NCBI GenBank assembly: GCA_017608235.1
Contig: JAFCGI010000005.1
Span: 46,930 to 110,929 of the forward strand
Reading direction: 5' to 3'
Length of the DNA: 64,000 nt
Origin: Candidatus Pacearchaeota archaeon
GTDB lineage: Archaea; Nanobdellota; Nanobdellia; UBA10117; JAFCGI01
Part shown: piece after piece, positions 1 to 64,000 of the stretch
How positions within the stretch are numbered: the stretch's first letter is position 1
Layout: every line of letters starts with the position of its first letter
Notes under the pieces: model-generated
What the model saw: only the letters and a program-made list of their open reading frames with translations
What the model was told of the DNA's origin: nothing
Databases searched by the model: none
Made by a program: the position numbers and the translations under genes

Positions 1-840
1 ACAATTTTTACATTTAGTTCTGATTTTTTTTACACCTATAATTCTTCCAAATTTTAGCCCAAGAAGTTGTGCAAACATTGCTAGAGTTTTTTCTTTTGTA
101 ATTATTACTGTCCTATTTTGATTATCAACATATCCATCTGATTCTATCCAGCCCTTTAAGAACTCCTCAAACTGATATTTATTCAATCCTAAGAACCATG
201 TTGGCAGGGTTTTACCATGCTTGTTATCATGTCTAAAATGTTTAGTTAGCCATTGTCTAAATGGTCTATCTCTCCAATATAGATTTAATGCTCCATTATG
301 TTCATATTCTGCTATCTTTTCTACTCTAAAGAGTTCTGATATTATAAACTTATAGTAATTAGGAATTGTTCTTTCTTTTTTAGCATTAAATACTAATCCT
401 ATTCTCTCGTTGCTACGATAATTATTTGTAAAGCCGTCTCCTATCCAATATCCTATAAATCTAAAGAACTTATTATCTAAAATAATTCTTTTTGAATATC
501 CAGATGCATCTTTTAATATAATTTCCTTAGGTAACTTTGTGGAGATTTTTAATTTTGGAAAAAAAAGCATGTCATCTTTGGATAAGTCTTCTACATTAGT
601 CCATTGTTTTTTTGTATTTCTTTTAATTAATATTGGATGTTTCTCAGTTATTCGGAATATATTGCCAAAGTAGCTTTGTAGTTCAAAAAGTTTTTCATAA
701 GGATCAATAGTTCTAGAATTAATTGCCATAATTTTCTTAAATTTTCCTGTGTGTGTTAAGACAGAATCTCCTACTTTTACATCTTTAACTGAGATTAAAC
801 CTTTAGATTTTACATATATTGGGGTGCGACCTGTAACACA
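1..840 (-). mobile_element. Intein inserted directly after ligase motif I (KYDGFR|C). Contains a LAGLIDADG homing-endonuclease domain. Partial: its C-terminal splice junction lies beyond the window start
   Basis: The intein begins with Cys (CVTGRTPIYVKSKG...). Two LAGLIDADG blocks are present: FIGYWIGDGF and LKGWIESDGYV. More than 280 aa of non-ligase sequence lie in frame inside the ligase. Confidence 0.6.
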
Positions 841-1602
841 ACGAAATCCATCATATTTATATTCGAGAGCTGCTGGTTTTCCTACGATTTTGAAAGCATC
901 TTCTAGATCCTTAGTTTTCTGATAGAGCATAACTCTGATAGGTTTTCCTATAGTGATTGAGGCTTTTTTTAAACCTGAGTCTCCTTTTTCTTTAGCTAGT
1001 TTAATTACTTCAGAGAAATCTGTTGTGAGATTATATGCATACTCTACTAAATCCTTGTCTACTTCAAAGGCTTTAGAAATTGCATCTCTTATTATTCCTG
1101 TGCCTACACCTATTCTTAGTTCTTCCAGAACGGTTCTTATGATATATTTAGCAGATTTAGAGTCTGCTGCAGATAATAATTCTGAAACCAAAGATATTTT
1201 CTTGTTAACAGTACCTGCACCTTCCAAATCAGCCAGAGTTCTAAAGTTCTTTAGAACCTTGTTTATTGTTAGCTCTTCTTTAAAGAGTGTGGATTGTTTT
1301 TTGGATTTTGTTAACTTCTGAGCAACTTCACCTAGGTCACCGATTTCTTTCCATTTTTTTTCTACTTTTTCGGGAGAAGTTCCTGTGGTCTTGGAGATAG
1401 CTTTTATTGCTAGTCTAGAAGCCATTCCTAATACTCTTGAATCATAATCTGGAAATACTTTGCCTCTTACAAGAATAACAACCTCTTGTAATTCATCTGT
1501 TTTTAACTTCTTAAAGAAGTCTGCAAGAATTTTTGTTTTTTCTAGTTGACTTGAGGTAGAATCCAGATCTTCATAAAGCTCAGCTAGCTTAGAGTATTTC
1601 AT
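1..1602 (-). CDS. lig: ATP-dependent DNA ligase, partial. Start codon at 1602; the gene runs off the window start. The coding sequence is interrupted by an intein (see next feature)
   Basis: Own reverse-strand translation: MKYSKLAELYEDLDSTSSQLEKTKILADFFKK... is a typical archaeal ligase N-terminus. Adenylation motif I is EYKYDGFR. The ORF is absent from the track only because it has no in-window stop. Confidence 0.8.
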   Translation of the reverse strand, partial: MKYSKLAELYEDLDSTSSQLEKTKILADFFKKLKTDELQEVVILVRGKVFPDYDSRVLGMASRLAIKAISKTTGTSPEKVEKKWKEIGDLGEVAQKLTKSKKQSTLFKEELTINKVLKNFRTLADLEGAGTVNKKISLVSELLSAADSKSAKYIIRTVLEELRIGVGTGIIRDAISKAFEVDKDLVEYAYNLTTDFSEVIKLAKEKGDSGLKKASITIGKPIRVMLYQKTKDLEDAFKIVGKPAALEYKYDGFRCVTGRTPIYVKSKGLISVKDVKVGDSVLTHTGKFKKIMAINSRTIDPYEKLFELQSYFGNIFRITEKHPILIKRNTKKQWTNVEDLSKDDMLFFPKLKISTKLPKEIILKDASGYSKRIILDNKFFRFIGYWIGDGFTNNYRSNERIGLVFNAKKERTIPNYYKFIISELFRVEKIAEYEHNGALNLYWRDRPFRQWLTKHFRHDNKHGKTLPTWFLGLNKYQFEEFLKGWIESDGYVDNQNRTVIITKEKTLAMFAQLLGLKFGRIIGVKKIRTKCKNC

Positions 1603-1686
1603 GGTTAAGTTTTTATACATTAAGTGATTAAAAACCTTTGTAATAATCTTTAGAAAAAGATTAATCAAAAAATACTGGTTAGAAAA

Positions 1687-2337
1687 ATGGAAACTTTCAA
1701 GGCTATTAAATTAAGAAGATCTATAAGAAAATTTAAAGATCAAGAGATTGATGATGAAGATTTACTAAAGATATTAGATGCTGCTACATATGCACCTGCT
1801 AGCGGAAATATAAAACATATTAAATTTGTGGTTATAGAAGATAAAGAAACAAAAAAAAATATTGCCAAAGCAGCGCTTGATCAAAACTGGATTACTACCG
1901 CACCAATAATAATAATTGCTTGTTCTGAGAGTGTATTTATAGAACAACATTATGGCAAACGAGGCAAGGAATTATATGCTATACAAAATGTAGCTGCTGC
2001 TATTGAAAATATGTTGATAGCTGCTTCAGATTTAGGAATTAGTGGTTGTTGGGTTGGTGCTTTTACTGAACCTATGCTGAGAAGTGTTCTAGGAATTCCT
2101 GATGATGTTGAAATTCATGCTATAATCCCTTTAGGTTATGCTGATGAAAGTCCTAAATTTAGGCATAAACTACATGCTACAGATATTACATTTTATGAAA
2201 AATGGGGTACTCATAAGCGACCTGGACTTCTGCCTCTAGGAGAAAGCCCTATTGTTGAAAAAAAAATCTCTGAAGTAAAGAAAAAGCTCAAGAATCATGC
2301 AAGTAAACTTAAAAAACTAATTAAGAATTCCAAGTAA
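1687..2337 (+). CDS. Nitroreductase-family (NADH oxidase/nitroreductase-like) protein with a lysine-rich C-terminal tail
   Basis: The N-terminus AIKLRRSIRKF is the conserved nitroreductase RRS(I/V)R(K/R)F block. There is a glycine-rich segment ISGCWVG. Confidence 0.65.
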   Translation: METFKAIKLRRSIRKFKDQEIDDEDLLKILDAATYAPASGNIKHIKFVVIEDKETKKNIAKAALDQNWITTAPIIIIACSESVFIEQHYGKRGKELYAIQNVAAAIENMLIAASDLGISGCWVGAFTEPMLRSVLGIPDDVEIHAIIPLGYADESPKFRHKLHATDITFYEKWGTHKRPGLLPLGESPIVEKKISEVKKKLKNHASKLKKLIKNSK

Positions 2338-2555
2338 ATTTTTTATTTATTATTTAAATTAGAATTTTGATATATTAGGTATAATTGATGAATATTGAAT
2401 ATTATAAATATTGAATAATTTATGAATATAAGGGAGGTATGCCCGAAGAAATTTGGAGTGGGCACACCTGTAGCAGCTTTCGAAACCAATCAAGGTTCCG
2501 TGGACCACAAAGACAACTTTGGAGGTGCTTTTAGAAAGCTGTGTCGTCTTTGAGC

Positions 2556-3638
2556 TTAATTAATTAATTCTATGCCAAGCTCTTTGTTCATAGCAACTGA
2601 TTCTGGAGATGGCATATTTGTATTTACTTTTCCTAATACATAAGGAGAGTTAACTCCTGTAACGATAGTCATTATTCTTAGCTTGCCTTGCATATCATTA
2701 TCTATGCGGGCTCCCCAGATTACATTTGCATCTGCATCTAGGCTAGCTGTTACAAGCTCGCCAATTTGGCTTACTTCGTCAAGAGTTAAGTCTGAGCCAC
2801 CTGAAATATGTATTAATGCTCCGGTTGCTCCTTGGTAGTCTACATCTAGTAATGGATTGGATAGAGCACGCTTTACTGCTTCTTTTACTCTTTCTTCAGT
2901 ATCTGATTCTCCAATACCAATTACAGATACGCCTCCATTAGTCATTATTGACTTTACGTCAGCATAGTCCAAGTTGACTAAACTTGGAACTGCAATAGTT
3001 TCTACTATGCCCTTAATCATTGTAGAGATTAGCTCATTTGCTACAGCAAATGCTTGGGCAATAGGTAGGTTTCCGGCTAGGTCTACTAAACGATTATTAT
3101 CTATAACAATAACTGTATCAGAAACTTGTCTTAGTTGCTTTAGGCCAAATTCAGCTTTGTCTATCCTTGCTCTTTCAATGCTAAAAGGCATTGTTACAAC
3201 ACCAATTACAATGGCTCCAGCTTCTTTTGCTACTTCAGCAAGTATTGGTGCTGATCCAGTACCAGTACCTCCGCCAAGGCCAGCAGTAATAAAGACCATA
3301 TCTGTATTTTTGAGCATTTCTTTTATTTCTGAAATACTTTCTTTAGCTGCTTCTGCTCCCTTATTTGGATACCCACCACAACCTAGACCTTTTGTTAATT
3401 CTGAACCAATCAAGAATTTTTTATCAGATTCAACAATATCTAAATGTTGCTTATCTGTATTAACGGCAACAATCTCAGCGCCTTTGATCCCTTTTTTATA
3501 TAGCCAATTAACCATGTTGGATCCAGCACCGCCTGCGCCGATGACTTTTATATTCGCCTGTCCTACGACTATGTCGTTATTTAATCCGTTTTCATCAGCG
3601 GATTCCAATGCGTTTTGTACAATAAACTCCATTTCCAT
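2556..3638 (-). CDS. ftsZ: Cell division GTPase FtsZ
   Basis: GGGTGTG tubulin signature, IKVIGAGGAGSN N-terminal GTP-binding loop, 360 aa. Confidence 0.9.
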   Translation of the reverse strand: MEMEFIVQNALESADENGLNNDIVVGQANIKVIGAGGAGSNMVNWLYKKGIKGAEIVAVNTDKQHLDIVESDKKFLIGSELTKGLGCGGYPNKGAEAAKESISEIKEMLKNTDMVFITAGLGGGTGTGSAPILAEVAKEAGAIVIGVVTMPFSIERARIDKAEFGLKQLRQVSDTVIVIDNNRLVDLAGNLPIAQAFAVANELISTMIKGIVETIAVPSLVNLDYADVKSIMTNGGVSVIGIGESDTEERVKEAVKRALSNPLLDVDYQGATGALIHISGGSDLTLDEVSQIGELVTASLDADANVIWGARIDNDMQGKLRIMTIVTGVNSPYVLGKVNTNMPSPESVAMNKELGIELIN

Positions 3639-3857
3639 GCACCTCCCACTCTCTGGCGCATACCCAACCTCGCGCCAAAAACGCGATACGTCAAGCTAAG
3701 CTGTCATAAGTGGAAATATGTTCAATATATGAAACAGATCCTTTATATATATTTATTTACTCCAGTATATATGTTTACTAAAGTAAACAAATTAAATTTG
3801 AATTTTTCGAATTCTTTGGATGAAAAGTATTTATATTAGCAAATATAATAAAAACAT

Positions 3858-5132
3858 ATGGCTAAGATTGGAGACAAAGTTTCTGTTGAGCATAAAGATA
3901 AAAGATATGATGGTATCCTTATGCCTTCTGAAGAAGATTCTAAAGATATCTTGATTTTGAAGCTAGTTAATGGATATAATATTGGTTTTGATAAGAAAGA
4001 AACTAAAGTTAAAGTTCTAGAATCAGCAAGAGAGTATAAGTTTCCTAGTGCTAAGCTGACGAAAGACAAGAAGCTTCCTAAAATTGTGATCATTACTACT
4101 GGTGGCACAATTACGTCTAAAGTAGATTATAAAACAGGAGCAGTGCATCCTCTAATAAGACCTGAAGAACTTCTTGCTCAAGTACCAGAGTTAAGTAAGA
4201 TTGCTAATATTGAAATTAAGAATCCTTTTGCAGTACTTAGTGAAGATATGACTTCTAAGAACTGGAGAGATCTTGCTAAAGAAGTTATGAAAGCTTTAAA
4301 CTCTGATGCTATTGGAGTTATAGTAACACATGGTACTGATACTTTAGCATATACTGCCTCTGCATTAAGTTTTATGATTAAAGATCTAAATAAGCCAGTT
4401 GCATTAGTTGGAGGTCAAAGATCTTCAGATCGGGGAAGTTTTGATGGTGCGCTTAATTTGATATGTGCTGCTTACTATTGCTGTTCTGATATTGCAGAAG
4501 TTTCTGTTGTAATGCATGGAACTAGTTCTGATGATTATTGCTTAGCAATCCCAGGAACTAAAGCTAGAAAAATGCATACATCAAGACGGGATGCTTTTCG
4601 TCCTGTAAATAGTTTACCTTTTGCAAAAATCTATAACAAAGGTATGATTGAATTAATAAGAAAAGATTTCAATAAGCGTTCTACTGGAAAGGTAAAACTT
4701 GATAATAAATTTGAGAAAAAAGTAGCATTAGTTAAGTTTGCTCCTGGACAGGGTCCTGGTGTGGTAGATTATTATGCTAAACAAGGATATAAAGGAATTA
4801 TTTTAGAAGGAACTGGTTTAGGACATGTGGCTATTACTGGTTTGAATTCTTGGATAAAAAGCATACAGCAGGCTGTGAAGAAAGGAATCTTTGTTGGGAT
4901 TACTTCTCAGTGTTTATATGGAAGAACAGATTTGTTTGTCTATAGCAATGGACGGAAACTGCTGGATGCTGGCTGTATCCAGTTGGGAGATATGCTTCCT
5001 GAGACTGCCTATATAAAATTAGGATGGGCTCTTGCTCATGTTAAGAATTCTGAAGATGTTAAAAAATTGATGCTTGAGAATATTTCCAAAGAAATCTCTG
5101 AAAAGGAAGACCCAAAATCCTATTTATATTAA
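3858..5132 (+). CDS. gatD: Glu-tRNA(Gln) amidotransferase subunit D (asparaginase-like)
   Basis: Asparaginase-type motifs IVIITTGGTITS and VIVTHGTDTL. Sits in the conserved pairing with gatE nearby. Confidence 0.85.
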   Translation: MAKIGDKVSVEHKDKRYDGILMPSEEDSKDILILKLVNGYNIGFDKKETKVKVLESAREYKFPSAKLTKDKKLPKIVIITTGGTITSKVDYKTGAVHPLIRPEELLAQVPELSKIANIEIKNPFAVLSEDMTSKNWRDLAKEVMKALNSDAIGVIVTHGTDTLAYTASALSFMIKDLNKPVALVGGQRSSDRGSFDGALNLICAAYYCCSDIAEVSVVMHGTSSDDYCLAIPGTKARKMHTSRRDAFRPVNSLPFAKIYNKGMIELIRKDFNKRSTGKVKLDNKFEKKVALVKFAPGQGPGVVDYYAKQGYKGIILEGTGLGHVAITGLNSWIKSIQQAVKKGIFVGITSQCLYGRTDLFVYSNGRKLLDAGCIQLGDMLPETAYIKLGWALAHVKNSEDVKKLMLENISKEISEKEDPKSYLY

Positions 5133-5251
5133 TAATTCTTAGACTTTCTCTAGATTTTTAAACTAACTATTTAATTGTTTGTTCCAATATATAGTTTCTA
5201 ATATATAGATTCGAAAGGTTTATATATAGTTAATTACTGTTAAGTAGTACT

Positions 5252-6319
5252 ATGATAAGTAAAACTAAGGTAAAATCAGATAGACCTTTTGGTGTACACA
5301 CAATCCTTGAAACTGTAAGATATTGTCCATTAGCAGGACTAGCAATTATACAGGGATTTAAGGGAAAAGAAAGTCCTTTAAATAAATATAAGCAGGCTAT
5401 AGGCAATGAAGTACACAGATTATTTGAAATTAATCCTTTGCTTGCTCCTGAAATTTTAGAAAGGAATATGTCTAGTATGAGTTTAGAAGATAGATTTAAT
5501 CTTAATACTGAACAAGAAATACTTACTCCTGAAGGAGACTTTATTATTCCTGAAAAAACAAAACTTCATACTAATCTATGCAGTATTAGATCTTCATTAA
5601 CAACAAGTAGACAAAGCAGAACACTTAGAATAAATCCTAGATTAAGTTTAGTTAACATTCCATTTAGAACTGCCTATAATAATTATAGTGCTTTACCTCA
5701 TTTAGGAAAGCTTGGTAGAGATGGTTGTGCTGAGTTGCTTTCTTATTGGGGAGCTAACGGAATTGAAGATAGAAATAAAAAAATCGTTAGCAGCGGATTT
5801 GTAGGAGCTCCAGATCATGTTTTCAGTTTTAGACATCCAAAAATTCCTGAAATGGGAAAACAAGTTGTAGCTGAGTTTAAAACTTATGGTCCTGGATTTA
5901 ATCATGATATTAATAGATTACAGGTAGAGTTATATATGCATATGCTTGATGAAAAAAACAAATCAGAAGGTAATCTAAATATTAGTGTAGAAGGATGTTT
6001 ACTTTATCAAGGATTAACTATGCCTAAAACAGCTAGTGGTAGTAAAAGTCAATCTCAAGAACATAGTAAATTGTTTCCTATTTATCCAAATAAAAAAAAT
6101 ATAGAGCTTGCGATAAAAGCAAGAAGTGATCTTATTAAAGTTATTAATAATGATTATGATACAAACTTCTTTGAAAGAGATTGCAAAAAAGATGAAAGCT
6201 ATTGTAAAAAAATAAGATGTCCTCATGCTGAAGCTTGTTATGGAGATAAAAGCTTAGAATATATAAAAAGATGTAAATCTAGCAGATCTAAGTTATATAA
6301 TACCAAAATTATAGCTTAA
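5252..6319 (+). CDS. Cas4-like / RecB-family PD-(D/E)XK nuclease with a predicted Fe-S cysteine cluster (DUF83-like), lying between gatD and gatE
   Basis: N-terminal Cys (RYCPLAG). Nuclease motifs PDHVF ... AEFKT ... QVELYMHM (D, ExK, QxxxY). C-terminal cysteine cluster CKKIRCPHAEAC. Confidence 0.5.
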   Translation: MISKTKVKSDRPFGVHTILETVRYCPLAGLAIIQGFKGKESPLNKYKQAIGNEVHRLFEINPLLAPEILERNMSSMSLEDRFNLNTEQEILTPEGDFIIPEKTKLHTNLCSIRSSLTTSRQSRTLRINPRLSLVNIPFRTAYNNYSALPHLGKLGRDGCAELLSYWGANGIEDRNKKIVSSGFVGAPDHVFSFRHPKIPEMGKQVVAEFKTYGPGFNHDINRLQVELYMHMLDEKNKSEGNLNISVEGCLLYQGLTMPKTASGSKSQSQEHSKLFPIYPNKKNIELAIKARSDLIKVINNDYDTNFFERDCKKDESYCKKIRCPHAEACYGDKSLEYIKRCKSSRSKLYNTKIIA

Positions 6320-6373
6320 TCTAAATAACTTGAAAAAGAAATAATTATATTTAACTAATTTTCTTTTATTTTT

Positions 6374-7816
6374 ATGACAGATTTTGATTATACTAAATTA
6401 GGATTTAAATCTGGGTTAGAGATTCATCAGAGACTAAAATCTCACAAATTGTTTTGTGATTGTAGTTCTGATATGGCTAAGACTGATTTTAGTATTGAAG
6501 CTATGAGAAAGCTTAGAGCAACTCCTGGAGAATTGGGAAAGATAGATATTGCTGCTGCGTTTGAGGCAGCAAAGGAACAAGAGTTTATTTATCATGGTTA
6601 TAAAGATGAATCTTGTCTAGTGGAGTGGGATGAAGAACCACCGCATCTAATTAATCAAGAAGCTCTGAATATTGCAATTAAGATTGCTATGCTTTTGAAT
6701 TGTAATATTGTTAAAAATATACAGGTTATGAGAAAAACTGTTCTTGATGGTTCTAATACAAGTGGTTTTCAGAGAACCATGCTGATAGGAACAGATGGGT
6801 TTATTGATACTAGTTTTGGCAAGGTTGGAATTAAATATATGATTCTTGAAGAGGAAGCAGCAAAGAATCTTGGCGAGGAAAAAGGAAGGAAAGTTTGGGG
6901 ATTGAACAGATTAGGAATTCCATTAGTTGAGATTGTAACAGATCCTGATATGAAAAATCCTGAACAAGTAAAAGAAGTCGCTGAAAAAATTGGCTTGATG
7001 TTAAGATCTACTGGCTTGGTTCTTAGGGGCTTAGGTACAATTAGACAAGATATTAATGTTTCAATAAAAAAAGGAGATAGAACTGAGATAAAAGGTGTAC
7101 AAGATATAAGGTTAGTTAAAAAAGTCATAGATTCTGAAATTCAAAGACAGCTTGATCTTATCTTTAAAAAGAAAAAAATAGAGAGAACAGTAAGAAGTGC
7201 ATTAGCTGATGGTTCTACAAAATTTATGAGGCCCTTACCTGGTGGAGCAAGACTTTATCCTGAAACAGATCATCCTTTGATTATATTAGATAATAAGAAA
7301 CTTGCAAAAATAAAGAAAGAACTTCCTGAACCTTTAGAAAAGAAAAAAGCTAGACTTGAAAAATTAAATATAAGTAAAGATCTTGTTAAGCAGATTTTAC
7401 ATTCTACTTATTTAGAGTTTTTTGAATTCTTAGTTAAGAATTATAAGAATGTAAGGCCTAGTATAATTGCTAAGCTTTTGTTCTCAATTCCTAAAGAAGT
7501 TGAAAAGAAACTAGGAATCATTAAGGGGGAATTTTCAGAAGAACATTTTTTAGAAATTCTAGAACTACTAGACAAAGGAAGGGTAGCTAAAGAATCAGTA
7601 TTAGATATTATGGTTGAGGTTGCTAAAGGTAATCAAATTAGTAAGATTTGGAAGGATTACAAAATGCTTTCTGATTCTGAAATCAAGAAAAAAGTAGAGG
7701 AGATAAAAAAGAAAAACAAGGATGCTCCTGAAAATAAGATTATTGGAATAATAATGGGTGAACTTCGTGGGAAAGCTGATGCTCAGAAGATCTTAAAAAT
7801 AGTGAAAAGCAAATAA
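6374..7816 (+). CDS. gatE: Glu-tRNA(Gln) amidotransferase subunit E
   Basis: N-terminus MTDFDYTKLGFKSGLEIHQRL is the typical GatE/GatB start. 480 aa with a GatB/YqeY-like C-terminal domain. Confidence 0.85.
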   Translation: MTDFDYTKLGFKSGLEIHQRLKSHKLFCDCSSDMAKTDFSIEAMRKLRATPGELGKIDIAAAFEAAKEQEFIYHGYKDESCLVEWDEEPPHLINQEALNIAIKIAMLLNCNIVKNIQVMRKTVLDGSNTSGFQRTMLIGTDGFIDTSFGKVGIKYMILEEEAAKNLGEEKGRKVWGLNRLGIPLVEIVTDPDMKNPEQVKEVAEKIGLMLRSTGLVLRGLGTIRQDINVSIKKGDRTEIKGVQDIRLVKKVIDSEIQRQLDLIFKKKKIERTVRSALADGSTKFMRPLPGGARLYPETDHPLIILDNKKLAKIKKELPEPLEKKKARLEKLNISKDLVKQILHSTYLEFFEFLVKNYKNVRPSIIAKLLFSIPKEVEKKLGIIKGEFSEEHFLEILELLDKGRVAKESVLDIMVEVAKGNQISKIWKDYKMLSDSEIKKKVEEIKKKNKDAPENKIIGIIMGELRGKADAQKILKIVKSK

Positions 7817-7898
7817 AAAATATATGATAAATAATGGCTATGATTTTTGTGAATGTAAGAACTAAAATAAAAAAGAAAAAGAAGAATCGGAAGAATAA

Positions 7899-8855
7899 AT
7901 GGCTAAAGTAATTATAAGTAAGGGAGGATGTCCTTATAAGAACACTTTAGATGTATTAGAGTATCTTTCTAAAGATATAAAAAAATCTCTGAAAAAGAAA
8001 AAACCAAAAACTATTTTGATAAAACCAAATCTTCTTTCTGAAAAGGAAAATAAAGCAGCTAATACAGATGTGAGAGCTGTAATGGCAGTGGTTGATTTTT
8101 TTAATATACTTGGAAACTTTGATTTTATTGTAGCTGAAAATACTACTGGTGGTGCTACAAGGGCTTTTAGAAACAATCATTACTATGCAAAACTAGAGAA
8201 ATATGAGAATGTTAAATTACATAGCATGCGCTGGGATAAATTTGGAAAATATTTCCAGATTAAAACTGCATATAGAAAAATAAAAGTGGGAATTTGTGAG
8301 ACTGCTACTAAAGCAAAATACATTATAGATATTGCTAAAATAAAATCACATAATCATGCAGTTGCTACATTTACAATCAAAAATATGATGGGTTTTTGTA
8401 AACGGTCTGCAAGAAGTAAATTTCATGGGACTGCAGATCCTTATGTTTATCATGGAATCATGAAATTTCTTAGAGCTCATCATCTATTTAAAACTGGAGC
8501 TCCATTATTGAATTATAATCTTATTAAGCTTTATAATGCAATAAAACCAGATCTTGCTTTAATAGATGGAGAGTATGGTATGGAAGGCGAAGGTCCTGGA
8601 CATGGGGATGCTGTTAAACTTGGAATAGCAATGGGAAGCATGGATGCACTTAGTATAGATTTAGTAGCTGCAAAAATTATGAAACTTCCTAAACTTCCTG
8701 GATATTTACAAATTCTGAAAGAAAGAGAAAGTCCGAATATCAAAGTTATTGGAGTTCAAGTTCAAGAAGTGGCTCGCAAGTTTAGGCTACATCATGATTA
8801 TCAAGATATGGATTTTCCAATAATATTACTTAAAAAGCTATTAAGGGATAGATAA
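7899..8855 (+). CDS. DUF362-domain protein
   Basis: ILIKPNL motif near the N-terminus and DGEYGMEGEGPGHGDAVKLGIAMGSMDALSIDLVAAKIM near the C-terminus, both characteristic of DUF362. Confidence 0.55.
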   Translation: MAKVIISKGGCPYKNTLDVLEYLSKDIKKSLKKKKPKTILIKPNLLSEKENKAANTDVRAVMAVVDFFNILGNFDFIVAENTTGGATRAFRNNHYYAKLEKYENVKLHSMRWDKFGKYFQIKTAYRKIKVGICETATKAKYIIDIAKIKSHNHAVATFTIKNMMGFCKRSARSKFHGTADPYVYHGIMKFLRAHHLFKTGAPLLNYNLIKLYNAIKPDLALIDGEYGMEGEGPGHGDAVKLGIAMGSMDALSIDLVAAKIMKLPKLPGYLQILKERESPNIKVIGVQVQEVARKFRLHHDYQDMDFPIILLKKLLRDR

Positions 8856-8883
8856 GAAACCTTTATTTAGTATTAATACATTA

Positions 8884-9708
8884 GTGAAAAGGGAAAGGAT
8901 GGAATTAATTAGCTGGATTGGAAAAGGAATTGGTGGATTTTTATTAACTACATTTCTAGCATTCTTGATATTAGATATTGGAATGATAGAGCTAACTACA
9001 GAGAGCAATATTAAACCAATTATCTCTGATTCCATACAAGAACAATTAGATGAGCAATTAACTGCGGAACAGCTTCCCTATGTTCATCAGGATTTTATAG
9101 ATAAATGTGAAAGTAGTGCTTCTAATGAACTTACTTTAACTAGTGATGAAATTGGTATGCCTGTGGATATTAATCTTAATTGTAATAGAATAAAGAGTTC
9201 TAGTCCTGAAACCATAACTATAGTGCTAGCAGAGAGTGCTGCAAATGACTTATATAATAAAGAATATGATTGTAGTGTATTAGAGTGTGTTAAAGATCCA
9301 GAAAAAGCAAGTGTCTTAATTTCTAAAAAAGGTCATAATTTCTTTGCAAACATTAAAAATTATTTAATATATGGTTGTTTACTTGGAGCTGGCTTGATTA
9401 TCTTATTCTCAAGAAAGAGTCTTTACATAATTTCTAAAAATCTTGGATATAGTTTGTTTGTTACTGGATTACCTTTTGTGCTTATGGGTTATATTACCAG
9501 TGCAATTAAAGAGAAATTACCTGCAGAACTACCTGCTGGATTTTCTAGTTTATTTGATAATATGATTGCTAGTATGTCTTATAATTATAAGCTTGTTTTT
9601 TCTATTGGAATAGTGCTTCTAGTATTTGGTTTCTTAGGAAGCATGATTGCTGAAAAAGTTAAAAAATCAATGAAGAAGAGCGAAAAAAAAGCAAAAAAGA
9701 AAAAATAG
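8884..9708 (+). CDS. Hypothetical membrane protein with a lysine-rich C-terminal tail
   Basis: Several hydrophobic helices; C-terminus KKSMKKSEKKAKKKK. Confidence 0.4.
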   Translation: MKRERMELISWIGKGIGGFLLTTFLAFLILDIGMIELTTESNIKPIISDSIQEQLDEQLTAEQLPYVHQDFIDKCESSASNELTLTSDEIGMPVDINLNCNRIKSSSPETITIVLAESAANDLYNKEYDCSVLECVKDPEKASVLISKKGHNFFANIKNYLIYGCLLGAGLIILFSRKSLYIISKNLGYSLFVTGLPFVLMGYITSAIKEKLPAELPAGFSSLFDNMIASMSYNYKLVFSIGIVLLVFGFLGSMIAEKVKKSMKKSEKKAKKKK

Positions 9709-9799
9709 GTGTTATTTCTATTAAGTAGATTATTCGAAAGCTTTTTAAATATAACTCTATCTTAACTATTGAATAGTAATAATATATTGTAGAAAACAA

Positions 9800-12700
9800 A
9801 TGGGCAATCGATTAAAAAGAGCTGGATATGTTTTAGGAAGCGGTACTTTAGGTCTTGCTGCATTAATTGTGGCTGCTAAAGCTACTGCTGAAGGTCAGTT
9901 TTTAATTACTGGACAAAGTGTAGATTATCATCTTGGTAATATGTATCATAATTTTCAAAGCGCGCTTAATAGTGTTTATAATTGGTTAATAAGTGACAAT
10001 CATAGTCTTGATAGAATTGGTAGAGATTATGATGGAAAGACTCCTTGGAATAGAACTGAAAATTCTGAGCAGATTACTGAAACAAAACCTGATGTTCGAT
10101 CAAATCCTAATGAATATATTGTTGAAAGGGAAATAAAAACTGATAGATCATTAGTGATGCATCATAATGGTGAAGGTAGTTCTTTAACATTTGATCCTGA
10201 TCAAGGGTCTCAGGAAACCTATATTCCTAGAGAACAATTTATTTCTAAAATCCAAGTAGGCATTGGAGACTATGCAACAGGGCAAGAAGGTACTGGTCAT
10301 TACAAAGGAGAACTTCTTGCTGGAGATGCTAATGGTGATGGTAAATATGATCTTGAAATCGCAAATGGTGAAACCAAGACTGTTTGGGAAATTAGAAACC
10401 ATTCTGAAGTTAATGATGATTTAGAAGGAAAAATATTCGAAAATAAAGAAGATGCTGTTGGTGCAGTTGAGTCTACTGCTGTTACAGGTCCTGCAGAAAA
10501 AGAATATACTTTCTGGGAAAGATTTAATGGAGCAGGCGGAAATATAGGATTTGGTGGAGCATTCATAAAGAATCTTGGTTTAAGATTAGCTGGATCTTGG
10601 GGTATGTTTATTGGATTAGTAGGATTACAATATAAACTTCACAAGAGCAAAAAAGAATGGAAGAAAAAAACTTACATAAATGATACTCTGGAATATATAG
10701 CTAAAGATCTAAAAAATCGGGCAGAAATGATTGGAATAAATATTCCATCTTCAAACCAAAGAATATCAGATAAAGAATTAGAACTTTGTATTGCTATTGT
10801 AGATGATGGTGATCAAATAGAAACTTCTACAAACCAATCATTAGAGCAAGAAGTTCAAAAAATTCCTAAAATTCAAGAAATTCAACAAATTTTATCCAAA
10901 GATAAATTAAACAGAGCAAAAATGAATGAATTAACAAAGCTTTCTGAAGATGCTAGTCTGCCTGTAGAAGGATTAAAAAGAAATGACTTGTTAGAACAAC
11001 TTCGTATATATTATCGTCGTATATATTATCGTTATGATGATCCAGAAGAATCGCAAATAGAAACTCAAAATGTTGCTCAAAATGTTGAGCAAGAAAAATT
11101 AAATAAAGAAATTAGAGAATTAGTTGTTAAAGAATTAAGTGATTTAAGAATTGGAGCACTTAAAGATATTCTTAAAACATTAAGAGAAGAATATGCTAGT
11201 AATGTTTCCATACCTTATGTATATTCAGAAGAAGAAGCTAATGCAGATGTCCATGCAAGTATTATAGATGCAATAAGGAAAGGAATCTATTCTGAAGATT
11301 TCAAAACAGATATTAAAAAACGAAAAGCGTTAATTAATAGCTTTGAAGCTAAAACATTTACAATTGAGGACGTAGAAAAAAATCTTAATAACAAAAATCT
11401 TAGTAAATATGAACTTAAGAAATTAGAAAAATTAATAAATAAAAAAATTAATGCTAAAGAACTCAATATTGATTACTGGCATTCTATAAGAACTAATAAT
11501 ATTAGAAAATTAATTAGAGAGCATAATTTAAGTGATGAAGAAATAGTGGAATATTTGAATATTTCAAAAGATTATGTTGGTTCTGATATACTTAATGATC
11601 TTAGAGATGAAGTAGAAAGAGAAAAATTTGAAGAAGATATGATTGCTCCACTTATTAAAATATATCCTGATATCGCTGCAGAATTAGGATATGAGCTTAT
11701 AGATAAAGAACTTTCAGATGGTTATGGATCTATATCTAATGATCCTCATTTAATTGGAGGCTATTATTGGAAAAAATTCATAGAATGGGATATGGATACT
11801 CTTAATGAGAAATTAAACATAGCAAAAAAAATCTTTAAACAAATTAACAAACACACAGATATTCAATCAATTAAAACTATACTTAGACAAAATGGTGGAT
11901 TTGAATTATTGGTTGATATAGTTAATGAGATGAGAGAAGAACTATCTAATTCAAAAAAAAATGAATTAATAAAGCGTTCCGAAGAATTGGGATTGCCTAC
12001 AAAGAATAAAAAACATAAAGAATTGATAGAACAACTTTATAACTATTATAATTATGACAAATTAGAATCAACAATACCGGCAGAACAACCTACTCAGGCT
12101 ATTACTCAATCCCAACCAGAAGTATCTATAGAACAACCTACTCGACCATATAAAGTCGTAAAACGTGAAATTAAAGAAAAAATAAGAAACTTAAGATCAG
12201 AAAAGAAAAATATAGAAAGACTATTACGTGATAAAGAAAAGCAAATCAAGGAATATCATGCTTCAAATAATAAATCATATGCAGATTCATTTTTAAGAGA
12301 TGCTACGAATGTACGCCAATCTTATACAGTCCAAATACAAGAAAAAAATATAAAAATTGAATCTCTAAAATATCAATTGCAAAAAGCAAAAAAGAATAAG
12401 AAAAAAAATCAAACTGATCAGCAAGTATCATCACAAAATGAATCAGTACAAACTCCTGATCAACCAGAACAAGAAGCTTCTAGTAGGGTAGCTATCTCTT
12501 ATACTAACTTATCAGCAGAAGAGTCTATAACTAGTTCTGATAGCTCAAGCTTAGTAGATGAGGTTGATCAAAAAATTCCTGACTTAGATAATAGTGATGG
12601 TGATCAAAAAGAAACTCAAGAAACTAGCTACCAAGAGAATATTGAAGATAATGGTTATGAAACCCAGCCACAAATAGAAACTCAAGAAACTAGCTACCAA

Positions 12701-12883
12701 GAGAATATTGAAGATAATGGTTATGAAACCCAGCCACAAATAGAAACTCAAGAAACTAGCTACCAAGAAGATACTGAAGATACTCAAGCTAGTACTCAAT
12801 CCCAACCACAAATAGAAACTCAAGAAACTAGCTACCAAGAAGATACTGAAGATAATGAATGGAGCTTCCTGCTAACACTTTAA
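9800..12883 (+). CDS. Large (1027 aa) secreted or membrane-anchored coiled-coil protein with SAP/HeH-like motifs and C-terminal acidic tandem repeats
   Basis: N-terminal hydrophobic segment GSGTLGLAALIVAAKATAEG. Motifs LPVEGLKRNDLLEQLRIYY and LGLPTKNKKHKELIEQLYNYY. C-terminal ETQETSYQENIEDNGYETQPQI repeated about four times. Confidence 0.5.
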   Translation: MGNRLKRAGYVLGSGTLGLAALIVAAKATAEGQFLITGQSVDYHLGNMYHNFQSALNSVYNWLISDNHSLDRIGRDYDGKTPWNRTENSEQITETKPDVRSNPNEYIVEREIKTDRSLVMHHNGEGSSLTFDPDQGSQETYIPREQFISKIQVGIGDYATGQEGTGHYKGELLAGDANGDGKYDLEIANGETKTVWEIRNHSEVNDDLEGKIFENKEDAVGAVESTAVTGPAEKEYTFWERFNGAGGNIGFGGAFIKNLGLRLAGSWGMFIGLVGLQYKLHKSKKEWKKKTYINDTLEYIAKDLKNRAEMIGINIPSSNQRISDKELELCIAIVDDGDQIETSTNQSLEQEVQKIPKIQEIQQILSKDKLNRAKMNELTKLSEDASLPVEGLKRNDLLEQLRIYYRRIYYRYDDPEESQIETQNVAQNVEQEKLNKEIRELVVKELSDLRIGALKDILKTLREEYASNVSIPYVYSEEEANADVHASIIDAIRKGIYSEDFKTDIKKRKALINSFEAKTFTIEDVEKNLNNKNLSKYELKKLEKLINKKINAKELNIDYWHSIRTNNIRKLIREHNLSDEEIVEYLNISKDYVGSDILNDLRDEVEREKFEEDMIAPLIKIYPDIAAELGYELIDKELSDGYGSISNDPHLIGGYYWKKFIEWDMDTLNEKLNIAKKIFKQINKHTDIQSIKTILRQNGGFELLVDIVNEMREELSNSKKNELIKRSEELGLPTKNKKHKELIEQLYNYYNYDKLESTIPAEQPTQAITQSQPEVSIEQPTRPYKVVKREIKEKIRNLRSEKKNIERLLRDKEKQIKEYHASNNKSYADSFLRDATNVRQSYTVQIQEKNIKIESLKYQLQKAKKNKKKNQTDQQVSSQNESVQTPDQPEQEASSRVAISYTNLSAEESITSSDSSSLVDEVDQKIPDLDNSDGDQKETQETSYQENIEDNGYETQPQIETQETSYQENIEDNGYETQPQIETQETSYQEDTEDTQASTQSQPQIETQETSYQEDTEDNEWSFLLTL
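12611..12870 (+). repeat. Intragenic tandem repeat of 66 nt, about 4 copies (last two diverged to 72 nt), encoding ETQETSYQE(N/D)... units
   Basis: Direct reading: gaaactcaagaaactagctaccaagagaatattgaagataatggttatgaaacccagccacaaata repeated. Confidence 0.85.
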
Positions 12884-13290
12884 TATAGAAGAGCAATATA
12901 ACTTGATAGTGTGGTTATCTGATAAAGAAGATATGGCTGAAAAATAAAATCTAAAATGAATATCTCTGATAAGTATTTAGAATGTGTTAAAATTTATTTT
13001 AAGGGGATGATGATACTGAATATCTATTATCACATAGGTCAAAATATGTTTTTCTGAACCTTCACAAGAAGATATTGCTGAACTTATTGAGGGATATGTT
13101 AAAAAAGGATTAAATATTGATCAGGCGGTCATTATATTTAAAGACATACCAAAAGGAGTTATCCAGAAGAGATTAAATAAAAGTCGTGATTTTGGTGGAG
13201 ATATTAAAGTAATTCCTATAGATTCAAAATAAGAAAATTATATTTCAGTAAAACAACAAATATAAAAACTTAGATTTCTATTTTAAGTTT

Positions 13291-14571
13291 ATGGCTGCAA
13301 ACTTTAGCAAAATAGATAATGTTCTTAATAAGAAATTTGATAAAAAGAAAGTTAAGATTCGTGGCTGGGTTTATAGGAAGCGAACTTTGAAAGATAAAAT
13401 TTTCCTAGTGATTAGGGACTCTAGTGATATTATCCAAGTTCTGGCTTCTAAAGGATCTAAGGCCTGGAAAGATGCCCAAAAGATTACTATTGAAAGCTCT
13501 CTTGAGCTAGAGGGCAAGTTGAGAGAAGATAAAAGAGCTCCAACTGGATTTGAGATTAATGCTACTAAAATAAACATAGTAGGACTTGCTGAAGATTTTC
13601 CTATAGCTAGAGACACCAGTCCTGAATTCTTAATGGATGTAAGACATTTGGCTATTAGATCTAGAAAGCTAAGTGCGGTTTTTAGAATAAGAAGTAAGAT
13701 TTTTTACTTGCTTCATAGATATATGCATGAACATGGATTCTATGAGATGGATCCACCAATGTTAAGTTCTGCTGGAAGTGAGGGCGGAGCTGAAATGTTT
13801 AAGCTTAAGTATTTTGATACCAAGACTGCAGTGCTTAATCAAAGCTGGCAGTTTTATGCTGAGGCTTTTGCTAATGTTTTAGAAAAGGTATATTGTATAG
13901 CTCCAAGTTTTAGGGCTGAAAAATCTAAAACTGCAAGGCATGTAACAGAGTATTGGCATTTTGAAGTTGAAGCAGCTTGGATGAAGATGAATGATATGAT
14001 GAAACTAGCTGAGGATATTATCTCATATGTATGCTTAAATATTGTAAAAGAAAATAAAAAAGACTTAGATATTCTTGGCAAGGATCCTAAAGAGCTTCTA
14101 AATATAAAAGCACCATTTCCAAGAATAACTTATAAAGAAGCTGCTAAAAAGCTTAAAATAAAGTATGGAAATGATTTTGGAATTAAAGAAGAGCGGGCTT
14201 TGATGAAAGCTTATAAGAAACCTTTATTTATAACTCATTATCCAAGTAGTTTAATGCATTTCTATAAGAAACGGGATCCTAAAAATCCTAAAGTATGTTT
14301 AAATTTTAATATGATTTCTCCATTTGTGGGAGATGAGATTATAGATGGGTCTGAAAGGGAGTCTGACTTAAATAAAATTATTGAAATCTTAAAAAAAGAA
14401 GGGAAAGATCCAAAACAGGTAGACTGGTATCTTGATTCTAGAAGATATGGTGCTGTACCTCATTCTGGATTTGGATTAGGAATAGCTAGGTTGATAATGT
14501 GGATCTGCGGCTTAGATCATATTAGAGATACAATTCCTTTCCCAAGAACTGTTAATAGGATTAGTCCTTAA
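13291..14571 (+). CDS. asnS: Asparaginyl-tRNA synthetase (class II)
   Basis: FRAEKSKTARHVTEYWHFEVEAAWM, DWYLDSRRYGAVPHSGFGLGIARL and the C-terminal FPRT all match archaeal AsnRS rather than AspRS. Confidence 0.8.
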   Translation: MAANFSKIDNVLNKKFDKKKVKIRGWVYRKRTLKDKIFLVIRDSSDIIQVLASKGSKAWKDAQKITIESSLELEGKLREDKRAPTGFEINATKINIVGLAEDFPIARDTSPEFLMDVRHLAIRSRKLSAVFRIRSKIFYLLHRYMHEHGFYEMDPPMLSSAGSEGGAEMFKLKYFDTKTAVLNQSWQFYAEAFANVLEKVYCIAPSFRAEKSKTARHVTEYWHFEVEAAWMKMNDMMKLAEDIISYVCLNIVKENKKDLDILGKDPKELLNIKAPFPRITYKEAAKKLKIKYGNDFGIKEERALMKAYKKPLFITHYPSSLMHFYKKRDPKNPKVCLNFNMISPFVGDEIIDGSERESDLNKIIEILKKEGKDPKQVDWYLDSRRYGAVPHSGFGLGIARLIMWICGLDHIRDTIPFPRTVNRISP

Positions 14572-14643
14572 AGTAATTAATCCTTAAAATAAAAGAATCT
14601 TCTAAAGATAATCTTTTTAAATCAATAAAAAGCAGTAGTTAAT

Positions 14644-14717
14644 GGGCCTGTAGCATAATCTGGATAGTGCGGGCGGCTTCGGACCGTTTGATGCGGGTTC
14701 AAATCCTGTCAGGCCCT
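14644..14717 (+). tRNA. tRNA-Arg (anticodon TCG)
   Basis: Acceptor GGGCCTG/CAGGCCC; D-arm GCAT..GTGC; anticodon loop CTTCGGA; T-arm GCGGG-TTCAAAT-CCTGT. Folded by eye. Confidence 0.7.
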
Positions 14718-14720
14718 TTT

Positions 14721-14874
14721 GCTCCTGTAGTCTAGTCCGGTCTCTTATCTCGAGACATTCGAGATTTGACGGAAAAGGATACCAGCCTCTCGAGCAACCT
14801 TTCTTAGAAAGAAAGCTTGACCAAAGAAAGTGCAGAGAAAGCTGGGGACGCGGGTTCAAATCCCGCCGGGAGCA
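14721..14874 (+). tRNA. tRNA-Glu (anticodon CTC). The precursor is about 154 nt, apparently with two introns: one in the D-loop (about 33 nt including the palindromic hairpin ATCTCGAGACATTCGAGAT) and one at the anticodon loop (about 46 nt)
   Basis: Acceptor GCTCCTG/CGGGAGC+A. D-arm begins GTCTAGTCCGG as in archaeal tRNA-Glu. Anticodon stem CCAGC...GCTGG with loop CTCTCG(A). T-arm GCGGG-TTCAAAT-CCCGC. Confidence 0.55.
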
Positions 14875-14971
14875 CTTATATTTCTCTTAAATTAATAGAA
14901 AAAAGTGATAAGGACTCATTAGTAGTCAGTTCCGCTTTTAAGGCTTCTCTGCGCATATTATACTGATAACC

Positions 14972-15271
14972 ATGGTAGACGGAGAAGTTCCGTATGCTAA
15001 GATGTTAAACTTAGTATATGCACAATATAAAGGAATAATGGATCGTACCCATCTAGATAGTTGGCTAAGCTACCAGATAAAACTAGCTGGTGGAGAAATC
15101 AGAGAGTATGAAGGAAGGCGTATGGTATATTTGAACGGATCTAGGCAAACCTTCTTAGAAAATCTAGAAAGTAATAGCACAATGCAGATGGGAAAAAGCA
15201 GAACTAGATTCCTTATGGCTAATATGAATACATTGCTAAGTATCTTAGACGGAAATACAATGAATACCTAG
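14972..15271 (+). CDS. Hypothetical 99-aa protein (weak call), flanked by imperfect 14-nt direct repeats
   Basis: ORF only, no recognisable motif. Local GC is slightly higher than the surroundings. Confidence 0.2.
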   Translation: MVDGEVPYAKMLNLVYAQYKGIMDRTHLDSWLSYQIKLAGGEIREYEGRRMVYLNGSRQTFLENLESNSTMQMGKSRTRFLMANMNTLLSILDGNTMNT

Positions 15272-15612
15272 CTAGTTTTCTTTTTTTTTCTTTTTTCTAA
15301 TTAAAATTAGATACAAATTTTCTGAGAAGAGATATATAAAATAATCTTAGTACCATAAAGTTATAGGTTTTGTTTAAAAATGCAGAAATCTAGTTATCTG
15401 ATAAAATGAAGACAAATACAAAAGCAAGCAAATGAGACCATTACCCTGCTGCTGATGCAGCATCCTTTGAGACCTAGGGTACCCTGGTCTCTTGTTTGTC
15501 TTTAAGGCTTTTCTTTGTCTTTGGTATCTTTTATCTTTTAAATTTTATTCTTGCATGCGATAAGTATTTTTTCCTAAGTATTTGCTTATTTATTCTGTTT
15601 TGTTAGTTTCTA

Positions 15613-16095
15613 TTATGGCTTGTGATTTTCTAAAATACTATCTAATTCTTCTATGTTTCCAGAATCAAAAATATATACTGCAGGATGGGTGTGTATCTTC
15701 ATAATATATGCTATGCCCTTTTCTTTCTCTGTATCATATATACCAAAAGCAAGCCCATTCCTGGTACTAGCTATAATTGTTTGGTTCTCAGTAGTATATT
15801 TTTTACAGATTTTATCTAACAGTTCTTTAGTTTCATCTACATTTGGCTGTGCTAAGCTAGTAGTTATTATTTTAGCAAGACAAATACTATAATTTTCTTC
15901 CAGATCTATTATACCTGTATTAAATTCCATATCTTTCTGCCTTATTTTATTATTCAAGTTATTTACATAATCAGAAATAATATCTTTAAATAAAGGAAAT
16001 AATAAAGAATATTCCCACATAGTAGGGGGATCTGGCATTTCACCATTCCATATCACATTAGTTAATACATCTTTAAACATCATTATTAATTTCAC
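15613..16095 (-). CDS. Hypothetical protein (160 aa)
   Basis: Clean ORF with an upstream AT-rich spacer; no recognisable motif. Confidence 0.4.
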   Translation of the reverse strand: MKLIMMFKDVLTNVIWNGEMPDPPTMWEYSLLFPLFKDIISDYVNNLNNKIRQKDMEFNTGIIDLEENYSICLAKIITTSLAQPNVDETKELLDKICKKYTTENQTIIASTRNGLAFGIYDTEKEKGIAYIMKIHTHPAVYIFDSGNIEELDSILENHKP

Positions 16096-16151
16096 CTCTC
16101 TTCTTTAAGATATCCATAATATTTAAAAATTTTTCCAATAAAAGTAATAGA

Positions 16152-17504
16152 CTATTTTTTATTTTTATAGAAATTATATGCTTCATATAAACCTAGTCCA
16201 GCTAACAATAATATTGAGCCTGCAATTATAGCCGTAAATTCTAAATGGAATATAAAATATATGTTAAGGATTATTCCTAAGAAAGCAATTACTGAAAAAC
16301 TCCCAATATTTAATGGAACTTTGAATGCACGCTTTACTTTTGGTTTTTTGTATCTTAATGCTATCAATGATGCATTAACTAAAATAAATGTTACAAAAAT
16401 TGCAAAATCAGTCATTGATGCTATTAAAGTTATATCGTCAATTAATATAAATAATGATGTTAAGATAAACATTAAAGCTACTGCTAAGTGTGGAGTTCTT
16501 CTTGTTTTATGTACCAAAGCAAGTTTTTCTGGAAGAGCTTTCATGTCTGCCATTCCATATATAATTCTAGAGGTTGCAATAAGAATTATCAAAACTGTAT
16601 TAGTTGTAGAAAATAAAGCTATAGCACTAAGCATTAAGAATCCTTGAGAGCCCATTGCAATTTTTGCTACATCTGCTAAAGGTGCTGGGGATGCTGCTAA
16701 TGCCTGCCAGTTCATTATACTTACTGCAGAGATAGCTACTAAGATATAGATAATTGTAGACACTATAATTGAAATAATTAATGCTTTAGGCAGAATTTCT
16801 CTTGGTTTCTTAGTTTCTTCTGCTAGTTTTACTATATCTTCAAACCCAATGAATGCAAAGAATATTAATGAAGTTGCTCCTAGCACTCCAACAAATCCTG
16901 TTGGTGGAAGTTCAAAATAATCTATTGTCCCAATATATTTCATACCCATTGCAATAATTATTAGAAGTCCGCCTGCTTCTATTAATGTGAACACAATATT
17001 AAACCAAGCTGATTCTTTTATGCCCCAATAACTAAGCAAGGATAATACAAATATGAGTGTTATTGCTGCTGGAATCTGGGGAGTATGAAACAATGCTGAG
17101 AAATATCCTGCAAACCCTAAAGCTACTGCTGCAGAACTTACTACTCCTGCTATAATCAGAAGCCAACCAACTATAAACGCAAGACGTTTGTTAAATGCAT
17201 TTTCTGCATAAGCGTACTCAGAAGCATCTTTTGGAAACATTGAACTTAGTTCTGCATAACTAAGTCCTGTAAATGCTGCAATAATTGCTGCTAGCGCAAA
17301 AGAAACCCAAACCATAGGTCCTCCTATGCCAGCAGCTTTTCCTATTAAAGCATAAATTCCTGCTCCTAAAATTACACCAATACCATAGAAAGTACACTCT
17401 AATAATCCTAGTTCTCGTTTAAGTTTATGTTTTTTCTTTGGAATCAATTCTAATTTAAGTTTCTTAGTTAGATTTGGTGCGGTCATTATTTTTAAGAAAA
17501 ACAT
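16152..17504 (-). CDS. APC-family amino acid permease
   Basis: About 12 TM helices. The N-terminal GIGVILGAGIYALIGKAAG is typical of APC transporters. The true start is probably the internal Met at about 17486. Confidence 0.8.
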   Translation of the reverse strand: MFFLKIMTAPNLTKKLKLELIPKKKHKLKRELGLLECTFYGIGVILGAGIYALIGKAAGIGGPMVWVSFALAAIIAAFTGLSYAELSSMFPKDASEYAYAENAFNKRLAFIVGWLLIIAGVVSSAAVALGFAGYFSALFHTPQIPAAITLIFVLSLLSYWGIKESAWFNIVFTLIEAGGLLIIIAMGMKYIGTIDYFELPPTGFVGVLGATSLIFFAFIGFEDIVKLAEETKKPREILPKALIISIIVSTIIYILVAISAVSIMNWQALAASPAPLADVAKIAMGSQGFLMLSAIALFSTTNTVLIILIATSRIIYGMADMKALPEKLALVHKTRRTPHLAVALMFILTSLFILIDDITLIASMTDFAIFVTFILVNASLIALRYKKPKVKRAFKVPLNIGSFSVIAFLGIILNIYFIFHLEFTAIIAGSILLLAGLGLYEAYNFYKNKK

Positions 17505-17579
17505 TGGAGTATTTAAGAGTTGCGGGATTCTTCTCAGGAAAGACTTTCCAAACTAAAAGTTAATTATAGTATTTCTACT

Positions 17580-19037
17580 TTATTCTGAAGGAAGTCTCTC
17601 AAAAATTGTTTTATAGTCTTTTCCTAATTTAGTCATTTTTTTAACATAGCTAAAGTAAATTAGTGCACCAAATAACATTATAGCTAAAGACTGTATTGTA
17701 GCCATATTCAATAAAGACTTACCTGATGTGAAGTCAAAGTACACTAAAGATAATAAAAGCAATGATGAAAAAATTATGGTAAGTATTGAAACTATTATTT
17801 GGGCAAACCTATTTTTCATAAAAGAGATTTTATTAAAGATTTCTGGATTTTTTGATTTAATAATTATAAGCGATGCTGCCATCATAATATAAACTATAAA
17901 TCTTGACATTACTACAACATTTATCTCCGTGAAAAATCCGCCTAATGCACTTTCTATTGCTACTAAAGACGCTACAACAGCTACAGCAGTTAGAGAATGA
18001 ATTGGGACCTTGTACTTATTGGTTTTAACAAAGAATTTTGGAATAATATTGTCTTTTGCCCAGCTATAAAATAGTCTTGACTTGGTATATAACATTGGCG
18101 GGATGTCGTTTGCTAAGGCAATAAACACAAAGACAGTTATAAACAATGCAAAGCTTTGAGGCAAAAGATGTCCAATAAGTTCTGGAACATTAAGCCCTGA
18201 TTTTCCAACTATATATTGCCATGGTACTGCATGATAGAATGAGAATGAATACAAAAGATAATATAACATCACAATTAAAGATGAAAAGATAAATGCTTTT
18301 GGAAGATTTTTCTTTGGATTTTTTATTTCTCCTCCCGCCTGAGATATTGAAGTGAAACCTATATAAGCCCAAAACAAAATAGCTATTGCTTGAAAGAACA
18401 ACATAAAAGAACTGGCTTGTTGAATACTCTGAATTGCTGGTTGGGATTGAAATGTTGCTTGAAGTGAATTAAGGAAATCTGCTTGGCTATGGCTCAAGCC
18501 AACATAAATAATGAGTGCTCCTCCTGCAAACATAATTGTTGCCAAAGCTACAACAGTTCTTGCGAAAGAGATAACTCCAAAATAATTTACAACCCAAAAA
18601 ATCCATATAATAAGCAAGGAAAAAAGAATTGTGCCTTGGGGGGTGCTCAAGAAATTTTCTAACCTGGTAAAGTTTGCATAATGTGCCATTGTGGATGCTA
18701 TTATTGTATCCATATAAGCTATGGTTCCTAAAGCAATTACGCTCCCTGACCATTTTAAAAATGCTGCAATAAATCCAAGAAAAGGAGAAAGCCCTCTAGA
18801 TATATAAATATAGCCTCCTCCTGCCCTTGGCATTGCTGTGCTTAGAGATGCATAGAGCAATGCTATAACAAGAGCAATAAGTCCACCACAAAGAATAGCT
18901 AAAGGAACAAGACTTCCTATGCCTTTCAGCTCATTTTGAATTTCTACGAGTAAAACATTAATTCCTCCACCAATAACGCTGCTTAATGCAGCAGCAATCA
19001 CTGCAATTAATGGAAGTTGTCTAGATAACTTAGCCAT
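17580..19037 (-). CDS. APC-family amino acid permease, second paralog
   Basis: MAKLSRQLPLIAVIAAALSSVIGGGINVLLVEI..., polytopic membrane protein. Start placed at the internal Met (MAKLSR) rather than the ORF-track start at 19142. Confidence 0.8.
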   Translation of the reverse strand: MAKLSRQLPLIAVIAAALSSVIGGGINVLLVEIQNELKGIGSLVPLAILCGGLIALVIALLYASLSTAMPRAGGGYIYISRGLSPFLGFIAAFLKWSGSVIALGTIAYMDTIIASTMAHYANFTRLENFLSTPQGTILFSLLIIWIFWVVNYFGVISFARTVVALATIMFAGGALIIYVGLSHSQADFLNSLQATFQSQPAIQSIQQASSFMLFFQAIAILFWAYIGFTSISQAGGEIKNPKKNLPKAFIFSSLIVMLYYLLYSFSFYHAVPWQYIVGKSGLNVPELIGHLLPQSFALFITVFVFIALANDIPPMLYTKSRLFYSWAKDNIIPKFFVKTNKYKVPIHSLTAVAVVASLVAIESALGGFFTEINVVVMSRFIVYIMMAASLIIIKSKNPEIFNKISFMKNRFAQIIVSILTIIFSSLLLLSLVYFDFTSGKSLLNMATIQSLAIMLFGALIYFSYVKKMTKLGKDYKTIFERLPSE

Positions 19038-19118
19038 TCTAAAAGAATTAATGAGTACTTCAATATTAAAATGTTTATTTTCTCTGAACAGTAAGATATT
19101 TATTTGAATATAAACAAA

Positions 19119-19205
19119 TCTTTCAAACTTAAATTCTTTCAAACTTAAATTCTTTCAAACTTAAACTCTTTCAAACTTAAACTCTTTCAAACTTAAACTC
19201 TTTTA
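19119..19205. repeat. Intergenic tandem repeat, 17-nt unit x5 (tctttcaaacttaaa[t/c]t)
   Basis: Direct reading of the sequence between the permease start and the tRNA. Confidence 0.85.
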
Positions 19206-19320
19206 AGACACTTTTAGAATCTAAAAAGAAAGAAAATACTGATTATTATAAACTAGATAACATTTTTTAAAGCCTGTTCAAAGAAAACCTTTAAAAACAT
19301 AAACAATGAAGATAAATCAT

Positions 19321-19484
19321 GCTGGGGTGTCCGAGAAGCAGTTTAGAAATATACTGTTCGGGAACGGTCAAAGGAGCAGGTTCCAGTTAGATTCTTTAAT
19401 TGGATGCTAAACTTAAGATCTCCTTGATTGGATAAGAAATCCTGTGGCTTAGTGCCTTCGCAGGTTCGAACCCTGTCCCCAGCA
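19321..19484 (+). tRNA. Class II tRNA with a long variable arm, most like tRNA-Ser. The precursor is about 164 nt with an intron in the D-loop and another in the anticodon region; the exact anticodon was not resolved by eye
   Basis: Acceptor GCTGGGG/CCCCAGC+A. D-loop pieces GAG...CGGTCAAAG and T-arm GCAGG-TTCGAAC-CCTGT resemble archaeal tRNA-Ser. Variable arm GGCTTAGTGCCTTC. An internal GCT lies in a loop (ATGCTAA). Confidence 0.5.
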
Positions 19485-19577
19485 TATCTTATTTTAGCAT
19501 ATCCTGTATAACGCCAGCCAATTTATTATCCAAATATTTATATATAATTAATTATAGCTAATTATAGGTGATATATA

Positions 19578-19805
19578 ATGTCTAACATGACTACAATTCA
19601 ATTAGATAAGCGACTTGTAAAATCTTTAAAAGATATAAGAGAGTATCCTAAGCAAACATATAATGAATTGATAACACATATGGCTAAATTGTTTAAAGCT
19701 GTGAAAAAAAAGAACCAATATGATGAGTTTTTACATAAAATACAACAAGCTAAAATGAAAGAAATCTGGGATAACAAAGAAGATGAGGCTTGGGAAAATG
19801 CTTAA
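19578..19805 (+). CDS. Putative antitoxin (archaeal VapB/DUF104-like)
   Basis: MTTIQLDKRLVKSLKDIREYPKQTYNELI resembles the archaeal small antitoxin family. Overlaps the start of the downstream toxin gene. Confidence 0.45.
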   Translation: MSNMTTIQLDKRLVKSLKDIREYPKQTYNELITHMAKLFKAVKKKNQYDEFLHKIQQAKMKEIWDNKEDEAWENA

Positions 19806-20112
19806 AGCTGGAGATGTAGTTCTTACTAGAGTTCAGTTCACAGATACTTTTGAAATTAAGACACGGCCAGCACTTGTCTTATTTGAAGAATTCGATAATA
19901 TAATTGTTGCAGGTATAACAAGTAATCTTAAGATGGAAGGTATAACTCTATCAAAAAAGGAAGGCGCTATAAAAGATAGCATTATCAAATTAAATTATAT
20001 ATTTACAGTATCTAAAGCTATGATTTCTAAAACTTTATTTCATTTAAGTAAAAAAAAGAAACATAAAGTTTTTGAAGAGCTAATAAATAGGTTAAGTAAT
20101 TTAGAATCATAA
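19783..20112 (+). CDS. MazF/PemK-family toxin (endoribonuclease); true start probably the Met at 19798
   Basis: GDVVLTRVQFTDTFEIKTRPALVL...NIIVAGITSN matches the PemK/MazF core. Confidence 0.6.
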   Translation: MRLGKMLKAGDVVLTRVQFTDTFEIKTRPALVLFEEFDNIIVAGITSNLKMEGITLSKKEGAIKDSIIKLNYIFTVSKAMISKTLFHLSKKKKHKVFEELINRLSNLES

Positions 20113-21150
20113 TCAAAATCATATTTTCCAGGATAAGGATCAATGAATTTGTCCTTTATTAGATTCCCATCTTTATCATAATGACCAATATATAATCTCT
20201 CTAAACTATTAGTATTTGTTGCATCAGAACCAACTATCCAAAAAGAATCATCTGGCATTACTACCATATTTTTGCCTGTAATTTCACTTAAATAATAAGT
20301 TCCATATAGAAATTTTGCCCAAAGCTTATTGGCTGTTGAATCATACTTAGCTAAATACATATCTGTAAAATAATGGCCACTATATCCAGAGCCTGCAAGT
20401 ATAACATTGTCTTGAGAGTCTACTCCAATGCTATATGCTCTATCATAATATATAGTTCCATGTACTATTGTATTAATTCTTTGTAGACCTTTATTATATA
20501 TTATTGCAATCATATCATCTCTACCTTTTCCACCATACCCTTTTCCACCTACTATAATATTCTCTTGAGAATTAAAATCTACAGAATATGCTATATCTAC
20601 TCTGATGTTCTGAAAGTATCAGTTGCTACTGCAATAGCTGGATTTTCCATTGTGGTTGACCAGCGTGAGGTAGTGGAAGATAATGGATTACCATAATACA
20701 TATACAAAGATAACTCTTGTACTGGAAGATCTGTTTTAACCCATACTTTTGCTGAAATTCCTGCAACATAACTTTCAATCCAATAAGAAAGTTCTGTTTC
20801 GCCGTCTTCCATAGTAAATCTTAAATCTGAGAAATCTTGCTTCATATCAGGTACATAAGTTATATTTAGTAAAATTTGATAATCTGATAATGGTAATTGT
20901 TCTAAATTTGTAATATTAATTTGTTTACGATATTTCCAAGCAGGATAAGCCAGCCTGTGAGTTTGTTACAATCATTTAGAACTCCATCACAAATTTCTGA
21001 AGCACCTGGATAAACATTTGCATTGTATCATCACAATCAGTTTCCACATAGAAACCATCGTTATCTTCATCAATACAATTTGCAGTACTTACTGCAAAGC
21101 CAGTTATGATAACTAGCACAAAAATTGCGGCCAAAGCTATTTTTTTTCAT
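20040..21150 (-). pseudogene. Disrupted gene for a secreted surface protein (signal peptide, Cys-rich DxDxDG/DNDC metal-binding-like motif, DUF2341, SBBP beta-propeller repeats), broken by at least three frameshifts, one of them in an A8 homopolymer at the start
   Basis: With A7 instead of A8 after the ATG the N-terminus reads MKKIALAAIFVLVIITGFAVSTANCIDEDNDGFYVETDCDD. ORF fragments 20597..20845 (LRFTMEDG..YYGNP, DUF2341-like) and 20040..20513 (SBBP-like repeats) lie in different frames. Confidence 0.5.
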
Positions 21151-21426
21151 CAGCAACTCCTTGATATAATAAATATAATATTAATAATAATTTTCTTTAA
21201 TATATAACTTGCATTATTTAAGCAAGTTAGAAAAATTTTGTCATAACTCAATTTTGTCTAAGCTACAAAAATATGCAAGATGCATATGTATATATTATTA
21301 TACAATAACTAATGCTGTCTATAGAATATAATGTTGCTGAATAAATATGCTATCTATATAGGCTATAATGCTGCTGAATAAATAGATTTTTATAGAAGAA
21401 ATACAAAAAATAAATGGAGGGAGAAT

Positions 21427-22170
21427 ATGAAAAAAAGTATAATTTATTTTTTTATACTCATAATGCTTGTATTAATTCCTTGTACTATAGCAGAAGATAA
21501 TGCTAATTCTAATCCTACTAATGGTAATGGTCAAGGACAGATAGTTAGCATACAGCAAGTAAGTACAGATGTAAATAATTCTAATGAGTTAACAATTTCT
21601 AATGAGTTAATAAATTCTAATAGATTAATAGATGCCATCCAAAACAGAACTAAATTACAGATAAAAAATGGAGCTAAACAACTCATTAAGGAACAAATAA
21701 AAGCAAGAAATGTTTCAGAACTTAAAAAAATTATAAAAGAAAAACAATCAAAATTAGGAAATATTTCAAGAAATCAAAATAGAATTAGATTAGCAGTGCA
21801 TGCTTTATTAGCTATGGAAAATATAACTGGTGGCATAGGACCTCAAGTTTCAGAAATAGCTAGAGAGTTTAATAACTCTATGCAAGCCACAATAAAAAGT
21901 GAAGAAAAAATTCAAGCAAGAAACCAAATAGTAAGATTCTTTGCTGGTGGAGATTATAAAGCAGCTCAAGAAATAGAACAAGAAATTAATCAAAGCAGAG
22001 TAAAAGTTCAGGAATTAAAAAGACTTAGAGAAGAATGTAATTGTACTGACGAAGTAAAAGCTATGATGCAAGAACAAATTCAAAATATGGAACAAGAACA
22101 ATCTCGCTTAAGTGAGTTAGCTGAACAAGAGAAACAAAACAAAGGATTATTTGGCTGGCTTTGGAAATAA
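21427..22170 (+). CDS. Hypothetical secreted coiled-coil protein
   Basis: N-terminal signal/TM segment IIYFFILIMLVLIPC, then a Q/E/K-rich helical region. Confidence 0.45.
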   Translation: MKKSIIYFFILIMLVLIPCTIAEDNANSNPTNGNGQGQIVSIQQVSTDVNNSNELTISNELINSNRLIDAIQNRTKLQIKNGAKQLIKEQIKARNVSELKKIIKEKQSKLGNISRNQNRIRLAVHALLAMENITGGIGPQVSEIAREFNNSMQATIKSEEKIQARNQIVRFFAGGDYKAAQEIEQEINQSRVKVQELKRLREECNCTDEVKAMMQEQIQNMEQEQSRLSELAEQEKQNKGLFGWLWK

Positions 22171-22202
22171 TTAATACTATCATAAATAGTTAGAAAAAAT
22201 AA

Positions 22203-23096
22203 ATGGTTAGAAAGAAAAGGAGAAAACCTAGTAAGCTTGAATATAGATTAGCAATTATATGTTCTGGAATTTTAATTGGTTTGATTGGAATTTTAGTTAA
22301 GATGATTGGAGATAAAATTCCAATTACTAGTTTGAATTTTTTTAGAATGTTATTTGCATTGATCTTTGCGGCAGCAGTCGTGCCTTTTATTGATAAAAAT
22401 GTTTTCAAGCCTAGTAAACAAGATTTGAAAGATTATGCAGTTGTTGGTTTTTTAATGGCATCTGCATTTTCATTATATGCATTAGCACTACTTAATGCTC
22501 CAGTTGCAAATGTTGCTTTGATCACTTCTGGATATATTGTATTAGTACCAATATTTGCTCTTTTTATTCTCAAAGAAAAAATTCAAAAAAATGTTGCAAT
22601 TGCTATCCCTGTGGCTTTACTTGGTGTATGGATATTAAATCCATTTACAACAACTTATGCTAAAGGAAATATAATTGCATTTATTCAATCTGCAATATTT
22701 GCATTATTTATTATTTATTTAAGACGTGAGGAGAAAACAGAAACGCTGGGATCTGTATTTTGGTTTTTCTTTTTTGCAACTATATTCTTAAGTCCAGGAC
22801 TTTTAGTATATGGAATTGGAGATCTGATTAGTGTATTGCCATTAATATTAATCTTGGGAATATTATCTACTGGATTAGCATATTTATTATTAGCTCATGG
22901 GCTAGAGGGAGTTAGTGCAAATACTGGAGCAATACTTACATTAGTAACATTTCCATTATCATCTATAATATTTGCATATTTATTTATTAATGAGTCTGCT
23001 TCAATTAATACCTTAATTGGGGGTAGTTTATTGGTAGTTGCAAGTTTTATTACATTAGTAGAATTTAAACATAAGAAGCATTTTTTACTTCATTAA
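22203..23096 (+). CDS. EamA/DMT-family transporter
   Basis: About 10 TM helices, two EamA-like halves, 297 aa. Confidence 0.7.
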   Translation: MVRKKRRKPSKLEYRLAIICSGILIGLIGILVKMIGDKIPITSLNFFRMLFALIFAAAVVPFIDKNVFKPSKQDLKDYAVVGFLMASAFSLYALALLNAPVANVALITSGYIVLVPIFALFILKEKIQKNVAIAIPVALLGVWILNPFTTTYAKGNIIAFIQSAIFALFIIYLRREEKTETLGSVFWFFFFATIFLSPGLLVYGIGDLISVLPLILILGILSTGLAYLLLAHGLEGVSANTGAILTLVTFPLSSIIFAYLFINESASINTLIGGSLLVVASFITLVEFKHKKHFLLH

Positions 23097-23176
23097 AAAT
23101 TTATGAAAAAGTATTTAAATTATTAAATGGTATAATATATTATAAAAAAAATTATAATTAAGGAGGAGGAAAGAAA

Positions 23177-23395
23177 ATGGCCATTTTAAGAAAAAAAGCA
23201 AAGAGGAAGACTACAAGAAAGACAACGAAAAAGAAACCTGTTAAAAAGAAGAAAGTTATTAGAAAGAAGAAAGTAGTACGAAAGAAAAAACCTGTGAAGA
23301 GAAAAGTCGTACGAAAGAAAAAAGTTGTTAAAAAGAAGAAACCTATAAAGAAAAAAGCAACTAGAAGAAAAGTAGTCCGAAGGAAAAAAAAGTAA
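23177..23395 (+). CDS. Extremely basic lysine/arginine-rich 72-aa protein (histone H1 tail-like KKKxVxRKK repeats); putative nucleic-acid-binding protein
   Basis: Strong Shine-Dalgarno AGGAGGAGG 7 nt upstream of the ATG. Sequence is KKKPVKKKKVIRKKKVVRKKKPVKRKVVRKKKVV... built from internal nucleotide repeats. Confidence 0.5.
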   Translation: MAILRKKAKRKTTRKTTKKKPVKKKKVIRKKKVVRKKKPVKRKVVRKKKVVKKKKPIKKKATRRKVVRRKKK

Positions 23396-23476
23396 ATTCC
23401 TATTTCTTAACAATTTTTATTTTTAATTTTCTCATTCTTCAAAAATTATTTAAAGGCAATTAGTAGTTTATTTCTT

Positions 23477-23902
23477 ATGGTAGAGAAGCCAAAATCAATG
23501 TCAGAACTAACCTATTATACATTTAGATCCCTTAAGGGTAAGAAAGATGGTAAAGCTAAGGTTTGGGTATTCAAAGCAACCTGCTCAAAATGTAAAAAAG
23601 GAAAAATGAGTAAGCCTGTAGATCCTAAAACTGGAAAGCCTAAGACACGAGCAAAAGAATTAGTTTGTGAGAACTGTGGATTTACTGAAGATAAAAATAT
23701 AATTGAAGATCAGCTAATAGCAGGAATAGAATATACTTGTCCTGAGTGTGGCCATCAAGCAGAAAAGGAAGTTCCATTCAAGAGAAAGAAAGTTCAACTT
23801 CTTGATCCTAAGACTGGAAAGAAAAAATCAGCTGATGCACTTGTATTTGAATGTGATAATTGTGGATTTTCAATTAAAATCACAAAGAAGATGAAGCAAT
23901 AA
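23477..23902 (+). CDS. Double zinc-ribbon protein (two CxxC..CxxC units)
   Basis: CSKCKK...CENCGF and CPECGH...CDNCGF. Confidence 0.5.
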   Translation: MVEKPKSMSELTYYTFRSLKGKKDGKAKVWVFKATCSKCKKGKMSKPVDPKTGKPKTRAKELVCENCGFTEDKNIIEDQLIAGIEYTCPECGHQAEKEVPFKRKKVQLLDPKTGKKKSADALVFECDNCGFSIKITKKMKQ

Positions 23903-23936
23903 ATAATATTTTACTTATTTTTTGCTTATTACTTTT

Positions 23937-24008
23937 GCCTCGGTGGCTTAGTGGTATAGCGTTCGCTTGGTAAGCGAAAGGTCGCGAGTTCAATTCTCGC
24001 CCGGGGCT
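23937..24008 (+). tRNA. tRNA-Thr (anticodon GGT)
   Basis: Acceptor GCCTCGG/CCGGGGC; D-arm GCTTAGTGGTATAGC; anticodon loop TTGGTAA; T-arm GCGAG-TTCAATT-CTCGC. Confidence 0.8.
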
Positions 24009-24205
24009 TAATAGATAAACAAAGATATTAAATACCTCTAATGTATGGTGGAATATATGGGTCAAAAACCAAATCAAAGACGAAAAAGCAATCAAGCTAA
24101 GAAAAACAAAAGAGCAAAAAAAAGAAAGAGTAAAAAGTAATTGATATACTTAGACTGCTTTGCTATCTCGAGGCTTTTTTATATCTATAGTTTTTTCTGA
24201 TTTTT

Positions 24206-24856
24206 ATGAAAGTAGTATTTATTATTCCTACACTTAATGAAGATAAAGGGATAGCCAAAGTTATAGATCATTGTAGGTCCCTAAATATTAGAAACTCCTC
24301 TATCTTAGTAGTAGATGGTAATTCCAGTGACAGAACTGTGAATATTGCTAGACAGAAAAACGCAAGAGTCTTAATTCAGAAAGGTAGAGGAAAAGGGGCA
24401 GGATTAAGGCAAGCAGTAAATAGTCTTAAAGATCAAGATATAGTAGTTATGGTTGATGCAGATGGAACTTATTCTTTAGATAATGTTAGCAAAATGATTA
24501 GCTTTGTTGAGGAAAATAATTTGGTTCTTGGTAATAGGATTTTTGATAAAAACTCTATAACTTTACTGAATAGGTTTGGTAATTGTATATTTAATTTGCT
24601 GGCAACGATATTATATAAAAAACAAATCCATGATTTGTTAACTGGATTAAGAGTTTTTAAAGCAAAGACTTTCAAATCATTAAAATTAGAGTCTAATGGT
24701 TTTGATATTGAGGCAGAGATGACTTTGAAAGCTTTAAAGCAAGGAGTAAAAATAATAGAGGTTCCTTGCAAATATAAAAAAAGATTAGGCGAGACAAAGC
24801 TTAACCCTCTGAAAGATGGGTTTCTTATACTTAAAAGATTATTAAGTATATTATAA
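24206..24856 (+). CDS. Family 2 glycosyltransferase (dolichyl-phosphate mannose/glucose synthase-like)
   Basis: IIPTLNE, VVDGNSSDRT and VVMVDADGT are the GT2 DxD-fold signature motifs. Confidence 0.75.
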   Translation: MKVVFIIPTLNEDKGIAKVIDHCRSLNIRNSSILVVDGNSSDRTVNIARQKNARVLIQKGRGKGAGLRQAVNSLKDQDIVVMVDADGTYSLDNVSKMISFVEENNLVLGNRIFDKNSITLLNRFGNCIFNLLATILYKKQIHDLLTGLRVFKAKTFKSLKLESNGFDIEAEMTLKALKQGVKIIEVPCKYKKRLGETKLNPLKDGFLILKRLLSIL

Positions 24857-24964
24857 TTTAAATATATACTATAATAAAATATTATAATAAAATATTGATT
24901 AGCTATAATAAATTAATAAATAATAAAGTAAATATTATATAATATATGTAAATAATCTAATTAT

Positions 24965-25453
24965 GTGATAGAAATGGAAGAAGATAAATTAGCTAAAATA
25001 AAAAAGAATTATGAGGTCGCTAAGAAAAAATATGATTTGCCTGATTTTGAGGCAATAGACAAAGAGTTTTATATTAGAAAAACTAACCCAGAGGGATTTA
25101 TTATTTTAGAAGTTGTTTATGCTATTTCAAACAAACTCAGAAATATGATTGGTGATATTGATCCTGCTCTTAGTCCAAATCCAGGAAACCTTCATATGAT
25201 GGTAGAAATGAATGCCTTTGGCAAAGAAGAAAAGGCAGGCGCGTTTGCTTTCTATAAAAAATTAGGATATCAGTTTCATAAAGCATTAGCATCTGAATTA
25301 ATACCTGAAGAAGAACAAGTAAAATTTATAAAAGAGTTTTGGAAAGATTGGGGATCTTTAAAAAAACAATATCTGAAATATATGGATAAGATAATTGCAG
25401 AATGGGGCAAAGAAGAGGAAAAGAAATCTGATAGTACAGAATATTTAGGTTAG
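24965..25453 (+). CDS. Hypothetical protein (162 aa)
   Basis: ORF with its stop overlapping the adk start (ATGA-type coupling); no motif recognised. Confidence 0.4.
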   Translation: MIEMEEDKLAKIKKNYEVAKKKYDLPDFEAIDKEFYIRKTNPEGFIILEVVYAISNKLRNMIGDIDPALSPNPGNLHMMVEMNAFGKEEKAGAFAFYKKLGYQFHKALASELIPEEEQVKFIKEFWKDWGSLKKQYLKYMDKIIAEWGKEEEKKSDSTEYLG

Positions 25454-25454
25454 A

Positions 25455-26105
25455 ATGAAAATAATTCTTTTTGGTCCTCAAGGTGCAGGAAAAGGTACTT
25501 ATGCAAGGATGCTTGTAAAAGAGTTTAATTTAGAATATATAGAATCTGGGAGATTACTAAGAGAGATCAAAGAGCAAAATACTATTTTGGGAAAAAAGGT
25601 AAAATCTTTGGTAGATAAAGGCCAGCTAGTTCCTGATGAGTTAATTGGAGATATTATTAGATCTAAATTTCATGAATTAGAGAACAAAGATTTTGTGTTA
25701 GATGGATTTCCCAGAAATTTAACTCAGGCAAAGATTCTTGATTCTATATTAGCTGAAAAACACACTAAAGTTGATCATGTTATAGAAATTACCTTACCTG
25801 AAGAAGAGACAATTAGAAGACTTACTGCAAGACGGACATGTAGTAATTGTGGACAGATCTATAATCTTTTAATTAAAAATCTTACTCCAAAAAAAGAAGA
25901 AATTTGTGATATATGTGGTAAAAAATTGCAAATAAGAAAAGACGATAATCCAGACGCTATAAAAAAGCGCTTGGAAATATATCATAAAGAAACTGAACCA
26001 ATTTCTAAATACTATGAAGAACAAGGAATTTTGAATATTGTGGATGGAGTAGGATTAGTGGATGAAGTCTTTAATAGGATTCTAAAAATCATTAAAGCTG
26101 AATAA
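25455..26105 (+). CDS. adk: Adenylate kinase, long form with a zinc-binding LID
   Basis: P-loop GPQGAGKGT; LID cysteines CSNCGQ...CDICGK. Confidence 0.85.
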   Translation: MKIILFGPQGAGKGTYARMLVKEFNLEYIESGRLLREIKEQNTILGKKVKSLVDKGQLVPDELIGDIIRSKFHELENKDFVLDGFPRNLTQAKILDSILAEKHTKVDHVIEITLPEEETIRRLTARRTCSNCGQIYNLLIKNLTPKKEEICDICGKKLQIRKDDNPDAIKKRLEIYHKETEPISKYYEEQGILNIVDGVGLVDEVFNRILKIIKAE

Positions 26106-26152
26106 AAAATCACAAAGTTTAAAATAAGTAAAGTTTTCAAATTGCTAGTAAA

Positions 26153-27607
26153 ATGAATGGCCAAAAAAATTTTTTATGCCTGGTTAGCATAATTATATTT
26201 GGAATTTTTTCTCTAAATTTAGTTTCCATGCCAGTAGAGGCTGTTCAAGATATTATTTTAGACCATACTGTAATTGATAATGATATTTATTCAAATGAAA
26301 GTGCAAAATTTTCTATATTGCTTGAAAACAAACAAGATTCTATTGAACAAGTACAGATCTCTGTATCAGGAATTGCCTGGACTTTAAGTGCAGATTCTTT
26401 TGTATATGATTTGTCTCCTAGAGAATCTGTGGAATTTGATATTGAATTATTCCCACCAAAATCAGTTACTTTAGGATCTTATGCTTTGAAGTTGTTAGCT
26501 ACAACTGCAGATGGAGAAGTTACTGAAGAGATCATATTAGTAAATGTAAACAAAATAATTGAAGAACCAGTATTAAGTTTAGATTTAGATATTCCTGAAG
26601 AAGTTAGTCCTGGTGAAAAATTTAATGTGGTTATAGATGTAACAAACAATGGAAGAGATGCAGTACCTAATGTTGAAGCATATGTTAAATCTGAATTGTT
26701 TGATGAAGTAGGAATTGAAAGACTCGGAACTCTGGAATTAGGAACAACAGAGAATGCATTCAATATTGAAGTTGACATTCCTAAAGATAAAGAACCTAGA
26801 GATTATGATGTTGAAATTGGTGTAGCTCAAGGTTATGATATATTAATAAAAACTACAGAGCAAATCAAAGTATTGCCTGCTTCAGATATTGCAATCAGTG
26901 AAAATATTGAAAAAGGATTCCTAAAAAGGAGCTATGTTGTTACTTTAGTAAACCAAGGTAATACAATAGTAAAAGATGAATATATTGTTAATCTTAAATC
27001 TTTTGAGAATAATTTCTTTAAAGGGGAGCCAGCACCAGATAGAAAGGAACTTATTGATGGCAAAAGAGAAGTAGCTTGGATGTATAATTTAGCTCCTAAT
27101 GAGATACTTACCATTAGATATAGTATTTCTTATTGGCCATTGTTATTAATTATTTTATTGTTAGTAGGATCTTTTAGTGCAGTATTTTTCTATATTAACA
27201 CAAGCATTAGCATAGATAAGAGAATTTTATTTGCTGAAGAGAAAGGACTAAAATTTGTAAAAATACAGCTACATATTAAGAATAAAAGTGGAAGCAGGCT
27301 AAAAAATGTAAATTTAGTTGATACTATTCCTAGTCCTTTAAAACTTCTTAAGGAATTTGGAACCATAGTACCAGATGATGTACATAAAGAAGAAAGTAAA
27401 ACTAAACTAAGGTGGAAGTTTGAAGCCTTAGAATCTAATGAAGAGAGAGTTATATCTTATGGCATTAGATCTGGATTAAGCATAATTGGAAAAATAAATC
27501 TTCCAGAAGCAAAAATGAGATTCCAAAAGTCTGGAGTATGGAAAGCAACTAAATCTAATAAGCTTACTTTACAAGGTAAGACAGATGTTAATGTTGAAGA
27601 AGAGTAG
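26153..27607 (+). CDS. Cell-surface protein with N-terminal signal peptide, CARDB/DUF11-like beta domains and a C-terminal TM anchor
   Basis: N-terminal hydrophobic segment LCLVSIIIFGIFSLNLVS; NVVIDVTNNGRDAVPNVEAYV; TM segment LLLIILLLVGSFSAVFFYI near the C-terminus. Confidence 0.5.
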   Translation: MNGQKNFLCLVSIIIFGIFSLNLVSMPVEAVQDIILDHTVIDNDIYSNESAKFSILLENKQDSIEQVQISVSGIAWTLSADSFVYDLSPRESVEFDIELFPPKSVTLGSYALKLLATTADGEVTEEIILVNVNKIIEEPVLSLDLDIPEEVSPGEKFNVVIDVTNNGRDAVPNVEAYVKSELFDEVGIERLGTLELGTTENAFNIEVDIPKDKEPRDYDVEIGVAQGYDILIKTTEQIKVLPASDIAISENIEKGFLKRSYVVTLVNQGNTIVKDEYIVNLKSFENNFFKGEPAPDRKELIDGKREVAWMYNLAPNEILTIRYSISYWPLLLIILLLVGSFSAVFFYINTSISIDKRILFAEEKGLKFVKIQLHIKNKSGSRLKNVNLVDTIPSPLKLLKEFGTIVPDDVHKEESKTKLRWKFEALESNEERVISYGIRSGLSIIGKINLPEAKMRFQKSGVWKATKSNKLTLQGKTDVNVEEE

Positions 27608-27680
27608 TTTAGAATACTTTTATAGCTATTTTTAGGAGAACGTAACTTTTTTAAGGAGGTATTTAGGTGTTCTATATATT

Positions 27681-27784
27681 CCCGCCTTAGCTCAACCTGG
27701 CAGAGCGATCGGCTGTAGTTTGTTACTCGCTTAACGAAGCGAGCAGAACCCGATGTGTTCCTGGTTCAAATCCGGGAGGCGGGA
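27681..27784 (+). tRNA. tRNA-Tyr (anticodon GTA) with a canonical 29-nt intron after position 37
   Basis: Acceptor CCCGCCT/AGGCGGG, giving the C1:G72 pair characteristic of archaeal tRNA-Tyr. Anticodon stem ATCGG/CCGAT with loop CTGTAG|intron|A. T-arm CCTGG-TTCAAAT-CCGGG. Confidence 0.7.
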
Positions 27785-27978
27785 CTTTTTCTTAACTTAG
27801 AAGTTTAAGTACATTGTTACCTTAATTGGTCTTTTGAGAGTAGTGTTTGACCCGCATTATATGATTAAAATGGTCTCTAAATTTCTAAGAAAACCGATGT
27901 AAAACAAAAGGACAAATCGCTATGCTTAGACCAAGTTAGCACCGAAAAGCTTTTAAAGTTACTATTACAAAGTAAAAC

Positions 27979-28662
27979 ATGAACTTAAGAGAAGCTATAT
28001 CTCAAAAATTGAACTGCGTGTTCAATCGAATATTAGTACCTGGAAACGATAGCTCGTACTCTCTTGATATGCTTTTAGAAGGAATTCCTAAGTTAGAGAA
28101 TAGCAACTTCTTAGAAATAGGTTGCGGAGATAATCCGCTGTTCTCCGACGCATTTTATCACACGCTTTTTTATATGGGACTAAAGAAAGAAGATATTCTA
28201 AAGAAAATGACTTTGTCAGATAAGGAAAATCGGGTTAAAGACATGAATGGAAATAGACATTACGAACCCTCTTGGCCAAAAGAGTTTTCCGATAGATTTG
28301 TAATTGAAGATGCAACAAACTTAGATTTTGGTAACGGACAATTTAATATTGTCGCTGCAGGTCGGCTTTTAAATAATTTAGAGTTTGATGACGACAACGA
28401 TGAGGTTAGTCAAGTACTTGGAGAAATACACCGAATTCTAACTCCGCATGGTTATTTTGTTGGAGATATCCCTTTTTGTAGAGGTAAGCGAATACGAGAA
28501 ATACCTAGGGCGCTAAAAAGCGATATGGGTAAACTCAAAAATTACACAAAAGCAATTGAAGATGCGGGCTTTGAATTTGTAATAAGAGGACTCGGGCAAA
28601 ATAGTTGTATCTATAGAGAACCATTTATTAGAAGTTTATACTTCCAAGCTAAGAAGATTTAG
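27979..28662 (+). CDS. Class I SAM-dependent methyltransferase, cargo gene of the IS element
   Basis: Motif I FLEIGCGDNP. Local GC is noticeably higher than the flanking chromosome. Confidence 0.6.
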   Translation: MNLREAISQKLNCVFNRILVPGNDSSYSLDMLLEGIPKLENSNFLEIGCGDNPLFSDAFYHTLFYMGLKKEDILKKMTLSDKENRVKDMNGNRHYEPSWPKEFSDRFVIEDATNLDFGNGQFNIVAAGRLLNNLEFDDDNDEVSQVLGEIHRILTPHGYFVGDIPFCRGKRIREIPRALKSDMGKLKNYTKAIEDAGFEFVIRGLGQNSCIYREPFIRSLYFQAKKI

Positions 28663-29560
28663 TATTTTCTGCTAATTCTATAAGACTTAACCACTTGTTA
28701 TGACCTAAATTTAGGTGAATTTTAGCTTCTTCCGATGGCGTTTTATCAATTCCTTGATGTCGAGTAATATAATTGTAGTAAATTTCCCAACCTTTTAGTA
28801 TAGATCTTGCACTCTCCACGGAGCCATGAAAACCACGCATAGTTTTTGTTCTTGCTCTTTGACCATTATGCAATCTCTCGATAGGATAATTAAAGCCTTC
28901 ACCTTGACGCGCATTTACTTGGTTATGAAAAACCTTGTAGCGACCAAGTTTGTTGCTATATCCAAACGTCTTTTTAACTACGTTCGTATACGCCATAAAT
29001 CCATCTGTTGTAATAATTTTAATGTTATCTTCACCCTTCTTTTTGATATCAACTAGAACTTTCTTAATCTCTTCTTTGGTGCGAGATTCGGCGTACTGCG
29101 CCGCTACTAAGAACCGCGTTTTAGTATCGATACTATCGATAAACCAATTCTTAGCCACCCCTAAATGCTTTTTAGGATGTTTCCTTCTGTGGTACTCTAC
29201 TTCATCTACTTGAACTTCTTGTCCGAGTTCTGGTTTTAAATTATTAGTAAACTTTGCTATAACTTGAGAATATTTTATAACCCACAAATAGATTGATTTG
29301 TGACTTGATTTGTGAGGATAGAAAGCTTGTAAATGTTCCTGAACTTTCCTTGTAGATATCCCTCTGAAGAATAAATCTAAACAGAGTGTTATTTTCTGTG
29401 GGGAATTTCGCATACGATAGAATGCATCTCTCGGAATAAACTTTTTATCACAGCTTTTGCAATAATATCTCTGTTGCTTTCCATGTGCTTGAGTATGAAA
29501 ATATCCTCTCTTGACTGTGTTTTGTTTCTTACAGTGAGGACATTGTAATTTGCTCTTCAT
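28649..29560 (-). CDS. IS1595-family (ISH4-like) DDE transposase with an N-terminal zinc ribbon
   Basis: N-terminal CPHCKK...CKSCDKKF. The DDE region VQVDEVEY ... ITTDGFMAYT ... and the C-terminal HNGQRARTKTMRGFHGSVESARSILKGWEIYYNY match the IS1595 pattern. Confidence 0.65.
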   Translation of the reverse strand: MKSKLQCPHCKKQNTVKRGYFHTQAHGKQQRYYCKSCDKKFIPRDAFYRMRNSPQKITLCLDLFFRGISTRKVQEHLQAFYPHKSSHKSIYLWVIKYSQVIAKFTNNLKPELGQEVQVDEVEYHRRKHPKKHLGVAKNWFIDSIDTKTRFLVAAQYAESRTKEEIKKVLVDIKKKGEDNIKIITTDGFMAYTNVVKKTFGYSNKLGRYKVFHNQVNARQGEGFNYPIERLHNGQRARTKTMRGFHGSVESARSILKGWEIYYNYITRHQGIDKTPSEEAKIHLNLGHNKWLSLIELAENTKSS

Positions 29561-30015
29561 ACATATTCATGTACATGAAACTATATAAACCTTTCGGTAC
29601 ATGAATTATAACTAAATCACTACGCGTAGCACCTATGTTTAAAATAGAAAACTAGTCTTTTTCTATAACTATCTTTCCATTATCATTGCTAGCTCTAAGG
29701 TCTTTTCCTAAAAGGTCGGACTCTTTAACGATATTTTTAGGTAAAATGATGATATAGCGAGTGTATTTTGTATCACCTACTTTTTTATCAAGGACTTCTC
29801 GGATCTTCATATCAAGGTTATTACTTAGAACTATTTAAAATTATCGGTACATGAAAAGCCCAATTAAGGTAACAGTGTAAAGTTTAAGTTAACTTTAAAA
29901 ACTCTAAAAATTAGTAAAAAATCAGAATAAATCAAATAAATTTAGTAAAATTCATTTAAAAACAAAACATTTAAAAGCAAAGAATCAAAAAAGACCGAAA
30001 GATTATTAAAGCTGT

Positions 30016-30132
30016 GCCTTGGTGGTGTAGTTTGGTCTATCATATGAGCCTGTCGAAAATATAAATATTTATTTGATATTTATAGTAAGCTCGTGACCCG
30101 GGTTCAAATCCCGGCCAAGGCGTTTGATAAAA
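30016..30132 (+). tRNA. tRNA-Asp (anticodon GTC) with a roughly 32-nt AT-rich intron at the anticodon loop
   Basis: Acceptor GCCTTGG/CCAAGGC+G. D-arm TGGTGTAGTTTGGTCTATCAT is archaeal Asp-like. Anticodon stem TGAGC/GCTCG with loop CTGTCG(A). T-arm CCGGG-TTCAAAT-CCCGG. Confidence 0.7.
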
Positions 30133-30147
30133 AAGGGGTGTGCTAGT

Positions 30148-30390
30148 TTGTCTGAAGAAAAAGAATCTGACTTTTCAAAACATGTTTTGATTCCCACACA
30201 TAAAATTATGAAGGAAGAAGCTGTTAATAAGCTCCTTGAAAAATATAATATATCATTACTTCAATTGCCATCAATCTTAAAATCTGATCCAATGATTAAA
30301 TTATTAAATGCTAAAGTAAATGATGTTATTGAGATTATTAGAGCAGGATCTACTGGCAAATATAAATATTATAGACGAGTTACAGAATGA
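30148..30390 (+). CDS. rpoH: DNA-directed RNA polymerase subunit H (Rpb5 homolog)
   Basis: HVLIPTHKIMKEEAVNKLLEKYNISLLQLPSI...DPMIKLLNAKVNDVIEIIR. Start taken as the TTG at 30148 (SD AAGGGGTG) to avoid overlap with tRNA-Asp; the ORF track begins at 30124. Confidence 0.7.
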   Translation: MSEEKESDFSKHVLIPTHKIMKEEAVNKLLEKYNISLLQLPSILKSDPMIKLLNAKVNDVIEIIRAGSTGKYKYYRRVTE

Positions 30391-31880
30391 ATAAACTATT
30401 AATAGATAAATATTTTGAGAAACACAGCCTTGTAGAAAAGAACCTAGATTCTTTTAATGATTTTATAGAGTGGAGATTGCAAAAAATTATTGATAGTATT
30501 GGATCTGCAACTCCAGCAGTTATTCCTCCTGATGTTGAAGAAGTTAAATTTGTTTTTGGAAAAGTAAAGATTGACCGTCCTTATATAATTGAAGCTGATG
30601 GTGCTGAAAGAGCTATATTACCTACAGAAGCAAGATTAAGAAATCTAACATATGCTTCTCCTGTTTTTTTAGAAATTTCTACTATAGTTGATGGGAAGGA
30701 AAGAGAAAGAGCAGAAGTTCAAATAACAGAACTTCCTATCATGATTAAATCTAAGTTATGTTATTTAAGTAATATGGATAAAGAAGAATTAATTAAAAGC
30801 GGAGAAGATCCTTTAGACTTTGGTGGATATTTCATTATAAATGGTACTGAAAGAGTTCTTGTATTGTTAGAGGATCTTGCACAAAATAGAATATTTGTAA
30901 ATGAAGAAAAAATTGGTCCGTCAACACATACTGCAAAAATATTTTCTGCTAATAATACTTATAAAATCCCTCATATATTAGAAAGAAGTAAAGATGGTTT
31001 ATATCTTACTAGTTTTACAAATATTAACAAACTACCTTTAGTTGTGCTTATGAAAGCACTTGGCTTAACTAATGATTCTGAAATCATAAAAGCAATTGGT
31101 TTAGATGATATAGATGAGGATATGTATATTAACTTATATGAGTTTGTAGATATTAAAAACAAAGATGATGCTAAGGAATTTATTGGAAGGTTAATGAAGA
31201 TTCCACAACCAAAAGAACAAAAAATTCAAAGAGTAGATTATATGATAGATAATTTCTTATTGCCACATGTTGGTTCTGACCCAAAAAGCAGATTAGAAAA
31301 AGCATTTTTCCTGGGACGAATAGCTAAAAAGATTCTTTTGTTAAAACAAGGAAAGATAAAAGCAGATGATAAAGACCATTATTCAAACAAGAGAATAAGA
31401 TTAGCTGGAGATTTACTTGAAGATTTATTTAGAACAAATATAAAAATCCTTGTGAGTGATATGCTTTATATTTTTCAAAGAAGTGTGAGAAGGGGTAAGA
31501 TGCCTTCTTTGCATACTATTGTAAGAACAAAACTTCTAACATCAAGAATTAAAAGTGCTATGGCTACTGGAAATTGGACTGGTAACAGGCAGGGTGTAAG
31601 CCAAAGATTGCAAAGAGATAATCAGCTAGAATCATTATCTCAACTTCAAAGAGTTGTTTCTTTGTTAGTGTCATCTCAGGAAAACTTTGAAGCCAGAGCA
31701 TTGCATCCCACACATTGGGGAAAATTATGTCCTATTGAATCCCCAGAAGGAAAAAATATAGGATTAAGAAAAAATCTGTCTTTATTATCTGAAATTACTC
31801 CTTTGTTAGGAGATAAAGAAATTAATAGAAATATGGAATATTTCAAATCTATAGGTTTAAAAGATATTAAAAATGAGTGA
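30387..31880 (+). CDS. rpoB2: DNA-directed RNA polymerase subunit B'' (N-terminal half of split RpoB)
   Basis: Typical B'' sequence; start overlaps the rpoH stop and end overlaps the B' start. Gene order follows the conserved archaeal operon. Confidence 0.9.
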   Translation: MNKLLIDKYFEKHSLVEKNLDSFNDFIEWRLQKIIDSIGSATPAVIPPDVEEVKFVFGKVKIDRPYIIEADGAERAILPTEARLRNLTYASPVFLEISTIVDGKERERAEVQITELPIMIKSKLCYLSNMDKEELIKSGEDPLDFGGYFIINGTERVLVLLEDLAQNRIFVNEEKIGPSTHTAKIFSANNTYKIPHILERSKDGLYLTSFTNINKLPLVVLMKALGLTNDSEIIKAIGLDDIDEDMYINLYEFVDIKNKDDAKEFIGRLMKIPQPKEQKIQRVDYMIDNFLLPHVGSDPKSRLEKAFFLGRIAKKILLLKQGKIKADDKDHYSNKRIRLAGDLLEDLFRTNIKILVSDMLYIFQRSVRRGKMPSLHTIVRTKLLTSRIKSAMATGNWTGNRQGVSQRLQRDNQLESLSQLQRVVSLLVSSQENFEARALHPTHWGKLCPIESPEGKNIGLRKNLSLLSEITPLLGDKEINRNMEYFKSIGLKDIKNE

Positions 31881-33672
31881 TGTATTTTTAGATGGCAAGC
31901 TAATTGGGACTATAGAAAATCCTAAGGTATTTGTAGATTCATTAATTACTGCTAGAAGAGAAGGCAAAATATCTAATTTCCTTAATGTAAATTATGATAA
32001 AAATTTAGATTCTATAGATATTTTCTTAGAAAAAAATAGGATCAGGCGTCCATTGATTATTGTAAATAAAGGAATTCCTTTACTTACTAATGATATTAAA
32101 GAGAGACTAAAAAATGGAGAATTGTCTTGGGATGATTTAGTTATGCAAGGAATAATTGAATATCTTGATACTTCTGAAGAAGAAAGAGTTCTCATTGCAC
32201 TTAATGAAAAAGATCTTACTGAAAAACATACACATCTTGAAATTAATCCTGTTGCAATATTCAGTATATGTAGTTCTTTGGTACCTTATTCTAATTTTAC
32301 ACCAAGTGCAAGGTTTAATATTGGTTCTAAATCACAGAAACAATCTGTTGGTATTTATGCTTTAAACTATCTAAATAGATTAGATACTAGCACTAATTTG
32401 CTTCATTATCCACAAATTCCAATTACTCATAGTTTTACAGAAGAAATTTTTGGAGATAAGAAAAATTCTGGCCAGAATGTAGTTATTGCTATAATGAACT
32501 ATGATGGATATAATATTGAGGATTCTATTGTGATTAGCAAGGCTTCTATTGATAGAGGATTTGGAAGAATCTCACATTACAGACCTTATTCTGCTGAAAG
32601 ATTAAGATATCCTGGCGGCCAGGTTGATCAAGTATGTATTCCTGATAAAGAAACTGAAGGTTATGGAACTGAACAAGATTATAGATTTTTAAATGAGGAT
32701 GGAATTATCTATCCTGAAGCAGAGGTTACTGGTGGAGATGTTCTAATAGGTAAGACTAGCCCTCCAAGATTCTTAGGAAAATTAGAATCATTTAGTGCTG
32801 CAGCAAATGTTAGAAAGGATACTTCTGTAAAAATTAGAAGTGGAGAAAAAGGATTAGTTACTGATGTCTTCTTAACAGAAAGTATTGATGGTAATGCATT
32901 AATAAAAATCAATACTAGAGATACTAGATCTCCTGAGATTGGAGATAAATTTTCTTCAAGACATGGTCAGAAAGGAATCTTAGGATATATAGTTCCTGTT
33001 GAAGATATGCCTTTCACAGCAAGTGGAATAGTTCCAGATATTATATTCTCACCAAATGGTTTGCCAAAAAGAATGACAGTAAATCAGCTGATTGAAGCTT
33101 TGTGTGGGAAAGTAGGAAGTTTAGCTGGAAGAAGAATTAATGGTACTGCTTTCCAAGGAGAAAAACCTGAAGATCTTAGAAAAGAATTGCTTGAATTAGG
33201 ATTTAGAGAAGATGGAACTGAAACTATGTATGATGGCAGGACTGGAAAGCAATATGAGGCTAGAATTTTTGTTGGAAATATATATTATATGAGATTAAAA
33301 TATCAGGTTGCAGATAAGGTTCAAGCAAGAGCTCGTGGACCTGTACAGCTACTTACAAGACAGCCTACAGAAGGTAAAGCTAAAGAAGGCGGTTTAAGGC
33401 TCGGAGAGATGGAGAAGGAATCTCTTATAGGTCATGGTGCATCATTATTAGTTAAAGAAAGGTTTAGTTCAGATAAAACTATTGAATATGTTTGTGAAAA
33501 ATGTGGAGATTTAGCAATATTTGATAGATATAAGAATAAGCCTTTTTGTTTAGTATGTGGAGAAAAAAGTACTATATCTCCAATAGAGTTATCTTATGCT
33601 TTTAAGTTATTTCTTGATGAATTAAAAAGTCTGGGAATAAAAACAAAATTAGAACTAAAGGATAAATATTAG
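31873..33672 (+). CDS. rpoB1: DNA-directed RNA polymerase subunit B' (C-terminal half of split RpoB)
   Basis: GDKFSSRHGQKGI, PFT, and a C-terminal zinc ribbon CEKCG...CLVCG. Confidence 0.9.
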   Translation: MSDVFLDGKLIGTIENPKVFVDSLITARREGKISNFLNVNYDKNLDSIDIFLEKNRIRRPLIIVNKGIPLLTNDIKERLKNGELSWDDLVMQGIIEYLDTSEEERVLIALNEKDLTEKHTHLEINPVAIFSICSSLVPYSNFTPSARFNIGSKSQKQSVGIYALNYLNRLDTSTNLLHYPQIPITHSFTEEIFGDKKNSGQNVVIAIMNYDGYNIEDSIVISKASIDRGFGRISHYRPYSAERLRYPGGQVDQVCIPDKETEGYGTEQDYRFLNEDGIIYPEAEVTGGDVLIGKTSPPRFLGKLESFSAAANVRKDTSVKIRSGEKGLVTDVFLTESIDGNALIKINTRDTRSPEIGDKFSSRHGQKGILGYIVPVEDMPFTASGIVPDIIFSPNGLPKRMTVNQLIEALCGKVGSLAGRRINGTAFQGEKPEDLRKELLELGFREDGTETMYDGRTGKQYEARIFVGNIYYMRLKYQVADKVQARARGPVQLLTRQPTEGKAKEGGLRLGEMEKESLIGHGASLLVKERFSSDKTIEYVCEKCGDLAIFDRYKNKPFCLVCGEKSTISPIELSYAFKLFLDELKSLGIKTKLELKDKY

Positions 33673-33673
33673 A

Positions 33674-37665
<3,992 letters not shown>

Positions 37666-37669
<4 letters not shown>

Positions 37670-38094
37670 CTATAAGAAAATATGATTCTAGTATTTTAGG
37701 ATATATGAGTTTATTTAAGAAAATTACAAAAGTTAATGCTAAAGATTGTTTAGTAATAGATGGAAGTCTTATTTTCTTTACTAATCCTGGACAGGCTGGA
37801 TTAGCGGTTGGAAAGGCTGGAAAGAATATCAAATCCCTTAAGACTTCTTTGAATAAAGATATAAAAATCGCTGAATGGTCTGATGATCCTTCAAAACTGA
37901 TTAGTAATTTAATATTTCCATTAATTCCAGAAAGTGTGGAGCTTTCTGAAGATGGGTCTACTATTAACATTAAATTTAAGAGCAGTAAAGAACGAAGAAT
38001 TTTATTAGCAGATAATCAGAAAAAACTTAAAGATCTTAAAGAAATCATAATAAAATATTTCCCGAACATAAAAAGCATTATAGTTCTTCAGTAA
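37666..38094 (+). CDS. nusA: Archaeal NusA-like transcription termination/antitermination factor (two KH domains)
   Basis: KH motif VGKAGKNIKSL; about 140 aa; conserved operon position. Confidence 0.75.
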
Positions 38095-38150
38095 GCTTAT
38101 GCTTATGAAAACCTTTATAAACAAACAAATTAGCTGTATCTTATCATAAA

Positions 38151-38591
38151 ATGAGTAAGAAATCAAGAGGACTTGGATCCGCTAAAAAATTAAAAAGCAG
38201 AAGAAGTAAATTTAGATGGAATAATAAATGGTTTGTAAAGAGAGTTCTAAAACTAAAAGAAAAAAGTGATCCATTACAAGGTTCTCCACAAGCTTCTGGA
38301 ATTGTACTAGAAAAAAGACAATTAGAAGCTAAGCAGCCTAACTCTGCTATGAGAAAATGTGTTAGAGTTCAATTGATTAAGAATGGAAAGCAAATTACTG
38401 CTTTTGTTCCAGGATATAATGCTATCAAGCAAATAAATGAACATGATGAAGTTCTTGTTGAAGGGATTGGTGGCAAAATGGGAAGATCTAAAGGAGATAT
38501 TCCTGTTGTTAGATGGCAAGTAATTAAAGTTAATGGACAATCATTAGACCAGTTATGGAGAGGAAAGAAAGAAAAAACAGTAGGTAGATAA
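38151..38591 (+). CDS. rps12: Ribosomal protein S12
   Basis: [13 protein letters not shown]...[23 protein letters not shown]. Confidence 0.9.
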
Positions 38592-38592
38592 A

Positions 38593-39321
38593 ATGCCAAG
38601 ACCAAGAAAAACAGAGATAGTTAAGAAAGGAGGAAAGAAATTTTTAGAAAAGGATTCATTAAAGGCTGAAGAAAAAGATTCTGGAATTAAGATTAAAATA
38701 AAAAAAAAGAAACCAGTTTATGATTTTAAATTATTCAATAAATGGAACGTTTCTGAAGTAAATGTTTCAGATGTTAGCTTACAACCATATATTAATTTAA
38801 GTCCTGTACTAGTACCAAGATCTCATGGAAGAAATATTGAGAAACAATTCTGGAAATCTAAAAAAAATATTGTAGAAAGACTGTTAAACAAATTAATGGT
38901 TGCAGGGCATAAAGGAAAAAAACATTGGAGAACTTCTAATATAAATACTGGTAAAACCACAACTATCTATAAAATTATAATAAATAGTTTTAATATTATT
39001 GAAAGCAAGACAAAAAAGAATCCTGTGCAAGTTTTTGTGGATGCTTTATGTAAGGCATGTCCTAAAGAAGGGATTGCTACTATTGAATATGGTGGTGTAA
39101 GATATCCAAAAGCTGTAGATATAAGCCCGCAAAGAAGAATTGATCTTGCTCTAAGATGGATCTCACAAGGAGCATATGCTTCATCTGCAAATGCTAAAAC
39201 AAAAAAGACAATTCAACAAGCATTAGCTGATGAAATTATGTTGGCTGCTCAAAGGGATCAAAAATCTAATTGCGTAACTAAAACAATTGAACTAGAAAGA
39301 CAAGCAGCAGCTTCTAGATAA
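38593..39321 (+). CDS. rps7: Ribosomal protein S7, with an N-terminal extension and an internal insertion
   Basis: LFNKWNVSEV, VERLLNKLMVAG, IEYGGVRYPKAVDISPQRRIDLALRW. Confidence 0.85.
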   Translation: MPRPRKTEIVKKGGKKFLEKDSLKAEEKDSGIKIKIKKKKPVYDFKLFNKWNVSEVNVSDVSLQPYINLSPVLVPRSHGRNIEKQFWKSKKNIVERLLNKLMVAGHKGKKHWRTSNINTGKTTTIYKIIINSFNIIESKTKKNPVQVFVDALCKACPKEGIATIEYGGVRYPKAVDISPQRRIDLALRWISQGAYASSANAKTKKTIQQALADEIMLAAQRDQKSNCVTKTIELERQAAASR

Positions 39322-39355
39322 AAGTTAATGTTTAATTGTATGAGGTTTTAAGAAA

Positions 39356-41536
39356 ATGGCAAAAACTATAACTGAAAAAGTACTTGAGCTTATGAATAAG
39401 CCAGATAACATTAGAAATATTGGAATCTGTGCACATATTGATCATGGTAAAACAACTTTAAGTGATAATATTCTAGCTGGAGCAGGAATGATCTCAGAAG
39501 AATTAGCTGGAAAACAACTTTATCTTGACTTTGATGAACAAGAACAAGCTCGAGGAATTACAATTAATTCTGCAAATGTATCTATGGTTCATCAGGTTGG
39601 AGATGAAGAGTTCTTGATTAACTTAATTGATACTCCTGGACATGTAGATTTTGGTGGAGACGTAACCAGAGCTATGAGAGCTGTAGATGGAGCGGTAGTA
39701 GTAGCTTGCGCTGTAGAGGGGGTTATGCCTCAAACAGAAACTGTTCTTAGACAGGCCTTGAAAGAAGGTGTAAAGCCAGTCCTATTTATCAATAAAGTAG
39801 ATAGAATGATTAGAGAATTAAAATTAACTCCTGAGAAAATGCAAGAGCAATTTATCAAAATTATCAATGAAGTAAATAGATTAATTGATAGTATAGCTCC
39901 AGCAGAATTTAAAGATAAATGGAAAATTAATGTTCAAGAAGGAAGTGTTGCATTTGGATCTGCATTCCATAACTGGGCTCTAAGTATTCCGATTATGAAT
40001 AAGAAAAAAATGACTTTTAAAGAAATTATTGATGCTTATGAACAAGATACTTGGAAAGAGCTAATCAAGAAAGCTCCGCTACATGAAGCATTTTTAGATA
40101 TGGTAATTAAGCATATTCCAAGCCCTGTTATGGCACAGAAATATAGAATTCCAATTATTTGGCATGGTGATTTAGAAAGTAATGCTGGACAAAGTTTAGT
40201 AACATGTAATAAAGATGGACCTATGATTTTTGTAGTTACAAGAATTACAATAGACCCTCAAGCAGGAGAAATTGCTGCTGGAAGATTATTTTCTGGAAAG
40301 CTAAGCAAAGGGCAGGAAACTGTGTTAAGTACAGGACAACCACAAAGAATACAGCAAGTATCTATTTATAAAGGAGCTCAAAGAATTATTATAGATAATG
40401 TTCCTGCAGGTAATATTATTGGTGTTTCAGGATTAAAAGCAGCTTCATCTGGAGAAACTGTCTCAAGCGAAGAGGTAGAGCCTTTTGAAGCTATTAAACA
40501 TTTATTTGATCCTGTTGTTACTAAGGCTTTAGAAGCAAAGAATCCTAAAGATCTTCCAAAATTAATTGAAACTTTAAATCAAATAGCTAAGGAAGACACA
40601 ACTTTAAAAATTGAGATTAATGAAGAAACAGGAGAAAACTTGATTTCTGGTTTAGGTGAACTACATTTAGAGATTTGGGAGTTTAGAATTAGAAAAGATA
40701 AAGGAATTGATATTGTAACTTCTGAACCTATTGTTGTATTTAGAGAAACTGTTAGAAGTCAAGCTGGGCCAGTGGAAGGAAAATCTCCAAACAAACATAA
40801 TAAGTTATATGTTACTGTTGAGCCTTTAGAAGACTCTGTTTTTGAAGCAATTCAGGCTGGAAAAATTCATGAAATGAAGATTAAAAAAAGAAAGCCTGAA
40901 GTGGAAGAAACTTTAGTCGAAGCTGGGCTAGATAAAGATGATGCTAAAAAAGTAAGAGATATTTGTAAAGGAAATCTTCTAATTGATAACACAAGAGGTA
41001 TTGTTCATATAGGTGAGATCATAGAAATGGTTATGGAAGCTTTTGAAGAAATCTGTAATTCTGGACCTCTTGCCAAAGAACCTACTACTAAATTAAAAGT
41101 AAGATTAATGGATGCAAAGCTTCATGAGGATGCTATTCATAGAGGGCCTGCACAGGTAATTCCTGCTATGAGAAAATCTATTATGAATGCTATGTTGACT
41201 GCAGGAACTTTACTTTATGAGCCAAAACAAACGATCAGGATTGATTCTCCAGTAGAATATCTTGGAGCAGTATCTAAGTTGATTCAAAGTAGAAGAGGCC
41301 AATTGCTAGATACAGAGCAAAAAGGTGAACAATTAGTTGTAAGAGCAAAGCTACCTGTAGCAGACATGTTTGGATTTACTTCTGCTTTAAGATCTAGTAC
41401 AGCTGGAAGAGGTGCTTGGTTCTTAGTGGATCAGACTTTTGAGAAACTTCCTGAAGAACTACAAAATCAAACTATTATGAGAATTAGAAAGCGAAAAGGT
41501 TTGAAGGAAGAAATTCCACAGCCAGATCTTGAATAA
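39356..41536 (+). CDS. fusA: Elongation factor 2 (aEF-2)
   Basis: G-domain AHIDHGKTT and DTPGHVDF; 726 aa. Confidence 0.9.
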   Translation: MAKTITEKVLELMNKPDNIRNIGICAHIDHGKTTLSDNILAGAGMISEELAGKQLYLDFDEQEQARGITINSANVSMVHQVGDEEFLINLIDTPGHVDFGGDVTRAMRAVDGAVVVACAVEGVMPQTETVLRQALKEGVKPVLFINKVDRMIRELKLTPEKMQEQFIKIINEVNRLIDSIAPAEFKDKWKINVQEGSVAFGSAFHNWALSIPIMNKKKMTFKEIIDAYEQDTWKELIKKAPLHEAFLDMVIKHIPSPVMAQKYRIPIIWHGDLESNAGQSLVTCNKDGPMIFVVTRITIDPQAGEIAAGRLFSGKLSKGQETVLSTGQPQRIQQVSIYKGAQRIIIDNVPAGNIIGVSGLKAASSGETVSSEEVEPFEAIKHLFDPVVTKALEAKNPKDLPKLIETLNQIAKEDTTLKIEINEETGENLISGLGELHLEIWEFRIRKDKGIDIVTSEPIVVFRETVRSQAGPVEGKSPNKHNKLYVTVEPLEDSVFEAIQAGKIHEMKIKKRKPEVEETLVEAGLDKDDAKKVRDICKGNLLIDNTRGIVHIGEIIEMVMEAFEEICNSGPLAKEPTTKLKVRLMDAKLHEDAIHRGPAQVIPAMRKSIMNAMLTAGTLLYEPKQTIRIDSPVEYLGAVSKLIQSRRGQLLDTEQKGEQLVVRAKLPVADMFGFTSALRSSTAGRGAWFLVDQTFEKLPEELQNQTIMRIRKRKGLKEEIPQPDLE

Positions 41537-41631
41537 TTATAAAATTAGCAACCGAAAGGCTTTAAAAGGGCTTATTTTTGATATTATTTATTAAATTATA
41601 CTAAAAAATAATTGAATGAGGTAAAACGAAA

Positions 41632-42900
41632 ATGGCAGAAAAACCACATATGAATTTGGTATTTATTGGTCATGTTGACCATGGAAAAAGTACAACAGTA
41701 GGTAGAGTTCTCTTTGATTCTGGAAATATTTCAGAAGTAGAGATGAAGAAATTGAAAGAAAAAGCACAAGAATTAGGAAAAGCAGGTTTTGAATTTGCTT
41801 TTGTCATGGATACAATTAAGGAAGAGCAAGAGAGAGGAGTAACAATTGATTTATGTTATAAAAAATTCGAAACTGGTAAGTATTATTATACTATTATTGA
41901 TGCTCCTGGGCATAAAGACTTTATTAAGAACATGATTACAGGAACATCTCAAGCAGATGCTGCTATAGTAGTAGTTGCTGCATCTGAAGGTGTTATGGAG
42001 CAAACTAAAGAACATATTTTCTTGGCAAAGACTCTAGGTGTACCACAAATTGCAATTGCAGTTAATAAGATGGATGCTGTAAACTATGAAGAAGCAAAAT
42101 TTAACCAAATTAAAGATGAAGTTGGTAAATTACTTCAAACTGTAGGTTTCAAACCAGAAGATGTTAAATTTATTCCAATTTCTGCTTTGAAAGGTGATAA
42201 TGTTGTTAAGAAATCTGAAAACCTTGCATGGTATAAGGGTGGAACATTAACTGAAGAACTAGACAATTTTACTGCTCCAGAAAAACCAACAAGCCTACCA
42301 TTAAGAATGCCTGTACAAGATGTATATACAATTACAGGTATAGGTACTGTTCCAGTAGGTAGAATTGAAACTGGAGAAATGAAAGTTGGAGATAAGTTAA
42401 TTGTTCAACCAAGTGGAAAGGTTGGAGAACTAAAGAGCATAGAGATGCATCATGAACAAATGCAGAAAGCTGGACCTGGAGATAATGTTGGAATTAATAT
42501 TAGAGGTCTGGGTAAAGATGATATTAGAAGAGGAGATGTACTTGGTTTAGAAAGCAATCCTCCAACTGTTGTAAAAGAATTTACTGCGCAAATAATTGTT
42601 CTAAATCATCCAACTGTTGTTACAGTAGGATATGCACCTGTATTTCATGTAAATACAGCACAGGTGTCATGTAGAGTTACAGAACTAGTAAAAACCATTG
42701 ATCCAAGAACTGGAGAAACTCTAAAAGAAAAGCCAGACTTCTTGAAGAATGGTGATGTAGCAATTGTTAAGGTTGAACCAACACAACCAATGTGTTTGGA
42801 AAAAACCTCAGACATCCCACAAGTATCTAGATTTGCTATCAGAGATATGGGAAAGACTGTTGCTGCAGGCATGTGCATAGATTTAGTTAAGAAAGAGTAA
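41632..42900 (+). CDS. tuf: Elongation factor 1-alpha
   Basis: [21 protein letters not shown]. Confidence 0.9.
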
Positions 42901-42910
42901 ATCTTTTTTC

Positions 42911-43447
42911 TTATTTTCTTTTATATTTTTTGATTATTTTTTCTAAATATTTAATTTCAAAGAATTTCTGATATCTTCTTACAAATGCCATTACAAATAT
43001 TCCTATAAATATCCATCCTAAAATCCATATTAATGGAATTCCTAAAATTATTGGTCTTAGATATATATTTGTAGGATATGACCATATTCCAAATACCTGA
43101 CTTCCTAGATATTCTAAAAAGAAACCTATACTAGATGCAGTTAAAACATCATAAAATAAGCAGTTTTTCTTATTATTCTTTGAGATTTTATGGTTTTTTT
43201 GAAAATAATCTGAAATTAGAGCAAATCCTCCTATTGTGATTCCCCATATCAATATTATAACTAAAGGTATATCTTTCCATAAATATATAGTAAATCCTGT
43301 ATAATCAAATAGACTTTCTGCTGAAAATTCCCAAATTAATCCATATAAGCAGCCTATAAAGAATTCTCCCATATATGAAGTTCTAAGCTTCCAGCCTAAC
43401 AACAAAAATCCAAATATAAATATAAAAGTTATTATTTCCCAAAACAT
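42911..43447 (-). CDS. Hypothetical polytopic membrane protein
   Basis: Five to six hydrophobic helices; basic C-terminus. Confidence 0.4.
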   Translation of the reverse strand: MFWEIITFIFIFGFLLLGWKLRTSYMGEFFIGCLYGLIWEFSAESLFDYTGFTIYLWKDIPLVIILIWGITIGGFALISDYFQKNHKISKNNKKNCLFYDVLTASSIGFFLEYLGSQVFGIWSYPTNIYLRPIILGIPLIWILGWIFIGIFVMAFVRRYQKFFEIKYLEKIIKKYKRK

Positions 43448-43478
43448 ATTTTGAAATTGGAAATTTTAATATATAAAT

Positions 43479-43588
43479 ATAGTTAATTACTAAAGAATTA
43501 ATAGTTAATTACAGAAGGATTAATAGTTAATTACTAAAGAATTAATAGTTAATTACAGAAGGATTAATAGTTAATTACTAAAGAATTA
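43479..43588. repeat. Intergenic tandem repeat, 22-nt unit x5 (attaatagttaattac + taaaga or agaagg, alternating)
   Basis: Direct reading. Lies between the rps10 3' end and the start of the membrane-protein gene. Confidence 0.85.
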
Positions 43589-43894
43589 CTCGATAACTTG
43601 TATTTCTATATTAACATCTTTTGGAATTGGTACTCTCATAACTAAATGCAAGGCTCGTTCATCAGCAGCTAAATCAATCATACGCTTATGAATTCTCATT
43701 TCGTATCTTTCCCAGGTTTCTGTACCTTCACCATCTGGGGCTTTTCTTACTGGAATTCTAAGGATTTTTGTAGGAAGATTTATTGGACCTGAATAGTTTA
43801 CTCCTACATTCTTAGCAATATCAGTAATCTGATTAGCTATGCTATTCAATTTGTTTATGTCTGTGCTGTAAAGCTTAATTCTTGCTTTTGGCAT
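43586..43894 (-). CDS. rps10: Ribosomal protein S10
   Basis: MPKARIKLYSTDINKLNSIANQITDIAKNVGVNYSGPINLPTKILRIPVRKAPDGEGTETWERYEMRIHKR is typical S10. Inverted relative to tuf. Confidence 0.8.
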   Translation of the reverse strand: MPKARIKLYSTDINKLNSIANQITDIAKNVGVNYSGPINLPTKILRIPVRKAPDGEGTETWERYEMRIHKRMIDLAADERALHLVMRVPIPKDVNIEIQVIE

Positions 43895-43999
43895 TCTAAA
43901 TAGCTTGGTTTATGGGTTTAAAAAGGTTTTCTTTGCAAGTTTTTTTCTAAGGAACTTTCCTTTTATTACTAATCTTTTGGATAAAAAAATAAAAAAGAA

Positions 44000-44074
44000 T
44001 GGGCCCGGGCGGATTCGAACCGCCGATCCCCGCCTTGTAAGGGCGGTGTCATAACCAGACTAGACCACAAGCCC
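44000..44074 (-). tRNA. tRNA-Val (anticodon TAC)
   Basis: Reverse complement reads GGGCTTG-TG-GTCTAGTCTGGTTATGAC-A-CCGCC-CTTACAA-GGCGG-GGATC-GGCGG-TTCGAAT-CCGCC-CGGGCCC-A. Confidence 0.75.
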
Positions 44075-44077
44075 ATA

Positions 44078-44207
44078 AGCCCCGAGTGGGAGTCGAACCC
44101 ACGACCTGCGGTTATCTTGCCTTTGCTGGTTTCCTTCACCAGCGTTTCTTTCTTGAAGAAAGGCTATGTTACAAGACCGCCGCTCTACCAGACTGAGCTA
44201 TCGAGGC
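44078..44207 (-). tRNA. tRNA-Thr (anticodon TGT) with a roughly 56-nt intron at the anticodon loop
   Basis: Reverse complement: acceptor GCCTCGA/TCGGGGC+T; D-arm GCTCAGTCTGGTAGAGC; anticodon stem GCGGT/ACCGC with loop CTTGTA|intron|A; T-arm GTGGG-TTCGACT-CCCAC. Confidence 0.65.
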
Positions 44208-44568
44208 ATATGAGGAAATGACTTTTTATGGTTTATAACTATTTTGTTTATTAACAGTAGATAGGAAAGTGCAAAAGTGGGAACTGAATGAAAAATTCCT
44301 TCATTAGAAAGCTTGAGACCATCATTCTTGAGGTATTGTAGTGCGAGAGCTTTTTGTTTGCTTCTATAGTGCTGGATCATTCCATAAACTCTCATAATAT
44401 CTCTATTCTCTTTTCTGTATTTATTCTGTCTTTGCCTCTCTATCTCTGGATTATTAAGTATCCATTCTTTAGATTTGGCTCTAATAGCCTTTTTATTTCT
44501 TTGGTAGTATTCTCGCTTTTTCTTTAGATTATATTCTCTATTTTTTAACTTCCATTCTCTGCTTAATT
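44198..44568 (-). pseudogene. Open reading region with no start codon, directly after the stop of the zinc-ribbon gene in a different frame. It continues the EY..EYY..NK repeat pattern and its stop codon overlaps the tRNA-Thr 5' end. Either a frameshifted C-terminal extension or a remnant
   Basis: Own translation: ...REYNLKKKREYYQRNKKAIRAKSKEW... following ...KEYRKEYYEKNKEKY* of the upstream ORF. Confidence 0.25.
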
Positions 44569-44865
44569 TTAGTATTTCTCTTTATTTTTCTCATAATACT
44601 CTTTTCTGTATTCTTTGGGTGTTTTAGAAAATCCATTAAATAACAGTTTTAAACTCTTTTTAATCTCTTTAATCCTTGCTAAATGTTCTTTATATTCTTT
44701 ATCAAATCTTTCCGCATCCTCAATTCTTCTTCTTTTGTTAAATTCCTGAAATTCCTTGACTTCTATCTCTTTTTGAGGAAACAATCTAGAACATAAAGCA
44801 CATTTGTATTTAGGTCTAGAAGAAAGCAATACAAGTTTGTATGAGTAGTTTGGACATCGTGGCAT
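44569..44865 (-). CDS. Zinc-ribbon protein, last gene of the island operon
   Basis: CPNYSYK...CALCSR. The start overlaps the stop of the upstream nuclease gene. Confidence 0.45.
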   Translation of the reverse strand: MPRCPNYSYKLVLLSSRPKYKCALCSRLFPQKEIEVKEFQEFNKRRRIEDAERFDKEYKEHLARIKEIKKSLKLLFNGFSKTPKEYRKEYYEKNKEKY

Positions 44866-45893
44866 TATTTCTTCTCCTTTTTCTTTAAAGCTTCTTTATT
44901 TTCTCTCGCATATTTTATATTCTGAAGTTGTCTTTTCCCATTTTCAATGAGTTCATTAAAAGTAACTATTTTAATATGAGGTCTTAATTGAAAATTCCAA
45001 TTTTTTATAAGTCTCTGTTCCCCATCACTTATATTGTAACCCATAACAATTATTCCGGAAGGGGCTTGTATTTTATAAGTGCCCTCTTCAGATAAACCAC
45101 TATACAAATCTGTTCTACGCAAGTAGAGAATCAATTGATTAATCCCTTGTGCTAGTTCATCAGAAATATATAATCTTGAGTCATCTTTTTTCTTGAAAAA
45201 TGGATTAAGATTTGGGCTTTTGAATTCAAAAACTTTATCTTCCCCAATTTCAGTTTTTATGTGAAGATCTACTGCTAATTGTGGATCAACTGCTTTTTCA
45301 GAAGCCTTAACCTCACAATCTATGCCTAATATCCATTTACTTTCCTTAAGTTTCGTTTTTACTAAATGCTCTTCTCTTTTAGTACCCTTACTAATTCTTT
45401 TTACTTCATTTTCAAATTCAGTTAGTTTAGATTCATAATCTTCTATTTTATCAATTACTTCCTTAGCAAGTGTTATCTCAATTTGTTGTTTACTTAAACG
45501 TTCCTCAGCATCCTTGAGTTTTATTTTTGCTTCTACAAGTTCATTGTTTAACAATTCAACTTTTTCTTTATATATTGAAACTTCTTCTGAAACATCTTCT
45601 ATTTGTTTACCCCAAATTTTATATGCGAATCCTTTAACTGTTTTAGAAAACCATTTGAACCATTCTGAGAGATTAATTCTATTAGGAATCCAAAAACCAG
45701 ATTTATGTGTTTTAAAATAAGGTTTTGTTGATGCAGATTGAACTCTTATACCTTCATATCCTTGTGTATTTTTTTCAGAAGAGATTTTTGATTTATAAGT
45801 TCCTTCTTCAAAACTGTCTGATTTAATCTCTTTAATATGCTCTGATTTATAAAAATCATTTGTTCTCTTCTTTTTAGTTTTCTTTTTTGTCAC
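44865..45893 (-). CDS. PD-(D/E)XK-superfamily nuclease with an N-terminal basic/coiled-coil region (Shedu/DUF4263-like or RecB-like fold)
   Basis: In the C-terminal domain: VDLHIK...KVFEFKSP (D...ExK) and QGINQLILYLRR (QxxxY). The N-terminus is a K-rich segment followed by heptad-like coiled coil. Confidence 0.5.
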   Translation of the reverse strand: MTKKKTKKKRTNDFYKSEHIKEIKSDSFEEGTYKSKISSEKNTQGYEGIRVQSASTKPYFKTHKSGFWIPNRINLSEWFKWFSKTVKGFAYKIWGKQIEDVSEEVSIYKEKVELLNNELVEAKIKLKDAEERLSKQQIEITLAKEVIDKIEDYESKLTEFENEVKRISKGTKREEHLVKTKLKESKWILGIDCEVKASEKAVDPQLAVDLHIKTEIGEDKVFEFKSPNLNPFFKKKDDSRLYISDELAQGINQLILYLRRTDLYSGLSEEGTYKIQAPSGIIVMGYNISDGEQRLIKNWNFQLRPHIKIVTFNELIENGKRQLQNIKYARENKEALKKKEKK

Positions 45894-45894
45894 T

Positions 45895-46572
45895 TTATTT
45901 TTCTCCTCTTATTTTACAAAACCCACACTCTTTACTTGCCTTTGGCTCTTTTCCTTGTAAAATTTTAATGGCTTGTTTGAAAACTTTTTCCCCTCTTTTA
46001 GGATCTGTTTTAATTTTAATCAATTTGGTATCAAATATTACTTCTCCTGTTTCTGTAACATGATTAGGATAATAAAACAATAGATAAGTATAGTCTTCTG
46101 TTTGATAACCATTTTCTCTTAATAAGAAATTATAAAGATCCATTTGATTGATATAATGCTCATGAGTATCTTCTTTTAGAGGAAATCCTCTTGTTTTGTA
46201 ATCTAAAACAATTAGTTTCTTTCCTTTCTTTAGAATATTATCTACTGCTCCATGTAATAAAATATTTGATTTTTTGTCTAGTAATTCTATACCCTTAAAA
46301 TTGCTTCTCCAGATTTTTAGTTTTTCTTTATCATTGAATAATTTACATCCATCATTTGCACATTCTTGTTCTTTTAGTTCTGGTGGAAGTTCTCCTTTTT
46401 CCATAAACCTATCAAAATGCTCTTTTAGAACTTTATCCATCCCTGAAGGTAAACTTGGGAATGGTGTGTCTGGTCTTCTTTCTTTTTTAACTAATTGAAG
46501 CCAGAAACATCTAGGACATTCTAGCATTAAATTCAATGAACTTGGTGATATTTTGTATGTTGATTTATTCAT
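45895..46572 (-). CDS. Cas4-like / RecB-family exonuclease with Fe-S cluster cysteines (DUF83 type)
   Basis: N-terminal ISPSSLNLMLECPRCFWL (the Cas4 signature). LHGAVDNI...LIVLDYKT (D, D/ExK), QMDLYNFLL (QxxxY). C-terminal cysteines CGFCK. Confidence 0.65.
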   Translation of the reverse strand: MNKSTYKISPSSLNLMLECPRCFWLQLVKKERRPDTPFPSLPSGMDKVLKEHFDRFMEKGELPPELKEQECANDGCKLFNDKEKLKIWRSNFKGIELLDKKSNILLHGAVDNILKKGKKLIVLDYKTRGFPLKEDTHEHYINQMDLYNFLLRENGYQTEDYTYLLFYYPNHVTETGEVIFDTKLIKIKTDPKRGEKVFKQAIKILQGKEPKASKECGFCKIRGEK

Positions 46573-48893
46573 TTGAATATTATCTCCTTTAATTTTTTAA
46601 TTTCATTTTCATTTAATAGATTTATTCCTTTTGGATTTTGAATTATATCTCCTTTTAATTTAATAAATGGCTTATTTTTTTTATCAAATGTCAATTCTTG
46701 TTTAAAATAGATAACTCCTGAGATAATATCTGTATTTGGATTTGTTTTATGTATTGAATCGTCTTTTCTCGAAGGATATTGATCTATTGTTTTGCCAGTT
46801 TTTTTATCCATAACTAAGGTTAAAGATAAACTTCCAAAGAAGGTATTGATTATTTCATGTTCATCAATAGTTGAACCACTTTTATCTATAACTATAAAAA
46901 TAATATCACTCCTTTTTTTATTTAACATTTCTTTTAGAGTTACATCTGATTTAATCTGTTTTTTAAATTTATTTTTTATTTTTTTAAGAGCTTCATTAGG
47001 CATGGCTACAGCACTATTACTTAATCTTAAATTCTTATTAATTTCAGGTCTTGTAATCTCAAAGTAAATATCTTTATTGAATAAATTTACCTTAAGATCA
47101 AGATTATTGTTTTTTTTATTTGGTGGAAGGGGCTCTATAACCTCAATATGATTATTATCAAACTTATTTATAAAAATAAGTTCACTAAAATAATTCCAAA
47201 ATTTATTTTCATTAAACAAGTTTTGTTTTATATCCTTGACTATATGTTCTTTTTTCTTGAATTTTTCATTTGCTTTTGTCTCAATTATTTTAATGTTCTT
47301 ATTCAATTCATAAAGATAAGCTTTTGGCCAAAATCTACTTCTAACAAAATCTATCTTAAATGCCTTATTTAATTCAGAATCTTTTTCTGAAATTTTAATA
47401 TCTTCAAGAGTTGGTTGTTCATTTTCTCCAAGCCAAATAAGAGGAGTGTATCGCTTTTTGTTTTCTGCTTCTATAATTACCTCTTTTGCAAATTTATACA
47501 AGTTAGTGTATTTTTTGAGATTTTTTTTAATTATATCAAAGTTGTATTTTTCTTTCCTATTTCTCAATTGAGTTAAAAGATTTTCAGCAAAGTTAATTAA
47601 ATAGTCATAATCGTCTTTAGAAAAAGGTTTTTTGTTTTTCCTTTCATTGTATTTATTTTTATTAAACTCGATGAAATTTTTTTCCTTAGATATTTTAATT
47701 AGATTGTCTATAAGTTTAATAATAACATCTTTATTTTTAATATCCTTAAAAATATTTCCAATTAAGACATTATTTAACTCAAAAAATAAATATTTTTCAT
47801 CTTTATTCTTTAGATTAAATTTTAGTATCTGATCCAAAGCATAGCTTATATGGAATTTTGAGAGTGTTTTAAATAAATGAGGTAATGTAACAATATATAA
47901 TTTTGATTTTTTATTTTGGATTCTCTTGTAATTTTCAAGGATATATCTAATAAAAAGTCTATTCTTTTTTACTAATTCCTCAAGTGCCCAGTCAAAATGT
48001 CTTAATTTAAATTCCATATCTTTATTTAACCAATAAATAAACAAATCAGATATTTGTTTATATGGCTGAGGAAACTTCCTTAATACTTCAACGATTTTGT
48101 CTATTATGATATAATCCATATCTTTAGAATATTTAATAAGTTCAAAGATTTGTTTTTGGTTTAATAAGTCTTTATATGTTAACCTATCAAACAATAAATA
48201 AGTAATATTTTTGTCCTTTAGTTTTATTAAATCAAAGAGTTTATTATAAAAATAGTCTTTATTTTTATTAAAAAATATTAAACAAACATTAATGAATTCT
48301 TGCAGTATTTTTTTATCTTGGTTTTTAGATATTTTATCAAAATAAGAATAAGCTTCTTTACTTAGTCTTTGGGATTCATATTTATACAAAATAGCTTTTA
48401 ATATAGAATTAGTTTGTGGATATTCAAGCTTTTTATTTAAAAATTCCTCCAGGATTGAATCATTTTTTACTGAATATCCTCCAAGGATTAAACCAGCCAC
48501 TACCTTAAAATCACTATCTTTAGATTTAGTTATTATCTTCTTATAAAATTGTAGAGCAAATGGTTTATTTTTTCCAATATCTTTTAGTATATTTAGGAAA
48601 GGCCCTTGAGCCATATCTCTTTTTATTTTATTGTTTATTTTTTCTAATAATTCAAGGTATTTATCTGTGTTATCTGCTAACTCATATGTAACAGTAGTAA
48701 TCAATTCAAAATATCCCCAAAAGTCAGAACTAAAGAGAAAATCATCAATTAATTTATATTTATCCTTTTCAGATAGCTTAGATTTATGACTATTGTAAAC
48801 TTTGATTTGTTCTTCAAATTTGTAATATTTACCTTTTAAGTCTTCTTCAAGGCTCATATTCTTGGCACCATCTTCCATTTTTCTTGATTGCAT
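46569..48893 (-). CDS. Large (774 aa) predominantly alpha-helical protein with a distinct C-terminal domain, function unknown; no P-loop found
   Basis: Extremely K/N/I/F/Y-rich and more AT-rich than the neighbouring genes. Start and stop overlap both flanking genes in the operon. Confidence 0.45.
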   Translation of the reverse strand: MQSRKMEDGAKNMSLEEDLKGKYYKFEEQIKVYNSHKSKLSEKDKYKLIDDFLFSSDFWGYFELITTVTYELADNTDKYLELLEKINNKIKRDMAQGPFLNILKDIGKNKPFALQFYKKIITKSKDSDFKVVAGLILGGYSVKNDSILEEFLNKKLEYPQTNSILKAILYKYESQRLSKEAYSYFDKISKNQDKKILQEFINVCLIFFNKNKDYFYNKLFDLIKLKDKNITYLLFDRLTYKDLLNQKQIFELIKYSKDMDYIIIDKIVEVLRKFPQPYKQISDLFIYWLNKDMEFKLRHFDWALEELVKKNRLFIRYILENYKRIQNKKSKLYIVTLPHLFKTLSKFHISYALDQILKFNLKNKDEKYLFFELNNVLIGNIFKDIKNKDVIIKLIDNLIKISKEKNFIEFNKNKYNERKNKKPFSKDDYDYLINFAENLLTQLRNRKEKYNFDIIKKNLKKYTNLYKFAKEVIIEAENKKRYTPLIWLGENEQPTLEDIKISEKDSELNKAFKIDFVRSRFWPKAYLYELNKNIKIIETKANEKFKKKEHIVKDIKQNLFNENKFWNYFSELIFINKFDNNHIEVIEPLPPNKKNNNLDLKVNLFNKDIYFEITRPEINKNLRLSNSAVAMPNEALKKIKNKFKKQIKSDVTLKEMLNKKRSDIIFIVIDKSGSTIDEHEIINTFFGSLSLTLVMDKKTGKTIDQYPSRKDDSIHKTNPNTDIISGVIYFKQELTFDKKNKPFIKLKGDIIQNPKGINLLNENEIKKLKEIIFK

Positions 48894-49567
48894 CGGTATA
48901 AATACCCATTTGGGATTATTTCAAAATTTTTTGTACTATTTTTTTTGCAAATTACAACGTCACATCCATAAATGTATGGACTTCCTGTAAACTGAAAATC
49001 AATCAAAGAGATGTTATTTAAAGTATTAACTGAGTGTCTAATTATTTGTTTAAAATTTCTTTTTAGTTCATAGGATTTTAATTCATTTAATTGAGATAAA
49101 ATATAATTTCCTCTTCGCAAATCATTATTTGAATCAAGACAAGTCTCTTTACCAGATCCTATGAATCCTTTTTCAATAGATTTGATCTCATAGTCTTTTA
49201 TGTTATTGGAAACCATTTTCGAGAAATCAATTTTGTAACACTTAAATGAAGCGATATTAAGTAGAATACAAGAAACATCAATTTTTGAGAGTCGGGGATA
49301 TGTTTTTTTAATGATAGCATATATTTTTTTGAATTGTAGCCTGTTGTTGATATTTGCGTAAAACATATCTTTTATTTTTATTATATTAGAACTATTCCCT
49401 GCAAAACCCAATATCCAATTTTTTCTTATTTCTACTTTTTTTGCAAAATTATGTGGAAAGACTTCATATCCTTCAGTCGCCCGGATAGTATCATGTATAT
49501 CAGTTTCCAACCTATCTGCAACAAGTACCCACGCATTCTTCAATGGAAAGGCAAAAATAGAAGTCAT
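48854..49567 (-). CDS. HslV/proteasome-beta-like N-terminal-nucleophile hydrolase (Thr directly after the initiator Met, no propeptide)
   Basis: [17 protein letters not shown] aligns with HslV [31 protein letters not shown] aligns with HslV [16 protein letters not shown] matches the HslV/proteasome GSGG block. SD GAGGGG lies 11 nt upstream. Confidence 0.55.
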   Translation of the reverse strand: [237 protein letters not shown]

Positions 49568-49634
49568 TTTTCATTAACCCCTCAACAAAATTGTAATTTC
49601 TTCTTTGACCAACCCATATAATTCATGAACCATT

Positions 49635-52340
49635 TTATTTTTTATATTCCCTAAAATTTCTCTCTAATTCTTTAAAAGAGGATGGGTGATATTTATCAAA
49701 ACTCTCTTCGTCCACATAAATAAAGTCATATTTAGCCTTTTTCTGAGACTTGTTTAGATCTTCACACCATTGTTTTAATCTCTGCATTTTTAGTGGAACA
49801 TCTAAGTCTTCCTTACCTTTAGTTTCAATTATGAAGATTTCTTTATCTGATTTTTTAACAATAAAATCTGGATAATACTCTGAAATATTTCCATCTTTAT
49901 TTTTATAATCTATTTTAAAATGGACACCAAAATAATTTTTGACGTAAGATACTATCTCCCCTTCTGGACAATTTTCTAAAAAATTAGCAAATCTTAATTC
50001 TAAATCGCTATCTCCTATAATCTTATTAAAGATGCTTTTTTTAGGAACAAGATATCCTTGCTGTTTTACAACAAAAGACCTACATTGACTGAGTTTTATG
50101 TAATTTCTAATTTCTGCTTCTCCTTTATCTTGAACTGTTAAATCATTAATTTCTTTCTTAAAAGTTTCAATTATTGTTCTTGTTGCTTCTATCTCAGATA
50201 GATTTCTTAAAATATTCAAATCTTCTAAGTTAACCTTTTCTTTGAACAATTCATTTTGAATAAAATTCTTGACTTTTTCATATAGAATGTCATAACCACT
50301 AATTAATCTTAATTCCTTCATTATACTTTGAGTAAAAAAACCAATTGCTCCCTGATAATTGATAATGGCATTGCTGTCTAATACTGTTTTATGGTGTGCT
50401 TCTTCCTTAGAATCTTCTTTGTTCACTACATATTTAAAAACAATTTCTTTCTTTTCTTCTTCTGAAAATTTTTGAATGTTTATTTTTTTATGTTTAAATT
50501 TAGAAACTTCTAACTCAGAAAGATTTTTGTATTCTCTGAATATTCTTGGAGTTAAAACAGGAATTTCTATATCTAATTTTTTAAGATTTTTCTTTTTATT
50601 CTCTTTGTCTATTTCAACAACAAGAGGTGTTTTGGCAGGAGTCCTATCTCCCATTTTTCTTTTTTCCAGTTCAACACCTTCATTTTTTATAGACTCAACA
50701 AATTCCATAAAAGCAGGAGTTCCAACAACACTAACATACTCTTCCACATCTTCTCCCCTGTACATTCTTCTTAATCCTCTTCCTAATGTCTGCTCAGGTA
50801 AGATATTGCTTTTTGCTGAATATGCTCTTAATCCAACAATTGTTGTAACATTTTTTACATCCCATCCTTCTTTTAGCATTAAAACAGAAACAATAGCTTT
50901 GTATTTGCTATCCGGATTATCAATATCATTAGCTGCTTTTCTTAATTCTTTTAGTTCTTTTTCTTTTTTTCCAGTCACTGATTCAGAGATTTCTCCATTA
51001 TTTTTAGTATGAATTACTAAAACAGCATCTTTTAGATCTGAATATGTTTCTTCCAAATATTTTTTCACTTCATCACAATTTTTAGTATCATCAGTCATAA
51101 CAAACAGAACTGCTTTTTTCCCAGCCTTTATCTGCTCATTATAAACTTTCTTCCATTCTTCATATCCAAGATGAATAAAGTCCCTATATTTCTCTGTAAA
51201 GTTTGAACTCTTTATTTCATTTAATTTTGCTCTACTTGCTTCATCTGGAACAAGAGGTTTTTTGACTACATCTTGATATATGGCCTCTACCAAAGGATAA
51301 TCAGAAATAGTTTGAACAAAAATTGCTCCATTAACCTGCTTTGGTGTAGCTGTTGTGTCTACTTGTAAAGATACCTTGCTTCCCTTTTGTAAAAGTTTAT
51401 TATGAATATCTTGAAGTGATTTAAACCAAGCCATTCTTTCATCATGTATATGGTGCGCTTCATCATTTAGAATTACTAACTCGTCAACATCTCTCACAAT
51501 CTCACTTAAATCAACTTTAGATTCATTTGTTGGTCCAACTGGTTTTTCTCCTAAAAAATAATCCATAGTATTATCATCTTCAGAAGAAGGAGTTTTTGTT
51601 CTGCTATCAAAAACTCTGTGGATATTTGTTAAAAATATATTTCCTACACTTTTTACAACGTTTGCATCATCCTGAATATATAAAGATAATTGAAAATCAT
51701 CTTGCCAGTTTTGGCCATCAAAACCATTTGGCGGAAGAACTGGATCTTCATAGAATACTCTCAACCCATCGAAGTCAGCTCTTATTCTGTCTAAGACAAT
51801 AATATTTGGAGTAATTATTAAGAAATTTCTTGCTAAATCTGAATCTTCTTCATATAATTTATGAAAATAACTCCATGCTAAGACTAGACTTAGAACTTTT
51901 GTTTTTCCAGAACCAGTAGCCATCTTGATAACAAATCTTCTCCATGTTTCTGCAAACATTCCGGTAGACACTGCACCAGAACTATCATATCTCATTAAAT
52001 CATGTTTATCCTCAACTTTAGCTACTTCATACAAGTAAATTATTGATTCTATTGCTTCTCTTTGGCAAAAATAATATTTGAATAAAGAAATATTTCCTTC
52101 TGAGTCCTCTATAGGATGGTCGGTTTCAAACCACCATTTCAAAAGAGCCTTGCTTGTTTCACTAGCTCCTTCGTAATTTGATTCTCTCCATTTTTTAACT
52201 TCTTTTCTTATTTTATCCACTAATGGAGGCAGAAGTTTTTGATATCCTTCTTCCCTTAATGCTTCATCAGCAGGAAACCATCTAATTGAAGGGTCTAAAA
52301 TATCATGAGGCGATCTTGGGAAATCTTTGTGAAGAGCCAT
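49635..52340 (-). CDS. res: Type III restriction-modification Res subunit (SF2 helicase plus C-terminal endonuclease)
   Basis: Walker A MATGSGKTKV, DEAH box LNDEAHHI, and the C-terminal nuclease motif YYPDFIVKK...FIIETKGKE. 901 aa. Confidence 0.8.
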   Translation of the reverse strand: MALHKDFPRSPHDILDPSIRWFPADEALREEGYQKLLPPLVDKIRKEVKKWRESNYEGASETSKALLKWWFETDHPIEDSEGNISLFKYYFCQREAIESIIYLYEVAKVEDKHDLMRYDSSGAVSTGMFAETWRRFVIKMATGSGKTKVLSLVLAWSYFHKLYEEDSDLARNFLIITPNIIVLDRIRADFDGLRVFYEDPVLPPNGFDGQNWQDDFQLSLYIQDDANVVKSVGNIFLTNIHRVFDSRTKTPSSEDDNTMDYFLGEKPVGPTNESKVDLSEIVRDVDELVILNDEAHHIHDERMAWFKSLQDIHNKLLQKGSKVSLQVDTTATPKQVNGAIFVQTISDYPLVEAIYQDVVKKPLVPDEASRAKLNEIKSSNFTEKYRDFIHLGYEEWKKVYNEQIKAGKKAVLFVMTDDTKNCDEVKKYLEETYSDLKDAVLVIHTKNNGEISESVTGKKEKELKELRKAANDIDNPDSKYKAIVSVLMLKEGWDVKNVTTIVGLRAYSAKSNILPEQTLGRGLRRMYRGEDVEEYVSVVGTPAFMEFVESIKNEGVELEKRKMGDRTPAKTPLVVEIDKENKKKNLKKLDIEIPVLTPRIFREYKNLSELEVSKFKHKKINIQKFSEEEKKEIVFKYVVNKEDSKEEAHHKTVLDSNAIINYQGAIGFFTQSIMKELRLISGYDILYEKVKNFIQNELFKEKVNLEDLNILRNLSEIEATRTIIETFKKEINDLTVQDKGEAEIRNYIKLSQCRSFVVKQQGYLVPKKSIFNKIIGDSDLELRFANFLENCPEGEIVSYVKNYFGVHFKIDYKNKDGNISEYYPDFIVKKSDKEIFIIETKGKEDLDVPLKMQRLKQWCEDLNKSQKKAKYDFIYVDEESFDKYHPSSFKELERNFREYKK

Positions 52341-54508
52341 TATTTATTTCCCCCTTTTAATTCTATAACTTTCGTTGTATCGTTTCCAAAAATATCAACA
52401 ACTTTAATAGCAATTTTTCTTTTTCCAGAAATTTTCCTGAAGGGAGTTTTTAATTCTAATTCTCTATTCTTCTTTGTTCTAAATGACTGCCATTCATTTT
52501 CAAAGATATAATCTCCTGTCCATTTTTCTTCGTATTCTTTTTCAAAATCCAGCTTTCCTGTTTGTTTCTTTTGTTTTTCTATTTTGATTATTTCTTTTTT
52601 GCTTTCAAAATCAAAATCTACTGCCCAATAATCAATCCAGTCAGTCCATTTTTTAGTTAAAACATCCTGTGTAACAATTCCATTTTTATCTTTTGATACC
52701 TTGATTATATTTCCATTCTCTACTACAATTTTATTGCTTCCATTTTTTAAACTGGCTTCAACATGTTTTATTGAATCCTGATTATAGAAAACAGAAAAAT
52801 CAGCTAATTCAATAGCCACGCCATCTTTAATATAATGTGGTGTAACTTCAATATATGAAACATCAGTAAATACAACTTGATTCTTTTCAACTGCTCTTTT
52901 ATCGAATACTTCTCTTGGGATATGTTTTAGTGCTAAATCAACACCTTTGGCTTTTGCTTCTTCTTGAATATGGGGAAATAATCCCATTTCAAATTCAAAT
53001 GCAAGAATGTCAACTTTAGTTATTTTGTTTTTAATTGCTTCCTCGATAGCCTCTTCAATAAATAATCTTCCCACTGGTAAATTTATAGGACCAACTGCAA
53101 CTAATCTATTTAATTTCTTTCCTGAAAAGGTATTATATCCTGTAACTCCCTCTGCTCTGTAAGCATGAAGGATTAGTTTAACAAAATCTTTTTCCTTTTT
53201 TGCTATTTGTTTTTGTTTTTCTTCATCCCTTAAATTTGAATTTACTCCAACATAATGTTGTCTTTCATATTTTCCAAGATTTAATATCTCAAATGCCCTG
53301 AAATCTTTTCCATCTTTTTTTAATTGTCTTTGAACATCAATCATCCTTTTTCTTGTTGTGTGAATTGAGAACTTTCCTAAATCAGAACCAATCCATTTTC
53401 TTCCTAATTTTTCTGCAACTGCTAAGGTAGTTCCTGAACCACAGAAGAAATCGCAGACAATGTCGCCTTCATTTGATGATGCTTTTATTATTCTTTTCAT
53501 CAATTTTTCAGGTTTTTGTGTAGGATAGTCTAATAATTCGCTTACTATTCTTCCAACTGGTGAAATATCTACCCACCAATCTTCTAATTGTTTTCCTTCT
53601 TCCTCAAGAGCTCTCAGTTTCTCTTCACTAGTTTCAGTTGTTCTAAATCCTAAACCTCCCTTACCATGTATGCCAGATTTATGTTTGATTCTTTGGATGT
53701 TAAAATTAGTATTCTCAGATTTAGCATAGAAAAGGATAGTATCATGTTTTCTTGTAAACCCTTTTTTATTTTTTAATGGAGAACTGTAACACCAAATAAT
53801 TTCATTCCTAAAATTCTGTTTTCCAAACACTTCATCCAACAGCAACCTCATATATCCAGAGACTCTCCAATCACAATGAACATAAATACTTCCATCAGGA
53901 GCAAGTAAGTCTCTCATTAGCATTAACCTTTCATACATCATTGCAATAAAACTATCTGCTCCCTTGCCCCACGTATCTCTGTAAGCCAATTCTTCCAAAA
54001 CATTCGGTTGCTTTGTAAATTCATCATCTCCAATATTTATCTTCATAGAGAAATCAGCACCAACATCAAATGGTGGATCAATATAAATTAATTTAATTCC
54101 TCCTTGTTTTTCAATCTCTTCTCTTAATGAACCATTTTTCAAACTTGAGAGAATTAATTTGTTATCTCCCCAAATAAGCTTATTAGTCCATCCTTTTAAT
54201 TGTCTCCCTCTTGTATCTGTTTCAAAATCAATTAAGCTAACTTGTTTTCCTCCCCCTAAACCTTCTTTTCTTGGTTCATCCACTTGTTCAATAACTTGAA
54301 AAGGAAGAACGACATTAGTAACATCTCTAGATTTTCCGTTCCAAACTAATTCAACTTCCCTTTTATCTCCAAATAATAAAAATCTATATTCTTCTGGTAA
54401 GGGAACTCCCTTTTTTAAGAAACTTGTTATATCTCTAATTTCATTGTCAGATAAGACTATTTTGGTTTTTGATTCAAATTTTGATTTAACTTGTTTCTTT
54501 TTAGCCAT
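52340..54508 (-). CDS. mod: Type III restriction-modification Mod subunit (beta-class N6-adenine/N4-cytosine DNA methyltransferase)
   Basis: Motif IV DPPF (IYIDPPFDV) lies upstream of the YPTQKP block and motif I FFCGSGTT. Its stop overlaps the res start. Confidence 0.8.
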   Translation of the reverse strand: MAKKKQVKSKFESKTKIVLSDNEIRDITSFLKKGVPLPEEYRFLLFGDKREVELVWNGKSRDVTNVVLPFQVIEQVDEPRKEGLGGGKQVSLIDFETDTRGRQLKGWTNKLIWGDNKLILSSLKNGSLREEIEKQGGIKLIYIDPPFDVGADFSMKINIGDDEFTKQPNVLEELAYRDTWGKGADSFIAMMYERLMLMRDLLAPDGSIYVHCDWRVSGYMRLLLDEVFGKQNFRNEIIWCYSSPLKNKKGFTRKHDTILFYAKSENTNFNIQRIKHKSGIHGKGGLGFRTTETSEEKLRALEEEGKQLEDWWVDISPVGRIVSELLDYPTQKPEKLMKRIIKASSNEGDIVCDFFCGSGTTLAVAEKLGRKWIGSDLGKFSIHTTRKRMIDVQRQLKKDGKDFRAFEILNLGKYERQHYVGVNSNLRDEEKQKQIAKKEKDFVKLILHAYRAEGVTGYNTFSGKKLNRLVAVGPINLPVGRLFIEEAIEEAIKNKITKVDILAFEFEMGLFPHIQEEAKAKGVDLALKHIPREVFDKRAVEKNQVVFTDVSYIEVTPHYIKDGVAIELADFSVFYNQDSIKHVEASLKNGSNKIVVENGNIIKVSKDKNGIVTQDVLTKKWTDWIDYWAVDFDFESKKEIIKIEKQKKQTGKLDFEKEYEEKWTGDYIFENEWQSFRTKKNRELELKTPFRKISGKRKIAIKVVDIFGNDTTKVIELKGGNK

Positions 54509-54755
54509 TTTTCATCTCTTTAACAGCTTCTTCAGGTCCTTTTAGTTTGTAAAGTCTTATTCTGGAATCTTGAGGATCTAGTCTAGCTTCTAACCAGCCA
54601 TATTTTTTAAGGTCAGAAATGCACAGGCTTACGACCCTCTCATCCTTCTCTTTAAGGGCTTCTATGGCCTGTTTATGGGTAAATTCTTCATTTCTAAATT
54701 TATTCCAAAGTGTTGAATATCTTTTCATAATCCATCGTGGAAGCGGTTCTATCAT
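54501..54755 (-). CDS. Small winged-helix-like protein upstream of and overlapping mod; possible regulator (controller-like)
   Basis: MIEPLPRWIMKRYSTLWNKF...LDPQDSRIRLYKLKG. Start placed at the internal Met; the longer track ORF N-terminus looks spurious. Confidence 0.35.
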   Translation of the reverse strand: MIEPLPRWIMKRYSTLWNKFRNEEFTHKQAIEALKEKDERVVSLCISDLKKYGWLEARLDPQDSRIRLYKLKGPEEAVKEMKNG

Positions 54756-54949
54756 ATTAAGTCCCTCATGTGCATCACATAAGTAATATGTAGTCCTATT
54801 TAAATATATTGTTTTGCATTTTAAGCCAGAAATAAAGTGTATTCTACAGAATAACAATGTTTAAATAGTAGTTATGCTTATTACATAAGTATTATGTATA
54901 TAAAATAAGTATCAAGAGAGACTCTCCGCAAAGATCATCTCTCCTGGTA

Positions 54950-56526
54950 ATGGAGTCCGCGATGAACTCCACAATAGAAAGAATAGAAAAGGAACTTAAT
55001 AAAACTTTTGAGTCTGTTAGTGAGAAATGGATTAAAACCTCTTCTGTTCTTAAAAAATTGAACTTACAATTAATAGAACAAAGACAATCTAAATTCAATC
55101 CAGAAAGCTTAATTAAATTATATCTTTACAGAAGAATAAAAGGCATCCATTATTATGAAAAGTTAATAGAACATTTAGAAAATAATGAAACTGATTCTTA
55201 TGATCTTGGATTTTCAAATGGAAATAATAACAAGTTAGAATTTCCAACAAAAAGAGCATTTAATAAATTCTTCAAAAATAAAATTGATGATAATCTCAAA
55301 TTACAATTAGATAATCTTACTAAAAATATTCTAAGAATAGCAACTCAAAAAGGAATAGTCTTAGATTTAGAATTAGTCAATAAAGCAATAAAAGATAAGA
55401 AAGATAAAAAGAGAGAGAGAAAAGAAAAGCATTTCATGAAGCCACTAAATTGGTAAAGAAATTAGTCTATCCTCAAATTGATATTAAAATTAAAGAGAAT
55501 GGAAAATTTACAACTAAGGATTTATTGGATGTTTTAGTTCATATTGCTTATTCTCATGATTTTACTACAAACGGCTCTTCTACATTCCAGGAATTATATC
55601 CTGACTTAAAAGCTCCTTCTGGAGATTTAATGTTATATCATTTTTCTAAATTGCAATCAGTAGATAAAATAAAAGATATGTTTATTTCAATATTTGATGT
55701 TATTTTTAACTTTGCTAAACAGAATTACAAGCTGTTAAATAGAAGAAAAATAGACATTGCGTTTGATGTCCACAAAATCCCCTATTATGGCAATAAGAAT
55801 GATTTTTATGTAACAGAAGGAAAACATGAAAGAGGAACAACTCACTTCTATCAGTTCTTAACATGCTCAATAGTCGTTGCTGGGCAGAGATTTAGTATTG
55901 ATGCTATTCCTATTCATAAATTTGATAGTATTGAAAATTTAGTAGATCAAAGTTTAGAAAGGGTTAAACAAAAAATTCATATCAATAAAGCATATCTTGA
56001 TAGAGGTTTTGATAAACCAAAAGTAATCAACGTTATCAAAGCTCATAAAGTAAAGTTTATCATGCCAAAAGTTAGAAGTGAAACTGTAAAGGCATGGATG
56101 AGAAAATCTGAGGAATGCAAGGCGAGAGTTATTGAAAACTTTGAAATTGGTAAAGGAGAGAATAAGGCTATTGTGAACTTAATCCTTGTAGATGATGAAG
56201 AAGGGATAAAGAGAGCTTTCATTACTAATTTTCACATTCCTGAACAACTATCACATTATCTTTATAATTGGTATTCAAAAAGATGGGGAATTGAAACAGG
56301 GTACGGGCAGTTTGACCATGATTTTAAAGCAAAAACCACTACTAAGAATTATCACATTAGATTATTCTATTTCTTATTTTCAGTATGTTTGTATAATCTT
56401 TGGGTCTTGGTAAATATTTGTGTTTCTTTATCTCTTCATGGTAGATTGTCAGAAAAGCCAATAATTACATCTAAGTTATTTGCAGTTGTTCTTTACAAAG
56501 TTGCTTATGAAGATCCTCCAACGTGA
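54950..56526 (+). mobile_element. IS4-family (DDE_Tnp_1) transposase gene, split into two overlapping ORFs (54950..55456 and 55450..56526) by a frameshift in an A-rich tract. Terminal inverted repeats not resolved
   Basis: DDE residues in IAFDVH, AYLDRGF and the signature YSKRWGIETGY. Both frames are open across the agaaagataaaaagagagagagaaaagaaaag tract. Confidence 0.6.
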
Positions 56527-56714
56527 TGGTTAATCCTGTTAGTTATAGAATTGTTCTAGTTGGAACTCTCCTATTTCTCTCTTATTTCTAATAAATCACA
56601 ACCTAAAATTTTAACTTCTCCAGAATTTTCTTAAGATTTAATGAGAACCAAAGATAAAATCTTATAAACATAGCCATTCTATTTATCAATTCAGTTTACT
56701 TTCTATCTACTGTA

Positions 56715-57689
56715 TTAATATTCTAAGGTTTTTTTAAAAATATCAAATACTCTTTCCAAGTCTTTATGATTTGCTTTATCTCTTAGCTCAATCCTAGCTG
56801 AAGCCTTAATCATGGATATTATTGACTCTATTGTTTTGGGAGTTACCTTATATAACAATGAATGTTCTTTAGATTTAAGAGTTGTGGAAAAATCTTTTAT
56901 TAGGTCTAAAAACTGATTTGGAATTTCTACCTTTATTTGATTTGCATGATTAATATATTCTCTAATAAAATCCATATCTGCTTGTTTTGGCTTTTGTTTT
57001 TCAGACATAACTATCTTTTCTGCTATGTCTGCAAATTGTTCTAAAGAGGCATCCCTAATAATAAATGCTAAATTAAAATCTGATAGTTTTGTATAAGAAG
57101 GTATTTGTGACTTAATAATATGTATAGAATAATCTTCAATATTCTTTTTTGCATCTATAACTTTTGGTAGATTTTTTGAAGATATTTTAGATAATGAATC
57201 TAATATACTGGTTTTTCCAGTTCCAGAATTTCCAAATAATAGCATGTTTAGTGAATCCTCTGTGAATAATTGAAGCATGCATGCTTGCTTAACTTCTCTA
57301 AGTCCTACTATATTAGAAGCAATATATTGTGGAATTATATTCCAAGCTCTTTCTTTAAACTCTTTGAATTTTTCTTTAAGATATTTTCTTTCTATCTCTT
57401 GATTTAATATTGTTAGATCTTTTTCTTGCGATTCTATTTTTGGAATTATATTTTTTCCAGAAATTAGGAAAGAGAAATCCTTTTTCTTTCGAACTAATTT
57501 AGCTTTTTTTTGCTTGATTTTTGTTTTTATAAATGAGATTTGATCTTTGCTTAGATATTCTGATAAGAAATTTAGATCTGTTTTTTCTTCTTTAGTTAAA
57601 GGTCTTAATCTAAGAAATAAATCAATAGTATTATTTAGACTATTTTCTATTATTTGAATTGTACCTTCCTTAGCAGTTTTCTTTGCCAT
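56715..57689 (-). CDS. Mini-MCM-like AAA+ ATPase (MCM helicase core homolog, 324 aa)
   Basis: IVGLREVKQACMLQLF...NMLLFGNSGTGKTSIL parallels the MCM IYGHEDVKKA..LLVGDPGTAKSQ region. Walker A GNSGTGKT. Lies 20 nt from the tRNA-Met 3' end. Confidence 0.5.
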   Translation of the reverse strand: MAKKTAKEGTIQIIENSLNNTIDLFLRLRPLTKEEKTDLNFLSEYLSKDQISFIKTKIKQKKAKLVRKKKDFSFLISGKNIIPKIESQEKDLTILNQEIERKYLKEKFKEFKERAWNIIPQYIASNIVGLREVKQACMLQLFTEDSLNMLLFGNSGTGKTSILDSLSKISSKNLPKVIDAKKNIEDYSIHIIKSQIPSYTKLSDFNLAFIIRDASLEQFADIAEKIVMSEKQKPKQADMDFIREYINHANQIKVEIPNQFLDLIKDFSTTLKSKEHSLLYKVTPKTIESIISMIKASARIELRDKANHKDLERVFDIFKKTLEY

Positions 57690-57708
57690 TCTCTAAAAAA
57701 ATAGTAAA

Positions 57709-57823
57709 TGCCGAAGGAGGGATTTGAACCCTCGACTTCCAGCTTACTTACGCAGTAAGCATACAGAAAACAACTTTTCTGCGATATGAGACTGGCACTC
57801 TAGCCAGACTGAGTTACTTCGGC
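57709..57823 (-). tRNA. tRNA-Met, elongator type (anticodon CAT; an Ile2-type cannot be excluded), with a roughly 40-nt intron at the anticodon loop
   Basis: Reverse complement: acceptor GCCGAAG/CTTCGGC+A; D-arm ACTCAGTCTGGCTAGAGT; anticodon stem CCAGT/GCTGG with loop CTCATA|intron|A; T-arm GAGGG-TTCAAAT-CCCTC. Confidence 0.65.
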
Positions 57824-58262
57824 TTGCTTTTCCTTAAGGTTGGGTTTATTTTTAAGTGTTACCAATTCAAATAAATCTTGCTATCTACTTATTTTAACAA
57901 AAAGAGAAAATATTTTAAATAGAATGTAAACTTAACATAAAAGAATGGAAGATTTAGTTAATATTATAATTTTGTTGTATGAAAACTATAAAGTTACTAA
58001 ATTTATTGCTAACACAAAGGAGCAATATTCTATAATCATGTGGAAGAAAGAATTTAATAAATATGGTTTAGACCTTCTTAAAAGTAAAAAAGTAATAACT
58101 GAAATGGAAATTGATTCAATAGTAACAATTGATGATATAGGTTGTATTTCTGAGTATAGTATAGACAACATACAAAAGTATCCTATGAAAGAAGTTTTTA
58201 TTGATAATCAACCAACTCTAGAGCCATACTACAAAGAGATCTTAGGCAATCTAAGGTATGAA

Positions 58263-58397
58263 TGGACCGGTCGGGATTCGAACCCGAGGCCTCTCCATAG
58301 CAATAAATAAGTATTTAACTTAAATATTCATGCCAAGGAAGCGATCTATTGTCCTGCATTGTCTAATGACATAGCAACCGGACTGATCTACCGGCCC
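58263..58397 (-). tRNA. tRNA, isotype unresolved. The precursor is about 135 nt with apparently more than one intron, including one in the D-loop
   Basis: Reverse complement: acceptor GGGCCGG/CCGGTCC+A; T-arm TCGGG-TTCGAAT-CCCGA; D-stem GATC...GATC. An internal TTGCTATG is repeated twice. Confidence 0.45.
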
Positions 58398-58458
58398 ATG
58401 GTATAAGAATCTAAAAATCATTTATAAAAGTTTGTAAAATTAGAAAAAAAGAAAAAAC

Positions 58459-58665
58459 TTATTCTTCCTTGGCTTGTGATTCGCTTAGTAAGGAAAGTTT
58501 CTCTGAAAGTTCATCTAATTTCTTTGCTAGTTCCTCTTCTAAATCTACAGATTTTTCAATCCAGCTAGAAAGTAAAGTATTATCTACTTCGCCTGCTTGG
58601 AATTTGTCAATTATTTGTTGTTTTAGTTGTTTTAATTCTTCAATAATAGAGTAAATTTGTTCCAT
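58459..58665 (-). CDS. Small coiled-coil protein (68 aa), hypothetical
   Basis: ORF with a heptad-like, E/K/L-rich sequence. Confidence 0.3.
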   Translation of the reverse strand: MEQIYSIIEELKQLKQQIIDKFQAGEVDNTLLSSWIEKSVDLEEELAKKLDELSEKLSLLSESQAKEE

Positions 58666-58765
58666 AGTTTCACCTCAATTTATATAATAAAAATTAGGAA
58701 CTTATCCTTTAAAAATCTAATGAATATCTCTTTAATTTTTAAAGAAATGTATAAAGAATGATAAA

Positions 58766-58840
58766 TGGGCCCGACAGGATTCGAACCCGCGACCTATCGG
58801 TTAAGAGCCGATCGCTCTGACCAGGCTGAGCTACGAGCCC
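58766..58840 (-). tRNA. tRNA-Lys (anticodon CTT)
   Basis: Reverse complement reads GGGCTCG-TA-GCTCAGCCTGGTCAGAGC-G-ATCGG-CTCTTAA-CCGAT-AGGTC-GCGGG-TTCGAAT-CCTGT-CGGGCCC-A. Confidence 0.75.
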
Positions 58841-58876
58841 ATAAGTCAGAAGTAAAATTTGTAATTAAAAATGTTT

Positions 58877-59773
58877 CTAAATCTCTTTTAAAAATTCTGA
58901 AATAGTTTTTTTATCTAAACTGATTAATGGATAAAATATAGGAATTTTTGAAACTTTCAAAGTGTTTTTTATATTTGTGGTTCCGAGAATAATTGCTTTT
59001 GCATTATATTTCTTGGCAGCTTGTTCTGCAGCTAAAAGTAAGTCTTTGGATTTTATTACTAAAGGTTTAAGTTTCGAACTTGGACTAAATTTCTCAAGAA
59101 GTTTTATATTTTTTAGAAATTCTTTTTCAGAAGTTTCTGAAGTTTTAATGTGCAAAGGAATGATATTAGCTCCTCTTCTTAGCATAAGCCAGGCTGCAAC
59201 CAAGTCTTCCTTTTTTGAGGAAATTAAACAGATTACTTTCCCAGAAACTCCTACAGGTAATCCTTCATGAGCTCTGATTGTCTCAGAAAATAGATGCGCT
59301 TGGTCATCAATTATTTCTATTCCTATTTTTAGACTAGGATTCTTTAATTTTACTGGAGCCTTTGTGTTTTTCTGAATGAATGCTCCAATTTCTCTATCTA
59401 ATTCTAAAGAAGTTTGTTTTAGAGTTTTTGTTACTCTTTTAGATTTTATTGCAAATGTCTTTTTGGAATTTAATTTATTTTGTTTTGCAATCTTTAGGGC
59501 TGTTTTTTTGATATCATTAAGATCAGACTTACAAATTACTGCAGGAGTTATTAAAACAAGTCCAAAAATATTTTTTAGAACTTTAATTGCTTTCTTAGTA
59601 TTTTTTGTTTTGATATAGATTCTAGAATGTTTTTTCTCAAGAGAGAATTCTAAATTATTTTGCTTTAGAGCATTATCTATATTTCTAAGAAGCTGATTTT
59701 CGAATTGGGACCTTGTTCTTTTGCTTTTTAGCATCAATTCTGCAAACTTAAGAATTATTAGTTTATTATCCAT
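58877..59773 (-). CDS. ThiI-like protein: THUMP domain plus a truncated, degenerate PP-loop domain (tRNA 4-thiouridine synthase homolog, possibly inactive)
   Basis: TFAIKSKRVTKTLKQTSLELDREIGAFI matches the THUMP/ThiI region. GKVICLISSKKEDLVAAWLMLRRG aligns with the ThiI PP-loop, but the SGGxDS motif is replaced by SSKKED. Only 298 aa. Confidence 0.5.
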   Translation of the reverse strand: MDNKLIILKFAELMLKSKRTRSQFENQLLRNIDNALKQNNLEFSLEKKHSRIYIKTKNTKKAIKVLKNIFGLVLITPAVICKSDLNDIKKTALKIAKQNKLNSKKTFAIKSKRVTKTLKQTSLELDREIGAFIQKNTKAPVKLKNPSLKIGIEIIDDQAHLFSETIRAHEGLPVGVSGKVICLISSKKEDLVAAWLMLRRGANIIPLHIKTSETSEKEFLKNIKLLEKFSPSSKLKPLVIKSKDLLLAAEQAAKKYNAKAIILGTTNIKNTLKVSKIPIFYPLISLDKKTISEFLKEI

Positions 59774-59828
59774 AGAATATAGTAATTAATATCTATTTAT
59801 AAAAAATTCTAAATATAAAATAAAAAAT

Positions 59829-59990
59829 TTAAAGTAGTTGAGTAGCTACTATAAATCCAATTATAAAACCAATAAGAACACCTTGTATTAATTCCTTCAT
59901 ACCATACTCTATTTCTGCTTGTCTTTCTGCTGCTAATTGTGTTCTTAGAGATCTGACCATTGAACTTGATCTTTTTCGTCTAGTTGCCAT
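59829..59990 (-). CDS. Small tail-anchored membrane protein (53 aa), Sec61beta/SecG-like; not in the ORF track because it is under 60 aa
   Basis: Own translation: MATRRKRSSSMVRSLRTQLAAERQAEIEYGMKELIQGVLIGFIIGFIVATQLL. SD GGGAGG lies 8 nt upstream, overlapping the end of the upstream ORF. Confidence 0.3.
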   Translation of the reverse strand: MATRRKRSSSMVRSLRTQLAAERQAEIEYGMKELIQGVLIGFIIGFIVATQLL

Positions 59991-59992
59991 TT

Positions 59993-60238
59993 TTATTTCC
60001 TCCCTTTACCTGGTAAGGCTTCTTTTAGTTCTATATTTCCTAGTGCCATTAGCATTCCGCCAACGCCATAAAATATTGGGAACATAAGTAATTCACTTCC
60101 AGAAATTAGTGGATAGTTAGCTATCAATAATCTTTCTGCTGCTAATAATGTAAAATAAAGTCCTAATCCTAACCATGTTGCTCCTGTAAATATAAATAAC
60201 AGTCCCAAATATTCGTGTTTCTTCAAATTAGATGCCAT
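59993..60238 (-). CDS. Small membrane protein (81 aa, two TM helices), hypothetical
   Basis: Hydrophobic segments LGLLFIFTGATWLGLGLYFTLLAA and LLMFPIFYGVGGMLMAL. Confidence 0.4.
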   Translation of the reverse strand: MASNLKKHEYLGLLFIFTGATWLGLGLYFTLLAAERLLIANYPLISGSELLMFPIFYGVGGMLMALGNIELKEALPGKGRK

Positions 60239-60383
60239 TTTTAATCTCCTCTTATCTAATTTAATTTAACATATAGCAGTTTAAATAATTGTTTTAGTTA
60301 CGAGAAGTGGTTACAACTACTGATTGTTTAATTAAATTTAAAATCCAAATGTTTTTAAATGAAGTAACATGAAATAGAAACAT

Positions 60384-60509
60384 GGGGCTATGGTGTAGCT
60401 TGGACTATCATCTGTGGTTTGGGACCATAGGACCCAGGTTCAAAGCAACCTTTTGCCTAACAAAGCATTGACGGAAAAATCCGTGGTTGAGAAAGTCCTG
60501 GTAGCCCCA
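60384..60509 (+). tRNA. tRNA-Pro (anticodon TGG) with a roughly 50-nt intron at a non-canonical position in the T-loop (between nucleotides 59 and 60)
   Basis: Acceptor GGGGCTA/TAGCCCC+A. Anticodon stem TGTGG/CCATA with loop TTTGGGA. The T-stem 5' half CCAGG plus TTCAAA is separated by about 50 nt from T + CCTGG. Confidence 0.6.
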
Positions 60510-60632
60510 TTTAAAAATCTTTTTAAAAAACCGCATTAGGAAAGGCCTAAAAAACAAAATATTTATATAGGTGATACGTTTTAATTCTTGCAGACCTTTA
60601 TGTTTAAGGTAAAACTTTGAGAGGTGTATTAA

Positions 60633-60926
60633 ATGGCAAAAAAAAGGAAAAAGAAAGCTGTAATGAAATATTTTGTTTTATTAAAGGGAACTAAAGACAC
60701 AGAGCACGTTTTTGCAAGTAAACAACCAAGAGGCGCTGCTCTAAAAGCTGCTACACGTGGATTCACAGAGATTAAATTACGTGAAAGAGGAACTAATAAG
60801 ATTCATGTATTTAAGGGATCTAGAAAGAAAGTAAGTGCACCAGCAAACGCACCTGACTGGATGCCATCAAAAATCTGGAAATCCAACGTAAAGAAGAAAG
60901 GAATTGAGAGAAAGAAAAAGAAATAA
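60633..60926 (+). CDS. Chromosomal protein MC1 (archaeal non-histone chromatin protein)
   Basis: SKQPRGAALKAATRGF..IKLRERGTNKIHVFKGSRKKVSAPANAPDWMPSKIWKSNVKK closely parallels Methanosarcina MC1 (GKQPRQAALKAANRG..IRLRERGTKKVHVFKAWKE.VDAPKNRPAWMPEKI). SD GAGGTG upstream. Confidence 0.75.
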   Translation: MAKKRKKKAVMKYFVLLKGTKDTEHVFASKQPRGAALKAATRGFTEIKLRERGTNKIHVFKGSRKKVSAPANAPDWMPSKIWKSNVKKKGIERKKKK

Positions 60927-61022
60927 ATTCCTTACTCTTTCTTTTTTTATTTATATTTCTATTTTCTAAAATTTTTAGCTAGGAGTTAGTTTTATATACC
61001 TAAAAATATTGGTTTTTAATAT

Positions 61023-61145
61023 GCGGTCGTAGTGTAGTGGTATCACTCAAGCTTGCCATAATCCTTCTTAAGAAGAAGCGTCGGCAGAAGAAAAGACTGT
61101 TGGTTGCAAAGAGCTTGCGACTCGGGTTCAAATCCCGGCGACCGC
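61023..61145 (+). tRNA. tRNA-Gly (anticodon GCC) with a roughly 50-nt intron at the anticodon loop
   Basis: Acceptor GCGGTCG/CGACCGC+A. D-arm GTGTAGTGGTATCAC. Anticodon stem CAAGC/GCTTG with loop TTGCCA|intron|A. T-arm TCGGG-TTCAAAT-CCCGG. Confidence 0.65.
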
Positions 61146-61159
61146 ATTTAATTAAAAAT

Positions 61160-61765
61160 CTATTTCTGACTTAGAGTAATATATGAATCGCAAGTTCTAT
61201 GGATCTGTAAAATATGTAAATCTAAAGAATTCAATATATCCTCTATTTCTTCTCTTTCATATCCTCTAACAAAAGTATACTTATTTCCCTTTCTCATTAG
61301 AAATCCATGATTATATGGAATTCCAGTATTTTGGACAGAGTGTTTTATATCTCTTTGATTTCTTACTGATAGCACTAAATAACCTTTTTCTTTTATTACA
61401 GAATATACTTTTTTTAAGATCTTATTTCTCTGTTCTTCTAATGGTAAAACTTGAATTACAAAATTTAATAGCGCTGTGTCGTAATTAGTATTAGGAATAT
61501 TTGGTGATATTGAATTAATATATTTATGTTTAAATTTTTCAGAATCTATCCTCTTAATTTGTTCTTCAAGATCAACAGCATCTACTTTAATTTCTGAATT
61601 TGCTAGAAATAAAGAATCTCTTAGAAATCTACCACAACCATAATCAAGAACATTTTTTATATCTTTATCTTGGAAAAAGGACAGAATTTGTTCTCTCATA
61701 ATTCTATTGGGTTTTGTTTGACTTGATGTAAGATAGTAGGCAATATCTTCTAAATTAATTTGCAT
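61160..61765 (-). CDS. Class I SAM-dependent methyltransferase
   Basis: Motif I VLDYGCGRF; an acidic residue sits at the end of beta-2 (AVDLEE). Confidence 0.6.
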   Translation of the reverse strand: MQINLEDIAYYLTSSQTKPNRIMREQILSFFQDKDIKNVLDYGCGRFLRDSLFLANSEIKVDAVDLEEQIKRIDSEKFKHKYINSISPNIPNTNYDTALLNFVIQVLPLEEQRNKILKKVYSVIKEKGYLVLSVRNQRDIKHSVQNTGIPYNHGFLMRKGNKYTFVRGYEREEIEDILNSLDLHILQIHRTCDSYITLSQK

Positions 61766-61801
61766 AATTGACTTAGAAAAAAACTTGTTATTTAAATACT
61801 A

Positions 61802-63016
61802 TTATCTTAAAACAATCTTTTTCATATTCCTAATAGTAGTCTTTAGGCTGTTTTCAAGCTTAATTATTTCTGGTTTTTCATGTAAGGCTGCTAGAATTCC
61901 AAATATCGCTGAGATAGTTACTGATGCTAAGAGCATGTTTCTTATTCCAAATGAATCTGCAATATATCCTGCAACCATTATTGATATTGCTGCAGATGAA
62001 GTTGTTACAAATTGAATTAATGCATTTATAGCTCCTCTATTTGTATGGTCTGCAAATCTTGCCATATCTGCTGCCATAGGATTCCAAGCTAGATCTGCAC
62101 CTACTCCTAAAATTGCTCTGCTAGCTACAAGATAAATTTTGTTTAGTGTATTAACAAATACATAACCAAAAAAACCCATTATAAAAAATCCAGGAATGAT
62201 TATATAATTAATAGGAAATTTATCTATTAGCTTTCCTTCCAATGGTTGTGCTAATGCACATAATAATAGATTAAATGATGCTAAAAATCCTATAAAAGAC
62301 AATGAAAAACCCTGGCCTTCTAAATAAATTGGCAGGTAAGTATACCATATGGTTCCATAGATACTTACTATAGCACCGATCATTAAAGAAAGCTTAACTC
62401 TCTTATTTTTAAATAAATCTTTATATTCTTTAACTATGGATTTCTTGAGTCTAAAGTTAATTTTGTTTTTTATTTCTTTGACAAAGAAACCAACTAAAAC
62501 TCCTATAAATGATACTAATGCCCCAAGATAAAATACTATATCAAATCCATAACTATCTATTAGAAAACCTGCTAATAAAGGGGCTGTACCTGCAGCTATC
62601 ATTACAAGAGCATTACTACCTGCTAATCCTTGGCCTTCTTTGCCTTTAGAGATTACACTATAAAGGTATGCTGAAAAAGATGTCCAAAATATAGCTCCAA
62701 ATATTTCCAGAAAAATTTTCAATAATGTAAATTCTATGGCGGTTTTAGCTATTAAAATTCCTATAGCAAATAAAGGATAAATTAAAGATCCTGTAATTAA
62801 TAATGATTTTTTGCCATATTTATCCAATGCATAGCCTATTGGAAATCTTAGTATTGCTGCTAGGAATGCAGAAATTCCATATATGATTCCTATACTTACT
62901 AAGCTAATTCCATTTTCTGCTAGATAAATCGGAAAGAATGTTAATAACAAAGTAGAACCAAATACTATATTAAATACTAAGAGATACGCTAGATATAGAT
63001 TTTTTTTGAATTTCAT
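61802..63016 (-). CDS. Major facilitator superfamily transporter
   Basis: 12 predicted TM helices; MFS-like loop motif GYALDKYGKK between TM2 and TM3. Confidence 0.75.
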   Translation of the reverse strand: MKFKKNLYLAYLLVFNIVFGSTLLLTFFPIYLAENGISLVSIGIIYGISAFLAAILRFPIGYALDKYGKKSLLITGSLIYPLFAIGILIAKTAIEFTLLKIFLEIFGAIFWTSFSAYLYSVISKGKEGQGLAGSNALVMIAAGTAPLLAGFLIDSYGFDIVFYLGALVSFIGVLVGFFVKEIKNKINFRLKKSIVKEYKDLFKNKRVKLSLMIGAIVSIYGTIWYTYLPIYLEGQGFSLSFIGFLASFNLLLCALAQPLEGKLIDKFPINYIIIPGFFIMGFFGYVFVNTLNKIYLVASRAILGVGADLAWNPMAADMARFADHTNRGAINALIQFVTTSSAAISIMVAGYIADSFGIRNMLLASVTISAIFGILAALHEKPEIIKLENSLKTTIRNMKKIVLR

Positions 63017-63050
63017 GTATGATTTCTAACTTATGGATTTTTAAAATTTG

Positions 63051-64000
63051 TTAAAAAATCTTAGAACCTAAAGGCATGTCTTTCTCAGGCAATATTAAAG
63101 ATGCTTTGCCTTTTTCTTCTGCAACAAGGATCATTGCTTCTGATTCTAACCCTCGGATCTTTGCTGGTTTTAGATTTGTAAGGAATATTGCTTTCTTTCC
63201 TTTAAGATCTGATTCCTTATAATAAGGACGAATGCCTGCAATAACTTGTCTCTTACCTAGTGATCCTAAATCTACTTGAAATTTGTAAAGTTTATCTGCA
63301 TCTTTTACAGATTCAACTGAAGTAATCTTACCTACTCTTAGATCAAGTCTTTGAAATTCTTTAAAGTCTACCATTTGTATTTTCTCCTTTGTTTTTTCTT
63401 TTGTTTTTTCTTTTGTTTTTTCTTGAGTTTCTTTTTTTAATTCTTTAAACTCTAGTTTCTTAAACAAAATTTTTCCTTTTTTGATTTTTATTCCTGGTTT
63501 AATTTGTGCATATTTGATTTTTTCTAAACTAGGTACTTTTATTCCTAGTTGTTTAGCTATTTCTTCTGCTGACTCTGGAATGAATGCCCAGGTTAATGCT
63601 GATATAAGTCTTAAAGACTCAGCTAAATTATAAAGAATATTATCTAATTCTTTTCCTGTAAGAGTCCAAGGTTTCTTATCATCAATATATTTATTTACTG
63701 CATTAATAAAAGTCCAAATAGCATCTATAGCATGATGAAATTCTAGAGTTTCTATTTTTTCTGAAGATTTTTTTAATGCTACTTCAAATGATTTCTTTAA
63801 ATTTTTGTTAGGGATACCTTTTGGAATTTTTCCTGAAGATTTTTCTATTAATGAAAGTGATCTTGATAACAAATTTCCAAGGTCATTTGCAAGTTCAGAA
63901 TTATGTCTTTGGATTAGGGATTTCTCTGAAAAATCGCCGTCTTCTCCAAAAGGGATATCTCTAAGCACAAAATATCTAATTGTATCTGCTCCATATTTAT
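63051..64000 (-). CDS. metG: Methionyl-tRNA synthetase, C-terminal part (anticodon-binding domain plus C-terminal Trbp111/EMAP-like tRNA-binding domain). The 5' end lies beyond the window
   Basis: The frame stays open upstream of the first Met; own translation ...DTIRYFVLRDIPFGEDGDFS is the MetRS signature. C-terminal VDFKEFQRLDLRVGKI...AKIRGLESEAMIL is the OB-fold tRNA-binding domain. Confidence 0.8.
   Translation of the reverse strand, partial: KYGADTIRYFVLRDIPFGEDGDFSEKSLIQRHNSELANDLGNLLSRSLSLIEKSSGKIPKGIPNKNLKKSFEVALKKSSEKIETLEFHHAIDAIWTFINAVNKYIDDKKPWTLTGKELDNILYNLAESLRLISALTWAFIPESAEEIAKQLGIKVPSLEKIKYAQIKPGIKIKKGKILFKKLEFKELKKETQEKTKEKTKEKTKEKIQMVDFKEFQRLDLRVGKITSVESVKDADKLYKFQVDLGSLGKRQVIAGIRPYYKESDLKGKKAIFLTNLKPAKIRGLESEAMILVAEEKGKASLILPEKDMPLGSKIF

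What the first reader, a model, noticed from the sequence alone, without database searches (positions are those of the whole stretch)
48854..49567. HslV-type (propeptide-less) proteasome-beta homolog encoded outside any proteasome context
Archaeal 20S beta subunits carry propeptides and pair with alpha subunits. Here Thr follows the initiator Met directly (MTSIF...), as in bacterial HslV. The HslV hallmarks are recognisable: VLVAD, GFAG and GSG blocks. No HslU-like AAA+ gene is nearby; the downstream 774-aa protein has no P-loop. This resembles an Anbu/BPH-type orphan proteasome homolog but is embedded in a nuclease operon.
Basis: partly seen in the sequence, partly recalled or inferred. Interest (0 to 1): 0.7.

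Follow-up and report, generated by a model that had tools for sequence, protein, structure and literature searches.

The report
Proteasome-like protease paired with defence nuclease
A small archaeal gene encodes a previously uncatalogued, propeptide-less relative of the proteasome/HslV protease that is always coupled to a large HEAT-repeat, nuclease-like protein and sits inside restriction-modification operons, which suggests a new kind of antiviral module that uses a proteasome-type protease.

Summary

It is not an orphan. In 14 of 15 distinct loci it directly precedes, often overlapping, a ~720-775-aa protein. That protein is an OloA-like (Olokun) HEAT/adaptin solenoid with a C-terminal PD-(D/E)XK-like domain and no P-loop. 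In 10 of 15 loci the pair abuts or sits inside Type I, IIG or III restriction-modification operons; here it follows Type III Mod-Res.

The partner also occurs without the protease, so the protease is an add-on. My best reading is a defence module whose nuclease-like effector is controlled by a Thr1 protease. That mechanism is inferred, not shown.

The parts
48854..49567 (-). Gene for a 237-aa proteasome/HslV-like Ntn hydrolase. Initiator Met 49565-49567; Thr nucleophile codon 49562-49564; Asp17 equivalent (D18) 49514-49516; Lys33 equivalent (K44) 49436-49438; GFAG (oxyanion Gly equivalent) 49397-49408; GSG 49151-49159; DFQFTG (Asp166/Ser169/Gly170 equivalents) 48983-49000.
49568..49634 (-). 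A 67-nt spacer between the Res stop and the hydrolase start. It carries the in-frame TGA two codons upstream of the ATG and a GAGGGG ribosome-binding-like element.
   Evidence: Sequence read.
46569..48857 (-). Partner gene. The mechanical ORF runs to 48893 (774 aa). The likely start is Met13 at 48857, whose ATG overlaps the hydrolase stop as ATGA, giving about 762 aa. It has no P-loop.
   Evidence: homologues start at this Met; ATGA overlap, no Walker A. AF2 model pLDDT 86.8.
47409..48857 (-). Partner N-terminal alpha-solenoid (HEAT/adaptin-like, OloA-like), ORF residues ~13-495.
46572..47252 (-). Partner C-terminal alpha/beta domain (ORF residues 548-774), PD-(D/E)XK-nuclease-like. Invariant E571 (47181-47183), D599 (47097-47099) and E612 (47058-47060); the motif reads D...E-x-T/K/Q.
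49635..54857 (-). Upstream co-directional genes: winged-helix/HTH-like ORF (54501-54857; weak Pfam HTH_27 match only, E=0.062), Type III methyltransferase Mod (52340-54508) and Type III restriction helicase-nuclease Res (49635-52340). This is context, and may be functionally linked.
   Evidence: Pfam N6_N4_Mtase and ResIII, PADLOC MTase_III E=7.5e-118 and REase_III E=6e-22. Overlapping start/stop junctions.
44569..46572 (-). Downstream co-directional genes: Cas4-like PD-(D/E)XK nuclease (45895-46572, ATGA overlap with the partner stop), Shedu-type SduA_C nuclease (44865-45893) and a 98-aa ORF (44569-44865). The Cas4-like gene follows the partner in one other locus (L022); the other two do not recur.
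   Evidence: L022 homologue E=2.8e-99.

Best explanation
The ORF encodes an active-type, propeptide-less member of the proteasome-beta/HslV superfamily of N-terminal-threonine hydrolases. It belongs to a very small family, restricted to DPANN archaea, that no current family model recognises.

It is the first gene of a conserved two-gene cassette. Its stop overlaps the start of a ~760-aa protein made of an OloA-like (Olokun) HEAT/adaptin solenoid fused to a PD-(D/E)XK-like C-terminal domain. The cassette travels in restriction-modification operons, defence islands and mobile elements.

Most likely mechanism (inferred). Methionine aminopeptidase exposes Thr1. The hydrolase binds the solenoid of its co-translated partner, so the solenoid takes the place that an AAA+ unfoldase has for HslV. 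The hydrolase then acts as a proteolytic switch or regulator of the nuclease-like effector, either by cleaving the partner itself or by cleaving a viral or restriction-related protein held by the solenoid. The whole would act as an Olokun-like antiviral module backing up the neighbouring restriction system.

What is shown: the gene, the fold, the invariant catalytic triad, the obligate linkage to the partner, the partner's architecture and the restriction-modification neighbourhood. What is inferred: Met removal, complex formation, proteolysis, nuclease activity and the defence role.

For: Active site. T2, D18, K44 and G137 are invariant in 28 sequences at 16-76% identity. M1, G57, G195, P197 and G201 are at least 90% conserved.

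Register. The family profile aligns Thr1-Thr1, Asp17, Lys33 and GFAG with T. brucei HslV (E=0.0016) and with Plasmodium beta7 (E=0.005). PHROG 'peptidase HslV family' is hit by 10 of 23 members, best E=2.3e-5.

No propeptide. There is an in-frame stop two codons upstream, and all relatives start M-T.

Linkage. The partner is present in 15 of 15 distinct loci. The hydrolase lies directly upstream in 14 of 15, with start/stop overlaps.

Defence context. Type I, IIG or III restriction-modification genes directly flank the cassette in 10 of 15 loci, including a position between HsdS and HsdR. One locus is on an integrase plus protein-primed PolB element. Haloarchaeal plasmid homologues of the partner exist, one of them next to BREX-5. 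The cassette's GC is 0.23-0.25 against 0.29-0.35 around it. Olokun is an OloA-OloB nuclease complex (bioRxiv 10.1101/2025.07.10.664194).
Against: No family model (Pfam Proteasome, NCBIfam HslV, PADLOC) reaches threshold for the hydrolase. Sequence links to HslV are weak: E about 1e-3 to 1e-5, and hhalign probabilities below 5% against single sequences.

The AF2 model is only moderately confident (pLDDT 67), with residues 21-40 and 173-199 below 50. I could not measure active-site geometry.

The Ser129, Asp166 and Ser169 equivalents are conserved in only 15-16 of 23 members.

The partner occurs and is conserved without the hydrolase in L014 and on haloarchaeal plasmids, so the hydrolase is not needed for the partner's core function.

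No complex prediction, no expression data and no experiment supports proteolysis, complex formation or defence.
Confidence: 0.55

Rival explanations
1. It is a self-compartmentalising ring protease (HslV/BPH-like hexamer or heptamer stacks) with a general or stress proteolysis role. The HEAT-repeat partner would be an ATP-independent activator or adaptor, comparable in idea to Blm10/PA200 on the 20S proteasome, and the cassette would have no immune function.
For: The proteasome fold is complete, with H1-H4 helices, which is compatible with ring formation. The partner is a long alpha-solenoid. DPANN genomes are reduced and might use a minimal protease. Loci L001, L009, L020 and L025 show no restriction genes in view.
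Against: The family is extremely rare and patchy: about 30 sequences, almost all singleton clusters. It has low GC and lies in a tRNA-flanked island with an IS. In 10 of 15 loci it abuts or sits inside restriction-modification operons, and one further locus is on a mobile element. The partner carries a conserved nuclease-like domain. The hydrolase evolves faster than the partner and incongruently with it, which is unusual for a housekeeping protease.
Confidence: 0.15
2. It is a catalytically active Thr1 enzyme that is not a degradative protease. Instead it would be a specific ligase, transpeptidase or amidase, like the proteasome homologue connectase, modifying the partner or a restriction subunit.
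For: The D17-K33 spacer is hypervariable in length, about 15-45 residues. It lies at the same S3/S4 site where connectase carries its specificity lid (PMC8665760). The family has one dedicated partner, as connectase has one dedicated substrate.
Against: Unlike connectase, helices H1/H2 are predicted. The best sequence hits are HslV peptidases. No positive evidence for ligation exists.
Confidence: 0.1
3. It is a non-catalytic binding subunit: an antitoxin or immunity-like protein, or a scaffold like 20S alpha subunits, that simply masks the nuclease-like partner.
For: Small-upstream/large-downstream gene order with translational coupling resembles toxin-antitoxin pairs. The partner can exist alone. 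The hydrolase diverges fast.
Against: Thr directly after Met, Asp17, Lys33 and Gly128 equivalents are invariant across 28 sequences down to 16% identity. That pattern is expected for catalysis, not for a mere binding role. Inactive proteasome-family subunits such as alpha lose Thr1 (established knowledge).
Confidence: 0.08
4. It is not a real gene, or it has an unrelated fold that only mimics the motifs by chance.
For: No curated family model matches. The genome is AT-rich and the protein composition is biased.
Against: A 714-nt ORF in a 25% GC region, conserved homologues in about 30 metagenomic and genomic loci with syntenic partners, and a structural match restricted to the proteasome family.
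Confidence: 0.01

Closest known systems
HslV (ClpQ), the bacterial proteasome-like peptidase
   Different: No HslU AAA+ partner in the window or in any of 15 loci. The protein is 237 aa against about 175 aa, with a variable insertion between D17 and K33 and a C-terminal extension. No HslV family model reaches threshold. The hosts are DPANN archaea, and the partner is a HEAT-nuclease-like protein.
Archaeal/eukaryotic 20S proteasome beta subunits
   Different: No propeptide and no alpha subunit gene. Pfam Proteasome (PF00227) is not matched (one member at E=0.22).
Orphan proteasome homologues: Anbu, BPH and the 22 families of Fuchs, Alva and Lupas 2021 (WPH, PHI, ACC, PMI-1..6 and others; PMC8665760)
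   Different: Nearly all members are unnamed metagenomic singletons. The fixed pairing with an OloA-like/nuclease-like protein inside restriction-modification operons is not described in that paper's text as I read it.
Connectase (DUF2121), the monomeric proteasome-like protein ligase of methanogens
   Same: Archaeal, has Thr1 without a propeptide, has a dedicated protein partner or substrate, and has an insertion at the S3/S4 site near the active site.
   Different: Connectase lacks helices H1/H2, whereas this protein is predicted to have them. There is no sequence match, and the genomic context is different.
Olokun anti-phage system (OloA adaptin-like plus OloB PD-(D/E)XK nuclease)
   Same: The partner's solenoid matches the PADLOC OloA model over about 440 residues. 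A PD-(D/E)XK-like domain is associated with it, and it sits in a defence-island context. Olokun forms an OloA-OloB complex.
   Different: Here the nuclease-like domain is fused to the solenoid and no OloB model matches. A proteasome-like hydrolase is an additional component. The lineage is archaeal. No defence activity has been tested.
PrrC anticodon nuclease in the EcoprrI Type I restriction-modification locus (my own knowledge, not tested here)
   Same: A latent nuclease-type effector gene inserted between hsdS and hsdR of a Type I operon. The same position is seen in L014 and L018/L019.
   Different: There is no sequence or fold relation; PrrC is an ABC-ATPase-like tRNase. Any guard function here is only a hypothesis.

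Membership tests
Proteasome-like Ntn hydrolase superfamily (MEROPS T1-type fold) | Alpha-beta-beta-alpha Ntn sandwich with the proteasome strand and helix order (S1-S10, H1-H4) | tested here: met
Proteasome-like Ntn hydrolase superfamily (MEROPS T1-type fold) | N-terminal Thr nucleophile with Asp17 and Lys33 equivalents and the Gly47 oxyanion glycine | tested here: met
   T2, D18 and K44 are invariant in 28 of 28 sequences; G57 is at least 90% conserved. The register is confirmed by the profile alignment to HslV and beta7. Actual removal of Met1 is not testable here.
Proteasome-like Ntn hydrolase superfamily (MEROPS T1-type fold) | Match to the curated family model (Pfam PF00227 Proteasome) above its gathering score | tested here: not met
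   No hit for the window protein. Only 1 of 23 relatives hits, at E=0.22.
Proteasome-like Ntn hydrolase superfamily (MEROPS T1-type fold) | Secondary active-site residues Ser129, Asp166 and Ser169 | tested here: inconclusive
   Present in the window protein (S138, D190, T194), but conserved in only 15, 16 and 15 of 23 relatives respectively. The Gly128 and Gly170 equivalents are 23 of 23.
HslV (HslVU protease) | Adjacent HslU AAA+ unfoldase partner | tested here: not met
   No HslU-like gene in the operon or in any of the 15 loci. The partner has no Walker A motif.
HslV (HslVU protease) | Thr1 exposed by Met removal alone or by a very short propeptide | tested here: met
   M-T start, with an in-frame stop two codons upstream.
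HslV (HslVU protease) | Recognition by HslV family models; compact ~175-aa subunit | tested here: not met
   No NCBIfam hit. There are only weak PHROG 'HslV family' hits, E 8e-4 to 2e-5. The protein is 237 aa with insertions.
HslV (HslVU protease) | Double hexameric ring assembly | not testable with these tools
   No multimer prediction was available.
20S proteasome beta subunit | Propeptide removed autocatalytically; co-assembly with alpha subunits | tested here: not met
   No propeptide is possible.
Anbu | Anbu operon context (ATP-grasp, transglutaminase-like and alpha-E genes; from my own knowledge) | tested here: not met
   The neighbours are restriction-modification and nuclease genes.
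Connectase | Lacks helices H1/H2; has a two-helix lid between S3 and S4 (PMC8665760) | tested here: not met
   H1 (62-73) and H2 (79-89) are predicted. An insertion does exist at the S3/S4 site, but it is modelled at low confidence.
One of the 22 proteasome-homologue clusters of Fuchs et al. 2021 | Sequence clustering with a named cluster (CLANS/HHpred against 'proteasome_homologs') | not testable with these tools
The exhaustive HMM search returned only 19 unnamed representatives.
Olokun defence system | OloA adaptin-like protein | tested here: met
   PADLOC OloA model: window partner E=4.5e-6 over residues 55-495; 5 of 13 family members match, best E=2.2e-9; further relatives at 5e-10 to 6e-7. 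These scores are modest for a repeat protein.
Olokun defence system | Separate OloB PD-(D/E)XK nuclease partner | tested here: not met
   No OloB hit for any gene. A nuclease-like domain is instead fused to the solenoid.
Olokun defence system | Demonstrated anti-phage activity | not testable with these tools
   This needs an experiment.
PD-(D/E)XK nuclease superfamily (partner C-terminal domain) | Alpha-beta-beta-beta-alpha-beta core with a D...(D/E)xK metal site | tested here: inconclusive

The most novel reading that the evidence does not exclude
A proteasome-family threonine protease has been recruited as the regulatory or activating subunit of an antiviral system. It would be a DPANN-archaeal derivative of Olokun in which a HEAT solenoid fused to a nuclease replaces the AAA+ unfoldase as the protease's partner. 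The cassette would be wired into Type I, IIG and III restriction-modification operons as a second line or guard, in a PrrC-like position. That would be the first link between proteasome-type proteolysis and prokaryotic immunity, and a new regulatory logic for proteasome homologues.
Probability: 0.35. Interest if true: 0.8.

Novelty: new variant of a known kind. Interest (0 to 1): 0.65.

Why it matters
Proteasome homologues outside the 20S/HslV paradigm are mostly uncharacterised, and the one that has been studied functionally (connectase) turned out to have an unexpected, useful activity. This family comes with a built-in functional clue: a single, translationally coupled partner of recognisable architecture (OloA-like solenoid plus nuclease-like domain) and a recurrent position inside restriction-modification operons.

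If the cassette is a defence system, three things follow. It would add a Thr1 protease to the list of immune proteases. It would show an ATP-independent solenoid partner for a proteasome-like enzyme. It would also extend defence-system knowledge into DPANN archaea, whose immunity is poorly mapped.

The work is directly testable with two genes of modest size.

Tried and rejected
- Single-sequence searches of the 237-aa protein against Pfam, NCBIfam, PADLOC and PDB sequences found nothing meaningful.
I use these only as illustration.
- The search for related loci with the divergent alignment A2 failed because it has no conserved stretch.
- The afdb50 fold library was unavailable. As a result I could not test the relation to uncharacterised AlphaFold-database proteins or to the Fuchs et al. 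clusters.
- Foldseek of the partner against the PDB returned only HEAT/ARM solenoids and added nothing on the C-terminal domain. The profile search of the partner against PDB sequences found nothing relevant.
- The sigma-70 promoter and terminator scan was at background level and is not applicable to archaea.
- The viral-contig scan with the partner alignment and tblastn of the hydrolase against phage genomes both found nothing.
- The exact look-up of the window's own protein in the contig index failed, so the window's source record is not named. Its archaeal nature rests on the split RpoA'/A'', aEF-2 and aEF-1alpha genes and on DPANN titles of related loci.
- I considered a three-gene unit including the Cas4-like gene. 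I did not adopt it, because that gene follows the partner in only 2 of 15 loci.
- The single 'Patescibacteria' label is on a 3.7-kb MAG contig. I treat it as a possible binning error.
Full report
**Observation.** The finding's coordinates hold an ORF on the minus strand, 48854..49567, with an ATG start, a TGA stop and 237 codons. It begins [23 protein letters not shown].
- Thr2 at 49562-49564
- VLVAD at 49514-49528
- K44 at 49436-49438
- GFAG at 49397-49408
- GSG at 49151-49159
- DFQFTG at 48983-49000

The ATG is preceded by AAA and then an in-frame TGA, so no propeptide can be encoded. A GAGGGG ribosome-binding-like element lies upstream. The downstream 774-aa ORF has no Walker A motif and no NTPase domain. 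phmmer found no canonical proteasome or HslV gene among the window's 191 ORFs.

**Fold and active site.** No curated model recognises the protein. Pfam, NCBIfam, PADLOC and a single-sequence search of PDB sequences all found nothing.

A profile of 23 family members searched against PDB sequences put T. brucei HslV first (E=0.0016). Plasmodium beta7 came next (E=0.005). The alignments pair Thr1 with Thr1, the family's xxAD with HslV's LGDR (Asp17), the invariant Lys with Lys33, and GFAG with GFAG. The PHROG family 'peptidase HslV family' is hit by the window protein (E=8e-4) and by 10 of 23 relatives (best E=2.3e-5). No other PHROG is hit by more than one member.

In the 23-sequence alignment:
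- T2, D18, K44, G137 and G195 are 23 of 23
- G57 is 22 of 23
- S138 (Ser129 equivalent) is 15 of 23
- D190 (Asp166 equivalent) is 16 of 23
- T194 (Ser169 equivalent) is 15 of 23

I then added the most divergent clades, giving 28 sequences at 16-76% identity to the window protein. T2, D18, K44 and G137 stay invariant. All members start M-T; one starts V-T from a GTG codon. The catalytic triad of a proteasome-type Thr1 hydrolase is therefore under strong constraint. The secondary residues are kept in the window's subclade but not family-wide.

**How rare it is and where it lives.** A word-indexed search of 5.8 billion proteins found five homologues. An exhaustive HMM search of 1.84 billion cluster representatives found 19. 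A profile re-search added three more. Nearly all are unnamed singleton clusters from metagenomes. Named genomic loci are from Candidatus Woesearchaeota, Pacearchaeota and 'Nanoarchaeota UBA9966', which are all DPANN archaea. One 3.7-kb contig is binned as Patescibacteria.

The window itself is archaeal chromosome. It carries the split RpoA'/A'', S7, aEF-2 and aEF-1alpha genes at 33.6-42.9 kb.

**The gene is not an orphan.** In the window, the TGA stop of the hydrolase overlaps an ATG (ATGA) at Met13 of the 774-aa ORF. Homologues of that protein start at this position.

Across the 15 distinct loci recovered, a homologue of the large protein is present in all 15. These are the window; L001/2; L003-8; L009/10; L011; L012/13; L014; L015; L016/17; L018/19; L020/21; L022; L023; L024; and L025. 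The hydrolase gene lies immediately upstream in 14 of them, usually overlapping by 4-40 nt. The L025 copy was missed by the HMM but is plainly a member by eye (MTSIITFQL...GDT...GAG...GSG...TGHP).

The exception is L014, where the large gene sits alone between hsdS and hsdR. Full-length homologues of the large protein also occur alone on haloarchaeal plasmids. For the Halomontanus rarus protein, hhalign gives 99.6% probability, E=5e-24, over 656 aligned columns. No hydrolase-like ORF lies within 7 kb. The hydrolase is therefore an add-on to a pre-existing protein family.

The hydrolase also diverges faster than the partner (38 of 45 locus pairs) and incongruently with it (r=0.35). One example compares the window with L022. 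There the partner is 64% identical and the downstream Cas4-like gene is clearly homologous (E=3e-99). The hydrolases, however, share only about 20-30% identity.

The PADLOC model for OloA, the adaptin-like subunit of the Olokun anti-phage system, matches the window protein over residues 55-495 (E=4.5e-6). It also matches 5 of 13 family members (best E=2.2e-9) and the haloarchaeal homologues (E=5e-10 and 6e-7). [quoted passage not shown]

**Neighbourhood.** In the window the cassette is embedded in an eight-gene, co-directional array with overlapping or 1-nt junctions:
- HTH gene
- Type III Mod
- Type III Res
- the hydrolase
- the partner
- Cas4-like PD-(D/E)XK gene
- Shedu-type SduA_C nuclease gene
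- 98-aa ORF

The array lies between tRNA-Val (43999-44075) and an IS, an MCM fragment and tRNA-Lys (58765-58841). The cassette has the lowest GC of the region, 0.23-0.25 against 0.29-0.35.

Elsewhere the cassette directly abuts these genes:
- Type IIG/MmeI-like enzymes in L003, L011, L012 and L022
- Type I genes in L016 (followed by hsdS), L018/19 (between hsdS and hsdR), L023 (after hsdR) and L024 (between hsdR and hsdS)

Counting L014, 10 of 15 distinct loci are restriction-modification-embedded. One locus is on an element with an integrase and a protein-primed PolB. One haloarchaeal homologue neighbours a BREX-5 system. No third gene is conserved; the Cas4-like gene recurs only in L022.

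**Mechanism.**

Shown:
- a Thr1-type hydrolase fold with an invariant triad and no propeptide
- obligate, translationally coupled pairing with an OloA-like solenoid that carries a conserved nuclease-like domain and no P-loop
- a recurrent position inside restriction-modification operons

From established knowledge: methionine aminopeptidase removes Met before Thr, which would expose the nucleophile as in E. coli HslV.

Inferred:
- The two proteins form a complex, with the solenoid standing in for the unfoldase or adaptor.
- The hydrolase proteolytically controls the effector. It could do this by cleaving the partner, or by cleaving a viral or restriction-related protein captured by the solenoid.
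- The cassette is an Olokun-like defence module. It may guard the adjacent restriction system in the way PrrC does in the EcoprrI locus. That analogy comes from my own knowledge; only the matching gene position is observed.

The D17-K33 spacer varies from about 15 to about 45 residues across the family. It lies at the S3/S4 site where connectase carries its specificity lid (PMC8665760). This points to a variable substrate- or partner-recognition element. That reading fits the fast, incongruent evolution of the hydrolase.

Rivals are:
- a housekeeping ring protease with a HEAT activator
- a connectase-like ligase
- a non-catalytic antitoxin-like binder
- an artefact

I rank these below the main model, for the reasons given in the rival entries.

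**Comparison with known families.** At the fold and active-site level this is a member of the proteasome-like Ntn hydrolase superfamily. It fails the curated Pfam model and fails HslV membership (no HslU, no HslV model hit, larger size). It also fails 20S beta membership (no propeptide, no alpha subunit). The Anbu operon context and the connectase architecture are absent.

Fuchs, Alva and Lupas (2021) catalogued 22 further proteasome-homologue clusters and noted that all of them lack propeptides. A keyword search of the held literature returned no paper combining proteasome-like or HslV-like terms with defence-island or restriction-modification terms.

**Verdict.** The protein has a dedicated partner, so it is not an orphan. 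'HslV-type' is a resemblance, not membership. I class the finding as a new variant of a known kind: a new, very rare proteasome-homologue family fused into an Olokun-related, restriction-associated cassette in DPANN archaea. Interest is 0.65. The mechanism is inferred, but the system is compact and directly testable.

Noticed in passing
window 43500-43609: A 22-nt tandem repeat of at least four copies (AATAGTTAATTAC[A/T][G/A]AAG[G/A]ATT) lies between a 178-aa ORF and tRNA-Val, at the edge of the island.
   Followed up: no
window 58258-58295: A stretch resembles the 3' half of a tRNA (79% to the tRNA-Lys region at 58761-58798) but ARAGORN does not call it. It could be a partial tRNA or attachment-site remnant marking an integration event.
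   Followed up: partly
window 54950-57689: An IS-like element with two overlapping ORFs (168 aa and a 358-aa DDE_Tnp_1 transposase) sits directly next to the restriction-modification operon. It is followed by a truncated MCM-like gene (324 aa, MCM lid plus partial P-loop), as seen in integrated archaeal elements.
   Followed up: partly
window 44865-46572; L022 8277-8942: A Cas4-like PD-(D/E)XK gene (225 aa) is translationally coupled to the partner's stop (ATGA). It has a close homologue in the same position in a second Woesearchaeota genome (E=2.8e-99). It also strongly matches an uncharacterised PHROG (E=2.6e-33). A Shedu-type SduA_C nuclease with a coiled-coil N-terminus follows it in the window only.
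   Followed up: partly
L014 4934-7216; L026 5393-7486 (NZ_CP135525.1); L027 5399-7477 (NZ_CP034941.1): The large OloA-like/nuclease-like protein family also exists without the hydrolase. One copy lies between hsdS and hsdR of a Type I operon. Others are ~695-aa 'hypothetical proteins' on haloarchaeal plasmids, one of them next to a BREX-5 system.
   Followed up: yes
window 48854-49567 compared with L009, L011, L022, L023, L025: The hydrolase diverges much faster than its partner and incongruently with it: partner 56-64% identical where the hydrolases are only about 20-30%. The spacer between the Asp17 and Lys33 equivalents ranges from about 15 to about 45 residues. This suggests module shuffling or arms-race-type evolution.
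   Followed up: partly
L015 1-12623: A 12.6-kb contig carries the cassette together with a tyrosine integrase and a protein-primed family-B DNA polymerase. It is probably a small integrative element or virus-like replicon of a DPANN archaeon.
   Followed up: no
window 46500-49500: The two-gene cassette has the lowest GC of the region (0.23-0.25, against 0.29-0.35 for the flanking restriction genes and housekeeping genes). This is consistent with separate acquisition.
   Followed up: no

What the first reader, a model, noticed from the sequence alone, without database searches (positions are those of the whole stretch)
56715..57823. Mini-MCM-like AAA+ ATPase gene 20 nt from the 3' end of an intron-containing tRNA-Met
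The 324-aa protein aligns to the MCM AAA+ core (Walker A plus the upstream (I/V)xGxxxxKxA block) but lacks the N-terminal OB/zinc domains. Such truncated MCMs are typically encoded by archaeal plasmids and proviruses. Its position at a tRNA 3' end supports an integrative origin for the island.
Basis: partly seen in the sequence, partly recalled or inferred. Interest (0 to 1): 0.5.

Follow-up and report, generated by a model that had tools for sequence, protein, structure and literature searches.

The report
Catalytically dead chromosomal mini-MCM gene
The gene is a real MCM-derived protein, but it has lost the parts needed to burn ATP, and it sits in a chromosomal position beside tRNA-Met that is conserved in related DPANN archaea, so it does not mark an integrated mobile element.

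Summary
ORF 56715-57689 (-) encodes 324 aa with an MCM-type pre-Walker-A block, a Walker A motif and an MCM lid. It has no OB or zinc domain. It starts 19 nt after an intron-containing tRNA(CAU) at 57709-57823.

The interpretation only half holds. The protein belongs to a family of about 104 cluster representatives (370-445 aa) found in Woesearchaeota/Nanoarchaeia genomes. These "mini-MCMs" pair an orphan N-terminal domain with an MCM AAA+ core and lid. Intact members keep all five catalytic motifs. The window copy is 78 residues shorter in the core. It has lost Walker B, both DNA hairpins and sensor 1, and carries Arg-finger R->D and sensor-2 R->K.

It is not a lone wreck. At least 15-20 divergent intact ORFs form a dead clade in which the core has decayed but the N-domain, linker and lid stay conserved.

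The order tRNA-Ala(GGC), tRNA-Met(CAU), mini-MCM recurs in eight loci among housekeeping genes, with both active and dead copies. The IS and defence island downstream occur in none of them. No integrase, att repeat or mobile-element relative was found.

Best reading: a vertically inherited, non-catalytic MCM derivative. Its role is unknown.

The parts
56715..57689 (-). 324-aa core-eroded, catalytically dead mini-MCM ORF (stop codon 56715-56717)
57432..57689 (-). Family-specific N-terminal domain (residues 1-86): three helices plus a beta-hairpin. It looks winged-helix-like from predicted secondary structure only. No Pfam or PDB sequence match.
   Evidence: (N-domain HMM, E 6e-30)
57252..57431 (-). 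Helical linker and MCM pre-AAA helices (residues 87-146), including ERAWNIIPQYIA and IVGLREVKQA
57057..57251 (-). Remnant of the AAA+ alpha/beta core (residues 147-211): three predicted strands, Walker A GNSGTGKT at nt 57210-57233, Arg-finger position D204. It is 78 residues shorter than in active P0005 between the Walker A Lys and the Arg-finger position.
56718..57056 (-). MCM lid domain (residues 212-324) with sensor-2 Arg replaced by K285; the KASARIELRDK...KDLERVF block is conserved
57690..57708 (-). 19-nt spacer TTTACTATTTTTTTAGAGA between the tRNA 3' end and the ATG. It contains a 7-T run. It is too short for a standard archaeal promoter placed upstream of the ATG (inference).
57709..57823 (-). 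tRNA(CAU) (Met, or possibly Ile2) with a 40-nt intron at 37/38 (intron 57745-57784)
58263..58397 (-). tRNA-Ala(GGC) with two inferred introns (29 nt in the D-loop, 33 nt in the anticodon loop). Together with tRNA-Met and the mini-MCM it completes the conserved gene order.
   Evidence: synteny
54950..56526 (+). IS-type transposase in two overlapping ORFs (DDE_Tnp_1), immediately 3' of the gene at the synteny breakpoint. It is context, not part of the gene.

Best explanation
The ORF is a vertically inherited chromosomal gene of a Woesearchaeota/Nanoarchaeia-specific 'mini-MCM' family, built as an orphan N-terminal domain, MCM pre-AAA helices, an AAA+ core and an MCM lid.

The window copy belongs to a sub-lineage in which the ATPase and translocase machinery was first inactivated and then progressively deleted. 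It keeps a P-loop, three core strands (predicted), the N-domain, the linker and the lid. It has lost Walker B, the helix-2 insert (h2i), the pre-sensor-1 hairpin (PS1BH), sensor 1, the arginine finger and sensor 2. It therefore cannot hydrolyse ATP or translocate on DNA the way MCM does. This is shown at the sequence level.

The N-domain, linker and lid stay conserved across many divergent, intact dead copies while the core decays. From this I infer that the protein is retained for a non-catalytic job carried out through those surfaces. It would act as a binding or scaffolding (pseudo-ATPase) subunit, possibly for DNA or for a replication or repair partner. This step is inference.

The conserved position directly behind tRNA-Met (gaps of 3-51 nt in five loci) suggests the gene is expressed by read-through from the tRNA transcription unit, with tRNA 3' processing creating the mRNA 5' end. 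This is also inference and untested.

The IS and the defence island downstream are later, unrelated additions at a rearrangement breakpoint.
For: Family and motifs: 32 of 35 members first collected have GDPGTGKT, IDELN, xANP, SRFH and (T/S)PR intact. The exceptions are the window protein, P0002 and P0003. In the window protein, 33 of 76 near-invariant family positions are deleted and 12 of the remaining 43 are changed, including D154N, R204D, H206N and R285K. Active members keep 87-100% of these positions. The distance from the Walker A Lys to the Arg-finger position is 45 residues, against 123 in P0005.

Not a lone pseudogene: an exhaustive profile search finds other short members whose match splits in two (P0074 334 aa, P0083 305, P0096 288, P0090 362, P0081 364, P0093 357). 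Alignment A4 shows they share the motif losses but keep the N-domain, ERAWxxIPQYIAP, FADIAEKI and KASARxELR..KDLxRVF. More such members appear. Of 104 family representatives, 41 have lost at least one motif. An NJ tree places the window protein inside a 15-member dead clade that is sister to the active clade A (bootstrap 76% with P0002/P0003).

Region-wise identity, dead vs dead: N-domain 0.41, linker 0.42, core 0.27, lid 0.42. Active vs active: 0.53, 0.58, 0.72, 0.58.

Synteny: tRNA-Met(CAU) lies on the same strand directly upstream in L002 (40 nt), L004 (38 nt), L056 (51 nt), L054 (3 nt) and the window (19 nt), with insertions in L001, L007 and L053. Flanking genes are MetRS, u81, tRNA-Lys(CUU), ThiI, tRNA-Thr(GGU), c5, c20, RpoH and RpoB. 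The window holds the other half of the ancestral locus at 23.9-32 kb.
Against: No close relative (>50% identity) of the window protein exists in the databases, so dN/dS could not be measured. Continued selection is inferred only from conservation patterns and intact ORFs.

The dead clade could be partly a long-branch artefact of distance trees. Inactivation may have happened several times.

The 7-T run in the 19-nt spacer could terminate tRNA transcripts, so this copy may be poorly expressed.

No partner, DNA-binding activity or expression data exist. The winged-helix label for the N-domain rests on predicted secondary structure only.

Whether the same genome carries a canonical MCM or an active mini-MCM could not be checked, because only 64 kb are available.
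Confidence: 0.7

Rival explanations
1. Decaying pseudogene: an orthologue of the active mini-MCM that lost function and is being deleted piece by piece. The open frame persists only by chance or because the loss is recent.
For: The core deletions and the substitutions at every catalytic position outside the deletion. An IS and a rearrangement breakpoint lie directly 3' of the gene. The oligo-T run sits between the tRNA and the ATG. The window protein is a singleton cluster.
Against: The frame is intact over 324 codons in 28% GC DNA. Several separate deletions (two or three gap blocks, depending on the alignment) all preserved the frame. At least 15-20 clusters below 50% identity carry intact dead ORFs with the same conserved N-domain and lid. 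The loss of constraint is confined to the core. The AF2 model is compact and confident.
Confidence: 0.15
2. One reading: a replication helicase gene of a plasmid or provirus integrated at the 3' end of tRNA-Met, marking one end of a mobile island that also holds the IS, R-M and nuclease genes.
For: Extra, divergent MCM copies in archaea often come from integrated elements and plasmids (PMC3914693, citing Krupovic et al. 2010). The gene abuts a tRNA 3' end. A variable, lower-GC defence island with an IS lies next to it.
Against: The same tRNA-Ala, tRNA-Met, mini-MCM order is present in 8 loci with housekeeping flanks and no island genes. There is no integrase in 44-58 kb. No direct repeat of the tRNA was found. 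Phage, plasmid, IMG/VR and BFVD hits cover only the generic AAA+ core at 25-34% identity. The protein cannot act as a helicase.
Confidence: 0.04
3. Ancient domestication: the whole mini-MCM family descends from a mobile-element MCM that integrated at tRNA-Met in an ancestor of this Woesearchaeal clade and was later fixed. The tRNA adjacency would then be a fossil attachment site. This is compatible with the best explanation for the present-day gene.
For: The tRNA-adjacent position is conserved in clade A. The domain architecture (no OB/Zn) resembles that of mobile-element mini-MCMs (general knowledge, PMC3914693). The family is equally distant (about 30-32% identity) from cellular and mobile-element MCMs.
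Against: The other family clades (L005, L008-L023) are not next to tRNAs and also sit among housekeeping genes. No mobile element with the N-domain is known. No remnant element genes are seen.
Confidence: 0.11

Closest known systems
Canonical archaeal MCM replicative helicase (e.g. SsoMCM, PfMCM; Pfam PF00493 + PF17855)
   Same: The pre-AAA helices, Walker A, strand order and lid are homologous. The top PDB fold hits are all MCMs. Active family members keep Walker B, h2i, PS1BH, sensor 1, the Arg finger and sensor 2.
   Different: There is no N-terminal A/Zn/OB domain and no C-terminal winged helix; an orphan domain of about 90-130 aa takes the N-terminal position. The window copy additionally lacks every catalytic and DNA-translocation element except the P-loop. 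Its NCBIfam MCM score is 51 against a cut-off of 940.
Mobile-element mini-MCMs (pTN2-type Thermococcales plasmids, TKV-type integrated elements, haloarchaeal and methanogen virus MCMs; Bacillus cereus prophage MCM, PMC2715239)
   Same: An MCM AAA+ module without the canonical OB/zinc N-terminal domain.
   Different: Those are active helicases encoded in plasmids, viruses or integrated elements. This family is chromosomal, syntenic with housekeeping genes, and has its own N-domain that was not found in any phage, plasmid or viral collection searched. The window copy is catalytically dead.
[not shown]
   Same: MCM-derived proteins that have lost catalytic motifs yet are retained. This is the closest functional analogy for a non-catalytic MCM derivative.
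   Different: They have different domain make-up and keep an MCM-like N-terminal domain. There is no specific sequence relationship. Here the alpha/beta core itself is physically eroded to three predicted strands, and the loss forms a graded series within one family.
ChlI/BchI, MoxR/RavA AAA+ ATPases
   Same: They belong to the same AAA+ superclade (helix-2 insert). Weak Pfam Mg_chelatase hits occur in active members.

Membership tests
MCM family (Pfam PF00493 MCM P-loop + PF17855 MCM lid) | Profile match above the gathering score | tested here: met
   MCM_lid 39.9 bits (cut-off 27.4). MCM P-loop 27.6 bits (cut-off 23.3), but only profile positions 3-84 of 224.
MCM family | Fold closest to solved MCM AAA+ modules | tested here: met
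   [not shown]
MCM family | Walker A GxxGxGK[ST] | tested here: met
   GNSGTGKT, residues 153-160.
MCM family | Walker B (IDEFDKM; IDELN in this family) | tested here: not met
   Deleted.
MCM family | Helix-2 insert and pre-sensor-1 beta-hairpin (DNA-translocation elements) | tested here: not met
   The segment is absent. The AF2 model has 3 core strands, against the full set in P0005.
MCM family | Sensor 1 Asn, arginine finger (SRF), sensor 2 Arg in the lid | tested here: not met
   Sensor 1 is deleted, the Arg finger is D204 (SDFN), and sensor 2 is K285 (TPK).
MCM family | N-terminal A / zinc / OB-fold domain | tested here: not met
   The N-terminal 90 residues are helices plus one hairpin, with no Pfam or PDB match. 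NCBIfam MCM matches only residues 200-323.
Woesearchaeota/Nanoarchaeia chromosomal mini-MCM family (defined here) | Family-specific N-terminal domain followed by the ERAWxxIPQ(Y/F)IAP pre-AAA block and an MCM lid | tested here: met
   N-domain HMM E 6e-30; alignments A1, A4 and A5.
Woesearchaeota/Nanoarchaeia chromosomal mini-MCM family, clade A | Conserved position downstream of tRNA-Ala(GGC) and tRNA-Met(CAU), near MetRS, u81 and tRNA-Lys(CUU) | tested here: met
   Window. Relatives.
Dead (pseudo-ATPase) sub-lineage of that family | Loss of Walker B, sensor 1, Arg finger and sensor 2, with a conserved N-domain and lid | tested here: met
Dead (pseudo-ATPase) sub-lineage of that family | Purifying selection on the retained domains (dN/dS < 1) | not testable with these tools
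   The nearest relative is 46% identical, so synonymous sites are saturated.
Integrated mobile element / provirus carrying an MCM | Integrase, att direct repeats derived from the tRNA, other element genes, absence from related chromosomes | tested here: not met
   No integrase. No tRNA-derived repeat. The gene is present at the same site in 7 other genomes. Mobile-element collections lack this architecture.
ChlI/MoxR-type AAA+ | Best profile match to Mg_chelatase, AAA_3 or AAA_5 | tested here: not met
   Mg_chelatase 12.4 bits (cut-off 20.3) in the window protein; 36 vs 122 bits in P0005.
Archaeal intron-containing tRNA | tRNA covariance-model match, plus an insert at 37/38 flanked by a bulge-helix-bulge | tested here: met
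   Rfam 56.6 bits. Read by hand, the stretch is 4 nt (CUCA) + 3-nt bulge (UAU) + CGCAG ... CUGCG + 4 nt (UAAG) + 3-nt bulge (UAA), with one C-A mismatch in the central helix. The exons match the intronless L053 tRNA-Met.

The most novel reading that the evidence does not exclude
DPANN archaea of the Woesearchaeota/Nanoarchaeia lineage carry a so far undescribed chromosomal family of MCM-derived proteins. In this family an active mini-helicase has repeatedly, or once anciently, turned into a conserved pseudo-ATPase. The AAA+ core of that pseudo-ATPase is whittled down to a three-strand stub, while an orphan N-domain and the lid are kept. The protein would act as a non-catalytic subunit or regulator of the replication or repair machinery, as an archaeal analogue of MCMBP. 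It would be expressed as the 3' part of a tRNA-Met transcript, with tRNA processing generating a near-leaderless mRNA.
Probability: 0.3. Interest if true: 0.65.

Novelty: new variant of a known kind. Interest (0 to 1): 0.5.

Why it matters
First, it corrects a plausible but wrong inference. A truncated MCM sitting next to a tRNA is not automatically a sign of an integrated element. Here the tRNA linkage is older than the divergence of genomes whose proteins share only 30-45% identity.

Second, it exposes a graded natural series within one family: active, then point-inactivated at full length, then partly deleted, then a three-strand stub. This shows how an AAA+ motor can be converted into a non-enzymatic protein. 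It gives a concrete candidate for an accessory replication or repair factor in genome-reduced DPANN archaea, which are otherwise poorly understood.

Third, the 3-51 nt tRNA-to-start-codon spacing offers a testable case of tRNA-linked mRNA expression in archaea.

Tried and rejected
- **att sites.** I searched 43.8-58.5 kb for direct repeats of the tRNA-Met 3' half. Only generic T-arm similarity among tRNAs turned up.
- **Integrase or other element genes.** Pfam and PADLOC on all ORFs from 42.9 to 64 kb found none. They found only type III R-M, Shedu-like, Cas4-like and weak OloA-like proteins, plus an IS.
- **Second IS copy.** I looked for a second copy that could explain an inversion; there is none in the window. 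No clear terminal inverted repeats were found for the IS.
- **tRNA calling.** Default ARAGORN misses the tRNA. ARAGORN with introns calls it Thr(CGU) using a non-canonical splice. I rejected this because the BHB geometry and the intronless L053 orthologue both give CAU.
- **PADLOC PtuA hit.** The window protein scores 24.5 bits over residues 133-251. This is generic P-loop similarity and I rejected it.
- **ChlI/MoxR assignment.** Rejected.
- **Source genome.** Looking up the window protein's own contig and name returned nothing on record and no names.
- **N-domain identity.** A profile search against PDB sequences and Pfam gave only chance-level hits.
- **Remnant of the deleted core.** tblastn found no trace in other frames and no second MCM in the window.
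- **Literature.** Five full-text searches and one targeted read found no description of a DPANN mini-MCM or a dead MCM family. This is only absence of evidence.
- **First tree script.** It timed out and I replaced it with my own NJ code.

Full report
**1. What is in the sequence**

The minus-strand ORF 56715..57689 encodes 324 aa. Rfam places a tRNA at 57709..57823 on the same strand (56.6 bits) with a 42-nt insert in the anticodon loop. Default ARAGORN misses it.

Reading the sequence, the stretch after the anticodon stem fits an hBHBh' motif: 4 nt, a 3-nt bulge, CGCAG...CUGCG, 4 nt, a 3-nt bulge. This gives a 40-nt intron at 37/38 and the loop CUCAUAA, so the anticodon is CAU. The exons are nearly identical to an intronless tRNA-Met(CAU) in a related locus (L053). 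ARAGORN's intron mode proposes Thr(CGU) from a non-canonical splice, and I reject that call. The start codon lies 19 nt after the tRNA's discriminator base.

Pfam gives the MCM lid (residues 240-321) and the first third of the MCM P-loop domain (residues 106-173, profile positions 3-84 of 224). Both are above their gathering scores, and Mg_chelatase is far below its own.

**2. The protein is a deletion derivative of a larger family**

A search of 5.8 billion proteins returned proteins of 380-550 aa from DPANN/Woesearchaeota metagenome bins, at most 46% identical, all carrying a complete MCM P-loop domain.

The alignments show a family architecture of a specific N-terminal domain, then ERAWxxIPQ(Y/F)IAP and IxGxxxxKxA, then the AAA+ core and the lid. 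Thirty-two of 35 members have all five motifs intact:
- GDPGTGKT (Walker A)
- IDELN (Walker B)
- xANP (sensor 1)
- SRFH (Arg finger)
- (T/S)PR (sensor 2)

The window protein keeps only Walker A (GNSGTGKT). The distance from the Walker A Lys to the Arg-finger position is 45 residues, against 123 in P0005. This removes Walker B, the helix-2 insert, the pre-sensor-1 hairpin and sensor 1. The Arg finger is D204 and sensor 2 is K285. Of 76 near-invariant family positions, 33 are deleted and 12 of the other 43 are changed. Active members keep 87-100% of them.

**3. It is one of many dead copies, not an isolated wreck**

An exhaustive profile search of 1.84 billion representatives recovered about 100 family representatives. 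Among them were other short proteins whose match breaks just after Walker A: P0074 (334 aa), P0083 (305), P0096 (288), P0090 (362), P0081 (364) and P0093 (357). A further search added P0190, P0192, P0193, P0191 and P0189.

Aligned together, they share the loss of Walker B, sensor 1, Arg finger and sensor 2, and show different extents of core erosion. P0002 and P0003 are still full length but point-inactivated. All of them keep the N-domain, the pre-AAA block, FADIAEKI and KASARxELR..KDLxRVF.

Of 104 representatives with the N-domain, 41 have lost at least one motif. In a neighbour-joining tree, the window protein lies inside a 15-member dead clade that is sister to the active clade A. A separate dead clade of 27 also exists. 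Distance methods can group fast-evolving sequences artificially, so monophyly is provisional.

Region-wise identity shows where constraint was lost. Among dead proteins the values are N-domain 0.41, linker 0.42, core 0.27 and lid 0.42. Among active ones they are 0.53, 0.58, 0.72 and 0.58. In active proteins the core is the most conserved region, and in dead ones it is the least conserved. Together with intact reading frames in many clusters below 50% identity, this argues for retention of a non-catalytic function.

**4. The tRNA adjacency is ancestral synteny**

Active orthologues sit 40 nt (L002) and 38 nt (L004) downstream of tRNA-Met(CAU), which is itself preceded by tRNA-Ala(GGC). L007 has tRNA-Ala, an intron-containing tRNA(CAU), and then the gene after about 0.7 kb. 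L001 has tRNA-Lys(CUU) and tRNA-Met, with two genes inserted before the mini-MCM.

Dead members show the same pattern:
- L056: tRNA-Ala, tRNA-Met, 51 nt, gene.
- L054: tRNA-Lys, tRNA-Ala, tRNA-Met, then an ATG only 3 nt later.
- L053: tRNA-Met, a 113-aa ORF, gene.

In the window, the odd tRNA-like sequence at 58263-58397 becomes a perfect tRNA-Ala(GGC) once two inferred introns are removed, and tRNA-Lys(CUU) follows at 58765-58841. The flanks are housekeeping genes: MetRS, a conserved 81-aa protein, ThiI, tRNA-Thr(GGU), two conserved ORFs, RpoH/RpoB, or S10/EF-1a.

The window holds the 'downstream half' of the ancestral locus (tRNA-Thr(GGU), c5, c20, RpoH, RpoB) at 23.9-32 kb on the other strand. 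A rearrangement breakpoint therefore lies exactly 3' of the gene, where the IS (54950-56526) and the defence island sit. The island holds type III Mod/Res, an OloA-like protein, a Cas4-like nuclease and a Shedu-like nuclease. None of these genes occurs in any related locus.

There is no integrase and no tRNA-derived repeat. Members of other family clades are not next to tRNAs and are also embedded among housekeeping genes.

**5. No link to mobile elements**

tblastn against 50,697 phage and 72,556 plasmid records, a scan of IMG/VR, and a BFVD fold search found only the generic AAA+ core of viral and plasmid MCMs, at 25-34% identity or TM 0.64 or less. None found the N-domain architecture.

The literature premise that extra archaeal MCMs often derive from integrated elements is sound (PMC3914693), but it does not apply to this gene as it stands today. 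An ancient domestication event cannot be excluded.

**6. Mechanism**

Shown at the sequence level: the protein lacks the residues and elements that MCM needs for ATP hydrolysis and DNA translocation.

Inferred:
- It is kept for a binding or scaffolding role through the N-domain, linker and lid. Its P-loop is dispensable in relatives and may or may not bind nucleotide.
- The very short tRNA-to-ATG spacers (3-51 nt) suggest expression by read-through from the tRNA unit, with tRNA 3' processing creating the mRNA 5' end. In the window copy, a 7-T run in the spacer might instead limit expression.

The closest functional analogies are inactive MCM paralogues such as M. kandleri MCM2 (3f8t) and eukaryotic MCMBP (from my own knowledge).

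**7. Verdict**

The MCM identity is supported, but the 'ATPase' label and the integrative origin are not.

The finding is a new variant of a known kind: an MCM-derived pseudo-ATPase sub-lineage of an apparently undescribed DPANN mini-MCM family. I found no paper describing it. Interest is moderate.

The main open points are whether the dead genes are under selection (dN/dS), which other MCMs co-occur in the same genomes, and what the N-domain binds.

Noticed in passing
window 58263-58397 (-): A tRNA-like sequence that both default ARAGORN and the Rfam gathering threshold miss. Removing a 29-nt insert in the D-loop and a 33-nt insert in the anticodon loop gives a clean 73-nt tRNA-Ala(GGC). It occupies the position held by intronless tRNA-Ala(GGC) in related loci.
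   Followed up: partly
window 44569-54857: A defence island absent from all related loci. It contains type III R-M (Mod 52340-54508, Res 49635-52340), a 774-aa weak OloA-like protein (46569-48893), a Cas4-like PD-(D/E)XK nuclease (45895-46572), a Shedu SduA-like nuclease (44865-45893) and unannotated ORFs of 237, 118 and 98 aa. GC falls to 0.23-0.26 at 46-49 kb. No integrase is present.
   Followed up: partly
window 54950-56526 (+): An IS-type transposase split into two overlapping ORFs (168 aa and 358 aa, DDE_Tnp_1), possibly joined by a frameshift. It is a single copy in the window and I found no clear terminal inverted repeats. It lies exactly at the synteny breakpoint 3' of the mini-MCM.
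   Followed up: partly
window 27681-27784, 30016-30122, 44078-44207, 61023-61146: Four more tRNAs of 104-130 nt found only by Rfam, presumably containing introns. Intron-bearing tRNAs are unusually frequent in this genome. Their anticodons were not determined.
   Followed up: no
window 41632-42894 (+) and 43586-43894 (-): EF-1alpha and ribosomal protein S10 are convergent here, whereas they lie on the same strand in L053. Together with the displaced block from tRNA-Thr(GGU) to RpoB at 23.9-32 kb, this points to several inversions in this chromosome region.
   Followed up: partly
window 58877-59773 (-): The ThiI-like protein is only 298 aa (ThiI_fer, THUMP and part of the PP-loop domain), against 406 aa in L001. 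L053 has a similarly short 270-aa version.
   Followed up: no
L054 9959-10035: In a Nanoarchaeia genome, the likely ATG of a dead mini-MCM lies 3 nt after the tRNA-Met 3' end. The database gene call starts inside the tRNA. This arrangement leaves no room for a separate promoter.
   Followed up: partly
family-wide (P0033...P0076): A second, separate clade of 27 full-length (about 350-390 aa) mini-MCM representatives has also lost most catalytic motifs. Inactivation therefore affects about 40% of the family's 50%-identity clusters.
   Followed up: partly
P0002 / P0003 (L034-L037): The point-inactivated full-length relatives carry an extra N-terminal extension of 110-150 aa made of KTxEFAK-type repeats.
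   Followed up: no
L004 about 9773-9880: By eye, the tRNA-Ala upstream of tRNA-Met appears to carry an insert of about 37 nt in the T-arm region. ARAGORN does not call it.
   Followed up: no

What the first reader, a model, noticed from the sequence alone, without database searches (positions are those of the whole stretch)
60384..60509. tRNA-Pro with an intron in the T-loop (position 59/60), a non-canonical location
The 5' T-stem half CCAGG plus TTCAAA is separated by about 50 nt from the T + CCTGG that completes the T-loop and stem. All other parts are canonical: acceptor GGGGCTA/TAGCCCC, anticodon stem-loop TGTGG-TTTGGGA-CCATA. The conserved TTCAAAT T-loop seen in the other tRNAs here is exactly reconstituted by removing the insert. 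T-loop introns are a hallmark of a few archaeal lineages.
Basis: seen in the sequence. Interest (0 to 1): 0.55.

Follow-up and report, generated by a model that had tools for sequence, protein, structure and literature searches.

The report
tRNA-Pro gene with T-loop intron
This is a real archaeal proline tRNA gene interrupted by a 51-base intron inside its T-loop, a rare but already documented arrangement that many related DPANN archaea share and that standard tRNA finders miss.

Summary
Window 60384-60509 (+) holds a 61-nt 5' exon (tRNA positions 1-59), a 51-nt insert (60445-60495) and a 14-nt 3' exon (positions 60-73). ARAGORN and Rfam miss the gene. With the insert removed, ARAGORN calls a clean tRNA-Pro(UGG).

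- T-stem as outer helix (5 bp).
- T-loop 54-57 paired with intron bases n-5..n-2 (3 pairs plus one A·A mismatch).
- Two 3-nt bulges carrying the splice sites.
- A 5-bp inner intron helix.

In a scan of species-representative genomes, 36 of 89 related tRNA-Pro(UGG) genes carry an insert (16-123 nt) at the same point. All are from Woesearchaeota/Nanoarchaeota-type DPANN MAGs. The BHB shows compensatory changes. One uninterrupted gene is 75/75 identical to the joined exons of an interrupted one.

Position 59/60 is a published non-canonical site, including in vitro cleavage in ARMAN-2. So this is a new member of a known kind, useful mainly for annotation. Two more tRNAs in the window (Glu, Ala) have D-loop introns. 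Splicing itself is inferred, not shown.

The parts
60352..60360 (+). TATA-like box TTTTTAAAT, 24-32 nt upstream of tRNA position 1 (putative archaeal promoter)
   Evidence: A near-identical box sits at the same distance upstream of tRNA-Arg (cTTTTTAAATc) and tRNA-Lys in this window. This is a shared motif only and the genome is AT-rich, so the evidence is weak.
60384..60444 (+). 5' exon, tRNA positions 1-59: acceptor 5' strand 60384-60390, D-arm, anticodon arm with anticodon TGG at 60420-60422, 4-nt variable loop, T-stem 5' strand CCAGG 60434-60438, T-loop 54-59 TTCAAA 60439-60444
   Evidence: ARAGORN cloverleaf of the spliced sequence. It is 41-56 of 61 identical to the 87 of 90 genome-collection tRNA-Pro(UGG) matches that have a 61-nt exon.
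60439..60442 (+). 5' strand of the BHB central helix H (U54 U55 C56 A57)
   Evidence: It pairs with intron bases 60493-60490: U-A, U-A, C-G, then an A·A mismatch. The same helix is 98.6% paired across 35 distinct orthologue junctions.
60443..60445 (+). 5' splice-site bulge A58 A59 | G; predicted cut between 60444 and 60445
   Evidence: This is a 3-nt bulge in the strict register between H and h'. The cut after the second bulge base is the established BHB rule, the same geometry as the canonical 37/38 intron.
60445..60495 (+). 51-nt intron GCAACCTTTTGCCTAACAAAGCATTGACGGAAAAATCCGTGGTTGAGAAAG
   Evidence: It has no ORF and no Rfam match. Reading the sequence shows no C/D box motifs (no TGATGA, no CTGA).
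60446..60450 (+). Inner helix h', 5' strand CAACC
   Evidence: It pairs with GGTTG at 60485-60489 and forms in the unconstrained MFE. The equivalent helix in orthologues shows compensatory changes at all 4 scored pairs.
60471..60484 (+). Internal intron hairpin ACGGA-AAAA-TCCGT
   Evidence: It is present in the MFE fold. It contains TTGACGGAAA, which is also found in the D-loop intron of tRNA-Glu.
60485..60489 (+). Inner helix h', 3' strand GGTTG
60490..60493 (+). 3' strand of central helix H (A G A A). The first A faces A57 as a mismatch.
   Evidence: Thirty-five of the 36 orthologues have TGAA, CGAA or a variant here that gives 4 standard pairs. One (L070) shares the window's AGAA.
60494..60496 (+). 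3' splice-site bulge A G | U60; predicted cut between 60495 and 60496
   Evidence: AG|T is the commonest 3' junction among the orthologues.
60496..60509 (+). 3' exon, positions 60-73: T60, T-stem 3' strand CCTGG 60497-60501, acceptor 3' strand TAGCCCC 60502-60508, discriminator A 60509. CCA is not encoded.
60510..60524 (+). T-runs (TTT, then CTTTTT) directly after the gene, a putative archaeal oligo-T terminator
   Evidence: Similar T-runs follow the other tRNA genes. The genome is AT-rich, so the evidence is weak.

Best explanation
Window 60384-60509 is the functional tRNA-Pro(UGG) gene of an AT-rich (~30% GC) DPANN archaeon of the Woesearchaeota/Nanoarchaeota type. A 51-nt protein-spliced (BHB) intron interrupts it between T-loop positions 59 and 60.

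Proposed mechanism:
1. In the precursor, T-loop bases 54-57 do not form a T-loop. They pair with the intron's 3' end.
2. The T-stem (outer helix), this short central helix and an inner intron helix then present two 3-nt bulges on opposite strands. This is geometrically the same arrangement as the canonical 37/38 intron, moved from the anticodon arm to the T-arm.
3. The archaeal splicing endonuclease EndA cuts after the second base of each bulge (after 60444 and after 60495).
4. An RtcB-type ligase joins the exons and restores the T-loop TTCAAAT. CCA is added afterwards.

Shown here: the anatomy, the ability to form the motif, conservation and covariation of the motif in orthologues, and the need for this anticodon. 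Inferred from established knowledge of archaeal tRNA splicing: the cleavage and ligation steps and the enzymes, which are not encoded in this window.
For: 1. The spliced sequence is a clean tRNA-Pro(tgg).
2. An unbiased BHB-splice scan of the window recovers exactly this intron with h=5, H=3, h'=5.
3. The explicit cloverleaf plus BHB structure lies only 2.7 kcal/mol above the unconstrained MFE, -40.7 vs -43.4. The MFE already contains the T-stem, a 7+7-nt internal loop and h'.
4. Of 89 resolved tRNA-Pro(UGG) genes retrieved from species-representative genomes, 36 have an insert of 16-123 nt at the same 59/60 point, all in the same BHB register.
5. On the junction alignment, 91% of cells are paired against 24.6-60.9% when partners are slid. 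H is 98.6% paired. Pair 57:n-5 is A-U in 28, G-C in 4 and G-U in 1. All four h' pairs carry compensatory changes. The covariation score is 0.288 against 0.097 in shuffles, with 0 of 500 shuffles reaching it.
6. Natural spliced control: the uninterrupted gene in L088 is 75/75 identical to the joined exons of L022, which has a 31-nt intron.
7. Each of the 90 assemblies gave only one match, so no second intact copy with a similar 5' exon was seen in the interrupted genomes.
8. CCA is 120 of 276 proline codons in 16 confident genes of the window, so a UGG anticodon is needed.
9. The host is archaeal: split RpoB, RpoA', EF-2, GatD/GatE and MC1. It is rich in tRNA introns, with 8 of 12 tRNA genes in the window interrupted.
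10. L033, a Woesearchaeota MAG, has the same neighbours (ThiI-like at 40% identity, an 81-aa membrane protein at 63%) next to a tRNA-Pro with a 37-nt 59/60 intron.
11. Published precedent: 59/60 is a listed archaeal intron site (PMC4090602). An ARMAN-2 59/60 intron was cleaved in vitro, and ARMAN-2 tRNA-Pro(GGG) has introns at 53/54 and 59/60 (PMC3239211).
Against: - There is no RNA-level evidence of transcription or splicing.
- The central helix here has an A57·A mismatch, giving 3 rather than 4 pairs. Only one orthologue (L070) shares this, so cleavage may need an endonuclease that tolerates slightly relaxed motifs.
- EndA and RtcB were not found in the 64-kb window, so their type is unknown for this genome.
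- The closest exon relative found (L039, 6 differences) has no intron.
- No closer relative carrying the same 51-nt intron could be found.
- Only 64 kb of the genome is visible, so a second intact tRNA-Pro(UGG) elsewhere cannot be excluded for this organism.
- The precursor's overall fold is not unusually stable (z = -1.86).
Confidence: 0.9

Rival explanations
1. It is a tRNA pseudogene. A once-intact tRNA-Pro gene was broken by a 51-nt insertion in the T-loop, is no longer processed to a working tRNA, and another gene supplies tRNA-Pro(UGG).
For: Standard tRNA finders reject it. The central BHB helix has a mismatch. The nearest relative by exon sequence is uninterrupted. Only 64 kb of the genome could be examined.
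Against: - The exons are flawless, with 7/7 acceptor pairs, 5/5 T-stem pairs and all conserved T-loop bases.
- The insert ends are exactly those needed for a BHB in register.
- The same insertion point with covarying BHB helices recurs in 36 species-level genomes. That would not be maintained in dead genes.
- No second copy matched the 5'-exon pattern in any of those genomes.
- CCA codons are abundant.
- A promoter-like box identical to that of tRNA-Arg lies at the usual distance.
Confidence: 0.05
2. It is a genuine BHB intron, and in addition it belongs to a family of related, possibly mobile introns that have spread between different tRNA genes and positions (D-loop, anticodon loop, T-loop) in this genome, as proposed for Thermoproteales. 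This adds to the best explanation and does not replace it.
For: - The Pro T-loop intron and the tRNA-Glu D-loop intron share an exact TTGACGGAAA (0 of 3000 dinucleotide shuffles reach the score).
- The Glu and Thr(TGT) canonical introns are similar (3/3000).
- Pro and the Glu canonical intron share GCAACCTTT...AAAGC-TTGAC (93/3000).
- Intron presence is patchy among near-identical exons, for example L022 vs L088. This shows recent gain or loss.
- Precedent for intron transposition in Thermoproteales is summarised in PMC4090602.
Against: - The matches are short (9-10 nt).
- 45 pairs were compared, so only two pairs remain marginally significant after correction.
- The introns are A/G/T-rich and are constrained by the BHB at their ends.
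- Pro introns in other genomes differ widely in sequence and length. That fits ordinary divergence as well as it fits mobility.
Confidence: 0.2
3. It is a chance juxtaposition of tRNA-like fragments, or an assembly artefact, and not a gene.
For: None beyond the failure of ARAGORN and Rfam to call it unspliced.
Against: - A 61-nt and a 14-nt segment reconstitute a complete tRNA.
- Of about 71,000 BHB-like sites in the window, only those at real tRNA loci yield tRNAs.
- The same architecture occurs in 36 independent assemblies from many studies.
Confidence: 0.01

Closest known systems
Archaeal BHB introns at non-canonical position 59/60, e.g. ARMAN-2 (Ca. Micrarchaeum) pre-tRNA-Cys(GCA) 59/60 and pre-tRNA-Pro(GGG) 53/54 + 59/60 (Fujishima et al. 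2011, PMC3239211). 59/60 is listed among known sites in Yoshihisa 2014 (PMC4090602).
   Same: The insertion point is the same, between T-loop positions 59 and 60. The logic is the same, with T-loop bases pairing with the intron to build a bulge-helix-bulge. The superphylum (DPANN) and the amino-acid family (Pro) match one of the ARMAN-2 examples. The ARMAN-2 tRNA-Pro(GGG) introns were also described as strict hBHBh'.
   Different: The lineage differs (Woesearchaeota/Nanoarchaeota type, not Micrarchaeota), as does the isoacceptor (UGG). This intron is longer (51 nt against 13 nt in the ARMAN-2 tRNA-Cys substrate). The motif here is nearly strict hBHBh' with one A·A mismatch, while the tested ARMAN-2 tRNA-Cys substrate was a relaxed hBH. 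The cleaving enzyme in ARMAN-2 is the ε2 type, and the enzyme for this genome is unknown.
Canonical archaeal tRNA intron at 37/38 with an hBHBh' motif
   Same: The geometry is identical. A 5-bp stem acts as outer helix, the first four loop bases pair with intron bases n-5..n-2, there are two 3-nt bulges, and the cuts fall after the second bulge base. Position 59/60 in the 7-nt T-loop is the exact counterpart of 37/38 in the 7-nt anticodon loop. Five or six other tRNAs in this window have such introns.
   Different: It sits in the T-arm, so the precursor cannot form the T-loop or the T-loop/D-loop elbow until it is spliced. Covariance models and ARAGORN, which allow inserts only in the anticodon loop, miss it.
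Multiple and non-canonical tRNA introns of Thermoproteales and Thaumarchaeota (Sugahara and Fujishima studies, as summarised in PMC4033280, PMC4090602 and PMC8450103)
   Same: A high fraction of tRNA genes is interrupted (8 of 12 in this window). Introns lie in the D-loop and T-loop. There are two introns per gene (Glu, Ala). There are hints of related intron sequences in different tRNAs.
   Different: The host is an AT-rich DPANN archaeon and not a TACK archaeon. According to PMC5829648, DPANN lineages carry α4-type EndA with an L3 loop insertion, not the (αβ)2 type with the crenarchaeal loop. The tRNAscan-SE 2.0 BHB models were trained on Cren-/Euryarchaeota and Thaumarchaeota, not on DPANN (PMC8450103).

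Membership tests
Archaeal protein-spliced (BHB) tRNA intron, non-canonical position 59/60 | Removing the insert reconstitutes a complete tRNA with all stems and conserved loop bases | tested here: met
   ARAGORN calls the spliced sequence tRNA-Pro(tgg), with 7/7 acceptor pairs, 5/5 T-stem pairs and the T-loop TTCAAAT.
Archaeal protein-spliced (BHB) tRNA intron, non-canonical position 59/60 | hBHBh' motif: two 3-nt bulges on opposite strands separated by a 4-bp helix and flanked by outer and inner helices, with the splice sites inside the bulges | tested here: met
   h = CCAGG/CCTGG (5 bp). H = UUCA/AGAA (3 standard pairs plus A·A). Bulges are AA|G and AG|U. h' = CAACC/GGUUG (5 bp). The feature is met with one mismatch in H, so the motif is slightly relaxed. 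The structure lies 2.7 kcal/mol above the MFE.
Archaeal protein-spliced (BHB) tRNA intron, non-canonical position 59/60 | Insertion between tRNA positions 59 and 60 | tested here: met
   The 5' exon ends with T-loop TTCAAA (54-59) and the 3' exon starts with T60 followed by the T-stem. Shifted junctions would give TTCAAGT, which does not match the intact orthologues, whose T-loops read TTCAAAT or TTCGAAT.
Archaeal protein-spliced (BHB) tRNA intron, non-canonical position 59/60 | Motif conserved with compensatory changes in orthologous genes | tested here: met
   36 orthologues were compared. H is 98.6% paired, with A-U to G-C double changes at 57:n-5 in 4 sequences. All 4 h' pairs are compensatory. 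No shuffle of 500 reaches the covariation score (0.288 vs 0.097), and pairing falls to 24.6-60.9% when partners are slid.
Archaeal protein-spliced (BHB) tRNA intron, non-canonical position 59/60 | Host is an archaeon that encodes EndA and an RtcB-type ligase | tested here: inconclusive
   The host is clearly archaeal (split RpoB, RpoA', GatD/GatE, MC1). Neither EndA nor RtcB was found among the window ORFs scanned. The rest of the genome is not available.
Archaeal protein-spliced (BHB) tRNA intron, non-canonical position 59/60 | The intron is actually excised and the exons ligated in vivo or in vitro | not testable with these tools
   This needs RNA sequencing or an EndA cleavage assay. The nearest proxy is an intact gene identical to one orthologue's joined exons.
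Self-splicing group I or group II intron in a tRNA gene | Ribozyme core of a few hundred nucleotides or more, recognisable by covariance models | tested here: not met
   The insert is 51 nt. No Rfam family matches at gathering score or at E<=10 in 60300-60600.
Split or permuted tRNA gene | The tRNA halves are encoded at separate loci or in permuted order | tested here: not met
   Both exons are collinear on the same strand, 51 nt apart.
Intron-hosted box C/D sRNA (as in some euryarchaeal tRNA-Trp introns) | C (RUGAUGA) and D (CUGA) boxes inside the intron | tested here: not met
   Reading the 51-nt intron shows no TGATGA and no CTGA. There is no Rfam snoRNA hit over the intron.

The most novel reading that the evidence does not exclude
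The 59/60 intron of tRNA-Pro(UGG) is an old trait that has not been catalogued. It spans much of the Woesearchaeota/Nanoarchaeota-type DPANN radiation and is repeatedly lost but otherwise maintained. In this genome it belongs, together with the D-loop and anticodon-loop introns, to one family of related introns that move between tRNA positions. This would extend Thermoproteales-style intron transposition to DPANN archaea, whose endonuclease is of a different type.
Probability: 0.2. Interest if true: 0.5.

Novelty: new member of a known kind. Interest (0 to 1): 0.3.

Why it matters
The main value is practical. In this one 64-kb window, general-purpose tools either miss or misread three of twelve tRNA genes (Pro-UGG, Glu-CTC, Ala-GGC) because their introns lie outside the anticodon loop. 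Genomes of this clade will therefore look as if they lack essential tRNAs. Kaneta et al. 2018 (PMC5829648) already flagged incomplete tRNA sets in DPANN.

There is a modest evolutionary point as well. I found no description of the 36-genome distribution of a 59/60 intron in tRNA-Pro(UGG) in the searchable literature. Its covarying BHB and its presence or absence between identical exons make a clean natural data set for studying tRNA intron gain and loss. It could also be used to define what the DPANN endonuclease must recognise.

It does not change the understanding of how tRNA introns work.

Tried and rejected
- ARAGORN (default and with its intron option) and Rfam (gathering score and E<=10) on the unspliced locus gave no tRNA call. 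This shows a tool limitation and is not evidence against the gene.
- An exact-protein look-up of the adjacent MC1 gene to find the source or sister contigs found nothing on record.
- Two metagenome pattern scans found nothing: one for the window's own T-arm plus intron end, one for its exon sub-clade.
- My first forced-BHB fold used indices that were off by one and enforced a C·A pair. I discarded it and redid it correctly.
- The search for EndA, RtcB or archease in the window used a regex for the EndA catalytic motif and Pfam on 39 ORFs. None was found.
- Brute-force removal of every possible second intron from tRNA-Ala followed by ARAGORN was not discriminating, because ARAGORN accepts too many variants. 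That intron's boundaries are left unresolved.
- The BHB-splice scan of the 90 fetched loci found T-loop junctions only in tRNA-Pro. The loci were chosen through that gene and hold few other tRNAs, so the result says little about other tRNAs.
- I considered and rejected a self-splicing intron, a split or permuted gene, a box C/D sRNA host intron and chance (see the membership table).
- Taxon and synteny were adequately shown by L033 and the labels of the fetched loci, and the verdict would not change.

Full report
**1. What is in the sequence**

Window 60384-60509 on the + strand reads GGGGCTA-TG-GTGT-AGCTTGGACTA-TCAT-C-TGTGG-TTTGGGA-CCATA-GGAC-CCAGG-TTCAAA, then 51 nt, then T-CCTGG-TAGCCCC-A.
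- The 5' segment (60384-60444, 61 nt) covers tRNA positions 1-59.
- The 3' segment (60496-60509, 14 nt) covers positions 60-73.
- The acceptor stem pairs 7/7 and the T-stem 5/5. The anticodon is TGG (60420-60422).

Joining the two segments gives a T-loop TTCAAAT, as in six other tRNAs of this window. ARAGORN in both modes and Rfam at gathering score and at E<=10 do not report the gene. After in-silico removal of 60445-60495, ARAGORN calls a normal tRNA-Pro(tgg).

**2. Is there a bulge-helix-bulge motif?**

The established geometry for archaeal introns is as follows.
- The last two 5'-exon bases plus the first intron base form one 3-nt bulge.
- The last two intron bases plus the first 3'-exon base form the other bulge.
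- The four exon bases before the first bulge pair with intron bases n-5..n-2. This is helix H.
- An outer helix h and an inner helix h' flank the motif.

For a 7-nt loop closed by a stem, this puts the intron after the sixth loop base. That is 37/38 in the anticodon loop and 59/60 in the T-loop. The window fits this register:

| Element | Sequence |
|---|---|
| h | CCAGG/CCUGG |
| H | U54-A, U55-A, C56-G, A57·A |
| Bulges | A58 A59 \| G and A G \| U60 |
| h' | CAACC/GGUUG |

The unconstrained MFE already shows the T-stem, a 7+7-nt internal loop and h'. Forcing the cloverleaf plus H and h' costs 2.7 kcal/mol (-40.7 vs -43.4). An earlier forced fold had an indexing error and should be ignored. 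The motif is therefore present, with one mismatch in the central helix.

**3. Specificity control**

I scanned both strands of the window for relaxed BHB-like sites and found about 71,000. I spliced each one and asked ARAGORN for a tRNA spanning the junction. Calls arose only at the Rfam/ARAGORN-detected tRNA genes and the tRNA-Glu, tRNA-Ala and tRNA-Pro loci interpreted here. At this locus there was one call, with intron 60445-60495.

**4. Orthologues**

I scanned the species-representative genome collection with a relaxed pattern for the tRNA-Pro(UGG) 5' exon, ending at position 59 and not requiring any insert. It returned 90 loci from 90 different assemblies. None is identical to the window.
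- In 53 loci the T-arm closes at once.
- In 36 loci it closes only after an insert of 16-123 nt placed exactly after position 59.
- One locus runs off its contig.

The 36 interrupted genes come from these MAG labels:

| Label | Number |
|---|---|
| Woesearchaeota | 20 |
| 'uncultured Methanosarcinales' | 11 |
| Nanoarchaeota/Nanoarchaeia | 3 |
| 'archaeon' | 2 |

Some of the 'Methanosarcinales' MAGs have introns nearly identical to Woesearchaeota ones, for example L063 vs L020. All Hadarchaeota, Thermococcus, DHVE2, Aenigmatarchaeota, Micrarchaeota, Iainarchaeum and Pacearchaeota hits are uninterrupted.

In every interrupted gene, intron bases n-5..n-2 pair with T-loop 54-57. They read TGAA where the loop is TTCA. 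They read CGAA or CGGA in four of the five cases where the loop is TTCG.

I built a fixed-register junction alignment (A1, 37 sequences, 35 distinct) and counted pairs:
- 91% of cells are paired, against 24.6-60.9% when partners are slid.
- H is 98.6% paired.
- Pair 57:n-5 is A-U in 28 sequences, G-C in 4, G-U in 1 and unpaired in 2.
- All four scored h' pairs carry compensatory changes.
- The covariation score is 0.288 against 0.097 in shuffles, with 0 of 500 shuffles reaching it.

The sequences are related, so the shuffle count overstates independence. The slid controls and the variety of intron sequences argue the signal is real. Fifteen of the 37 mini-precursors form H in their unconstrained MFE.

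**5. A natural spliced control**

The uninterrupted gene in L088 is 75/75 identical to the joined exons of L022, which carries a 31-nt intron. The predicted splice product thus exists as an intact gene in a related genome. Intron presence also differs between genomes with identical exons, so there has been recent precise loss or gain. The window's nearest uninterrupted relative is L039, with 6 differences.

**6. Host and context**

The window is about 30% GC. It encodes split RpoB, RpoA', EF-2, EF-1α, GatD/GatE, AspRS, FtsZ and an MC1 chromatin protein directly downstream of the tRNA, so it is core archaeal chromosome.

L033 (Woesearchaeota MAG CAYGVN010000027) has the same neighbours next to its tRNA-Pro: a ThiI-like protein at 40% identity and an 81-aa membrane protein at 63%. 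Its tRNA-Pro carries a 37-nt 59/60 intron. There the tRNA points the other way relative to those genes.

Other supporting context:
- A TTTTTAAAT box lies 24-32 nt upstream of the gene, as for tRNA-Arg and tRNA-Lys, and T-runs follow the gene.
- CCA is 120 of 276 proline codons in 16 confident genes, so this anticodon is needed.
- EndA and RtcB were not found in the window.

**7. Comparison with what is known**

- Position 59/60 is listed among known non-canonical archaeal intron sites (PMC4090602).
- In ARMAN-2, also a DPANN archaeon, a 59/60 intron in pre-tRNA-Cys was cleaved in vitro by the ε2 endonuclease. Its tRNA-Pro(GGG) has introns at 53/54 and 59/60 (PMC3239211).
- Kaneta et al. 2018 report that DPANN lineages, including a Woesearchaeota and a Pacearchaeota genome, have α4-type EndA with an L3 loop. 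This is associated with more disrupted tRNA genes, and some DPANN tRNA sets remain incomplete (PMC5829648).
- The BHB models of tRNAscan-SE 2.0 were trained on Cren-/Euryarchaeota and Thaumarchaeota introns (PMC8450103).
- A 2026 preprint on 208 complete Nanobdellota genomes discusses missing Trp and Val tRNAs but not T-loop introns (10.64898/2026.05.13.725050).

I found no paper in the searchable library that describes the tRNA-Pro(UGG) 59/60 intron of this clade. The feature is a new member of a known kind.

**8. Other things seen**

The window holds 12 tRNA genes, and 8 of them are interrupted.
- tRNA-Glu(CTC), 14721-14874, has a 34-nt D-loop intron (14742-14775) and a 47-nt canonical intron (14793-14839). 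Both tools missed it. The doubly spliced sequence is a clean cloverleaf.
- tRNA-Ala(GGC), on the minus strand at 58397 to about 58263, has a 29-nt D-loop intron and a second insert at or next to the anticodon loop. The boundaries of that second insert are not resolved.
- The long introns of the window share short sequence modules. Pro T-loop vs Glu D-loop gave 0 of 3000 shuffles. Glu vs Thr canonical gave 3 of 3000. Forty-five pairs were compared. This hints at related intron families but is not established.

**9. Verdict**

The most likely mechanism is EndA cleavage at a T-arm BHB followed by RtcB-type ligation, with confidence about 0.9. The anatomy and comparative support are shown here, and the enzymatic steps are inferred. 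Interest is modest (0.3). The phenomenon is documented. The clade-wide distribution and the annotation gap are the useful parts.

Noticed in passing
window 14721-14874 (+): tRNA-Glu(CTC) with two introns: a 34-nt D-loop intron (14742-14775, between T20 and A21; H = TCCG/CGGA, no adjacent outer helix, so a relaxed motif) and a 47-nt canonical 37/38 intron (14793-14839; h5 H4 h'3). It lies 3 nt after tRNA-Arg. ARAGORN and Rfam do not report it. The doubly spliced sequence gives a clean ARAGORN cloverleaf.
   Followed up: yes
window 58263-58397 (-): tRNA-Ala(GGC) with the G3:U70 pair and two inserts. One is a 29-nt D-loop intron (58377-58349; H = GTCC/GGAC). The second, of about 32 nt, is at or next to the anticodon loop. 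A 39/40 splice gives a fully paired anticodon stem and a better BHB than 37/38, but this is unresolved. ARAGORN miscalled the gene as tRNA-Leu(aag) and Rfam missed it.
   Followed up: partly
whole window (tRNA genes at 14644, 14721, 23937, 27681, 30016, 44000, 44078, 57709, 58263, 58766, 60384, 61023): There are twelve tRNA genes in 64 kb. Eight are interrupted and three of those have introns outside the anticodon loop. General-purpose tools missed or misread three of the twelve.
   Followed up: yes
window 60445-60495 vs 14742-14775, 14793-14839, 44078-44207(-), 61059-61111: Introns of different tRNAs share short modules. Pro T-loop and Glu D-loop introns share an exact TTGACGGAAA (0/3000 shuffles). 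Glu and Thr(TGT) canonical introns share CCTTTCTT..AAGAAAGAAA (3/3000). Pro and the Glu canonical intron share GCAACCTTT...AAAGC-TTGAC (93/3000). Forty-five pairs were compared. This may reflect related or mobile intron families.
   Followed up: partly
window 44078-44207 (-): tRNA-Thr(TGT) has an insert of about 56 nt in the anticodon loop for which my scan found no BHB in the strict register. It may be a relaxed motif. The gene lies 3 nt upstream of tRNA-Val(TAC), so the two are probably co-transcribed.
   Followed up: no
loci L009, L011, L024, L028, L029, L036, L047, L063, L065, L079, L090: MAGs labelled 'uncultured Methanosarcinales' carry the same interrupted tRNA-Pro(UGG) as Woesearchaeota MAGs. 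Some introns are nearly identical, for example L063 vs L020 and L047 vs L018. The taxonomic label of these records is probably wrong.
   Followed up: partly
L033 about 1036-2646 vs window 58877-60509: The neighbourhood is conserved (ThiI-like gene, 81-aa membrane protein, tRNA-Pro). However, the tRNA gene is co-oriented with its neighbours in L033 and divergent from them in the window, so the tRNA appears locally inverted.
   Followed up: no
L022 vs L088: Two species-level genomes have identical tRNA-Pro(UGG) exons (75/75), one with a 31-nt 59/60 intron and one without. This is a clean case of recent precise intron loss or gain.
   Followed up: partly
window 49635-56526 and 28649-29560: Mobile and defence-type genes sit beside the tRNA cluster. 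They are a ResIII helicase-like protein (49635-52340), an N6/N4 DNA methylase (52340-54508), a DDE transposase (55450-56526) and a second transposase-like ORF (28649-29560).
   Followed up: no
window 60633-60926 (+): A 97-aa MC1-family chromatin protein (Pfam E = 8.7e-28) is encoded 124 nt downstream of the tRNA-Pro gene. No identical protein is on record in the large assembly collection.
   Followed up: partly
window 9800-12883 (+) and 46569-48893 (-): Two large ORFs (1027 aa and 774 aa) have no Pfam match at all.
   Followed up: no
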